Source: Paragordius varius
Taxonomy: Eukaryota; Animalia; Nematomorpha
Direction: 5' to 3'
Assembly: GCA_964247055.1 (NCBI GenBank)
Contig: OZ176053.1
Location: forward strand, 9,672,001 to 9,736,000
DNA length: 64,000 bases
In this document: piece by piece, positions 1 to 64,000 of the stretch
Layout of the letters: each line of letters begins with the position of its first letter
How positions within the stretch are numbered: position 1 is the first letter of the stretch
Notes under the pieces: generated by a model
The model's database searches: none
Told to the model about the DNA's origin: nothing
The model's input: only the letters and a program-made list of their open reading frames with translations
Made by a program: the position numbers and the translations under genes

Positions 1-451
1 TCATGTTTGATAGCGGCCAAAATAAATTATACTTTTTCATTTGTTCCAAATCAATATACTTTATTTTCTAATCAGAGTTTTAAACTTCATAAATATCTGT
101 AAGCAAATGGTTTAAAGAGCTCAAAAAAATTTATATAAATTATCTATTCGGGAAAACTACCCAAAAATTGGAATGTTAACAGTAAAAAACCCTAAATTGC
201 AAATTACCTTGTAAATTGGGAAACTTCTTTGTTTTATTGAATTGAACGGTTTTTGACTTTTGAGGAAGCGCGGCAAACATTTTATATAGTATGGCTTTGT
301 GTAAAATATATTATATTATGGATTTTTTAAATGTATCTTCAGAAATTTCATGCAAATTAACAAAAAAATTTTTGATATAATAATAAAAATAAATATATAA
401 ATCTGTATTAAATGTATATTTATGTAGCGAATTAAAGAATATATTAATTTA

Positions 452-1928
452 CTAGCGTAAATCTCGTGCTGCTACGCAGCTCGAGGAAGTCCTTCGGACT
501 TCTGGGGGGGGGGGGGGGGGCATTTTTAATTTTATAAGCACTTTTGGTATGCAGCACGAAGTTTTAGAATGATTCACATAGTGTCATATTCTGAAATTTG
601 GCTCCAAAAACATGCTGTATGGATATGAATGCGCAGTTGTAGGCGGGTAGCCCCCTACCCAGAGGCCAATATAAAAATGTAGTTAGATAAAAAAATTTGC
701 CTTTATACCTGGAATAATCGTTCAGTCCTAATAGTTTATGGAAGAATGGTTTCAAAACTAAATAATAGTTCAATGATAGCGCATTTTAGGGAGTAAAGGG
801 CCTATTTAACGGTTAATTAAAAAAATCCGCTCGACTAAAATTTTTGACTTTTTACGGGTGATACTTTAAGCAGCTATTGAACTCATATGGCCTCATAGGT
901 TATCTGAAATTTAGCCCCAAAAGCACGCATTTTCGATATGACGGGTCAGTTTTTCGCAGGTAGCTCACTCAGCAGCTATCATCAAAGAAACGGCTGACTA
1001 ATTTTTTGCCTTTTAACAGGGACTACGTGGAATCTTTATTGAATTTTTACGGTCTCATACCTTGGGCAAAAAAATACAATCAAAAAATTATTTTTGTGGA
1101 CTGGCATTTTACGGGGGTAGGTAAAAAGAGGGCCTAAATCAAAAAAGTGAGTCGACTATGTTCAGCGCGATCAATAATAAGTAAACAAAAATCATATTTA
1201 AAATTGAATGGTCCAACACCTTCTCCAAAAAATTGACCTAACCCATTTTTAACACGGGGTGGCCCCGAACTGGGGACCTAATTCCAAAAAAGGGCGAAGC
1301 TATTGTCGGGACATTCATTTATGATTATATTTTTTCGATATTTGGATTTGAATGGGTTCACCAGTTTTCCGGAAACAGATCACAAAGTTACATGAGGAAT
1401 CAGTTTTTAGCGGGTAGCTCCTTACCTTACCCAGCAGCTATCATCAAAGAAACGGTGGACTAAAATTTTTGCCTTTTAACAGGGAATACGAAAAATCCTT
1501 ATTGTTTACAGGCTCATACCTTGGGCAAATAGATTTAAAAAATTATTTTGGTGGACTTTGTTTTTTTTGAAAAAAATGGCATTTTACGGGGGTAGCGGGT
1601 AAAAAGAGGGCCTAAATTTAAAAAGCGAGACGACTATGTTCGGCACAATCGAAAATAATTAAATAAAAATCATATTTGAAATTGAATGGTCCAACACGTT
1701 CTCCGGAAAATTGTCTCAAATACACGATTTTTATGGACTTCTGTTTTCAAAAAAAACATTTTTCACACCGGATGGGCCCTAACTGGGGGCCTAATTCAAA
1801 AAAAGGGCGAAGCTATTGTCGGGGCATTCATTAATGATTATATTTTTTCGAAGTTTGGATTTGAATGGGTCTACCGTTTTTCCTGTACCAGATCACAAAG
1901 CCAGCATTTTCCATTTTAAATATATAGA
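452..1928 (-). mobile_element. Non-autonomous Helitron
   Basis: On the minus strand it starts TCTATATA (1928) and ends with a hairpin CG-A-GCTGC-GTA-GCAGC-A-CG (465-483) 9 nt upstream of a terminal CTAG (452). It is inserted between A and T. The paralogous empty site is seen at ~27800-27820. Internal sub-repeats are shared with 7764-9152. Confidence 0.88.
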
Positions 1929-3161
1929 TAATATACATGAATCTAAATCAGCAGTACTCATATCACGGTCCTCAGTGATTTTCGCTTAGGAGATTTTCAA
2001 AGATCAAAATAATAATCAAATGTAATTAATGTGAAAATGTGTGCTATTTGAAGTCTGCCTAAATGCAAGTTTTAATAGGAAATTTTAATTGATGTAATCA
2101 AGAAAATAAATTAAAATTTAGCACCTATGTGATTCTTAAATAATATAAATTTCACAATAAAATTATAAAATTTTGCAAGACGATTCGAGCTGGTAAGACA
2201 ACTTGATATAAAAAAATGATTCATAAACCAGGAATTATAATAAGGTCAAATGGGAAACCTAGATAGGCTTCAAACTTTTTAGTTGGGAATTTTATATTAT
2301 TTGAGATTTCAGGAACTATCCCAGTTCCGTACTGATAATTATGTTTGTTTTGGTTTTTGGTCATATATATCTTATGCCAAATTGGAGAATAATGGATTCG
2401 CCAGACACATAATACCAGTATCATTTGGGTTACAGGGTACGGCATGCAGGAACATTGAAAAAACATTTGTAATAATCGGCTTTTATGGCTGGGAGAGTTC
2501 ATATTTAGATGTTTAATATCCCTTTTTTCAAGTCATTAATTTGTTTTATTGGCATGTCACATAACCAAAGCATTTATTCAAATTTCAAGATTATGATTTT
2601 TACGTGGATAAAAGGCATGAGGTATGGTTGGTAGGTGGTTCTACCGCTAATCTGTGAGTGTGTGTCAGAGATCTAACCCCGAAACTCAATTTTTTCATAA
2701 TCGATGTCCACCTTGAGGAGGCGAGTGTTAAATCCTTCATAGGTTCTTAATGAAATTTAAGTGTTTACTTAACCTTTGATAAAAAGGACAAAAGACATTC
2801 TATATTTATATACATTATTTTTGTGAGTAGTGTTTAAGGTAGATATTATACGATTTGACATTATTTGTCAAATGGAATTAATATTTATCATCATTTCATT
2901 TCTGCGAGGACGATATTTCTTAAAATGTTTTATTGCAGCTTAAGATCGACTGAAAAAAGGCGAGACGTGCTTGAAAAGTGTAGACTAGGGTTGGTTTAAC
3001 ATGAATGCATATAACTGTGCTGAGAGGGCTTATAAAATGAATCAGTTTATAAATCATCATATGTTATCAAAAAATATAAAATAAATACGAAAAAATGATA
3101 AAAATTAACTTGTACATAATATCCAAATTTTTCCCCTATTGTTATTAATATATTATTTGTT

Positions 3162-3597
3162 CAAGCGTGTCCTTGAACAGATCAAGTTGGTCCTTAAACA
3201 CTTCAAGGTTATTAAGGACTTCAAAATGGTTCATCAACTTTTTATTTCGTTTTAACTATCTATTAACCCATGTATTATTCGTCTTTTTTATTGTTTTAAA
3301 TATTATCAACCTTTTATCATTCAGAAACCGTTAATCTTTATTAATTTATGAAATATATTAGGATTTCAACATTAAAATATATATCAGTTTTCTGGGATAC
3401 TTATTACCATTTTTTAAATTATAAGTCAATAACTTTGTTGAATTAAAAAATTTTTCGTATTATTTTAAATTAATAAATATATAATAAATAAAAAAAAATA
3501 AAAAATAAAATACTTGCAAAAATTATGGTTAAATACAACTAAAAAATTAAGGACCAATTGTTCATGGACCAACTTGAAGTGTTGAAGGACACTCTTG
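3162..3597. mobile_element. MITE-like core with inverted ends CAAG(A/C)GTGTCCTT..AAGTTGGTCC
   Basis: caagcgtgtccttgaacagatcaagttggtcc at the left and ggaccaacttgaagtgttgaaggacactcttg at the right. Related cores lie at ~30262-30642, 11629-12108 and 47829-48262. Confidence 0.7.
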
Positions 3598-3772
3598 CTT
3601 AAGAGTTTTATGAAATCTTTTACTGTAAAGACTCCATTTAAACCCTTTATTTATTATCGGTCAAAAACCCAACCTAGAGCAAACGCAGGTGAGTTGCGCT
3701 GTTTTATACCGTGTATTGCTAATTTATTATTATGCTGAACACATAATGTATAATTTTATTCAAATTACTTAC

Positions 3773-3958
3773 TCTCTGAATCAATCATAATCGGAATGAA
3801 TTTTAATATGAGGCGAACATGGTTATAAAGTTTTTCATGCCAAATTTTTTTAAAGGCAATTCCTGAATCAGACCATACTATAGCATAATTTTTAGCTTCG
3901 AAAGGTCCATAAGAAAATGAATGTATTTCTACTGGATTTCTTTGCACGATATAAGTTC
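3773..3958 (-). CDS. 186-bp internal coding exon (phase 1-1) of an unknown protein, probably a downstream exon of the micro-exon gene
   Basis: tttag acceptor and gtaagt donor. Open frame GTYIVQRNPVEIHSFSYGPFEAKNYAIVWSDSGIAFKKIWHEKLYNHVRLILKFIPIMIDSE. The frame and splice sites are conserved in paralog 32275-32460. Confidence 0.6.
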
Positions 3959-5274
3959 CTAAACACACAAATCATGCAATCACCAATTTTGTTAAAATAT
4001 ATAATTTGATAAAATAAAATTAATATTGTTTAAATAATTTGGATATTTATAAAAAAGGTACAAAATTTGAAAAACGTTTAATAGGAAACCCAGCTTTCAT
4101 TTGAAGTTTTGAAGCAAAAACTCAATTGGTAATTTTTGTCAGTTGTTTTATAACATGTGTATTTTAACTATACTATTTTATTTTTAAAAAAGTTTAATTA
4201 TAATATCAAGTATTCATTTAAATTGTCTGAACTAATCATTTACACTGAAATAAATCTCTTTATGACATCCCATTAAAAATAATTTTGAATGTTTTATAAC
4301 GAAAAGCGATCCGATTATAAAAAGATAATGAAATGAGCAACGTTATTAAAATCAATTATTTTTGCAGTTTAGTGTGAATGATGTTCTTTTTATCATTTTA
4401 TCTAAACTTAAATATTTAATTAATAATATTTATAAAAAAATTTTTTGGTTATTTTATCAAAGTTTAGTTATTTTAAATTTCACACGAAATTGCTGTGAGT
4501 CCTGTTTCACTATATTATCAAAAATTATAAATATATTTATCCAAAAAGGAATGTACCATACAATACAAGGAAATTCGGAGGGCTTTCAAAAAAATAAATT
4601 ATATTTTTTGGAGAAAAGTAACACACTATAAATAATTTGGAACCATGTTATGTAAACTTTTAATTTAACCAATTTAGTCTAAAACCGTATTTAAGAGATA
4701 TGTGGAACCAAAACCAAAAACTATTCCAATCTCAATATCACGTGTGATGACTATATCTTTACATTATAAAATGAATGATTTTAAAATATCCTACCTTTTA
4801 CCAAACATATTAAGAATATAGCGAACAAATAGTACATGATTGATGGGAAATAAAATATTTAATAAAACATTTTTAAAAAAATGTTACAGATATATACCCT
4901 AATTTGTTTATTTACATAAAATTAAAGAGACACAGACATAGATAGATATCCTTCCTTATATGTATATTGTATATTATTAATATAGCATTTTCATGTAGAT
5001 ACTGTAATCCTTTGATTAATTGTTTAAAGGGTGAATGTACATTTAAAATCAAGGTTACTTAATCAGCAAAGATTTAAATAACCGAAGGACCATGTTCATA
5101 AATGTAAAAACAGGTATGAAAAATTCCGAACCATATTAATTTTAACAAGGTTATTTACACAAATTAAATAAGGTGATATTTTATTGACAATAATTATAAT
5201 GCAACACATTTTTATGTATTGTAATGGGCCGGTCGATTGTGTAATGTTGACATAGATACTGATGAAATGTACAT

Positions 5275-5713
5275 TGTAATACTAACTGGAATTTATAAAC
5301 TATAAAAAAATACCATGGAATAAAAACGGAAATACATACCTTTAGCACAGGGTATTTTAAAGTTAAATATTGGTTTATAAAATCGTATTAAACAAGTTAA
5401 ATACTGTTACAGTATAATAAATCATTCATTTAAACTAAACTAGAATATTTATAGAATATTAGATTTATTAAACATTGGTATAAAATTTAGGATATAGTCG
5501 ATAGGATATATTTTAACTGTAGGCAATATCTTTATTTTATTTCATACATGTCTTTATATAAACTTATCATTATATCCCTAGAAGTAAACCCGACCCCCGA
5601 CGCAATTAGACGGCTGTCACTGAACCACCATTGACTGGTGTATGAAAGGGCAGCAAGGGACGTCTTTTATGGAGAGTGGCGACGTGGGTCTGCTACACCC
5701 TTTTCTTGATACA
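5275..5713. mobile_element. 439-bp insertion, possible solo LTR
   Basis: Absent from the paralogous site at ~34295 and bounded by TG...CA. The right half is GC-richer. The target-site duplication is imperfect (cattg/ccttg at best). Confidence 0.45.
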
Positions 5714-7208
5714 CCTTGATGCCGTAATATGTATAGACAGCTATTTATATATTTATTACGGATTTGGTTGTGGCTCTTGGGGCTGGAAAAGTAAATTTTA
5801 TCTTGACGATATAGATTATCAGTAAATATTTTTCATGCATTTTTAATTTGTTTTATTTTTAAAAAAAATTATGGAAATTGTGATTTCATAGGTTATTTTT
5901 TATTATATCATAAGTTATACTTTATTTAGTTATATCATTTCGGTTGGTAGTTATGAGTTTTACTTTCTGAGTACGAATTCGTTTAACCGTTGGTAAATAA
6001 TAATTCTTGATAACATTTTAGTAAACTGAAGTAATTTGATGGACAATAAATATAATTGATTTGTTTTATACACTTTTTTTTGTAAATATGATTTTCAACG
6101 TACATATATAAATTATCCTTATGTTCTATATGTTATTATGGCAAAATAATTATGTCATTTTTTGAAAGATTATTACAATATTTCATATCATAAAATATTA
6201 TATGTCTGTATTCTTTTAATTTTTATCGTTTATCAATCTTTTGGAACAAAGGAACTAGCACAATTTAGCCTAAAACACCCATAGTTACAATTTTACTAAT
6301 TCCTCGTTTGAAAGCATCAAATTTTTTGATTTAGATTAAAACAGAAGAGCCCCGTGTTGTAGTGAACGCCTCGCAAAATATAATTGATTGATAAACATTG
6401 AAAAGGAAATGGGATCAAAAGCCGATTTTGCCGGCAAACATAACAACCAATACTTCCATAAAAAAAAAAGGTTTATGGTGATAAATCGTTTTGTAGTTTA
6501 GTAAAATATTCTGTGTTATTCACAATCACTCATATTTTTTAGCAATGCAACATTTAACTAGTCATTCTTTGTATGCACCTATTATATAGTAATTTATTAT
6601 TTAATATACCAATATTTATAATTTTAAAATAAGCATTGTTTTGTTTTTGTTAATGTCAATTATCTGACCTCATTAATCAAGTATATAACAATAGATTATC
6701 AAATTAATTATTAGGTCTAGTAAATAAATTTATGTCATGTACATGCAAAAATATTTGCGTTTTAAAATGGTTATAACCGATTCAAAATTTATTAAAATAA
6801 AAAAATAAGTCTAACAGCTGTAAAAATTAAATAAAAATGTGCGTTTATACTTTGTAAATTCGGCAGATAGATAAATTTTATTAAGTTTTGAATAAAAAAT
6901 AATAATAAGATGTATAACAGCTGTTTCTTAGTTTTTGAGGTAATGGAATATAAATATGTGTTTTACAAGTTTTTTCCGGTTTTTTTAATATCAGATTTTA
7001 TGAAATAAAAAAATTAATAATATTTTCTTATTTTATTTTATTATATAAACTGAAATATATTTGGCAAAATCATAGAAATTTTACTGTATGTAATTTTTCA
7101 AATCATAGATAGAAGTAATTGTAAAATCAGATGCAATGTTAACGATTTATAATTTAGTTACCCATTTATTGATAATTCAAAATTTGCCCATTATACTGCT
7201 TTAATGAC

Positions 7209-9458
7209 TTTTATAAATAAATATTAATTGTCCCATGGGTACTTTGCAGTTATCGTGTGGCTTGTAACCAATCAAATATTCTTTATTTTCTTCAAAAATG
7301 GACGTATCCATATATAAATCAATGCACATATTATCCTAAATATAAAATAGTATTATTTATATAGTTAGGATTTATAATAAATATATAAAAAATAAAAAAC
7401 GGGTTTGTTGAAAATAAAGTTATATGTATTAATGGTGATTTTAGTTTTGGTTGAATCGTGAAAAGATATATTAATTTTAATCTTAATTGGTCAAAATTAA
7501 AAATCGTAAATTAGGCGCACATTATCTTGGTATTTTTTGATAGATAAGGGATATGATTGAATTCATATTTGTTATATACATATTGTTATAAATTATTTTT
7601 ATAAGAGATCCAAAAATATCTTTCTAAGCTGCCAGGACTAAACAAACATGTGTCATGCTATAAATGGAGACTTTTTTGCATTAAAAATTAAATTGAATTT
7701 TTGGTGGCCTCGAAAAATAGCTTTTAGACAAAAAATACCATTTAATAAGCAAAATATAAGCAACCAGCTGACCCTCTCACGCTTCGCTGTGACGTAATCT
7801 TACCGATAATTATTCTTAATAATTTGCAATAAATACATGTAATGGAGATAAAAAATAATAAAAAAGATGTTAAAGAATGTCTTTAATTATTTTTTTACGG
7901 GTTTTGCATAGGCTCGAAAAATTGACCATATTTAAACTGTGTTAATATCCAATATGATTGGATTTATTTTAAGATTTTCGTTTTACGATATCATGGTTAA
8001 ACGTTTTATTTTGGAATTGTGTTCACACAGCTGGGATCAAGGGATATAAATAGTAAATCATTTGTGGTCCCTTTTTAGAGAAAAGAGTGATATTAAAATC
8101 CCCAGAAATATGTTTAACTAAACTCGTATGGCTTTTGAAGTTTTTTGAAAATTAGCTCCAAAACCTTGCCATTTTTGTATGGCGTCTTTAAACAGTCATT
8201 CTATGGTGGCGCATTTTTTAGGTCAAGGGCCTAATTAAAGGGGTAATTTAATAAAACCGCTCCAATTAAATTATTGCCTTTTTACGGGTAATATTTCAAG
8301 CCCTTATTGATCTCATATGGCCTGATAGGTTTTCTAAAAATTACTTCCGAAGTCACGCTGTATCGATATGGTGGTGCCAAAAAAGACGTTCGATAAAAAA
8401 TTTTGCCTTTATAGGGGAATACCTGGAATCATTATTCATTCCTTATGTTCTTGATAGTTTTTGATAGAATGACTTCAAAGCTAAATAGTAGTTCAATGAT
8501 AGCTAAAGGGCACCGCTAATTTTAAAAAACCACCCGACCTAAATTTTTCCTTGTTACGGGTAATATTTTTAGCAGCTAGTGAACTCGTATGGCCTGATAG
8601 GTTTTCTGAAATTTAGCCCCTAAGGCAGGCAATTTCGATATGACGGGTCAGTTTTTAGCGGGTGTCTCCTTACCCAGCAGCCAATATAAAAGAAACGTTT
8701 GACTAAAATTTTTGCCTTTTAACATAGAATACCTGGAATCCTCATTGAATTTTTACGGTCTCATACCTTGGGCGAAAAATAGACTCAAAGAATTATCTTT
8801 GTGGACTCAATTGAAAAAAGTGGCATTTTAGGGGGGCGGGTAAAAAGAGGGCCTAATTTAAAAAGCGAGCCGATGTTCGGCGCAATCGAAAATAAGTAAA
8901 AATATTATATTTGAAATTGAATGGTCCAACACGTTTTCCGGAAAATTGCCTCCATGATTTTTGTGGAGTACTGTTTTCAAAAAAACGCGTTCACACGAGG
9001 GCCCGAACTTGGGGCCTAATTCATAAAAAGGGCGAAGCTATTGTCGGGACATTCATTAATATATATATTCGACATTTAGATTTGAATGGATCCACCGGAT
9101 TTCCGGAAACAGATCACAAAGCCACCACTATACGTTTTATAAATATAATAGATTATATAAATAATCAATTTGCTTATGTCTATTCGCGTAAATAGCACGT
9201 GCTAATTGTTAAACTATAAATTTCATACAGATAATATAAAATTTCTATCGTTTGTTGTTTTGTTTGTCATTAATAATAGTATTAAAAATTTAATTACCGC
9301 GTTTGCCATTACATTAGCACCATACACGAGGGACAAATCTTTGGTACCCTGCAAATATATCTTGAACTGCTTATCCGGGTAATTAAGGAAATAATTACTG
9401 CAAAGCTGCAAAGAAAAATCCTTAATGCAAACGTAATCATCTTTCAAAATATCATTAT
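7209..9458 (-). CDS. Probable downstream exons of the micro-exon gene (9298-9458, 7209-7335)
   Basis: AG/GT-bounded open exons with phases compatible with exon 12264-12381: NDILKDDYVCIKDFSLQLCSNYF...GANVMANA and DNMCIDLYMDTSIFEENKEYLIGYKPHDNCKVPMGQLIFIYK. Alternative stops exist at 12208 and 7201. Confidence 0.5.
7764..9152 (-). mobile_element. Non-autonomous Helitron, second copy
   Basis: Minus-strand 5' TCTATTATAT at 9152. 3' hairpin TCAC-AGCGAAGC-GTGA followed by degenerate CTGG at 7764. Extensive similarity to 452-1928 (e.g. 8650-9130 vs 1380-1900). Confidence 0.8.
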
Positions 9459-9699
9459 CTGTTGTAAAACAAAAATTACAAAAAAATGATATACTAAATT
9501 ATAATATGTAATCATATATTGTACCTAAAATTTTAGTTTTAATATCGAAACAATGTTAGCATGTGATCGAATTATATTCACCATAAAATGAAAAGAAGCC
9601 CACATTTCAAATAAGACATTTAATTACTTTTTTTATTATTAACAATAAAATACTTAATTCAAGGTTAAACTTTAAGGTAATTTGCATCGTTTAAAAGAG

Positions 9700-10822
9700 T
9701 GTTTGGCGTTGCAAAAAGATTAATTTTAACAAAAAAATTTTTTTCATGAGATAGCTTATGACGTCAAAAAATGATAAAATTTGAAATTTTATGGTTCATT
9801 ATCAGGATATATTTTCAATATATAAATAACCTAAAATCACATAGTTAGGGTTTCTATAAAATTTCGTTTCAAAAGATGGCGTTTTTCGTTTAACACACTT
9901 AAAAGCCAAAAAAATTTTAATGAAACTATATTAAAATATTTTTTTTTAATTATTTACTACCCAAACTATTTATTCATATCTTAACATTCATATTTTATTC
10001 AGTAAAAAAATTATATATCAAAATAAAACCAAAAATATTGTTTTTTATTTTTACATTTTTTTGTCATATGGTTTATGAGTGTATAAAAAATTTATACTGT
10101 TTTTTGGAATCCTCAATAAGTCGGAGTTATAAAGTATCTAATTTTTGCAATATTTAAAAGTAGTGGAATATCCACCAACAATCCTTACAAATCCTGTAAC
10201 AAGTATGACAAAATAATATTTTTATTGGGATTTATACGGATTGTTGCTACTTTTAAATCCTATTTTACATAATACTTTATAACTCCAACTTATGTAAGAT
10301 TTCAAAATAAAACAGTATAAATTTTTTTTACACTCATAAACCAGATGACAAAAAAATGTAAAAATAAAAAACAATTTTGGTTTTGTTATATGAATTTTTT
10401 ACTGAATAAAATATGAATGTTAAGATAATAAAGAGTTTGGGTAGTAGATAATTAAAAAAATTATTTTTATATAGTTTCATTAAAAAATTTTTGTCATTTA
10501 AGTGTGTTAAAAGAAACACGCCATCTTTTGAGCTGAAATTTTATAGAAACCCTAACTATATAATTTTAGTCTTTTTATATATTGAAAATATATCCTAAAA
10601 TGATAATAAACCATAATATCTCAAATTTATCATTATTTTTTGAATTATCCTTAATTATTCTCAATTTTCACTTTTTGCCCGATTTCGATTTTCTCTCAAT
10701 ATTTCAAAAACTAGGTTGTCAACAAATAATAATTTTTGCAGCAAATAAATTCGCTGGTCATAAGCTATCTCATAAAAAAAAATTTTTGTTAAAAAAATTA
10801 ACCCTATTTTTTGCACACAGTG
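9700..10822. mobile_element. Foldback MITE, Tc1/mariner-like termini (older copy of the 53005-54253 family)
   Basis: Long inverted arms (catgagatagcttatgac / gtcataagctatctcat). Right end ttttgcacacagtg+ta; left end degenerate and approximate. Confidence 0.75.
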
Positions 10823-11628
10823 TATTTATAAGATTGGTATTAAAATTATCCAAAATAATGCAACGAGACTTTATTCGCCAATAGAACCCCGAACCATATT
10901 ATAAAATATGTATAAAACTTTAAATCCAAAATAACAAAAATAATTTCAACCTACTCCGGATTAGAGTTAAAATAGTTAATGGATAAAAAATTTTATTTTC
11001 ATATATTTAAAAATTTGGATTTTTATCTAAGCCTTATGGCCCCATAAAAAATAGCTATATAATATAAAAAGTTTAAGCACTATAGAAACTAAATTAATTT
11101 TTCTTAAACTACAAAGTTAATATTTTCTACATTTTTCGAGGATTATAATTTTATTTATTACCTTTTGAATATACAAAAAAAGGAAATTTGTTTAGTAAAA
11201 AATTACCAATCATCGTTTTTCCATCGTCTTTCAAATATAAATATAATTTTATCAAACATGTAATAATAAAATTTACTAACACAATTCAAAGTAAAAATAT
11301 TCGAAAAAGATATTCATCATATCCGGTTTTATCGTAACATCGCATAATAATAACTTGGACTAATAAATTTCCTTATCGTTTATCATAAAATCTATTTTTT
11401 TGTATATAATAAAAATCGGATAGCTTTTTTAGTTCGAAACGCGACAAACAGCGAATTATGAGTAAAGTTTAACAAAATGATTATTGTTTAATTAAATTTT
11501 GATAACCCGAGTAAATTAAAGTAATGGTTTTATGAAGGAAAATCTAAGCAATTGAGGTATATACTATATAATAAAAATTGGTCAAATTAAGGACACTGTT
11601 AGAAAAATTAATATAGCTATGCTATATA

Positions 11629-12106
11629 TACCATTTGCACTTTAAGATTGGTCCTTTAACATTTCAAATTGGTCCTTAAAATTAGGTTTTAATTTAATTT
11701 ATTTTTTATTTTATTATTTTTTAAACTAATTTACTTTATTTATTATATATTTATTCATTTAAAAATAAAAAATTATATGCAAAAACCACTTTTGTGTTCC
11801 AAACTATTTTTTTTCCCAATTTAACAATTAACTTTTAAATTTTAATAAAAAATTGAATAATAACCCAGAAAACTTGTATATTTTTTAATTACGTGTTAAA
11901 TTTAATATTTAAAAAAAATTAAAAAAGTAAAAAAATCAATAAAAATATACGGTTTCTGAATGATTAAACGTTGATAATGAATTAAAAGTTATGCTAAATA
12001 ATAGAAATAGGTTAAAAACAATAAAATAGATGAATGATATACGATTTGGTTGATAAAAGTTAAAAACAAAACAACTAAGTCAAAAATCAACTTGAAGTGC
12101 AAATGG

Positions 12107-12108
<2 letters not shown>
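11629..12108. mobile_element. MITE with TACCATTTGCACTT termini inserted in TA repeats
   Basis: taccatttgcactttaag ... cttgaagtgcaaatggta, with TA runs on both sides. Sub-terminal ttggtcc motifs are shared with the 3162-3597 core. Confidence 0.75.
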
Positions 12109-12158
<50 letters not shown>

Positions 12159-12263
12159 AGTTTATCAAATTGAGGTCTGGGATCTAAAAACCACCTCAAA
12201 TGGTAAATTAGGACAAAAAATGAAAAGGTAATGAGTGTTTATAAAAAACGCCCTTTTTATTAC

Positions 12264-15200
12264 ATTTAAAACTTGTATATATTTGGTAAATGTTGTCATG
12301 CTGGTGAGTCGATTTCGTTTGTAAAGTTATTGAATAATTCCCTGTTAACAAATCTTTCACAATGAATTGAGGTGTTTCAATCTAAACAGAATAATGAGAT
12401 TAAGATCTTAACTACTTTTCCTGGGTTTTTTGAAATCAGATTTCGTTGCCCATATACATTCATGATTGCTACACCAGTTTCTGTTTGATATTCTTGGGGA
12501 ATTTCATAATTCATCAGGAAATTATTTTGATCCCCGACAGTCTCCATAACCAATTCATACTTGGCCGAAGCATTTAAAGAAATTTTCCGATTAAAACAGT
12601 TACCCTTATTCAGCACTGGAAAAAATTGTCATTTGTAAATGCGATATAATATATTTAAAAGAATTAATAAAAAGACTTATTATAAAATTTGCTTTAACCA
12701 ATGGTTGGAATATCAATTTTGATGAAAATACAATCATCAGTTTTGTTAATGATAGTGGCTTTAACTCCGTCATCTGTAAAAAAGATTTGAGGTGGATCAC
12801 TACTGACTATATTAAGTAAAACATTGAAAATTATAATTAAAAAGATAAAACAAAATGGTAAGCTAATATATATATACGAACAACATTTTTTTAAACGACT
12901 TTTCTGGGTTTGAAACATACACTTAAATGTGTATTTGACCAGATTGTAAAAATAATTTTCATATTTTAGTGGCTTTTATAATTATAATTTTTATATTCCC
13001 ATACAAAAATATTTAAAAATACCTCCTGGCTCTGATGGTTCTATAGGGACTTCTATAACAAAGCTCGTACCTATAATTTAAACTTTGAGATTTACCGTCG
13101 TCCCTCTCTAAAGTACAAATCAATATTAATTATATAGCCATTTTCACCAATATAAATATCATTATAATTCTACCTTCAGTTTGATGAATAATTATGTTAT
13201 GGTTGTCAGCTAAATGTATAAAGAATGCGACGATTATGCAGGAAAATTTAAATCAAATATTTTAATTATGTTTCAAACTTATATACCAGATAAAATTGCT
13301 TCTAGAGCGGCGAAAACTATTCCTAGACATGCTAAAATATAAAGAATAATTTTAACAATGGAACACAAAATATGGATTTAAAGTCAACCAAATATATATT
13401 TTATATTATAAGTACTGATGAGCGTGTCAAGAGAAGAAATTCTAACCATTTCATTTAATGAATTTAAAGTAGTAGCAATTTTAAAAGGGTTTATGTTTCC
13501 GCTAAAAGCTAAAATGACCCTTTGTCAATGGGTTATACTAATCGACAAAAGTTAGGTGTGTGTGTGTGCAAAATATTTTAAATATTTGGGGTTTTATATT
13601 TTAGTATGATTGACAAAATGGATTCTTCTTTAATTTATATACCACTATCTATATTAAATGATAAACGATCTAATTATAGAATTTCGAAATAAACTTGTTT
13701 AACATATACTGGTAAAAATAGGCGATTATTTATATAATTGTGGACAATACCCGACCTTTTTCTTAAGAAGCGGGGTGAATGGTCATATACTAGATAAACG
13801 ACTGTCAATGCATAAATTTTTTTAAAATACATCCCGTTAAAAAATTTATACCCCGTAAAAATTACATCAGAATAAAATTATGACAAAACTGAATTTCATA
13901 TAACAAATACATATCAATATTTTAGAACTAAGGACAACATGAGATATGGTGAAAGGCATGGTACAAATAGGTTTCGTTTTCATTTCTTGAATTTACAGAT
14001 TCTGGGGGGGGAGGCTGGAAGCGGTTTTATTATAAAAATGAAAAGATATGGATTTATTATTCTTATTTATATTATCAGTGCCAAATTTAGGGTCAAAAGG
14101 TAGTTTTTTCTAATTTTCGTAATTCATATTAATTATAAAAATACTAACCCTAAATTTGGCACGCTATGATTATATATATATATATATAACTTACTTGCAA
14201 TTGCTGCAAATAATATGCCTAAAAATTAAAATTAGAATTAACTTCCTCCGAAGAAAACACCTAATATAGAGAAATATGTTTATATTTATATATAATTATA
14301 ATAAATTTTCAGTTATAAAACATACCCACTTTTCCTAAAAATTTATATAGGAAGGAAGAAATGATTTTATAAATTGTTTTGGTTGCATAAAAAATTTATT
14401 CTTACCCAGTGTAAATAATTTGGCTAAAACATTAATATTATGAAAAATATTACCAGCTATAACCGAGAGAACTGTGGACACAAGAGCTGTAACCCCTGCC
14501 GAACCAACTCCTATATAAAAATATGAATTATAAATGAAGCGGTATTGAATAACTTATCACACAATCGTAAAAATGTTTATTAATATTAAAAAAATAATAT
14601 CCAAAAATTTTTAGTAAGCGAAAACCATCGCGTCTTTTTAACAAGCAAATTAAGTTTTGCTTTGATTATGTAAAAATATATCATTTTCCCTTCAAATGTG
14701 TCCTTTTACATATCAAGTTTGTCCCTCGGTAAAGGAAAAACTTGAAATGTAAAAAACTTGAGAGTTCAAATGGTACATAAAAAACTGAACAAATAAGTGA
14801 AATCATTGCTATAATAGTGTTTGTTATAATAATAAACCAACAAATAATTCAAGGGGTTCTTTTTTATCAATAGTTCAAAATAAAAGAACAAAGGAATAAT
14901 CAAAACAAATGAAGTGTCAAAGACTTTGGATTGCATTTGATACTTAGAATGTTGCTTGCAATCATTACCGATTAGTAGCGATTGGCTTAATTTATTTGAT
15001 TCTTTTGGGTAAAAATTTATTATAAAGGTGTTCGTCCCTTCTTTATTCAAAAGAGATTGTGACATATATTAACAGGCCACATGGGAGAGGGGCCGCGGTA
15101 AAAAAGGCCCCCAATGTGTTACTCAAATTAAAATTCCTTTACTGTTTTTGGAACCCTCCGAGGCATTATGTGCGGCCAGCTTTTTTAAATCCATAATTTG

Positions 15201-18200
15201 CGAAAAGCTTGCAAAATTTTAATAAATTTGGTTTTTATGAAACAAGTTTTTTCTTGAATAAGCCTTATTAATTGGCAACAAACTAGAAAAAAATTTATAT
15301 TGTGTTTGCATTCTTCACTCTTATGTTTAATAATAAATTATTTATGAATGTCCATATATATTTCATAGCGGTCCGCCAGTTTGTCAAAAATGCGACCCGC
15401 GAAGCCATTTGTCTTGGACACCCCTAGTCAAAAGCATCTTTTTAACGCCATTATTACTACTTATTAATGAGTTTTGTCGAATGTATATCTATAGATATGA
15501 ACTTTTAACTATCATCCTGTTGACATTGTTGACCATCAAAGTATATATACTTAATTCAACTTTGTATGCTCTTGTTGCCATGTATATTCACATTATGATA
15601 TTGATTTAAAGTTAGATACTTTTGGTATATTAAAAAATTATGGTTGATTTCGTAATTGCTGAAAGCTTTTAATTTTTTAAACTGGTATGTTATACGGCTG
15701 GCCATATATTACATATTATTATGATTATTGTATTTTTGGAAACTATAAGAGAAGATGTATTAGAGGAATGGCATGGTCTTGAACAGTCAAATACAATTAC
15801 GGCCCAATAACGAATCAAAAGTTTTGATCTTGTTAATAGTAATTCGCAAAATGATTATTTAAAAATTTACATTACAAAAAATTAGGTTTTGTACCATTTT
15901 TATTAATCATGTTGAAAAATTCACCCATTTATAAAAGCAATCACAATTACGCTGAGCTTATATTAACCGATCAGAGCCAACCCTATGGATGATGTTTTGA
16001 CTTTTGGATTTTAAACTATAACATTATTTTGATCAGCATCCATAAATAGATGCTTTAATTTGTTTGGAAGCTCTGGTCGGTATCATCGACTTAAAATCCA
16101 AGCATCTTCTGTAATGCTTTCCAGATAGTGATATTAAAAATTTAAAAGTGTTTGGAATTTTAAACATCAGTTTTGAAATCAAGAATTTTCCAGATATGTG
16201 ACAACACAACAAATAATTAGGACGATTACTTATTTTTAATGATTATAAGGAACATATCATATCATAAATGATGTATTCTATAAAATAACCTCAATGTTTT
16301 TATGTCACAAAATATAAATGTGGAAATAATTTTCCAATCTTCTACCTACATAATAAATTTTAAGGACGAAATACATTTAAATGGTATTTAAAAGATATTT
16401 AGGAAGTATATTCAATAAAAAATATGTCATATTGATGAGCAAAAAAATTTATCGATTTACCTGCAGGGTTTGGGCCTTTTGGACCATTTGGCTTTGGGTT
16501 TGGCTTTTGTCCTCTGTCATTGGGAAACCGATTTCTCCTTTCAACCTTATTGTCTAATTTATATAAAAGAAATAATTTACCATGGTCTTCTTGTTGTGGC
16601 TCGTCTAAATTTGTTAAAGTTTAATAGAAATTTAGCATTATAAATCTACCCATATCAACACATAAAAATATTTTATTTAGGATATTTCAACGGTAATATA
16701 ATCTTGATAAATGTATCGGTTTTCGTAGTGCTTTTGGTTTTGGGTTTTACAAGACATTTTAAGAAAAATAATTGTACTTTTATAGTAATTGCTCCATATA
16801 TCGCAAATTTGGCGCATATTTTGCTAATAAAGATATTTTAATAAAAGCTAGATGCTTTATTTCAAAATATCTTGCAAAAATATATTATAATGTCCAATGA
16901 ATGAACAAATATTATATATAATTTTCATATTGGATGTGGGCTCCAAAAGTTTTAATACCCCGGTAAAATGGTTAGTTTTATTATGGAGCCCACATTAAAT
17001 TAAAATTTAAAATAAATAGTGTTTTGTTTTTAGTAATAGTTTATGATATATTTTCATAACATATTTTGAAATGAAGCTTTTAGTTTTCACCAAAAAAATT
17101 ATTAAGCATTATGTGGACTAATTTTCTAATTTTTTAGTATGGATTAGAAGAAAATGTTAATATTTTACCATACATTTACCAATCATTATTTTGTGGCTTT
17201 GTTCGCAAACAATTGATTGAACTTTTTATATTTTTTAAAAATCAAGATAATTAATGTGTGGGATTATCATTGGTCTGGTGTGTGTTTTATATTGAATTGG
17301 AAGGCACTATTATAATTTGGTAACTTTCAAATAATTTAAAAATTAGCAAAAAGTTTTAAAATATATTTGTGTATATTTTATAATGGGTAAGATCATTGAC
17401 AGATTAAATGATCTCATACAACCCATTTTCGGCACACTTTGGGCCTATCATTTTGGAAAAATACTTTAGAAACTATAATTTTTAATCTTTTCCTTATATT
17501 TAAACTAAGTTTTATTTCTGGCTTGGTTGGTTTTTATATAAAACGGTGGCAAACCATTTGCTTGTGTAATATAAGGCAAGAATTTAGATAACCACAATCA
17601 TTTATAAACGCGCAAAAAAATATAATTTTAGCCAAATATTTAATTCCTGGAAATATTCCCTAATCTTAGTTCATTAAATTAATAAATTATTTAATTAAAA
17701 AAATAATCTTACGTGGTGAATATGCATTTATTTTTAGCTTTAAAAATTTTATTGATATTGTTCATATATTGTAGCATAATTACAAAATAACAATATTAGT
17801 CCATGGATAAATACAAATGTGTTTTGTTTAAAAATTTTCAATCCATACCTTCTTCCCCGGGAACATCTTCATTGGGGCCGTTTTCTGGTTCCTGATCTAC
17901 AGTAAAATTTACTCAGAAATAATTTTAATAGAAAATGAACTTTTAATAAATAGGATTTAAAGCAGGGGTATTCAACATGCGGCCCGCAAAAAACTTGGCA
18001 ATTCATAATTTGCAATGCTCACAAAATCTTGGCAAAATTAATATTTATTATACAAATTTTTTGAACAAGGCCATTCAATTGGCAACAAATTTAAACTAAC
18101 GTTATGTTGTGTTTGGGTTTTACAGTCGTATGTTTAAAATCTAATAAAATATTATTAAATGTCCATATATTTTGCGCATGCGGTCCATCAGCTTTTTGTA

Positions 18201-21200
18201 ATGAAAAATGAGACCCGAGAAGCCATTTGAGTTGGACACCCCTGATTTAAAGGTTTTGGGGAATTTTTAGTAAGCGCATACAATTTATTTTTTATAAAAT
18301 CATATTAACCTTTTCCTGTGTCAGATTCTTCGTCGGAAGTCCTATCATCGTCAGCATTCTGATTTGGTGCGTCATTTTCTACTTCTGGATCCTCATTCAC
18401 GTTCATTACGTGTTCTAAAACCTCTTCCTGGGGATTGTTTTCAGCCATTTGGTCCAACTCTTGGGATTTTATTATGGTATGCAAAATATTTATTTTTTGA
18501 GTAATTTGCTTAAAATTTATTAGTATTACTATCAAATGAAAGAGATAGTAACACATAAAGTTTTTCCCTAAATATAGGGGTGAAACTAACTATTATAATT
18601 ATTTGGTACAATTTTTTATTAATTCATATTTATCAAGTTATTTTTCATATCTTTTTATAACAGGAATAGGTCAAAGCTGTGACGGTGATGGTTTCATTAT
18701 AAAAAATGTTAATGTGATTTTTCCTTTTAACATGAATCAAAATATTATATTTAACGTTAAGGGCAGGCTTATTTGGTGTTTGCTGCTTATTGATAAAATA
18801 ATAATTACGTAATATTTATAAATTTACCCCCGTAGAGTCCTTGGAGAGCTTAATAATATATTAATTTTTTAAACATATATAAACAAGAGAAATATTTATA
18901 AGGATTGATTTTTAAATAGTGTTAATATTTTAAGAATATAATGGTATTTTTGGGGACTTTTTAATAGAGAATAAGCTTTCCTAATTGGCAAAATAAGTCT
19001 AAGTATAAGGAAAATAAGTAAAAAACTAAAATAAACAGCTGATCAATATTGATTACCATTTTACTTATGATATACTATTCATGATAATTTAGGCACGTAA
19101 AAAATTTACAATACAGGGAAATTCAATTTTACATGTAAAACTCAAAAAATTCGCATATCGTTGAATTCTGCCATCTTTTGTATATTCTCGAATTAATGTA
19201 TCCTCTATTTTAAAGAACGTGACAGTAACTAAACCTATATAATTATATAGGTTTGGCTAAAATACATTTGAAATATAATTTAAAGATATATTTTAGCTAC
19301 ATCAAAATTGATTATGCACAAAATTTTAAGCATAACAGTCAGTATTCACAAATAAATATTCTAATGAAACATATATTCTGATACAATATGTAAGAGATTC
19401 TCATGCTTTTAAGTTTTACGCGTGTTATAAAAAAATTATATTCACTTTTATGGTAATTGCTCCATATTTGAAGATGACAAAATTTGCCCAAATTTTGTTA
19501 TAAAATTTTTTTTCTGAAGGCTAAATGTCCAAAAACTATCATTCAAACATATCATAAACTACAATAAAAAGCATACAATATTTATAAGATTTTAAATTTT
19601 GAGTGTTGATCTCCGAAAATTTTGACTATTCCGACCCGTCTAAATGAGCAAGTTCTTTTAAAATAAAAGCGAAACATTTTTTAAAAATATGCTAAATTTT
19701 GAAAAAAATTCAGAAAAAAGTCGATATTGTGCTTACTTAGAGCATTTTGGTATAAATATTTTTTTATATAGTTCGATGATGCTGAGCACTTCTATCACCT
19801 CAGGATTTTTTGGAGCATCGTTTGTTTAATTTAAATAAATTGTAAAAAAAACATTCTATACTTAAAATAAATTTGAAGACCCACGAATATTTTTATCATA
19901 TTTTGGTTCAGAATCATCAAAAGAAAAATTGTTTTTATAATATCTTAAAGCGATATTATACCGTTTTCATCACGCATCAAAATAGTATGTTTAAAGATTC
20001 CGCTTAAAATGCAATTTTCAAAAAAAAATTGAAAATTGCGAATCTCGGAATTTTTGCTTTTCTTAGCCCATGTTAGATGGGGGCAAATTTGAAACTTTAA
20101 GAGCCCACATCTAAAATTAAAAATTTGATAAAAATATTGTTAAGCTTTTTATTCGTAGTATATGATATATTTAATAGATAATTTTCGGAAGTATTTAGCT
20201 TTAAAAAAGAATCATCTTCGGATATGGAGCTGTTACCACAAAATTGGTAGTGACTTTCTTATATCGCTAGTTAACCCCCAAAACTAAAAGGACCGTGAGA
20301 ATCCAGATGATATTTTTTATATTCTAGAATTTGTGCGCAATGTATAACTTTTATAAATTTTGACCATAGTATTTATTATTTTAAATAAAGTGTTTTAACT
20401 TTAACACACCTACAAATATTAGAAATATATAGATAGGCTTACTTAAAATCAAATTCAAATATTTAATAGTCACATGTTTGGCTAATTTCAATTTTGTTGT
20501 AATTAGATTTCGCAACAGTTATTTTTGATATTACATTTCTACCAATTTAAGTTGATATACATAATTCAAACAAAATACGATATAAATCTATGACAGATAA
20601 CATTTTTTTTAAATCCCATTTAAGACTTTATGACCTTTTGGGTAGTTTTATATCCCAGGGGGATTTGAAACGATATCTTGAAAATATTAAACATATTCCG
20701 ATATAAATATGCTTTCTTTACCTTTTAAAACTCATGCTTAATAAAAAAATATTGTTAAAAATGTAAAATCCTCCTCACACTTTTTTGTCGCCACTTTTTT
20801 CTATAAATTATTTTAAATCGCTAATACAGCAGGCAAATAAATATATATTATATTAAGATAATGTTATTAATAAACAGTAAGCTTTCAGACATTTTACCAG
20901 CAAAATAATATATATTTATTTTAAAATCAGCGTTTATTTCAATCATGTTTGGAGCTGTCCTAAATTTAAACTCTGGTTACAAAGTAACAGCGGTTTATTT
21001 ACAAGATTGACCTCTGGGATGTAAAACTAACTTAAGATCTCAAAAGGTGAGAAAATCATGGTGCTAATATACTTTGTCAAATCCAATTTTGGTCGTATTG
21101 GTTTGAATTTATCTTAATAATTATAACATAAAAAACGCATCCTTCATAATTTTTCTGTTTTGTTATTTTATGATAGGAAACAAAGATAATTTTTTAACTT

Positions 21201-23068
21201 ATTTTATATATTTATTTTTCTTTTGCAAATGCAAATTAGATTTGAAATCAATTTAAACCACTAATTACAATCTTTGATTTCCCATTATCATATTATATCG
21301 TTTGAAAACGGACATTCATGCAAATCTCACAAAAAAATAAAATTTAAAATGACATTTCCGCATTTGAAACAAATACTTTAACGCATAATATTGACAGTAT
21401 CACGGCTATCATATGCCGATGCCAAAGAATAACCTTTTAATATTCCAATTAAAGAATATAAAATATGGTAATATCTTAATTTAAATAAATCAAAAATTAT
21501 TTACAAAGAGAATATACATACCTGCTTCTAATTGTGGGTCTGGATCTATTATGTGTTAAAATATATACGAATACTTGGTAATTGTTCTGGCCATTGCTCC
21601 ATTTCAACATCTATACAATAGTTTTGGATTAAATCAAAACAGGATACCCATTTCTGGGGCCTCGACAAATTCTATAAATAAAAAAGATATATGCATACAT
21701 TATCTTAAGTGTTTTTATACCCTTTCAACATGCAAATACCCTCAAAAAACGCTTCTTTGTCCAAATTTTAATTAAAAGAATATTTCCAAAAATAATTTGT
21801 TCATGCCATAATCTCACACATATTTAAATTCTTATCGCGTAACGTCGGCTTATTTGCGTTTTATTTAATAAACCTATCCCATCACCAACTGATTTACCTT
21901 GATTCGGATTGAGTTGTTCTACACATAAAAATTAAAATTAGAATTACAAGTAAAATTGGTAACAAAATTAATAATTTTATACAAATTTGATTATTTATTT
22001 TTACCCCATTCTTGTGGCGGTTCTTCAAAGACCTCATCAATTTCTCCGTTTTGTATAGGGCCATGAGCCCCCAAATCCCATTGGGCTAACTCTACATCCA
22101 CTTCTGCATCGTCGGCAATATCTAAAATCAAATTTTGTGGCTGATAAAATTTATTTAAATCCATATATTTATCTTACCTCTCTATACTTATAATTTTTTA
22201 TCCGAACAATTTTTAAATTTTATGCTGTTCACGAACATGTAAATAAATTGACAAAAATTTTTAATATTTTGACACAAAATAATGAAAAGTATGGCTCACC
22301 CATGAGTTCTCCGTTCCCATTTTCATAAACCTCATCCACAAACGCTATTTGTGATAAAACAATTATATTATGCAATGTAAACCCAAAGGAAATAACTGAA
22401 AAATGTTTAATTAATTTTATTAAAAATACAATTAATTTTAATTTATGGAAAGTAATTGGTTATTCTAATTAAAATAAATATTTGATTTACGATATTGACT
22501 GATTTTTAATTTAGCCATTTATGGCCATACAAAAGATTGGTATAAAACAATAGTTTTTAAATATCTATCCCTATATTTTTACTATAAGATTATTGACACA
22601 AACGAATGTAGTGCGATTTAAAGAATTAATATATTAGACTAATAATAAAAAATACACGTTATATACAAGGAGTCAATATCGACTTAAGGATAAATTACAC
22701 GTCTAAATACACGATTTTTGGACCTCAATTTTAATCTAGTAAACTTTTTTTAAACCAAGAAAAAAATTAATTGCAAAACTAAATATGCACTTTTTTAGGT
22801 GGTTTAAATATAATACCATCAATTTTTAAAATTTATTGTTAAGGATGGTTATGAAGCTTAATATAATTAACCAATTATATTTACCATATTTAACACAGAT
22901 ATATATTTGAATAAAGTTTTTAAATTGAAATGACGGATGTGATGGTATAATACCATTTTATCCATATTGGATACTAATATATTATATTAAAAACAATATT
23001 TCGAAGAAGTAATTAAAGTTTATGTAAGTTATAAATAATAAATTTTCCACCAGGAGGTAAGTCTAAAA

Positions 23069-23104
<36 letters not shown>

Positions 23105-24797
23105 AGTATTAGTTGCAATAGAAAAATAAATCATAGGAATCCTAGTGTGCATTTTTGGATGGAAAAACTCCCCAGCATCCATAAAAATCTGAGGTCATCC
23201 ATATTAACACCTTAATATTTTCGGGGTATCCCAGAGCGATATCCGAACTTTAGCCCTTTAGGCGCATTATACAAAAAATTTTAAATGTAAAATTGTAAAA
23301 AAATAGTCATCTCAAACTTTTTTGCCGTCATTTTTTATAAATTTTTTAAATTGCTAAAGCAAAAGTACATATTTGTATATATGGTTATAAAACGCAAACA
23401 ATAACTTTAAAAAGCTTTCAGGCTATATTTTAAGAGGCAAAACTTGATGTACTTTTTTAATATCTGTTCATTTCGATCGTATTTTAGCGCTCTAATTTCA
23501 GACTCTAGCTCAAGAAGTCAAAAATATAAGCTTTTTCATCCAATACATGACAACAATGTATGATTATTAAATTTTAACTAAAATAACCACACTAAATTGA
23601 GATCGGATATAAAACTATCCCAATATGACTAGGACGTGTTAAGAAAAACTAAATAATTTGTTATTATACATTGCGTCCGAAATCGGGAAGTATAAATGTA
23701 ACCTGATGAAATATGTATGTTCTGATATGAAAATATTTCTATATCATGGTGATTGATTTTGGCCCTTATGAGTGATTTAAAGCTACCTACTTTGTCGTAG
23801 GTGCTCTTATCAGAAAATGGAAAAGTTTTTGCACATTTTTAGGTAAAATTTTTTTAATAAAACTGTCCTTCATTCCAAAAAATATCACTAAAATATATAA
23901 TAAACATATAAAGTGCCAAACAATATTTTCAATTTTTTTTTAAAAAATGCATAATTTTTAGAAAAATTTTATTGAAGCGTAGCATAATGAAAACGCTCTA
24001 AGATATCAAACACTTTTTCTATTAAATTAATGATGCTCAACCTATCGTTCCAGAATTATAATTTAAGGTTCCTTTGTTTTAAAAATGTGGTTAATATTTG
24101 TAATAAACCCAATTCTTATATAACATAAATTTAAAGATGAACAAATATCACTGAAAATTTTGAGGTTATGGAAACGTTCAGCATCAAATTATATAGAAAT
24201 TGTGTTTTATAATATCCAAAAGCGTTTTACTGTTTCCATTCAAAATAGTATAAATATGCTTCAACAAAATTTTGCAAAAAAATCAAATTATTGAAAACAT
24301 TTTTTTTGATACCAAAATTTATATGTTTAAAATTTTTATCGCGCAATCCCGGTTTTGCGTTTATTAGAACTAGCCCATATTAGAAGAGTGAAAAAATATG
24401 GGACTTTTGGAGCCATCCATAAATTTAGAATTTTTGAAAATCTTGTTTTGCTTTTTATATGTAGTTTGTGATATATTTTGGAATGAAGCACCTAGCTTCA
24501 CCAAAAATATTTTACTTGAAAATGTGCGAAATTTTGCCATTATCTGATGTGGAGCAGTTACCACAAAAATGAAACTTTCATAAATCACTCGCAGTGCCAC
24601 CAAAAGCACCCTGATAATCCTAATATATTTTTCTATCAGATACATATTTAATCAGATTATTTTTATATCCCGCGATTTTGTATACAGTATATATATAACA
24701 ATTTTTTTAAAGTTCAAGAAAATTTGAAATGTACTCTTCACTATATACATATCGCCCGTCACTCCTAAGCGCGTACCTTCTCACAAAGAGTACTTAG

Positions 24798-24839
<42 letters not shown>

Positions 24840-25754
24840 ATCAGTATAAGGGTTTTAAAATATAAATGAATGAAGCATCAGTTTTATATAAAGCTTATAT
24901 ATTATTGTATTATAGCTTCATGTTTGTATTAAAAAGGTGAGATTAACCTCGATACTTGTAATGTAAAAATAAAATATAAGTGTTTTAATAAAATATATAA
25001 AAAAATGATCGGGTTAATCGGTGTTTTTATTACAAAAAGTTAAAGATAGTGATTTATTATAAAACTGAGTTTAAGTATATTTTTTGACATTCAAGCCCCA
25101 TTATATTTCACAAATTTACATGTAAAATTTTTGGTTCCAAAAATCGAGCCCTATGGATGCATTATTAGCTATTGATTTGCAAGGGTAGCCTTGTTTTATA
25201 AATTGTAAAAAAAACTTCCGACATAATTTAAATTTTGAAGGCTGATATTATTATACCAAAACATCAAAATTAGAGAAACCACATTTTTACCTTAAATCTG
25301 GCACGTTATGTATATCATGAGTGAGTGATAGTAAATTAAAGAGTGTTTCCATTTTATTAAATAATTCGTCAACAAAAATGACTGAAACTTTAGTGTAAAT
25401 GTGATATGTTACATTGAAATACAATCAAATTCACTCACTCAATTCACTAGGAATTAGTATTTGAAGGATTTTGTGCCACGAAATTTATCCCATAATGTTT
25501 TACGGTTTTATTATAGCGTTTGGTGGCTGCCACATATCGTTTATGAGGTATGTGATAAGTGATGGCCAATCCAGTCATATCATTGATATTTTTTTTGCCT
25601 AAGAAGTAGTATATTAGTAAATATTAAAACAGTTTAATTTATTTTAACAATACAAAAGGTAAACATTTACCTGGAGTATAAAACTTGAAGACATAATTTT
25701 TTCGGTTGTTCCTTTTTGTCACCTTCTGCCAGACCAACGATGTACTGATATTGT
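12264..25754 (-). CDS. Unknown micro-exon gene: acidic low-complexity region, hydrophobic segment, then a globular domain with N-glycosylation sequons (putative type II membrane protein); 5' end unresolved
   Basis: Exons (high to low): 25671-25754, 22300-22344, 22005-22121, 21898-21918, 21648-21671, 21575-21610, 21522-21545, 18828-18848, 18310-18459, 17849-17896, 16581-16604, 16461-16553, 14454-14510, 14406-14423, 14195-14218, 13023-13070, 12699-12806, 12416-12615, 12264-12381. All are AG/GT bounded and join into one open frame (...AFVDEVYENGNGELMDIADDAEVDVELAQW...KPNGPKGPNPAGVGSAGVTALVSTVLSVIAAKLFTLGILFAAIASTSFVIEVPIEP...). No family was recognised. Confidence 0.7.
15160..15426. mobile_element. 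Degenerate hAT MITE (same family as 17963-18244)
   Basis: atgtgcggccagc ... gacccgcgaagccatttgtcttggacacccct; left TIR damaged. Confidence 0.6.
17963..18244. mobile_element. hAT-family MITE with 8-bp TSD
   Basis: TIRs CAGGGGTATTCAAC / GTTGGACACCCCTG and a perfect 8-bp TSD ATTTAAAG (17955-17962 and 18245-18252). Confidence 0.9.
19451..20238. mobile_element. MITE with ~25-bp TIRs (TGGTAA..GCTCCATAT..GAAGAT); partial relatives at ~16783-17140 and ~23960-24562
   Basis: tggtaattgctccatatttgaagat vs atcttcggatatggagctgttacca. Shared internal motifs such as gagcccacat. Superfamily not determined. Confidence 0.65.
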
Positions 25755-27683
25755 CTAAAATGTATATTTTTATATTAACCTCTTACAATGGTATAATTAA
25801 TTTAGCTTTTATGAAATAATAATACACTACAATAAAGTTATACAAATATTAATTTGCTCTCATGCAAAAATTAACGAGACATCGGATGAAAATATTCCAT
25901 TTTTATTTAGCCTATATATCTATGTAGATTATATTACGGTTTGAATTAAAATTTTAATTCATAAAGAGTGTCAGCCTTTTTATATTAAGAAATAAAATGA
26001 TTAAAAACACGGTCGACTAGGGCTTATTATGTATCTTGAAAATGTGTTTCTTAGCTACAAATTAAAAACAAATTTTAACTAAATTATATCATTTAAGAAT
26101 TAAAGAAGTTTGAACTATTAGATTAACATTAAATGAAAAGTTGGGGCAATTGATTTTTGAAGTTTCTAAAATTAGTGATTTATCCAAATTTATGCGCTGT
26201 TGGGGCAGATTCCTTAGAATCTATAGATTGCTTTTTGACAAAGTTTACTTTTGTTACAACAGTGCTTTGTTCCAAAGTTACAAGATTATTTATATATATC
26301 AAACGTTACTTCGGATGACAAAAGTTTTGGCTATGGCTTTGACCTTTTCTACGTGGTCAATTGTTTCTAATAATAATTATGTAATATATATGGATTTATT
26401 TAGATAAAAAACTGTACCGAGTGTTTTTTGTTTTTTGAAAAAGTTTTAAGAACAGGGAATCGTATAAATATTCATAATCTAACTCTAAATAAATTCAATT
26501 TGATTAGGATTTATTTTACTATAATTTCATGTCGCGTTAAAAATAATTATTGCAATATGTATGAATAATATTGTTAAAAAATTAGGAGAAGTTAATTTTA
26601 TTGGGGTCGTTGGAAACTTTAGGCCTTTCGATATAAAATATTCAAAAAATATGGAAGGAATTATAACCAAGGCAAAAGTTTGCCCTTATATAACATTAAT
26701 GAACCGAGATATAAATTTAAATTACTTAAGAATATTTATTTTAAGGTACCAAAGGTTGGTCAACATGACATGTGTGCATTAGCTAAATATAAAAATAATA
26801 CATAATAAACCACTTATGTTTCTATCAATGCTGTAATTTAAATAAAAATAACTTTAGCATTAAAATTAAATAAACACGTATTTGCAATTTTATAATAAAA
26901 ATGGCGTCGAAATAGTTTATTTAGAAACTTTTTAATAACTAAAATTTGGATATTTCGGCTTATTTAAGTAATTTTTATTGGGATAGAACGATAAATATAA
27001 ATCGGACTGTTTCTTTTAGTAGTTTTAAAAAATATCAACCTAAATATATTCTGGGGTATTTAGGTACCTTAATTTGAATCAAAGTGTAAATTAAAATTTT
27101 TCTAAAATAATAACACAGTTTTAGTGAATTCGTATTTTTTTAAAAACTCTATGTTAAAGGGGTCGAAGATGAACACGTTAGTTTATCTAAATAAGTGGGC
27201 TGGATACTATGATCGTACTTTTTTATAAATAAATAATTATTATTACTGAATTTAAATAAGCATATACGTTTTCCAGGATCGTTCAGAATTAATATTATGT
27301 ATGCTTATTAGTTTTATAAAACTACAGTTTTATATTTGAAAATAAAAAAATATTTGCTAGCAAATGTTTCGGATGAAACTTTCACAAATTCATTTGATAG
27401 AGGCTAAAATAAATTATACTTTTTCATTTGTTCCAAATCAATATACACTCTTTGTAATTAGCATTTTAGAGTTTTAAACTTCATAAATATCTGTCAGCAA
27501 AATGTTTACAAAAAAATTAACTTATCTATTCGGGAGAACTAATCAAAAATTGGAATGTTGACAATAAAAAAACATTGCAAATTACCTTGTAAATTGGGAA
27601 ACTTCTTTGTTTTATTGAATTGAACGGTTTTTGACTTTTGAGGAAGCGCGGCAAACATTTTATATAGTATGGCTTAATGTAAA

Positions 27684-27685
<2 letters not shown>

Positions 27686-27730
<45 letters not shown>
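27686..27730. repeat. (TA)n microsatellite; others at ~12115-12155, 14171-14188, 23073-23101 and 24801-24832
   Basis: Direct reading of the sequence. Confidence 0.95.
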
Positions 27731-27732
<2 letters not shown>

Positions 27733-28300
27733 TAAGGATTTTTTAAAATCCTTAGAAATTTCATGCAAATGATATAATGATAAAAATAAATATAAGGATA
27801 TATTAATTTTTAATATATATGATTCTGATCAGCAGTACTCATATCACGGCCCTCATCGATTTAATGTCGCATAGCAGATACGTAATAATAATTTTCAAAG
27901 ATCAAAATTATAATCAAATATATTTAATGTGAGTATATGTGCTAGAGGTCTGCCTCAATGCGAGTTATAATAGGATATTTAAATTAATGTAATCAAATAA
28001 ACGGTTTAAAATTTATCATCATTTCTATATAATACTTGAATCATATAATGTTTCACAATGAAATTATAACATTTTTTAAGATGATTCGAGCTGGCAAAAT
28101 TTATAACTTGATATAAAAAAATGATTTATAAACCAGGAATCTTATTATTACAATAAAGCGAATGGGAACAAACCTAGATATACTTCAAACTTTTTAAGAA
28201 TATTGAGGATTTTATATTTTTTGAGATTTCAGGAACTATCCCAGTTCCTTGCTAATTATGGTTGTATCGGTTTTGGGTTTATCAAACAAATTGGATAATA

Positions 28301-30249
28301 TCATGCCCCGGGCGCCGTTACTTAGGGCGCCTAAATGCTTTTTTATTTAAATTTAAAGTACGCAATAAGCATTTCACTTAATATCTAAATATAAAAAATC
28401 ACATAAATGCGTTCAAGAGCAAACATTATGCAAAAAACAACCTTCATGTAGATATTCCTTTTAACATGTGCAAACTTATTTTTTCGCTTAAAAAACGTTT
28501 CTTTATCGCGCACATAAAAACTTCTCTCTCTGTTCAAAACCTTATCCCTTATTTTTACAAGTTATAATTGCATTTTTATTTTAATCATATTCAATTTCAA
28601 CCCAATTTTATTTATTTAACAAGATCATCCCATCTCTAACAGGGTAGGTTATTATTATTATTATTATTATTATAGCCTTTTTTTATAATTGCATCCATTT
28701 TCATCAGATAACAATGCCTAAACTCAGCGGTTAAGCAAATAAGAAACGAAAAATCCATGGAGCTGAAGAGAATAAAACAAATAAAATGCGAATGAGTGCG
28801 AAACCCTATTTGACGAAAATATCCGACGATAGCATTGAAAAAAGTGTATGCGACACAAACATCACGGAACCCCTTAATAATATTAACTTAAATACAGCTG
28901 AAACCCTAGTTATTGATCCAATAAATAGAGATCATAAAACTACAAATAAATAGTAATCCCAAGCGTACCTATAGTGTTTAATAATGTCGCCTTTTAAAAA
29001 TTTACTATTAATAATGTTCCCGTAATATCTAATCAACCTCGCACAGAAATAATTCGTGAATCTCATGGATTTTAAAATAAATGCAATCTCTTTGGAATAA
29101 AAAGTCATTGTTCAATGCCCCAATCTTAATTTTTTGACGTGTTGGTAAAAAAAGAAGGATTTTAAGTTGAGAGTTGGCCTTTTCACCGAAGAACAGATCT
29201 GTGTATTGTTTTGTTTCCTACTTTTTGATCGATCTAATTCTTTACCATCATCCTTTATAACTACACATGGTTTAAATAAATTGAGGAAAAAAGATAAATT
29301 AATCGATCATGAAAATATAGCCTCAATCATCCGAAAGCATTTACTATGGAAAGAGGCAGAAAAAAAATTGATAAACAGCAATTGATTCTGCTCTAGAAGC
29401 TCACATATAATCGGAAAAGGATCGGTGGCGAAATATTTTACATCGAATATTGGCCTGCATGAAATTTCTAATCACCCCAAACCTTCCTTTTCGAGGACAT
29501 GGAAAGTTTAATGTATCTAGATTCAGCACCAAATCCTGGAAACCTCTTATCTTTACTTAAACTTGTAGTTCAGTGTGACCCAATAATGGGAGAACACATG
29601 AGAGACATTGAATCTCCTAACATTTTATCCTATGTTTCACCCAAAATCAAAACGAGTTGAGACATCTTTTAGTTTGAGCTACTTAATTGATCGATGAACT
29701 AAAAAGAGTAAATGTTATAAACTTATATTTCATTGAAGGCCAGATATAGCCCACAGAGAACCAATTTCTCAAGTTGTTAGGTATGTGTTTTCAGATTATA
29801 AGAAAGTTGTCATAAAAGAATTCTTGGGTTTTTTTCAGTTATTCAACAAAGATGCAATGTCAATTGAAAAGATAATTTTAGAAAATCTAAATATGGATAA
29901 AATTCAGTTATCAAATCGTAGATCCCAATGCTATGCAGCTATGATGTCGGATCACATTTCAGTTTAACAAACAATTCTGGAAAAAAATAAAAGAGCAATA
30001 ATATTTGTCAACTGTGACAATCATTCCTTGAATTTAGTAGAAGTTACGGTAGCAAAACATTATGGTTTTGTTGTGACCAGTTTCGGAATAATTGAAAATA
30101 TCTATCTTTTTTGTTCAACTTGGGACCTAGTTGCAACGTTTGTATTTTTTTATTAAATTGTTTTATTTTCTTTCAAAAAGAGGAGACGGAAGGGTGCGCG
30201 CCATAAGAGTTTAATGCCCCGGGCGCTGCAAATGCTCGGTACGTCACTG
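28301..30249 (+). mobile_element. Defective hAT transposon with DUF4371/ZMYM1-type transposase remnants (~29040-30130)
   Basis: Frameshifted fragments: HLLWKEAEK, NPGN.LSLLKLVVQCDPIMGEHM, LSYVSPKI, KEFLGFFQL, SQCYAAMMSDHISV, IFVNCDNHSLNLV. Right TIR ctcggtacgtcactg (CAGTG-type end). gccccgggcgc sub-terminal motifs at both ends. Left TIR missing. Confidence 0.85.
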
Positions 30250-30713
30250 CTTCCAGGTTCTTAAACACTTCAAGTTGTTCCTTCAACTGTCTCTCTAGTA
30301 TGTTTTGAACTTTATCAATTAAACCATTTATTTATCTTTTTTATCTAAACTTTTAATATAATATCAACCTTTTTATTCAAAACCGTATATCTTCATAAAT
30401 TTATGGAAAAAAAATAGAATTTCTAGTAATTGAAACATTAAGTTTCCTGGGATATTTATTATAATTTTTAAATTATAAGTCAATAATTTTGTTGATTTGG
30501 AAAAAATTTTTGTATTAAAAAAAATAAATAAATATATAATAAATAAAAATTAAGTTATACTTGGAAAAATTATGGTTAAATACAACTAAAAAAATAAAAG
30601 TTGTTCATGGACCAACTTGAAGTGTTGAAGGACACTCTTGAAGTACTTAATAAGAATTTTATGAAAGTTTTTACCGTAAAGACTCCATTTAAACTCTTTA
30701 TTTATTATCGGTC

Positions 30714-32152
30714 TGTTATGCAAATCTGAAAGATATACTTTATTTTTATATCATAATTTTCTGTTACATGCAAATGTGAAGTACATACCTTGGTTATATA
30801 TCATAACTTTCACCCTTATTTGAATTATATTATTTTTTATATTTTTTGTGTTATATGTAAATATAGAACCTTTGTTACTTGAAATTTTATTGATATAATG
30901 CAAATCATGGACAATCAAAATTGCTATAATACACCCTAAAAAAACAAATAAATGCAATTCATTTCACATTTCTTATATTATCTCTTTATCTTAAAAGATA
31001 ACAACTGGTGGCAATTCGAGTATCGAACTAATCTAACAACTAATCTAACACAACAGTGGAACCTCCGGGTTCCAAACTCGGATGGGGAGTTAGAGTCCAA
31101 AGTTCCACAACCATGACAATGTCAATTGCTAATATTACCAGCATGTCCAGTAAAAAATTTAATGATAATACCAATTAGAACAATGGTAATAATTTTTCGA
31201 TCACAACAATCAACCTCTGACACATTCGCGCAAGGGTTATGGGAGTGTTCATGGGCCAAACAAATGCCCCGCCTGGAACCGCAATTGCAAATGCGGAAAA
31301 CCCAACCACTTCGCTAATGTAGATCAAACTGCCAAAAAAATGTTCAACCGCCATTGCACTGAAAGCGAACGGGCTAATAATCTATAGAAACTTTGAAATC
31401 ATTATCAACAAATGGCTGGGGAGGACTCCCACATCATTCAACAATTGATGGATGGGTAAGTAAGATTGGCGCGGACAAACTTGTGATAAGATTGATCGGT
31501 AAGACGCCTACCTCCCCAGGCCGAGTTAAAGCTACACCTCGACGATTTCAACAATAAGAGGATGTGTCAGTTACAAAAGGACACTGTTTAGATTCGTTAC
31601 AGCGCCCATAGTATATCAGTACGCCTGGACCAGTTTCAAAGGAATGGTCTAGGGTGGCAGGCAGAGATTAAATGAAACACGTCGACACACATAACATAGA
31701 ATGTTATCTTTCAAACTAAGATTCGTCGACACACCCACGACACCGGTCACTCAAACAATAGTAATGATAATGATCACGACAATAACACTAATATTAATGG
31801 TAACATTATTAATAATAATAACATAATAGCAATAATGACAATATCAATGAAAATCCGCACGAGCGTCGTTACCCCGAGAGAATTCGGCGGAAGCCGGTCG
31901 GGTTCTCTTAAGGGGGAAGTGATGTTATGCAAATCTGAAAGATATACTTTATTTTTATATCATAATTTTCTGTTACATGCAAATGTGAAGTACATACCTT
32001 GGTTATATATCATAACTTTCACCCTTATTTGAATTGTATTATTTTCTATATTTTTTGTACAACTAAATTTACTATACAAACCCTAAAAAAACCAAATAAT
32101 AAATTCAGTTCATTTCACATTTCTTTTCTTATCTCATCTTTAAAAGATAACA
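30714..32152 (+). mobile_element. Internally deleted Gypsy-type LTR retrotransposon, 1439 bp
   Basis: LTRs 30714-31003 and 31923-32152 (TGTTA...TAACA). 5-bp TSD CGGTC, with the empty site at ~3658-3662. PBS-like TGGTGGCA at 31006. PPT aagggggaagtga. Gag knuckle remnant HGPNKCPAWNRNCKCGKPNHFAN, RT-like RFVTAP..FQR and pol tail RRYPERIRRKP. Confidence 0.93.
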
Positions 32153-32274
32153 CGGTCAAAAACCCAACCTAGAGAAAACGCAAATTTTGGTGAGTTGCGC
32201 TGTTTTATTGTATTGCTAACTTATTTTTACGTTGAACCCTTGATATATATGGTTGTATTCATGAAATTACTTAC

Positions 32275-32460
32275 TCTCTGAATCAACCAACATTGGAGTG
32301 AATTTTAACATAAGGCGAACATGGTTATAAAGGTTTTCGCGCCAATTTTTTTTGAAGGCAATTCCTGGATCAGACCACACTATAGCATAATTTTTAGCTT
32401 CGAAAGATCCATAAGAAAATGAATATATATCTACTGGACTTCGTTGTACGATATCAGTTC
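32275..32460 (-). CDS. Paralogous 186-bp coding exon (copy B)
   Basis: Intact splice sites and open frame GTDIVQRSPVDIYSFSYGSFEAKNYAIVWSDPGIAFKKNWRENLYNHVRLMLKFTPMLVDSE. The gene context is unclear and it may be a pseudogenic partial duplicate. Confidence 0.5.
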
Positions 32461-33215
32461 CTAAACACACATATTATACAATAATCGAATTTATTTGATG
32501 AAATAGCATTAATATTGTTTAAATAATTTGGATATTTATAAAAAAAGGTAGAAAATATGAAAAATGTTAACTAGATAAACCAACTTTCTTTTGAAGTTTT
32601 GAAGCAAAAGCTCAATTGTAAATTTTGTCAGTTGTTTTATAAGATGTTCATTTATCCCAAATAATATTATATTCTTTTTAAAGAAGCTAGAGTATAAAAA
32701 ATCAATCGTAATTTTTATTATCGTTTATATGTTACACTGAATATTATTTTTAAACATAAATCTTTTTATATCCCATTAAAAATAATATGTTTTGACAAAA
32801 AGCAATTCGATCATAAAAAGATAAAAAAGGAACCACTTTATAAAAATCGGTTAAAATTAGAGTAAAGTTTGAATGATTTTAACCTTATTATCATTCTATA
32901 TAAACTATTGAATTGATTTTATTTATAAAAAAATATTTTGGTTATTTTAAAATTTTTTATAAAATTCATTAAAGTTTAATTATTTTAAATTTCAAACGAT
33001 GTTGCTCTGACTATCTTGTTTCACTATTTTAAAAAAATATCAATATATTTATCCAAAAAATGCACCATAAAATACAGGAATTGGTTCAGGCCAAATTTGG
33101 AACAATTTCTAAAAATCAATTATATTTTTTAGAGAAAAGTAGCACACTATAAATAATTTAGGAAAAAACCATGTTATGTACAAAAAAACTTATAATTAAA
33201 ACTATTTAGTCTAAA

Positions 33216-33705
33216 TTGAGTGGGTAACGACGAGAGTTTGTAATGTAATGAAGTTAGAATCGTCGTAAAATAACGCAAAATTAAAAATATAATTTATTAA
33301 TTCTCAAATTTTCGCCATAGGCATCATCAGGAGATTAGTTAAGAAAAATATATATAATATAAGAAAATAAAAATTAAATTAAAAAAATGAATAAAATCAT
33401 GGTTGATATTACTTATATAGGAAAAAAAAATCACAAAATAACCGTTAGTGGACAAAGGAAAGAAAGATCACAAAGAAAACCGTTGTGATGTAAAAAACCA
33501 AATGTGTATTTTTTTTTCACAAAAATTAATTGTAATGCTATAAATAAAATAATAATTTAACATGAAACAATGTAAGCGTAAAATTATTAAAATTTAAGTA
33601 ATATCTACACTATAAAATGGTTTGTCATTAAAAATTCGATAATTTTTTATAAATGATTTAGTTTCAGAATTTATAGCTTTCCTTTCTTCACGGCGATTAA
33701 GCAAA
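33216..33705. mobile_element. 490-bp unclassified insertion with 6-bp direct repeat TCTAAA
   Basis: Absent from copy A (~4678). tctaaa flanks both sides (33210-33215 and 33706-33711). No clear TIRs. Confidence 0.65.
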
Positions 33706-34330
33706 TCTAAAACCTTAATTTTAGAGATATATGGAACCAAAAACTATTCCAGTCTCATTCTCTAGTGGAATGAAATATTTTTACATTATAAAATGAATGA
33801 TTTAAAAATATCCTACCTTTTACCAAACATATTAAGAATAGAGCGAACAAATAATACATGATTGCTAGGAAGTAGAATAATTAAATTTAAAAAAATGTTA
33901 CGAATTTATACCCTAATTTGTTTAATTTACATTTAATTAAAGAGACACATACACTTCATTGTTATATAATATATTAAAGTAGCATTATTTGGTGTGAATT
34001 TCATGTTGATACTGCAATCCATAATAGATTAATTCTCTAAGAGGTGTGCGTGTGTAAATTTTAAATTAAGGTTATTTAATCATTAAATATTTAAATAACC
34101 AAAGGACCATGCTCCTAAATGTAAAAACGGGTTCGGAAAATTTCGACCCATATTAATTTTAACAAGGTTATTGACATAAAAATTAAATAAGGTGATACTT
34201 TATTGACAGTAATTAATATAATGCAACACATTTGTATGCATTTTAATGGGTCGGTCGTTTGTGTTATGTTGACATAGATACTGATGAAATATACATTATA
34301 TGCCGTAATATGTATAGACAGCTATTTATA

Positions 34331-35000
34331 GAGAGGGTGATACGTGTTTTAACGACTTTGAACTAAAATCTAATTTCACCCTGCCTCCACTTAGAGAGTA
34401 ATGTAGGCTCCAAATATTGTAGACCCGATAAAAGTAAAAAATTAATTTCATGATCATCATCATCTATATTTCGCCATTGGTACACCCGTTAAAAAAATTT
34501 CCAAACTTTTCATGATCTGACTAATTCTAGATTTAAATTAAATTTTTGGCCTTAAGTTATTGTATTGAGACATGTGGTATGGGGTCTATAAGATTTGGCT
34601 GGTAGTTATATCGAATAATCTTTCATAGATATGCGCATCTTCCAGTCTTTAAGCATCCAGCCCATTGTAAGAGATTCCGGATGACGTTGTTGACGGGTTG
34701 AGATTAAGAGTATGGTGCGGGTTTATGGGTTCGGTATAGTTAAATGTAATTGTGTGCAAATAATATTGTTTTCAGTAATTTAGATTCATCGTTTATAAGT
34801 TTGGATTCGTTTGTTTTTGACATTGGGCAGATTCGGATTTCGAAACAATTTATTACCACCGATACTAGAATTTTACAAGTGAGACAAAATTTAACATAGG
34901 TTTGTTTATAATTCCATTAAATTATATAAAATAATAGCAAATTCTTCGACGCTTATACGAATTCTGTATATACGCAAGGAGTTGCAAATCTACGATTTAA
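34331..35000 (-). mobile_element. Possible degenerate non-LTR (CR1/L2-like) 3' remnant at the duplication breakpoint
   Basis: Stop-riddled minus-strand fragments (INKPMLNF..., ESAQ, KRIQTYKR, FF.NRV) loosely resemble the C-terminus of LINE ORF2. Weak similarity judged by eye. Confidence 0.3.
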
Positions 35001-35186
35001 AATTAAAATATTAAAAACATATTAAACATGATTTATTCTCAAATAGTAGAAGCTAACATCTATATATAATTTTATTTTCAATAGATATATAGAATGATCA
35101 AAGATAATATATTATTGCATTGTTTTAATTTTTTAATGTTATATATTTGAAAGAGATCCGGATAATTGAGCAGGATTGAGTATTGT

Positions 35187-38100
35187 CTATTCACTTTGAA
35201 TTGGTTCATGTTTTGGATATTTTTTCCTAATTTTCTTTGGCGGTGGTACAACTGCATTCAACTAAAGTAATCATAATTTCATTAATGTAATAAATTAGGG
35301 AAAGTGTAAATGTATACAGTATGATATTAATGGTTGCTTATTTCACACCATAGTTGGTCAACTTGCAACACAATAGTGTATGAAAAAAACAAAAAAATGT
35401 TTAATAAACAATTTTGTCCTTTACATTACTTTGTGTATTTTATTCAATATTTTGTTGTTTTTTTCTATACAGTTCTGTGTTGCAAATTGCCCAGCTATAG
35501 TGTGAAATAAGCAACCATAAAAATGCATACTGTACATGAATATATGCATACCGTAAAATGATTATCTATATTATGCAAAGCTTTTTTGAGCACATGATCA
35601 TTTGCACTAAATACCGGCTTAATATCTTCTCTTAACACAATATCATCCAAGTCTATATCATTTTTCTAGTATATTTTCAAATAAGAATAAGTATAATCAT
35701 TAAAATATACATGAAAAGAATTTTAAATTTAATTCGATATAAACTTTTTGGTGGTGACTAGTTGTCTTCAAATAGGATATTGCTCTTTGACTTAAGGCAT
35801 TTATCAGGCGATTAAAATATGGGTTAGCGGTATATTTTGGTTTCAATTTTTCATTTTGTTCCGCCGAAATTTCTGTAGCCAAGTCATGTTTAACATCTTC
35901 CAATTGACTCACTTCTGGCCTGAAGAGATATCATACAATATATTAGGATGAAAATCAGTTGGAACAACCCCGTTTCATCGTATTAAATATACATTTCTCA
36001 TTTAAATTTATTTATGCAGTAAAAACTGAAAATAATAACTCTAATTTTAAAAAAAGGTGTAAAAATATGAATACATACATTAAATCCATTGCATCGATTA
36101 AATCATCTATCGCTTGTAATTGTTCAGGAGTCTCCAATTGTCGCGGTATTTCGTGGGCCGTTGTATCTTTCCCAAAATAGGTGTTTCGACCCGAACGATA
36201 CAAATTTGGGAAACGATAGAAACGAATGTCTTCGAGAAAAGGAAGAACATTCAATATTAGGCACTAATAACAGGTATATATTGGTGACTTTACGATAAAA
36301 CTTATAGAAATTTGGTTAAAAATTATATAAGAAGCCTTGACTTAAGAAGATAAGACATTTGGATTATAAAGTTAACCATATATAACAATTATAATTTTTA
36401 TAAAGCATAGTTTATGAGAAAATGGCAAACTTCTAGCACATAATCTAACAAACCTACCAATATAAGATGACAAACAAGAAAGATTTAAAAATATGATTGT
36501 AAAAATTTGACATTAGTTTACTGTGCCTAAAATTTATACATATTTAAGGATTAGCTTTTCAAAATTTTTATCTATAACTATCGATTTAAAAACAAAATAT
36601 AGAAAAACAAACCCGATAATTGAATTTAACCCGGGGTCTAAGACAAACAATCTTAGGTTGATTGGCTTGAGCTCCCCTTGTTGTGGAAATGTAACGTGCT
36701 ATACCAACCATATCTAATTCATACATGCCATAAACTAAGGCTTCAAATGCACGAGCCAAAGATAGTGCATCTATATTTAAAAAACGAAATGGTTCGATTG
36801 TTTATATAATGCTAAAACGTATTGTAAGAATTCAAAAAAAATGCAAAGCATTTAAAACAAAAACACATTGTTTCAACTAAATTATTTCGTAATATGGTCA
36901 AAATTATTTTATGCAATACAAAAGAAAATATATTTTCTTTTTAACAAATGACTACGCTAGTATAATATTACCATTTTCATCGTCAATATCATCCATTTCC
37001 TCATCGCTTTTCTTCCTTTTACCTGTGGTTGATTTCTTCTTTTTCTTTAAAGTTTTATCGTCCCAAAAGAATTCAATACATCCATCTCCTAAAAATTTGT
37101 TTGGATGGATCTAATTATATATATATAATTTAATTGTTATTATATAACATATGCATTAAGCCAACACTTGAAACATAATAGTATTTATTAAAACTATTTT
37201 GTGAGAGGCGTGATTATGTCAGAATCACAAAATCGCATAATTTTAAAACAGTGTCCACCCAAGGCAGGTGAGTGTAAAAGATTTTAATAAACAATAGAAT
37301 TTTCTCTGATGAAATAGATTCTAAACTGTAGGCAGATAGATTAATAGAGTAAAAACCGTGGCAACAAAAATTTAGGGGATATGAAACATCTTTATATTAT
37401 AGAATTTTTTGATAGTACATAAAACCCAATAATATTAAACAAATGAAATAATTATGCTGTTTTTATTTGAATGTACAGAATTTTTTTATTTAATTACATA
37501 AGTTTTATCATTTAAATGCCATAGAAAATTTTCAATATAGTACACAGAGAGTTTTGGTAAAACCGAAAACACCATTAACTAAATTTACGTGCTAACAGAT
37601 CTTTAAATTCTAAACCCTTCAAATCAAGGCAAACAAATAAACTTTTGGAGCGTAAAAAACTTTGTTGATACAGGATTGTGATAATTATTTGGCAGTAATA
37701 CTAAATTATTTATGTCAAAAACATTTTGAGATGTGCCACAAAATTAAAAAATACATTTTCCGATTTTGTGAATCCAATAATAATTAGGCCTTTTTCTCGA
37801 CTCCCTTCCGTATCTTGATTCGTTGGTTCCAAATTTTGGGCTGCCAGCTCGTCCTCTTTCGAAAAGGGTACTAGCGTATTCCCATACTTATATGCTAAAA
37901 AAAGTCAATAAATATATATAAAAATTTATCTTTACCAAAATCAACTTTAAAGTCCAATCCAATCTTAAATGAAACATAATTTGGTATGAGAGTTTTACAA
38001 AAGGATCCTACTTTTTTAGCCACACCAATTAATTTGCATAATGTAAAATTAACCTTTTACGTAATCTGGTTTGAATTTAAGATCAGTATATTCATATTCT

Positions 38101-41100
38101 TCGTCATCTGAGGAACCCGTTACAATTTCATCCTGTAAAATAACGGTTGGTTTTGATTTTGGAGCAGTGGCTTTTGTCTCTCTTTTTTCCTGTTTTTCTG
38201 AAATTAAAAAATTGATCTTATTATTCAAAATATTTAACAATAAAAGTGTAAATGGTTACATTTGGTGTATATTGTATAACAATTTATTTACCCTTTTTAA
38301 AATTTGAAGAGGCTTAGGGTAGCCTTCATTTGTTTATTACAGCAAACTTTTATAATAAATATTTTGTATTTACTTATATAAATCCTTTGGTATGGTATTT
38401 TTGACTTGCCTTATAACAAGAGATTAAATGATTTTAGCAAATAGTGATACATAAATATAAATAACGGCTAAAATTTTTATTTTTGATAATTTAAAATCGA
38501 TGCTAACCAAACGCTTTTAATATTATATACATAAGAAGCAGTCAGGTCAATTATTATATTGTTTCGACTGGCAAAACCCAACCTTTCCAATTATACACCT
38601 AGCTTACTTCAAAAATCAAACGCCAAGTATAGAATATGTATAGAACAAACAAAAACTTTTCATCTTTTTTATATCATCCTCATCTGGAACAATAAATCCA
38701 TCAAGACTGTCAAATTCGTCGTCTTCAGACTCTGCCCTTTTCCCATGCTTGTCATATGATTTATCATCTAGAGTTTTCCAATTGCGTGGAAATGTTGCGC
38801 GTTTAATTCGATAAAGTCCCTTTAAGGGTATGTTTAACATCTCCCTACCAAACATAAGCGTATTGTATTGTGGCATTGATCTAAAAAAGGAATAAGCGTT
38901 AAAAAGCATATTGATTGCCTTACTATATGTTACTATTTGTTGAAAAATTAATTCTAATGGTTATAATCAATGGGGTTATATAGATATTCGTTACTTTTTA
39001 GTTAATCTCAATATGTTTTTATTTAATTTCCTTAGTCGTGTAACTTTATAATCCAGTTCTAATGCATTTTTCCTACATAGAGGCATTTTTTCATCAAATC
39101 AGACGTAATTGCAAGTATATTTTGAAAATAAAAGTTTATAAAATTTACATGCCGTAAAATCTATAAAAACATATATAACAAAAAAGAGGTTACCAATTAA
39201 AAATTGTATATTTTTGGGACAGCGCCGGTTCAAAAAGCAGTGGACCTCTCCTAAAATATTTTTATGGATTTAAAAGAATTTTTGTTTTTTAATCCTAGAT
39301 AGTAAAATATTTTGGGCATTAATTAAAAGTTTACTTTGTTTGTTTCAGTGCAGCGAGCTGATTTGAAGCGATAGAATCAAACACTTGATCAAACGTAAAG
39401 GATTGGATTAAGGAGGGTGTATCACGATTATTTTGTAGTTTGTTAACTTCTAAATATACATTAATTAATAATTTAATATAAACCAGATTAAATGAATTTC
39501 ATAAGTTAAAATATAAATAGATATCACTATAAAAAACCTTGTACAATAAGGTTAAAGATGGCAATATTTCGTTCGAGCGAGGTTAATTTATTAAATTTGT
39601 GGTCAGGTGAATTTAACTTATTAGGCGTGTGGAATTCTTTCTTTGGACTCTTTAATGATAATTTATTAGGAGATTTTTTGCTTTTGCGGGGTGATGGGGT
39701 GAATTCTTTTTTGGGACGTTTGCTAAAATTTTAGGGAAAAAAATTAAAAAATAATATAAAATTTAAAAATTATTGCATCAAAAGAGAAAATAATTTATTA
39801 TATTTTACTGTTTTTTGTAAGGACTTTCGAAATCTAAATCCAATTTGGAAAATAATTCAGTTTCATTCCCATCTTCGTGTTGTTCCAAATCGATTCCACT
39901 GCAAAATGTAAATATATTATTTTTTTTAAAAAAAATTGGTAGTTCTAAGTATTCGCTTTTATAAAATTTAATATTTAACAATACGATCAATATATCATTT
40001 TCAAATTAGCAATCTAATATATATTATAAATGACCTATAAATTAAAGCATTCCATTCACTACTCATTTAGGTATGCATGTAATTGATTAGCACGAATAAA
40101 GCCTTTTACAGAGTCGTTATTTAATTTTAAAAAAAAGATTCCATTTCGTGACCTTAAATTACCACATTCCCAAAACGCATTTTTTATAATGCCACTTATA
40201 TAAATAATTTTTAATTTGGAAAAACCATATAAAGGGAATGAAAAAAAATTATACATTAAATCCATTTTAATTTCTGATGCATGGAATTGTTGAACAATTA
40301 ATGGCAATGATTCTAAAACTGATTGTTCGCATTCCCCTTCCAAATCTGTAAACAATAAAATACGTCGTTCCACGTTAGCGTTTTTGAGGCGTTCTTTCTC
40401 AATTTTTGAAGTGCCTTTGCCTAAAACATAGCAAAATTAATATATAAAACAAATACTTATATCAGATATTGTTTGAGTGGTGATGATTTGCAAAAATAAA
40501 ATGTGTTAATATTCATAGATCAAATACTTACGGTTTCAAATGATGCGAAAAATGCTTGTCCATCGAAATGTAAAATTAAAACCACCTGAAAAACTTGATA
40601 GTTTAAAATAAATAATTTCGTTTTGCACTAGATATATTGGTATCAAAAACCAGAAAAACTATCTGATACGCATATAATATATATATAATATAGTCTCATT
40701 TTTTGGGGGGCTAATCCCACTCTATAATTTGGAATAATTCGATCTTTAAAGAAAACCTAAAAATCACTGCCCTTGAAATTTTTAAAATGCTTAAGAAGGA
40801 CTGTTGACGCCGTAAATCAGATATTCATATCCAAAAAATAACGACATACTCTGGTGAAAAACCTGCAAGGCCCTTTCAGAATGGCTCTAATCTTATTGAG
40901 GCTGAATTAAATTAATAAGCAAAAATAAAAATTTTAAAATTAAAATTTATCTGAATTCATATATATTCCATTATAAAAACTCGCTGTGATTTGATTAATA
41001 AATATCAAATTTTACGTTTTTTGTTATCTCCACTTTCAACATCATCGTCCAAATCCATTTGGTCATTGGGTTTAGGGAAAGCAGAAAAAAATATATCGTG

Positions 41101-41455
41101 AGATAGCCTAATAGCATCAATAAAATATCCGTTAAGAGTGGCCGTACGTTCAGATTTTAAATCCATAACTTGTTTCAAAAAATTCACATCCGGAACATCT
41201 ACACAAATTATATTTATATCTTACCAAACTCCCTAACCAACTCCATGCAATTATAATCGGTGTTGGATGTTTGTCCATTAAATAGAATTAGGGCTATTTG
41301 GTCCTTATTTAATGAAAATATCTAAATAGTATGCAGTTACGCCTAAAATTTACTTTTCTTTGGAGTATTTCTTCAATACATTTTTTGGCTAAATCCAAAA
41401 AATCTTTATTGGATCCAACATCAAGGCAAAAAATAATTGCTTCTTCCACGGGCAT
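35187..41455 (-). CDS. XRCC5: Ku80 (X-ray repair cross-complementing protein 5), 16 exons, ~763 aa
   Basis: Exons 41354-41455, 41225-41321, 41016-41198, 40255-40420, 39809-39898, 39538-39722, 39335-39449, 38657-38880, 38054-38197, 37755-37894, 36972-37110, 36613-36770, 36079-36263, 35745-35919, 35552-35665, 35187-35261 (total 2292 nt, in frame). Ku80 motifs in order: IIFCLDVG, LQRKIFS..KDQIALILF, RRILLFTDL, AYKYGNTLVPFSKEDE, GLIIIGFTK, LDMVGIARY, VLPFLEDIR.Y.F, QLQAIDDLIDAMDL, NPYFNRL..AL.QRA. Confidence 0.93.
35317..35532. mobile_element. Tc1/mariner-type MITE in the last Ku80 intron
   Basis: TA + CAGTATG...CATACTG + TA. Inverted arms ggttgcttatttcacac / gtgtgaaataagcaacc. Confidence 0.8.
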
Positions 41456-41549
41456 TTTAAAAATTCAAAAAAAAATAAAATAAGATTTATCATGCACTTT
41501 TAAAACAACATTTGTGCACTTGTTCAAGCTAAACTTCAACTTGGTTTGT
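41456..41549. promoter_or_regulatory. Putative bidirectional promoter and 5' UTRs between Ku80 and importin-alpha
   Basis: Only 94 bp separate the divergent start codons (41455 minus, 41550 plus). Promoter function is inferred. Confidence 0.6.
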
Positions 41550-44500
41550 ATGTCATCTCGCCAACAGCGTTTCAAAAATAAAGGAGCCTATGATGCCCAA
41601 GAATTGCGACGAAGACGCGAAGAAGAAGGAATTCAATTGAGAAAGCAAAAATATGAAGAAAATTTGAACAAGAAAAGAGTAATGCATGCAGTTGAAACGG
41701 ATAATGTTAATATAGACGATGCTTCCATGAGTGGTTTAGAGGGAAGAAGTGATCAATCTTGGGTATTGTATACAAATATATGTTTTTTAATGAAAATATG
41801 TTTGATATTAATTATATTCATATTTGTTTTAGCATATTCAGTTGCTTGAAAAATTAAATAGTCCCAACATATCTGATCAATTAGAAGCCACTCAGCAGTA
41901 CCGAAAGCTATTATCTCAAGGTAAAAAATTTTAGTTTTATTCTTAAACTATTTATACAACATAGAACCCAGTCCACCGATTGAGCAAGTCGTGAAACTAG
42001 GAATCGTTCCAAAACTTATTCAATTTTTGGATCAGGATGAGAATGTTTCGTTACAGGTATGCCTTGATTATAAATTTTTTACAGTAAAAATAAAGACAAA
42101 ATCTAAAAGCTAACAATTATTTTTAAAAAGACAGTCATACTTTTTGAATAATTTCTTTATATAACCTATCTTATTACCCACCCTTATTAAGGTATAAAAA
42201 AGTATGGTTGTCCTTTTAAAAATGTCATTTATTTACAAATATTTTGAGCGCTTTTCGTTTTATACAATAAATTATCTGAAAAATACATCCTTCTTGGTGA
42301 TTTTAGTTTGAAGCAGCCTGGGCACTGACCAATATAGCTTCGGGTACGACCGAACAAACGCATGTTGTGATAGCAGCTGGTGGGATTGACAGATTTGTTA
42401 GATTGTTAAATTCCCCAAATTTGGATGTCAAAGAACAGGTGATCTCTCATAACTTTTCTTATTATATAATATCAATTAACCAGCATAAAACACATATAAA
42501 ATATACAAATGGTTATCAGAGTTTTAACAAATTAAATGGCCATTCCAAGTTATACTTACAAAAATATAAAGAAACAAAATGTAAAAATCTTTATTTGATA
42601 CTTCCCACAATACTTTGGGGATTGTTTGCAAATTTAATATATAATACGGCATAATGATAACACTGGACAACAAATTTTTCTGCCACTCGAGTTTTTTGCA
42701 TTTTCTGATATTTATTATCATTTTAACAGTAAATCTGAAATAAAAATTATAACTCGATGGAAGTATAAATAGATTTTTTGATTATGCGCCTTCTTTATCA
42801 AAATTTTACTAAAAATTGTTTTTCATTGAAAATATACAAGTAATGCCCATTTGTAATATATCATTCGAACGAGTAATAAAAACTCTATAAAATGAATACT
42901 AATATGTATTACATCGACAGTTAATATTGGACACAAAGAGCGACAAACGCGCGAAGCGAGAGCATTTTTTTAATTATTATATTTTTAAAACTAATGGATG
43001 AAAATAGCTCAAACTTTGATTATATGGTGATGAATGTCCAAAAAAGATAACACAAGAAAGTTTTTTTGATTAAAACATTTTTTATTGCTTTTAAGTCATT
43101 CAAAACAGCCTTTTAAGTTTTTTGTTTTTAAAATTACCATCTCATCATATTAATTTATTTTCATTACGAGGCTGATAATTTCGAAATTATAAAGATAAAA
43201 ACAAAGTTAAAGGTATTTTTGATCTTTTATAGCCATTATCTAATAAATTTACAGTTATAACTATGCATTTTAGTATCCACTAGGTAAAATATTTATGATA
43301 ATAATAATTTTTATTAAAAAGCGAACCAAAAGCTTTTTCAAACTTTTTTTTAAATTAAATACTAATACAACCCTAATAATTATATTAAAATAATTTATAT
43401 GATTTTTAAATAGTTTGTCTGTCAAAATTCCTGACTCATTTAAGGATTGAAAATTTCGACCATTTAAATCCTAATAACTTTTACATCCGATTGATTTAAA
43501 TGACTTACTACCATTTAAAAGATGCAGTTTTTTGAGCTCTTTCGAATGATATGAAATACATGGCTTCATATCTAAAACTTTTAATTTTCGAAATTTCGAG
43601 TTTAATGTTAAATCCGGGCGAAAATTAACGATAAACTCTATATATAAAAAATTTTTCATAGACCATTTTCTTTTCAGATATACTAATTATGTACTTTAAT
43701 GAAATAAATTTTAAATTTACAATAATGGCAGTTAAAAAAAGTTAAAATTTGTTGTCTAGTGTAATTAACCGTTTAAGTATTTTTTTATTATAATTTAAAA
43801 AATACCCTTTAACACAAATGGCTTCGCGGGCTGCATTTGCAAATATATGGGCATTAACAAATATTGTATTAGAATTACACCTAAGACTGTAAAAACTACT
43901 ATATTTATTTTAACATTTTTCCTAGTTCATTGATGAAATTCGGAAAAACTTATTAAAAATTTGTTATAGAAAATAAATTTACTTTAATTTTATGAAATTT
44001 GTGTTTGAAATTTCTCGCGGGCCGCATATTGGACAAACCTGTAAATTACTCCAATTAGTTCCACACTTTTAGTTTTGTTTGTAAAAGTTAAAATGAAAAC
44101 CACATTATATAGTATATTGCCTATGTAATTTAAAAAGTTGCATAATAATTTTTCTCCACTGAAGTAATTTATATTTTTTTACTACATTATACTGTACAGA
44201 GCGTTTGGGGTTTGGGAAACATTGCGGGAGATAGTCCAGCTTATAGAGATTGCGTCCTTGATACTGCCTGTCTTCCAACTATACTCGAGTACTAGCTTTT
44301 GAATATATTTTATTTACTTTTATGCATTGATAAATGGTTTTTAGGAAAGATATATGGCACTGTTATTTATATGTTATTTTTATATTTATCTATTTTCAGA
44401 TTTTCGGCAATTTAGAATTTTTTACATTTTATAGTTATTTTTGGGTAAATTTTATACACATTGAGGTAACCATTCACAAATTCAGCCAAAATTATAGAAA

Positions 44501-47500
44501 TAGTTATCAAATTATGTCAGCATAAATATATCCAATCAAATAATAATTCTGTAGAATTCTAAAAGATCCCAACTCAAGACTTTCCATGTTACGCAACGCC
44601 ACATGGGCCCTTTCCAATTTATGTCGGGGCAAAGAACCACCTCCAAATCCTGCTAAGGTTTTATCTCTATTTTGATGAATAAAATTTTTTAATAAAACTA
44701 TCAAATTAAACATGGGTAGCCATCAGAACCGTTTTTGCTTCCAGGTATATTATTACATATATTTAGGAAAAGGATTTAATATGATTTTGGTTTAAATTTG
44801 GCTCCGATCCAAAATAACTCATTTAAGTAATATTTTTGGAATAGACACATAAAAGTTGCTATATCTACAAAAATATTTTCATATGAATTTGACAACTGTA
44901 ATATCTTTATCTTACAATTTAAAACATATAAAACAATTTTAAACTTGTAAGAATATAATTTTGTGCGTTTCAAAACAGTTTCAATCGTTTTAACCTTTAA
45001 ACGGTTAGTAACACTCATGGTTCCGATTCTACAATCGTTTAAAATTATTTTTATCCGTTATACCTTAAATACAATTAAATTTGTAAAATCATGAGTTGTA
45101 CACTAGGACACTACGTAAAAAATTGTTTCGAATGATAAATTATTTAGTATGAATATTTAATATATAAAATACTTTGTCGCAAAAAAACTCCAAATTCGGA
45201 GTCCTGATTTTTATTTAATCGCCGTTTATAGGTTAACATAGCATTACCTGTGTTAACGCAACTTATGATGTCAGATGATGCGGATATCGTTACGGATGCT
45301 TGTTGGGGCATTTCTTACCTTTCTGACGGGCCAAATGAACGCATTCAATATTTGGTAGATTGTCCAGGGCTCATTGCTACGCTCGTACAAAAATTGGCTC
45401 ACCCCCAATTCAATGTCATTTCCGCTGCCCTCCGGGGGGTAGGCAATATCGTCACGGGTGATGATAATCAAACTCAGGTATATAAGTTTTTAGCTTTTTT
45501 TAACACAAAAAGTTTTTATTTTGTTTAATATACATAAGAGGGATAAATATATTTGTTTTTATATATATATAAAGGTTGATTAGTTAACCATGTTTGGTTT
45601 ATTTATGAGACGCTAACGATTTATCGCAGATAAATATTAATATATTAATGCTAAAATTTATTGAAAGCATCAATAATCTGTAACTCCTTTATAACTGGAA
45701 TCAGTGCCGTAGGCAGAAAGTGATGGACGCACTGAGCTTATTATTTAGTTTTAATAAATTATTCATATAACTTTGTCATATAATTTTACGTTTTTTTATT
45801 TTTGTCAACCTAATTTATTTTTTATTAAATGAATTTAAGAACTGAGATATATTCACATATAATTTGTATAGATTATAAATAAAGAGTGCTTGTAATCATA
45901 ACTCATAAAATTAAATGGATTTCATGTTTGTCCTTGTTGACTAATTACTTACAAAAATGATATCAACTTTAAATATATAATGTCGAATACCTTAAGGAAT
46001 GTAAAATACAATTTATCAATTAAACAAAAAGCGATATTTTTTTATTGACACGATATCATTTTTAGTGCGTGATTGATAATTCTGCTTTGCCCCTGTTACG
46101 AGCCTTGTTGTCGAACCCAAAAGATGCTATTAAGAAAGAAGCATGTTGGACCATATCCAATATAACCGCTGGGACTAAACCTCAAATTCAAGTTTGTGTT
46201 GGAATTTACTAACAACATTTTTAAATCTCAAAAAAAATCTTAAACTTTGATATTTTTAATTTTTGATAAACACTGTCATATAATTGAAACACGTTTAGAA
46301 TCATTTATTTTGGTGAAAAGTATTTTTCAGTATTTTTATTTTAGTTTGCTGATTATGCAAAAAAAATTCATATTTCTTAAATGCGAATTTTATAATATTT
46401 TTCCATATTCAGGCCTTTTTCATAAAAAATAAATGCAAATTATATATATTGAAGTTATCTCTGATACAGTGTTTTTTTTATATTTTTTTAGAATGAAAAA
46501 ATTGTTTGTATGTTTGTTTTCATTCGAGGGAGATAAAAATGTTACATAATTTTTAATCTCTATTGTAAATATATCAGAAAACACCTGATTTTTTTACGGT
46601 AAGATCTAGGCTAGAAATAGAAATTTGGTAAATATGAATTTTTCAAGGTGGGGTTTATGTTAATTTACAGTTTCTATAAATAAATAGCATCAATGAAATA
46701 ATAATTATATATAACCGTAATATGCCATTTACAGTTCATATACCCCCTAAAAATAAATTATTTGTTTTCGAACTATTATACTAATTATTAAGATGAAATA
46801 TATCTCTATGGCTAAGTTTATTTTTTCAATATTATACCAATATTAAACAAAATTTTATTTTTTTAGACAGAAAAAATATAGGTAATTTTTAGTCTTAAAA
46901 AACACATAATTTATTTTAGGGTGAATTTGAAGTGTAAATGGTATATCCTATTCGTGTTATATTGTTAATAAATAGGTTAATAAAACTTTTTAAATTTTAT
47001 ATACAATAGGAAGTGATAGACGCAGACCTTTTCCGCATCATAATTGGTATGATACCTAACGTCGATTTTAAAACGTGCAAAGAGGCAGCATGGGTCATTA
47101 CTAATGCCACCACGGGTGGCAGTGGAGAACAAATACAGTAATTTTTATTTTTACGCTTTTTGAAAATAATTTTAAATCTCTTTTTTTGGTTAAAATAAAG
47201 GGGTAATTGTATTGATAAGGTAATATTTTATTATAGCAATTTTCGAGATGTTGGATGAATTGTGATAAAATTAGTTAGTTTAGTTTCGTTGTCCTGGCTG
47301 AGGTTTTGTGACTGTTGAAATGTTTTATCTTATCAAAAGATATGCCATTTTTCATGCAAAAACATCATTTTTTCAACCAAACGCATCGTTTTTACAACCA
47401 AACGCACCATTTTTTCAAGCAAACGCAACATTTTTTTAAGCCAAGGCAACAATTTTTCAAGCAAATGCAACATTTTTTCAAGCAAACGCAACATTTTTTC

Positions 47501-50500
47501 AACCAAAGACAACATTTTTTCATCCAAACGCAACATTTTTTCAAACAAAGACAACTTTTCAAGCAAAAACAACACTTTTTTTAATATTAAAAAGAATTAC
47601 TATTTATTGTATGACAATTTAATTATAAATTATTTATTAAATTTTAAGTTAATGTAATTTATTTTTAGCGTTGAATTATGATTTTTATCGTTTTATCATC
47701 AATATTTGATGGTAAATTAATTGATTTTCAAACATTTTGATTTTGCCCATAAATTGCCTTATTTTATATTGATTATATTTTTCTTTTACAACTTTTTCGC
47801 CTATAATCAATTTATATAATTTGCGCTTCAAGAGTGTCTTTGAAAGTTCAAAGTTGTCCTTCACTTAAAGTTGGTCCTTACATTTTTGCAGTTTGCATAC
47901 AACCGTTATTTTTGTATGTAATTTTTTTTAAATTTAACCTAATATCTTTATTAGTGTTTCATTAAAAATAATATTTCAATAAAAACAACTTTAGTAAACT
48001 AAATATTACAATCAATAACCCACAAAACTAAAATTTTAATTATAGTTAAAAAAATTATAGAAATAATAAGGAATTACGGTTCTTATGAAAAAAAAGTTAC
48101 TATACATTTAAAAGTTTAGGTTAATAAAGAGAATAGGTTAAAAATGATAGGATAAATATATTTTATTACTTCATTAATAAAAGGTAGAATCAAAATTAAA
48201 ATATTGAAGGACCAACTTGAAGTGTTCATCGACCAACTTTAAATTTTTAAAGACACTCTTGAAGCGCAAATTATATAAATTGATTATAGGCGAAAAAGTT
48301 GTAAAAGAAAAATATAAAATATAAAATAAGGCAATTTATGGGCAAAATCAAAATGTTTGAAAATCAATTAATTTACCATCAAATATTGATGATAAAATGA
48401 TAAAAATCATAATTCAACGCTAAAAATAAATTACATTAACTTAAAATTTAATAAATAATTTATAATTAAATTGTCATACAATAAATAGTAATTTTTTGTA
48501 CTATTAAAAACAGTGTTGTTTTTGCTTGAAAAAATGTTATCTTTGGTTGAAAAAATGTTGCATTTGGATGAAAAAATGTTGTCTTTGCTTGAAAAAATGT
48601 TGCGTTTGCTTAAAAAAATGTTGTCTTTGCTTGAAAAAATGTTGCATTTGCTTAAAAAATTGTTGCGTTTGCTTGGAAAATTGTCGCGTTTGCTTGAAAA
48701 AATGGTGCGTTTGGTTGAAAAAATGATGTTTTTGCATGAAAAATGGTATACTATTTCGGAAGCAATTCTAGAATTAAATTGATTTCGAATTAATTAATAA
48801 TATAGATTTTATGGATATTGAATGTTTTAAAATTAGATAATATTGGTTTTAGGGGAGTTAGCACTGAATCGCAAAAAATATAAAAATAAAAAATTATATT
48901 TTTACTAGTATCATTAGGCTGCATTAAAATTTTATATATTATTAAACTCGTATATAAAAAATGTCTTGTTTTTCAAAATATGTTGGTTTACACATATAAA
49001 TAACAGTCCACAAGTAATTTTGGAAAAGTCATTTTTCACACAAAAAGAATATGGGTTGATGACAAATGTAGTTGTTTTGAAATTATAATTTTATATTTTT
49101 TTAATCTGGCATTCAATTTATTTTTCAGTCACATTGTTGAAGAAGGAGCCATCCCCGCTTTGTGTAGCATTCTGAGTTTTGCGGATAGCAAAATAATATC
49201 TGTCGCACTCACGGGGTTAGATAACATTTTATCTTTTGGACAAACTAAGTTTGCGGCTTCGGGACATCCCAATTTTTATGCCATTAAAGTTGAAGAATGT
49301 GGAGGTACGCATATTTACTTTTTATTCATGAAACATTGTATTTTCGGTAGAGATGAATATTGTAAGTACTTTGATTAGCAAATATACATTAATTAATAAT
49401 AGTTCAGATTTATATAGTTTAAGGTGTATGTAACTCCTGGTTATAGATATACATAAATATTTTATAATATTTATGAATATTAATACACTTGTTAATATTA
49501 TGTATTATGATTACCTAGCTTGAGTTTATACGGGTTAATATTTACATGTCTACTTTTGTCTGCAGTCGTTCCTAATCATAAACTGCCAGCGCATTAAATA
49601 AATATTTTTCTTTTAACCTGAAAATAAGATCAATCAATCTATGCTTTAATCGTTTCAATTACAATTATCTATATATAAATAAAAAATTAATGAAACTGTA
49701 TAAATTTATTGCATTAATTTTATTACCTGATAAACCTGTGCTATTAAAACTTTGATTAGTTTGTTTAACAGCCACGGTCATGGTCACATTTATAATTATG
49801 CTTTACTTAACTTACCTACTCTGTACACACATTTAGGTTTGGATAAGATTGAATCACTTCAAAGCCATGAGAATATGAACATTTATCGCAAGAGTTTATC
49901 CATCATTGAAAAGTATTTTGGGAGTGAAGACGGAGGTGATGGTCTACTCGGTACTGAAGATATGTTGGCCGCCGCAGCTGAAAACCCAATGCTTTGGGGT
50001 GGGGGAATGGGGCCCGCTGGAGAGGGTTCTAATATGGGCGCTCATGGTACTGGCACTGCACTTCCCTCTATGATGAATTTTAATGCACAACATGAACAAG
50101 GTTGTTTTCTGATTTTTATTATTTCAAAAAGTTTTTTATGATAAATTATTTGTCTTGGATTTTTTATTTCAAAAATTATAAGTTTTTTAGAATGAAATAT
50201 TTGCCAACGTTTTTAATTGGGGAATTAGAAAACAGTGGTTTGTTTATATTGATTTTTTTGATAAAGTTACAACTTTGTTTTTAATTTATGGGACATATTT
50301 TTATAAGGAATGTGATTTGTTTGCTGATGCAATACTTTTTTATATTTTTAAAGGGATGACTTTTTGGGTATTATAACAACTTAATTTGTTTGGTAATCAT
50401 AAAATTAAATATACAAAATTTTGAGATTAACGAATAAATTTTGTTTTTATATATGATTTAATATACGAATGTTATCAATTTATATACTATACATAAAAAT

Positions 50501-50677
50501 GCATTTTAACCACATTATTACTTATTGGAATTTTTCATTAATTCGCTTAAATAATGATTACAATATATTTTAGCATACATGATGCCTTCCCCATTCGGCA
50601 ACACTCAAGCAAACATTGTTACAAGCTCTCAACCTAACCCGCCACAGCATCACCAACAACAACCCTTTCATTTCTAA
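41550..50677 (+). CDS. KPNA: Importin subunit alpha (karyopherin alpha, alpha1/KPNA1-5-6-like), 12 exons, ~586 aa
   Basis: Exons 41550-41762, 41833-41920, 41965-42056, 42307-42438, 44200-44288, 44555-44657, 45232-45477, 46066-46191, 47010-47137, 49129-49304, 49837-50100, 50574-50677 (1761 nt, in frame). IBB domain [20 protein letters not shown] repeats [101 protein letters not shown] and terminal FHF. Confidence 0.96.
43815..44041. mobile_element. Degenerate hAT MITE (17963 family, reverse orientation) in importin-alpha intron 4
   Basis: atggcttcgcgggctgc ... cgcgggccgcatattggacaaacctg. Confidence 0.6.
47343..48748. mobile_element. Foldback element, 1.4 kb, with ~540-bp arms containing 21-bp tandem repeats, in importin-alpha intron 9
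   Basis: T(G/A)CCATTTTTCATGCAAAAACATC termini flanked by TA. About 11 units of CATTTTTTCAAGCAAACGCAA per arm. Near-identical inner arms (47590-47840 vs 48250-48500). Central core related to 3162-3597. Confidence 0.9.
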
Positions 50678-50977
50678 TTTTTTAATGGATGGTCAATTTT
50701 TTAACGATATCTTTATCATTCAATATATTACTAATGATTATATATACTATTTGATATAAATTTACCAACAGTAAACCCCCCTTTTATTATAAATCATGAT
50801 AGATTAATTTAATTGGTTTCTATCCCATCATCTTTTTGCTGGCTCCCTCTGATGGGTGCATCATTGGCCCAAAGCGCTTCTAGTCTACCTCCCTATTTCC
50901 ATCTTTCTTTTCCGTTCCCCTTGATTAACAATTAACCAATTTTTCCTTGTTTGTCGATTTTGTGACCCTGACTTGTT

Positions 50978-51250
50978 CCCATCACCCCGATTCTTCCAAC
51001 TAACCCTTCGCTAGCCCCGTTTATCTTCTTTTTGCCATTCGACGTTACACCTTTCCATATTGCTTATTTCTCTCTGCAAAAAAATAAAGAATCTGACATT
51101 AATGTTCAAAAAAATTTATCCCCCATTTAGCCACTCTGAACCTTCAAACTTTGCCCATCACCCCGATTCTTCCACATAACCCTTCCTTAGCCCCGTTTAT
51201 CTTCTCTTTGCCAATTTAATTTACACCTTCGCATCTTGCTTATCTCTTTT
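50978..51250. repeat. Two ~100-bp pyrimidine-rich direct repeats downstream of importin-alpha
   Basis: cccatcaccccgattcttcca..taaccctt..tagccccgtttatcttct at ~50978 and ~51154. Confidence 0.8.
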
Positions 51251-53004
51251 TTCTAATAAAAAATAGTTATAGTTAGTTCAAAATCTTTTTATTTGTAATG
51301 AATTCAATTACATGTTTATTACCATTATGAAACTTTTTAACACATGAATTCCACAAATTGAATATTTTTTGGTTTAATGTTTTTATGCTATTAATTCTCC
51401 GTTTAACCTCCGAATTTCAAATTTTAACAGTAATGATATTTGGTAAAGAGAGGGGCATTTTGTCGAATACAATAGTTTAACGTCTGCGCACTACAATAAA
51501 GACGTGCTGTTTATTTTCACAAATCATCATTCGTTTGTGAAATTTTGTTTATGAAAATTATTTCCTTTACATAACAAGGATCACCTATTCAGACACTCGT
51601 ATGTGTTTATATGCATGTGTTAACGGTTTTTATTCTTTCCCGCGGTTTAGATTGTTTTAATTATGTGTTAAAAACAATCAAGCCTTAATAAAGAATAACT
51701 TGTGCATTATTATATGTTTTGCATTACATAACACCATTCAACTTATTTGTAAAAGGCTCATCGAGAAATAGTTTTTATCCCTTTTTTCAAGCGCATTTTA
51801 TATTTTATCTCGTTTGAATTGATGTATGTGTGTTCTATTTTTGACACAATCAAATTTGTACGGATACTTTCCACAAAGATATTATATCGGAATTTTCAAA
51901 GAACTATCTCTATCTACCACAAATTCAAAGATACATTTCATAAATCACCATAAAAATATTGCCAGAGTGAGTGACCAATTGTGTTTATATGTATGTATGG
52001 TTGTTGACCTTTATATATACCATATATCATTTTGTGTCAATGTACTTACCCCATCTTGTTATTCTTGATTCACACTTTATTTTTTCGTCAATGTTGAGAT
52101 AGATGGTGACAATGATGACATCAAACACAAAACATTCATTTATCATTGATGATGGATATTTTGCTTTACCTGTGTGATTGCTCATATTTAAAATGCAAAT
52201 TTGCTGTTGTTGTTTCTTTTTGCTAATGACAAAAAAAATTTGTAGTGCACGTTTGTGGTTGATTGTCCAATCTTCTTTATCGAGAAATGATGCGTTGTGC
52301 GCCTCTCTTGTAAAACACTGTAGCCATTTATACACTCATCACTCACACAGATATGTATATGCCCATCAATTATCATAATATCTTTTTTTTTCCACTGGAA
52401 AAAAATCAATATGAATAAAATTAACCACATTTTTTTCATTATATTATACTACTACATTAAAATTATTCACAAATTTGTGTAAATAAAAGTATAATATTAA
52501 TATCCATTATAATTTTTTTTGGTTGCAAATATATATTATGAATATTAATAAATATTTAAAGATTTCAAAAATTGTATCATCTACATTTTGCATTGCAGTT
52601 AAAGGGATTATGCAAATTTTGAACATAATACCTTTTAATTCTATGGTACAAAATTTTAAAATTATTTTTTGTAATCCATGAGGAATAACGATAGGAAGGT
52701 AGACGCTGTAATAAATTAGAAATATTTTTTAAAAAATAAATTTTGATACATATCGATTTTTTATGATAAAATCCCATAAATTTTACGGAAACGATTTTTG
52801 TTGGGTCTGACGAATTATAAATGCATTACCGTAACTGCGACAGCTTATAAATATCAATGATTAACATTTGCTTAAAATGATTTTTAAATCTTGTATACAT
52901 GCAAAAAAATTTAAAATTTATATTATGTTATTTTTAAGGTGATAAACACAGTACTTAATTTACTAATTGGTTATTTTCCTTAAGATTTGTTGTATATATA
53001 TATA

Positions 53005-54253
53005 CACTGTGTGCAAAAAAGAGGGTCATTTTGATTCGATAAAAAAATTTTCATGAGATAGCTTATGACCAGCGTATTTATTTGCCACAATTTTTATTTG
53101 TTGACAACCTAGTTTTTAAAATATTGAAAGAAAATGGAAATCGGGCAAAAAGTGAAAATTAAGGATAATTAAAAAAATAATGATAAAATTTGAAATATTA
53201 TATTTTATTACCATTCTAGGAGATATTTTCAATATATAAATAGCCTAAAATCCTATAGTTAGGGTTTCTATAAAATTTCAGATCAAATGATGGCGTTTTT
53301 CTTTTGTCACACTTAAAAGACAAAATAAATTTAACGAAACTATATTAAAATAATTGTTTTTAATTATTTACTACCTAAAATCACTATTAAAATCTTAACA
53401 TTCATATTTTATTCAGTAAAATAAACTTCTATATCCAAATAAAACCAAAAATATTGTTTTTTATTTTTGCATTTTTTTGTCATCTGGTTTATGAGTGTAT
53501 GTTTTATTTTGGATTCTCACATGATTGAGATTATTAAGTATATAATTTATGGAAAATAGGGTTTAAAGGTAGTGGAATATCAACGAAAAAATCCTTACAA
53601 TTACCTCTAACAAGTCTGTTTTATGACAAATTAATATTTGTATTGGGATTTGTACAATTTGTTGGTTGATATTCCACTAACTTTCAAGCCTATTGTGCAT
53701 AAATTATATACTTAATAATTCTTAATCATGTGAGAATTCAATACAGTATAAATTTTTTATACACTCATAAACCAGATGAAAACATGCAAAAATAAAAAAA
53801 CAATATTTTTTCTTTTATTTTGATATAGAAGTTTATTTTACTGAATAAAATATGAATGTTAAGATTTTAATAATGTTAGGTAGTAAATAATTAAAAAAAA
53901 ATATTTTAATATAGTTTCATTAAATTTATTTTGTCTTTTAAGTGTGACAAAAGAAAAACGCCATCTTTTGATCTGAAATTTTATAGAAACTCTAACTATA
54001 TGATTTTAGGCTATTTATATATTGAAAATATCTCTTAAAATGATAATAAACCAAAATATTTCAAATTTTATCATTATTTTTTGAATTATCCTTAATTATC
54101 CTTAATTTTCACTTTTTGCCCGATTTCGATTTACCAATGGTTCAAAAACTAGGTTGTCAACAAATAAAAATTTTTGCGGCAAATGAATACGCTGGTCATA
54201 AACTATCTCATGAAAAAAAAAATTTTTCGTTAAAAATTTTTTTGCACACAGTG
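53005..54253. mobile_element. 1.25-kb almost fully palindromic Tc1/mariner-like MITE
   Basis: TA + CACTGTGTGCAAAAA ... TTTTGCACACAGTG + TA. Arms ~53005-53600 and ~53645-54253. Confidence 0.88.
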
Positions 54254-54835
54254 TATATATATATTATTTTATCTATTGTGGTTATTACCGTGGCTCATTG
54301 CATTTTTAAGCTTTCAGACCAGTTTAACCGAGCAAAAACCCAACCCTTGTCATGATCAGGTGTAATCTCGCACATCCAAAATCAATCAGATATTAAACAA
54401 TACTTGATCGCTTACAAATTTAAAGAACCGGTTATGTACACGTTATAATTTGGGCGAACCAATCCCGTTGCGGTTTCACTTGCTCAGGAACCACGTTGGT
54501 TCCACCAACCGCCTTAGAACTATTCTAGATGTGACTCCACTTTTTTCTTCCCGGTTCAAAGCCCTGATTCAGAAATCACCCAAGTTTTTAAAAATTAAAT
54601 TAATTAAAGGTACATTTTTGAGTATGCACATAAACAAAATGAAGCCGAAAATATTAATTGCTTGCTTATATATCGATGCCACTATGAGAAACTTGGGTTG
54701 AGTCGGGGAAGTCGCAAGATGAATTATCCCACTCCATATTGATTCATTTTCAATATAATATAAGATAGAATAACGGCAGTTGCTATTGGTCATTTCGGTA
54801 TTTGATTGGTAAAAGGGGATTTAATTTATATCTCT

Positions 54836-55117
54836 TGTTAGCATGTATGAGATTTTTCATTTTGATTAGTTACATATTTAATTACTGTATTTTTCCACAA
54901 TTTTAAAATACAGTAGCGTATGGCATAAAACAATGTTAGTCCATACTAGAATAGAAAAGTGTTTTTTGAAAAAAACTGCCAGTTGTGCATACACATATTC
55001 ATAATATCTATCCCCTTGTTTTTATAAAAATTTTTTATTCTTTTATGGACTAACATTGTTTTATGCCATAAGCTACTGTGTGTAACTAACTATTGAAAAA
55101 TCTCATATATGCTAACA
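54836..55117. mobile_element. Palindromic MITE (~280 bp)
   Basis: tgttagcatgtatgagatttttca / tgaaaaatctcatatatgctaaca and atggcataaaacaatgttagtccata / tatggactaacattgttttatgccat. Confidence 0.75.
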
Positions 55118-56165
55118 GATGTGTAATTTGAAAACTCTTTTGACCACGATATGACCAATAATATCTCATTTTAATTAAAATCATATACAATTTCAAGTCA
55201 AAATAGCTTTGATTAAGTACTTATCCGAAAAACAACATATAAGCTACTTGGACATAATTTAATTGAGGTGTCTTAATTATTTGATTTTTGGTGCTTTTTA
55301 AGTGACGAAATCAGGTAATTTTTATAGAGTTTTATATACATAAAAAAATTTAAATTATAAATGAGGCATTGGACGCTTTTGAATATATTATCATTAATTA
55401 AGCTTAATGCGTTTGATATCATAATTTAAATTTATTCATTCTTTTAATTTTGTAACAATTTATGAAACAATACGAAAACATATAATAAATCATTACAACA
55501 TATTTTCAGTTTTGCTCTAAAATGAATCTAATTAAATTTAAAATATTTTAGCTTTAAAAAGCCCGTCGTACTCATATATTGGATTTGAAATATGTTTAAA
55601 TATGTGATGTTTTTCTATATACTTTTTCGTTTGAAAATATATAGGTATAATATATAATTTATGATATTCATGAATGTTGCAGTTACTTTGTATAAAATGT
55701 ATACAATTTTCATAGAGATATGAGCAAGAAATGTTGTACTTTTGCTTGTTATTAAAAATAAAAAACAGTATAAATTGTGATTTATGGGACAAGTAAGTCT
55801 GTACAAAAACCAGTGTATTAAATATGTTTTTTTTTGTTTCTTATACTAATGGAAAAATATGTTGCACTCTTTAGTACTCCAAAAATTATAAAGAATAAGA
55901 TGTTGGGATTATCATCTCTGTCGGTTTGCTTTAACTGAACAAAAAAAAATTCTTTTTTTATTAAAACAAACCAATTCGTGAATCTCCATATTTTAAGCAC
56001 TTTAAGCAGTATAAATGTATCCTGAAACAATTAAACTTAGGTTCCATTTAGGAAACTATTTAAATTCTCATATTTTTTAAATTACATCTGATTTGTTAAA
56101 GAAAAGATTGATATAGTGTAAACGGAGTTAGGCCTGTAATACAGTATTAGTAAGTATACATTGCC

Positions 56166-56310
56166 AGAAAGTTATTAATTATTGTTAAATAGTAAATATA
56201 ACAAAGGGCAGTATTATTGGTTAATAATAGCAAAAAGTGAAAAAAAACTATAAAGCCAATGATACTGCCCGTTGTTGTATTTATTATTTGGCAATAATTA
56301 ATAACTTTCT
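56166..56310. repeat. Short inverted repeat / small MITE
   Basis: agaaagttattaattattg / caataattaataactttct, plus inner gggcagtat / atactgccc. Confidence 0.65.
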
Positions 56311-59300
56311 CTCAAAATTTAATATCAAAACTTTAAACCTCGAAATATCCTATTTGAAACAGTAATTCTAAACATAAATTGAAGCGTTAAGATTTTTAAG
56401 ATAATTCTTTATCAATTTGTATATCTCTCTCAAATATTTAAGAATTCTTGGGTATGACACTGGGTTAGACTCGTCCCATCTACAATAAACTAATTATTTA
56501 CCAGTAACACTTCATAACCTTTTCAATTTGTCCGCGATGAGATAATGGGATAGTTTTTATATCTCTCATACTTGATCTACTGTTTTTTAAAATTATCAAA
56601 TTAAAAAATTAATATTTATTATTAATTTGTGACTTCTATTGTCTAAAATTCTGACAGCTATTCAATAAAACAGCTGATTATAAAGTCAAAACAAAAGTTG
56701 CTAGTTAAATGCTACTGACATTTTTAAACTATAAAATACATTTATTTGCCTAAAGTAAAAGTGATCAAAAAATTAAAGAAAAAAAGAGGATTTTTTACAA
56801 TTTATCATTTTTTTAAAAAAGTTTTTGTATTATGCGCCTAAAATGCTAAAAAAAGCATATTTACCCAATATCGTAAATATTTTTTAAGATGTTCTAATTT
56901 CAAATCGCTCAGGATTTAAATCTGCATCAAAATATGAAATATTAAAATACATTTAAAATGGAAATTTTTTTATAATAAGAAAAGCCTCTATAATCTAGAT
57001 AATATAAAAACATTTTTGCACGTATTTAGATGCCATTGATTTCTATAACTTGGAATTTTTAATTTGTTTTCCTTTCGTTTTTAATATCGAATATTAATTT
57101 AAAAGTCACTTGGTAAAATAATTGATTTTGATATCACATCTCTAGCATTCATTTTAAGGATATTAGCCTTTTTAAAACGTATGTGAGATTTGCCTTATAT
57201 AAAAATTCAATCAAATTATATTGTTTAAGCATAATTAATATATGTTAACAAAATAATTTGGATGATTAACTTTGTTCATTAAACATATATGCGCTAAATT
57301 TGTGATTTATGAGACCGGTTTCATTTTTCATTTTTGGGTGAAACAATTTATTTTTAAACGGCTTTGAACAAATTATCCTCGAGTTCATTTATAAAATAGC
57401 TTTGGATCCGGGTTTTAATTTTTGGTCATATTGATTGGGAATCAATTAATACCTAATAATTTTGCATGAAAAATAAAAAAGCATTAACATATAATAAGTT
57501 CTACCCTTCATAATTCAGATACCCCTAATCCAATTTAGAACGATTAACAAATTTTTTAATCGTTAAAGCTTGTGCAGCATCTATATGAAACATATTATAT
57601 TTTTTTCATGTGAGGTTCCTATAAGCTAAAAAATGGCGGCAAAATGCTAGAGATGAGGATTTCATTAGTTTATTTTGTAGAATCTTTTTTAAGTAATACG
57701 CTTGAAATGGCCAAAAAATTTGTATATAATTCGGCTTAGAATCATGACAACAAATCGTTTGGGGTGTTTAGTCGCAAAAAGTGATAAGGTATTTAAGAAA
57801 GTTTACTTTAAGGTTCCTACCTTAAAAAACCAATTGGGCTGCGAACCTTAAATTTATCTTTCGATTAGCGATTAATATTCATAATAAAAATTTGGGCATA
57901 ACACATTATTAGTTTTGAAAATCGGGTTTTTTTAATCTTTATAAAGGAGATTTTACAGGCATCCGACAATTATAGCTGGGGTTGTGACGGCCTGGTTAAA
58001 TACCTAGAGTCACATGACCTAGGTCGCGACTACAAAATATAACCCAGTCAGATTATTTCTATTTTAATTGTTTTACAATTTACATGAAAACAAAACTATA
58101 TATTAATTATTTATATAAAATATCATATATAATATGAATCACATTTTTTCTTTGGTAAATCCAAACCGAAATGCGTAAAGAGCAAGCGATAACCGATTTG
58201 ATTCTCTTGGCACAGTTATTAAAACCATGTCGAAAAAATGATTAAACAGCTACGATACCTCAAAGGCACTTGATACTCTTAATCGTATATGTCTCAATTA
58301 TGATTTTCCGTGTGAATGAATATAGACACAGTTCGTAAAAACTTAAAATTTTCGAAAAGTTCGAATATGGCCATTTGGATGTTGAAGAATTTTGGAAAAT
58401 CGTTACATTTACCGAATCAAGACGAATTATTTTTACACTCGCTTCAAGTGGTGCAGCGGAAAGATTTTCTATGCACAAATATGTACATAATTCCCACAGA
58501 AACCGTTTGGATAATTTATTGTTTAATTTTTTTAATTTTTAATGTTATAAATTTTAAAGGGTCCCATAACTAGAGCATAAATAGTATTTGGATTCAATAA
58601 ATTCCATATTAGGCAATTTTTTCTTTTCGCTATTAATAATTTGAATCTTATATAGTAAATTTATTTCATAACGCAAGTCTTATTTTTTGGCCGTGATTTA
58701 TAACTATTTATAAGGCTATTTATGATTTCAGGAAGAATCGTTAATTGTAACTAACCCTAATTATAACCACTAATTTGTAAATAAATTATTTTTATAATTT
58801 GATTTTCTCTTTAAATTTTGAATTATAGAGTTATACAAAAATATGTAAACAAAATATAGTAAAAAATTTGTATTGATATTTTGCATGTGTTTTTGAGCAA
58901 AAAAAATTAAGAAAACAAAAACACAGTAGTGAGTGGTAAGCAGCATGGCCATTGTAACAATTGTAGAAAAAAGTATACAAAAATATTTCAAAAAATAGCT
59001 TTATTTTTACACATACACATTTATACTTTAAAAATTATATATTTTGTTTGCTCTTCTTCATTCGTTAATGATAATTATTTCAAAAACAAATTTATTGGTA
59101 ATTATGCAACTAAACTTAATATCATTTTTTTCTTTAAAATACAAGTGTATCTAATTAATATTCCTTCAATACATTATACATATCTATCATTGCATTCACT
59201 CTTTATCACATCTCATCCTTTTGGCAAATTCAAAAATTGGACTTTTCCTTTCATTACATTATCTGAACATAAGCTGATAATTTCTTATGACCATTAACAA

Positions 59301-60779
59301 ACATTTTATGTAATGTAATTTAAGGCTGTTCTGCTTTTATCACAAAAAAGATATCGAATTCCCTCTCTTTGAGATATAGCAAGAAAGATATCTGAAAAAA
59401 TCCATGTTCCACATATATTAAACCTGGCAAGGTTAAATTTACAATGTGTCACACGTCCGTTTCTATTTGTGTATAAATTAGTTTTTTTCCCAAAATTTGC
59501 TGCGTGTCTCTTCAAACCTATTTCATAATGAATTTTTTTTTCGATAAAAGAAAATTTATAATAATATAAAAACAAATTCGTCAATTTTTGGTAAACTAAT
59601 TGGCACCATAAATCACATATTAAAATGTTTTTCCTTAAGCATAGAATGAGACCAATTCGCTATCCATCCATATCAACGGAAAAATTGTGATCATAAATAT
59701 ATTCTCGCTTTTTATTCCAATATTGCATCTTTTCTGTAACTTTTTCAAAGTTAATCGGAATGTTTGGATGATAAATATATGATAAAGGATTTAATTTCCA
59801 CATAAGAATGAGATTTATATTATACTGAATATTAAAGACACCTAATTTATGACTTGATGGCCATATAACTAACTAACAAATAATAAATATGACTAACATC
59901 TTTTTTATATGTGACGAAATAAATCAACTCAATAACACAATTTGTATAAAAAACAAAATCTGTATAGTAAGTAGATAGATACATTTCCCTTCTTTACCAA
60001 AAAGTATAATATGAATTCTTAATTTTTCTATGAGTTACACAATAATATTATTGATCCGTTTTTCTCCTTTGGATCTAGCTTCTGTGTGTTTTGTCAGGCT
60101 TATAAAACTGCAGAGGAAAAAAATAAACCAATCTCTATGGACATTATTAGTGTTATTTTGTTGCAAAATAAAATCGCTTAATAACATCCAATCTATACAT
60201 AGCACTGAAATTATACAATATTTGTATGTGCAAAACTACAGGAAAGAAAAAATTTATTAAAAGTTTGTTAAAACTCAAAAATAACCAATCATCTATCCAT
60301 CAATCATCCAAAACATCCAATATTTATTTATTTGTTCGCTAATTGAAAATGGGAAACTATATATACATACAGTAAATTTTTCTTATTTTTTTTCTTTTGA
60401 ACGAAATACAATTCTTCTTTGATCTATTTTTGCCTTTGTGTGATCTGTATGTTGTCTTTTTTCATCATCGACATTACATCAATATTAATATTTTTAGAGA
60501 TGTTCGAAAAATGCTAGTCAATAATTTATGTTTCATAATCCTCTTTTTTCAAAAAAATGTATAGATTTTATCTCCTGGGACTTTTGCAATTGCACATTCA
60601 TATATCTTTATTAGTGTAATGTAAAATGACCAAAAATCATATTTGTTTTAGTTTAGTTCATTACTTTCCTTTCTTTAAACAGTAAATTATAATTTATGAC
60701 GGTTAGTTAGTTTTCAAACACATTTTGCATTTTTATTTTGTGTTATGCTGTAACAAACAAAATTTAAAATATCGAATAG

Positions 60780-61635
60780 ATGTTTAATAAAATATTTATG
60801 ATTCTGATTTTGGGTTACAAAATTGTACTTAGCCATCATTATAATGACCATGAAAGTCAAAAATTCGGTGATAAAACCGATTTTAACATCACAGATCAAA
60901 TTTCATCCACAATCTCAGCAAATCAAAATTTATCATTCCCCTTTAATCCTTGTAATATTTGGAAAATTATCAACCAATCTGAGTTGAAAAACAATATAAC
61001 ATGTTTATGCAACATAAGTTCCGTATGGGGTAATAATGAAACTTCTTTGGGAAAACAAAAACCACAACGTTTACGAGAATGGAGTTGTAAATTAAAAGAA
61101 ATTTGGATTTCGGATATCACGATTGCTGTGAAATCTAAACCCAAATGGCTTTATACTATGGCTGTGGGACAAAATTCCCTTCTAACCGGATATCATCTAC
61201 CTCATTTTGTAACATATTCATTCCAAAAATATTCTCTCATTACCTCTCTGTAAATCTTTAATTTTTAGTTTTTACTCTTCCAAAAATAAAGTTTCTTACG
61301 ATAAATTATATCCTATTTACAGTAAAAATTGAAATTATACAGACAAAACGTATATATATAAGGACAAATATTTTTATTAAAAGACTACCATGTTTTCAAA
61401 CCATAACTTATCATTTTGCATCGCAAAATAAGATATAAAGATATAAACAATTTAATTTTACAATTCATGTTAAAATATAGAAGTTTATAAAACTATGATT
61501 TTATTTTTACGTCTTGTCTGTATATAATTATAATATTTATTGTAATATAATTTCAATATCTAGTGATCTCGGTGACAACAGAATTGGTTACATTGATGGA
61601 TACTATTTTTCCAATTATACTCATTTGAAAAAATT
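60780..61635 (+). CDS. 5' part of a secreted or membrane leucine-rich-repeat protein (exons 60780-61249 and 61564-61635; continues downstream)
   Basis: Signal-peptide-like MFNKIFMILILGYKIVLS, Cys-rich cap (C..W...TCLCN...C), then ITSL|DLGDNRIGYIDGYYFSNYTHLKKL encoded by a 72-bp phase-2 exon typical of extracellular LRR receptors. Confidence 0.78.
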
Positions 61636-63854
61636 GTAAGTTTAATTTTATCTTAACTAGTTTTTGCAGTGCAATTTTTATTGAAACCTTAATAATTAAT
61701 TTATTAGAAGAGAAACAAAATATAAATGTTTTCCTAATTTATTGCCTAAATTTTGATGTAATATACTATTAAATTATCATAACCGGTACATAGAAATATT
61801 TTTTATATTTAACGATCAAAAACAATTGCATCCAATCAAACAGTTCATTAAACTACGTACACAATAAAAATGTATCTTTCAATCAAAAACAAATTTCAGA
61901 AATCTAGTTTGATTCGTCATAAATTAAATAATTATCATTCATTATAAATTAGGATAATCTAAACAATATTTTACTAGGGATTAAAACCACAATCATTTTA
62001 AGTTCCGATTCCGGACCCAATTTTTTGGGAAAAAATTTCTTTTTCAATTTTTTCCGGTAAGTTATTCAATTGGCTCCACTTTTTATATTAAGGAAATATA
62101 TTATTTACAATGTAAATAAAATGTCACAAAAATTCGAGCTTATATATATAACCTAAAAATTTGATAAATGCTGTCACGAAAAATATAATTAATAGAAATA
62201 TAAAAAAATATTACAGTTTATTTTCTATCAAAATTAAGCCGTTAAATACGTTCCAATGTTTTATTTGACATACGAATTAAAGTGATTTTTTACAATCTGT
62301 CCTCTTTCAAAACTTTTTTGTTTGAAGATGCGCTTAAATGCCAAATGCAAATTTCTGAGTTTGGCGATATCTTTCTTAAATTTAAAATTTCTTTGGGTTA
62401 AAAAACTACCGCAAAGGGTAATTAAGTGTTAATCATTGGGATAGTTGTCTGAATTTCTGTTAAAATCAAATATTGTAAAAGCATATGGAATGTAGGTTGC
62501 AATATTGAAAATATATTCAAGATTTAGATGAACCGTTTCAGAAATTGGAAATGCAGCCTAACAGTTTGAAAAAAAGATGTGTTTTTTATATAAATAAATT
62601 ATAGGGTTTGATATATTTATATAATAGCATTTATAATTAACCATCAGCATATGCAAACCGTAATCAGAACTATTTGACACCAAAAATAATGAAATCGGCA
62701 CCGAAGCCAATTTTTTTGGTAGAAAATCTTCGGAATTAAAACCAATTTTACATTAAACTGACTTAAGGTAACCCAATGTATATCCAAGTGTTGATAAATA
62801 CTTTGTAAAATGTGTGTTTTCACCTAAATTTTTGACATTAGACTAATTTTCAAAAATATCATTTTCAAAAGCAGGATACTAAGCTCTTATATCGACTTTA
62901 TCAAACTTATCGCAAAAACTTTGCGCTATATTGGATAAAAAATACTAAGCTTGTTTTAGTTTCCTTTTTAGATATTCAGAAATACTTGGAAAAAATTTGA
63001 CCAAAATGTGGTCAACCCTTTTAATAAATCATGTCCGATTATGTTGCCTCAATACCAATTTTAATGAAGAGCTAAAATTTCTAATTTAATTAAAGATAAA
63101 TTATTTTTTAACACACTTTGATATGTAGTAGATAATCAACCTTTTTTGAAAATTTATTACTGTTATATCTTGTGTTTTTTAATTGTTTGTTGATGTGTAT
63201 GTGAGTAAATTTAAAATATGACATACATTTATGCATTGAGTTAAATGGTTTAAGGCATAATGCAAAAAAATGATTTTCTTTTTAAAAAAATGATAAAGTA
63301 AAATAGATTTATGGGTGGCAAAATCCTTACGAGTCCTTATATGTATGCTGTATTAAACTAAACTCTCAGGTCATTTATGATATATATGTTATTAACATTT
63401 TTATCACGTATTTCAATTTTTAACAATTTATTTTGTCATTCATCACTAAAATATAATATCAAAGAGATGCTTTATTTTTTGCTATAAAAATGAAATAAAA
63501 TTTATAGATATATGTCACATTATATGATTAATTTTAAATGAGCCCCTTTTTGAAAAGAGTGTTTTGTTTCCTAACATAAAATAATTGCAAATATCAATTT
63601 TAACATGATATGTATGACAAATCATAATTTTAAAACAAGAACCATTTACAATTTAAAATCACCCTTGATCAATTCAAATTCACTCTAAAATAAATTAGTG
63701 TTTTTTTGAGATCAAAAATTGCCTATATTTTTTTTATTTTTAAATAATAAAATTTGGTTTAAAATTAATCTGAAAAAATAATGAACTATGCCATAAGAAG
63801 AATATATTTCTTATTAAGAATGAGTTATATTAGCCCGAAAATAACTTATTTTTA

Positions 63855-63970
63855 GGGTGAATTGTTTGAGGGTGAATATGAATTGTCGAGGGTCAATTCG
63901 AATTGTTCAAGGGTGAATATTAATTGTTCGAGGGTCAATTTGAATTGTTAAAGGGTGAATTAGAATTGTA
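63855..63970. repeat. ~21-bp minisatellite (GGGTGAAT..GAATTGT..A)
   Basis: About six degenerate tandem units read directly. Confidence 0.85.
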
Positions 63971-64000
63971 AATGGTATATAAAATTTGAAAACGGTTCCA

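Follow-up and report, generated by a model that had tools for sequence, protein, structure and literature searches.

Gene structure

The window, a 64,000-nucleotide stretch of contig OZ176053.1 of the nematomorph Paragordius varius, holds on its minus strand a protein-coding gene that extends from 33859 to about 12208. The gene spans ~21.6 kb and comprises ~27 exons, with a coding sequence of ~1.85 kb for a product of ~610 aa. Intron phase is 1 at every intron save the last one, all exons except the last two have lengths divisible by three (3n), and at 18 of 25 phase-1 junctions, in the model that includes exon N4, the split codon is Asp, Glu, Gly or Ala. A string of small, frame-neutral exons forms the disordered middle of this larger 27-exon gene; here the linker exon pieces go down to 9-24 nt and some of the intervening introns measure merely 25-37 nt. 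Rfam and tRNA scans of the whole window returned no match.

A preliminary description of this DNA had listed 17 consecutive symmetric phase-1 exons. Every listed length was located on the minus strand, in the right order, with AG before, GT after and an open phase-1 frame. The exons are not strictly consecutive, as four more phase 1-1 exons (9, 12, 36 and 45 nt) are interleaved, and the gene starts 8 kb upstream of the earlier model, with a signal-peptide exon and two further exons that take it up to 33859. We considered a signal exon immediately upstream of exon N3 (25671-25754), but there is none there, the actual one being 8 kb farther up. An extra exon had been suggested at ~21370-21430, a region that is conserved yet lacks any open AG..GT solution of 3n length. 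The other site suggested for an extra exon, ~11210-11360, lies downstream of the gene's stop.

All exons that follow are on the minus strand. The first coding exon (33817-33859, 43 nt) encodes the initiator ATG and a 14-residue hydrophobic, signal-peptide-like segment and ends in phase 1; its pattern, ATG..G/GTAGGA, is common to this gene (copy A) and to a tandem twin (copy B). Homologous exons with a Met-hydrophobic start and a phase-1 donor lie upstream of N1 in the paralogs P4 and P5. Exon N1 (32275-32460, 186 nt, phase 1-1) encodes the first part of an N-terminal domain. It is followed by N2 (26310-26366, 57 nt, phase 1-1, AG/GT flanks), the least supported of the N-terminal exons, whose peptide can be aligned by eye with N2 of P4, P5 and P2 (..V[RK].I.KTF.I[KR]). 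N3 (25671-25754, 84 nt, phase 1-1), the first exon of the preliminary description, has identical length and phase in P4 and 44% identity in P4 and P5, and all copies retain the N-x-S/T sequon with which the exon starts. N4 (25439-25598, 160 nt), omitted from the earlier list, is broken by a TAG ahead of its donor.

The acidic region begins with six symmetric phase-1 exons with AG/GT flanks between 22344 and 21522: 22300-22344 (45 nt), 22005-22121 (117), 21898-21918 (21), 21648-21671 (24), 21575-21610 (36) and 21522-21545 (24). Two of the introns here measure 37 and 29 nt, and the motif that closes the 117-nt exon (..PP.[ED]W) also occurs in P4, P5, P2 and a C5 paralog. The 21-nt exon at 18828-18848, with an AAG acceptor, is uncertain and the weakest of the 17; the surrounding 350-nt block shows 92% conservation between the two copies without being a genome repeat, and distant paralogs give the exon no support. 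Exons that are first acidic and then basic and Pro-rich occupy 16461-18459 (18310-18459, 150 nt; 17849-17896, 48; 16581-16604, 24; 16461-16553, 93). Copy B has a 9-nt in-frame deletion within this group, and the motif PNE[DN]VP.EE of the 48-nt exon is retained in P4, P5, P2 and a C5 paralog.

Five micro-exons between 14510 and 13287 encode a Gly/Ala/Ser-rich hydrophobic segment: 14454-14510 (57 nt), 14406-14423 (18), 14326-14334 (9), 14195-14218 (24) and 13287-13331 (45), with a possible sixth at 14243-14260. The P4 hydrophobic exons have matching sizes of 18, 24 and 45 nt and similar peptides. Three juxtamembrane exons follow in 13023-13209 (13174-13209, 36 nt; 13096-13107, 12; 13023-13070, 48), the 48-nt one, with TS[FY][VI]I..P, being common to P4, P5, P2 and a C5 paralog. 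The C-terminal domain (12208-12806) is encoded by a 108-nt exon (12699-12806, phase 1-1), a 200-nt exon (12416-12615, phase 1 to 0) and, after a 34-nt intron, a last exon that starts at 12381, closes with the stop at 12208-12210 and whose 3' end is uncertain beyond a conserved Cys. A Val codon (GTN, the donor) stands directly after the 200-nt exon in 13 of the 13 paralogs that reach the exon end.

The tandem twin and the wider family

The twin gene lies 28.5 kb away and retains all splice sites and reading frames. Its 5' end falls at 3773-4837 on the minus strand, with the signal exon at 4795-4837 and N1 at 3773-3958, and the remainder is upstream of the window. AG, GT, frame and 3n length are all kept in B for 20 of the 21 symmetric exons; in the 21st the acceptor is displaced by 3 nt and nothing else has changed. 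Exon alignments of A and B contain a single gap event (9 nt) in 1376 nt, whereas the 10.3 kb of aligned introns contain 294, with 73 of the 271 short ones being 3n. The acidic part has a dN/dS of 0.77, the hydrophobic part one of 0.43 and the C-terminal domain one of 0.38. In the acidic linker the exons are less conserved than the adjoining intron.

Beyond the twin, N1 matches 14-15 genomic loci, each upstream of a same-strand locus for the C-terminal domain, and each of the three C-terminal exons matches 12-16 loci; N1 and C-terminal-exon loci pair on one strand, 15-40 kb apart. The paralog count that the preliminary description had called for comes to at least 16 family genes in this genome. 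In the N1 alignment the invariant positions are G, I, W, L, Y, P and E, and conservation of the signal exon extends across A, B, P4 and P5. The exons recur in matching order in distant paralogs (30-45% identity), and exon sizes are equal where checked (84 nt for N3; 18, 24 and 45 nt in the hydrophobic part). We also considered whether the micro-exons arose through recent tandem duplication or as intronic arrays of exon edges, and found neither tandem arrays nor intronic exon copies.

Short open segments bounded by AG and GT abound in AT-rich DNA, and exons picked by eye could be an artefact, with no gene at all. The introns do hold 184 decoys of the same form (open, AG..3n..GT), and 33 of them (18%) even pass the A/B conservation test applied to the exons. 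Since these decoys pass too, the very short exons are not provable one by one. As a set, 20 of 21 real exons pass against 18% of decoys, the gap and dN/dS statistics indicate selection, and homology between paralogs persists exon by exon where their introns have ceased to align. We therefore give almost no credence to the artefact; for the gene as a whole, these sequence comparisons refute it. ORF-based or standard gene finding misses the entire family here, which numbers at least 16 large genes.

The predicted product

The protein would begin with a signal peptide and a conserved N-terminal domain of ~160 aa spread over four exons. A fast-evolving acidic linker, rich in Pro, Gln and Glu and with a basic Pro-rich end (~190 aa), would lead to ~50 hydrophobic residues rich in Gly, Ala and Ser, a stretch that probably forms a membrane hairpin, and then to a conserved C-terminal domain of ~160 aa with conserved cysteines, probably beta-rich. 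The preliminary description gave the same order, from acidic Pro/Gln-rich through basic Pro-rich and hydrophobic parts to the C-terminal domain, and the exon model agrees with it. Hydrophobicity of the stretch is weaker in distant paralogs, and it could instead form a single helix or not be embedded in a membrane. Secretion or membrane anchoring, with the attendant topology, is what this layout suggests, and the linker may be a variable spacer that separates two binding domains, on the cell surface or in the matrix.

Homology searches were made with single exons or ORF pieces. Pfam assigned no family to ten ORF pieces or to 14 N1 exons, profiles built from the exon alignments of N1 and the C-terminal domain gave no credible match in the PDB, and the ESM Atlas gave no usable match for the 200-nt exon. 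A profile of the 200-nt exon, the only query used against 1.84 billion predicted proteins, brought up five weak matches in all and no member of the family; Pfam scans of four of these showed them to be repeat proteins, with domains of the bacterial Ig-like, collagen or FN3 kind. AlphaFold, given the 200-nt exon alone, returned one beta hairpin at a pLDDT of 59. The earlier proposal of a lineage-specific, unannotated family of probably secreted or membrane proteins is supported.

Exon symmetry and relation to known gene types

Exon N4 bears on whether copy A is functional. In copy A a 5-nt deletion has shifted its frame and produced the TAG before the donor, whereas N4 is open and 165 nt long (phase 1-1) in twin B and open and 156 nt long in P4. 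Because of this frameshift, copy A is either a young pseudogene or dependent on skipping N4, its sole open path, and its full-length protein may not be made. It is possible, if somewhat doubtful, that copy A is a recently inactivated pseudogene in an otherwise functional family, with twin B as the intact gene. N4 encodes ~50 aa of the conserved N-terminal domain, which would thus probably unfold without it. Nevertheless, the other ~25 exons of copy A are all open, their splice sites are intact and no gap shifts their frame despite ~14% neutral divergence from B, so any inactivation must be recent, and an in-frame product lacking N4 could still be made.

Skipping on a larger scale was the central suggestion of the preliminary description, which compared the locus to schistosome micro-exon genes (MEGs). 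It is true that any subset of the symmetric exons can be removed without a frameshift, and no stop arises at skipped junctions (counted across the junction codons), since the last base of each exon is G or A. With a signal peptide, internal exons that are all 3n and phase 1, a linker that evolves fast (dN/dS 0.77) and is less conserved than its neighboring intron, and a copy A that is in frame only when N4 is skipped, one gene might yield a whole set of protein variants, secreted or on the surface, by combinatorial skipping of micro-exons. We think this unlikely. Exons of at most 36 nt hold merely ~13% of the coding sequence, the two conserved globular domains and the hydrophobic anchor are unlike MEG products, the micro-exon splice sites appear strong and uniform, and an ordinary class 1-1 design predicts equal symmetry without skipping (PMC8001218). 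A wider proposal deserves similarly little weight: that a genome-wide system of phase-1 micro-exon genes exists in an animal outside flatworms and hemipteran insects, with the linker of this family of at least 16 genes alternatively spliced to vary spacer length or epitopes and copy A, with N4 skipped, as a natural example. The A/B pair, in which one copy has a broken symmetric exon, offers a ready test for real skipping of frame-neutral exons.

We consider it probable that this is a real, unannotated gene, one of at least 16 in a lineage-specific family, which encodes a signal peptide, N-terminal domain, spacer linker, hydrophobic stretch and C-terminal domain and takes the class 1-1 design to an extreme. 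In that design, introns fall after the first base of G-initial codons, with an excess of phase 1 at signal peptides and Gly-rich linkers (PMC8001218). The all-phase-1 gene may be read as an extreme form of this arrangement in animal extracellular proteins, which would permit exons to be gained, lost, fused and resized in evolution without breaking the frame; judging from the paralogs compared, the family itself displays such changes. Because the micro-exon run here is just the linker of a two-domain, putative surface protein, we favor the view that such architectures derive from ordinary class 1-1 design rather than from machinery devoted to variation.

The signal exon ends in phase 1, and N1 through the 108-nt exon are all phase 1-1. 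The gene thus resembles class 1-1 proteins built by exon shuffling (Patthy) in its phase-1 intron after the signal peptide, its symmetric phase-1 modules, its probably extracellular, beta-rich domains and its linker split codons, which are mostly Gly, Asp, Glu and Ala (PMC8001218). A known mobile domain (such as Ig, FN3 or EGF) is there usually encoded by a single exon or exon set. Phase-1 introns interrupt the present domains themselves. Searched as single exons, these domains gave no family in Pfam or the PDB, and the weak matches of the 200-nt exon among 1.84 billion proteins were Ig-like or FN3 repeat proteins. In aphid bicycle and megacycle genes, small internal exons are numerous and nearly all begin at codon position 2 (10.1101/2021.09.24.461719), as all internal exons do here, with the same intron phase. 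They too have a signal peptide, belong to lineage-specific, rapidly evolving families and are recognized by gene structure rather than sequence (10.1101/2021.09.24.461719). Their paired CYC motifs were absent, there being no C-Y-C in the exon translations examined, and the present protein differs in having a globular domain at either end as well as a hydrophobic segment.

MEGs have coding regions mostly of very small exons and encode proteins of at most 189 aa (PMC4350168; 10.1101/2023.06.21.545858). They share with the present gene a signal-peptide exon followed by runs of very short 3n exons, introns from tens of bases to kilobases, fast-evolving encoded sequence, tandem families and a habit of escaping automatic annotation. 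Taking as the measure a coding region built mostly from symmetric exons of very small size (6-81 bp, typically 15 bp), we do not find a MEG. Exons of at most 36 nt number 11 of ~27 and supply 249 of ~1850 nt, and exons of 84-200 nt encode the two conserved domains. A signal-peptide-like first exon is present, but the product reaches ~610 aa and includes a ~50-aa hydrophobic anchor, and splicing variation is only putative. The search of 1.84 billion proteins, made with the 200-nt exon only, revealed no sequence relationship to MEGs. The gene is instead a composite case to be added to the few gene types with small exons all of one phase, the MEGs and bicycle genes, and its nearest analogue in the MEG world is VAL-6, itself described as an ordinary gene combined with a MEG-like part (PMC4350168).

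Exons of copy A and their genomic setting

All 17 exon lengths in the preliminary description, which placed a micro-exon gene at 12264-25754, were recovered by script in the claimed order from 25754 to 12699 on the minus strand, each as an AG-exon-GT segment of the claimed length, open in the phase-1 frame. The exons are thus present and in phase 1, but the run is not unbroken. Four further symmetric exons (length divisible by three, phase 1-1) lie amid them on the minus strand, of 9 nt (14326-14334), 45 nt (13287-13331), 36 nt (13174-13209) and 12 nt (13096-13107). With these four included, the 22 exons from 25754 to 12416 contain no stop, junction codons counted. In this gene, which we call copy A, most acceptors are of the T-rich ..TAG type, and the donors read G/GTAA or G/GTAT.

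The exon observation stands, but the gene is longer than was proposed. Three C-terminal exons, all on the minus strand and each with matches at 12-16 genome loci, measure 108 nt, 200 nt (12416-12615) and, for the last, begin at 12381. Val (GTN) directly follows the 200-nt exon in all paralogs that extend to its end, which marks a phase-0 donor there and, for copy A, an intron of 34 nt. Comparing the distant paralogs P4 (contig C4), P5 (C5) and P2 (C2) among themselves revealed upstream exons common to the family, which in copy A lie on the minus strand: a signal-peptide-like exon (33817-33859), followed by the N-terminal domain exons N1 (186 nt, 32275-32460), N2 (57 nt, 26310-26366), N3 (25671-25754, 84 nt in copy A and P4) and N4 (25439-25598; 156 nt in P4, 165 nt in the tandem twin, copy B). 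N1, N2, N3 and N4 are phase 1-1 in the family, and N3 is the exon previously taken as the first.

Alongside introns of up to 5.9 kb, copy A has six of 25-37 nt with GT..AG ends adjoining micro-exons: 21611-21647 (37 nt), 21546-21574 (29 nt), 16554-16580 (27 nt), 14424-14453 (30 nt), 13071-13095 (25 nt) and 12382-12415 (34 nt). Their lengths were recorded as never a multiple of three, so that removal is needed for frame; this holds for those of 37, 29, 25 and 34 nt.

The window (C4:9672001-9736000 of a 110.6-Mb, 44-contig assembly, the genome compared here) is strongly AT-rich, with 21-34% GC in 2-kb windows, and has no long ORFs except fragments belonging to intron-rich genes. Directly upstream of copy A is what we take, by eye from ORF-piece peptides, to be a Ku70/Ku80-type DNA-end-binding protein gene (35400-41300, minus strand). 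Peptides read by eye also point to what is presumably an importin-alpha-like gene on the plus strand (41514-50141), with an N-terminal basic IBB-type piece at 41514-41849 and a C-terminal piece at 49752-50141.

Conservation in the tandem copy and in distant paralogs

The region 10959-27389 is collinear with copy B (C4:9653682-9672000), 28.3-28.5 kb upstream, and intron identity between the copies is about 86%. The entire gene was duplicated in tandem as part of a segment of about 28.5 kb, in which 10959-27389 and 32200-34250 correspond to C4:9653682-9672000 and window 3700-5250.

The splice-site and frame, gap and decoy tests, all based on the pairwise A/B alignment, support real exons. Copy B retains AG, GT and an open frame at all exons, with a single acceptor displaced by 3 nt. 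The introns carry 294 gap events over 10.3 kb aligned; 271 of these are short, and 73 of the short gaps have a length divisible by three. Exons gapped at the intron rate should contain about 26 gaps that break the frame, but one event, of 9 nt, was found over 1376 nt of exon. Conservation was seen for 20 of the 21 real symmetric exons, compared with 18% of 184 intronic decoys of the same form. The C-terminal domain has a dN/dS of 0.38 and the hydrophobic part one of 0.43, against 0.77 for the acidic part, whose exons are locally less conserved than the introns beside them. The linker and hydrophobic exons, including hydrophobic exons of 18, 24 and 45 nt, are found again in unchanged order in distant paralogs, with the motifs ..PP.[ED]W, PNE[DN]VP.EE and TS[FY][VI]I..P. 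Since the paralog introns are unalignable, this recurrence settles that the exons are real.

Several intronic stretches also stand out. The block 18804-19149 is 92% identical between copies, against the 86% average; it has no repeat elsewhere in the genome and no clear coding solution, and may be a regulatory element or unrecognised exons. A 90-nt stretch at 21335-21424 is 98% identical; the preliminary description marked it as a possible additional exon, but it accommodates no open 3n AG..GT exon. A dispersed element of about 300 nt, ending ..TTGGACACCCCT and probably a MITE, is present twice, at 15070-15434 and 17960-18252, in diverged form (71-84% identity), with further copies in the paralog region. 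Two direct repeats at 30589-30963 and 31777-32082, about 1 kb apart in the 5.9-kb N1/N2 intron and near-identical in translated segments, resemble the two ends of a retroelement insertion.

A broken exon and structural drift within the family

Measured to the common GTGAGT donor, N4 is 160 nt long in copy A versus 165 nt in B. The difference is due to a 5-nt deletion at ~25467, which places a TAG ahead of this donor; copy A offers no phase-1 donor before that TAG. In copy A the N4-skipping chain first described is the sole open path. All remaining exons are intact at a neutral divergence from B of about 14%, so either the lesion is recent, N4 is skipped, or there is an assembly error at this point. 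A 150-nt stretch (25468-25617), 100% identical between the copies, stops precisely at the 5-nt indel and has the look of a gene-conversion tract.

The family has at least 16 loci in the genome: about 11-12 on C5 (9.69-10.30 Mb), three on C4 (A, B and P4), and one each on C2 and C6. N1 pairs with C-terminal exons on the same strand at 15-40 kb. Exon structure varies between members. In P4 (L024, C4:9622646-9622861) and P2 (L033, C2:9776431-9776658), a single open frame appears to run through the equivalents of the 48-nt and 108-nt exons, with about 16 additional conserved codons between them, where copy A has a 216-nt intron; the difference is one of intron gain, loss or intronisation inside the family. 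In P2 and P5 the Pro-rich exon and the first hydrophobic exon seem to form a single exon. Copy A shows no sign of recent exon duplication, nor its introns of exon-edge arrays.

Predicted protein and comparison with known designs

Read one exon at a time, copy A begins with a short predicted signal peptide (Met and 12 hydrophobic residues, then V-K-G). The N-terminal domain (N1-N4, ~160 aa) has a conserved N-x-S/T sequon, and N1 positions are strongly conserved. An acidic, Pro/Gln/Glu/Asn-rich linker of ~190 aa follows, with a basic Pro-rich piece at its end. The next ~50 aa, encoded by five or six micro-exons, are hydrophobic and Gly/Ala/Ser-rich, broken by G-K-V-G, and form a probable membrane hairpin; the stretch is weaker in distant paralogs. 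A short juxtamembrane piece leads to the C-terminal domain (~160 aa), in which cysteines are conserved and an N-x-S/T sequon is mostly so. If glycosylated and disulphide-bonded, both domains would face outward, consistent with a two-helix hairpin.

Exon-level queries found no Pfam, PDB or Atlas relatives. Against 1.84 billion proteins, a profile of the 200-nt exon gave only weak multi-stretch matches. These were repeat proteins in which bacterial Ig-like, collagen or FN3 domains occur, and they hint at beta-sandwich-like strands, not homology. AlphaFold renders this exon alone as a beta hairpin, at low confidence.

The all-phase-1 pattern matches Patthy's class 1-1 description of animal extracellular proteins, in which the signal peptide is followed by a phase-1 intron, modules are symmetric, and phase-1 introns are favoured wherever many codons begin with G (PMC8001218). 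Every copy A exon ends in G or A, and the split codon is Asp, Glu, Gly or Ala at 18 of 25 phase-1 junctions (model with N4 in place). Such a design makes exon gain, loss and resizing frame-neutral during evolution, and changes of this kind are visible in the family. It may also serve alternative splicing in the cell.

The suggested likeness to schistosome micro-exon genes (MEGs) holds in part. Copy A shares with them a run of symmetric micro-exons, a signal peptide, fast evolution and a history of being missed by annotation, but in MEGs very small exons make up most of the coding sequence and the product is small, and neither is true here (PMC4350168; 10.1101/2023.06.21.545858). The nearest analogue in the MEG world is VAL-6, a composite gene (PMC4350168). 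Bicycle genes likewise have a signal peptide and exons that start at codon position 2 (10.1101/2021.09.24.461719), but their CYC motifs are absent from the exon translations here. We therefore regard copy A, a member of an orphan family, as a new version of the class 1-1 or small-exon design.
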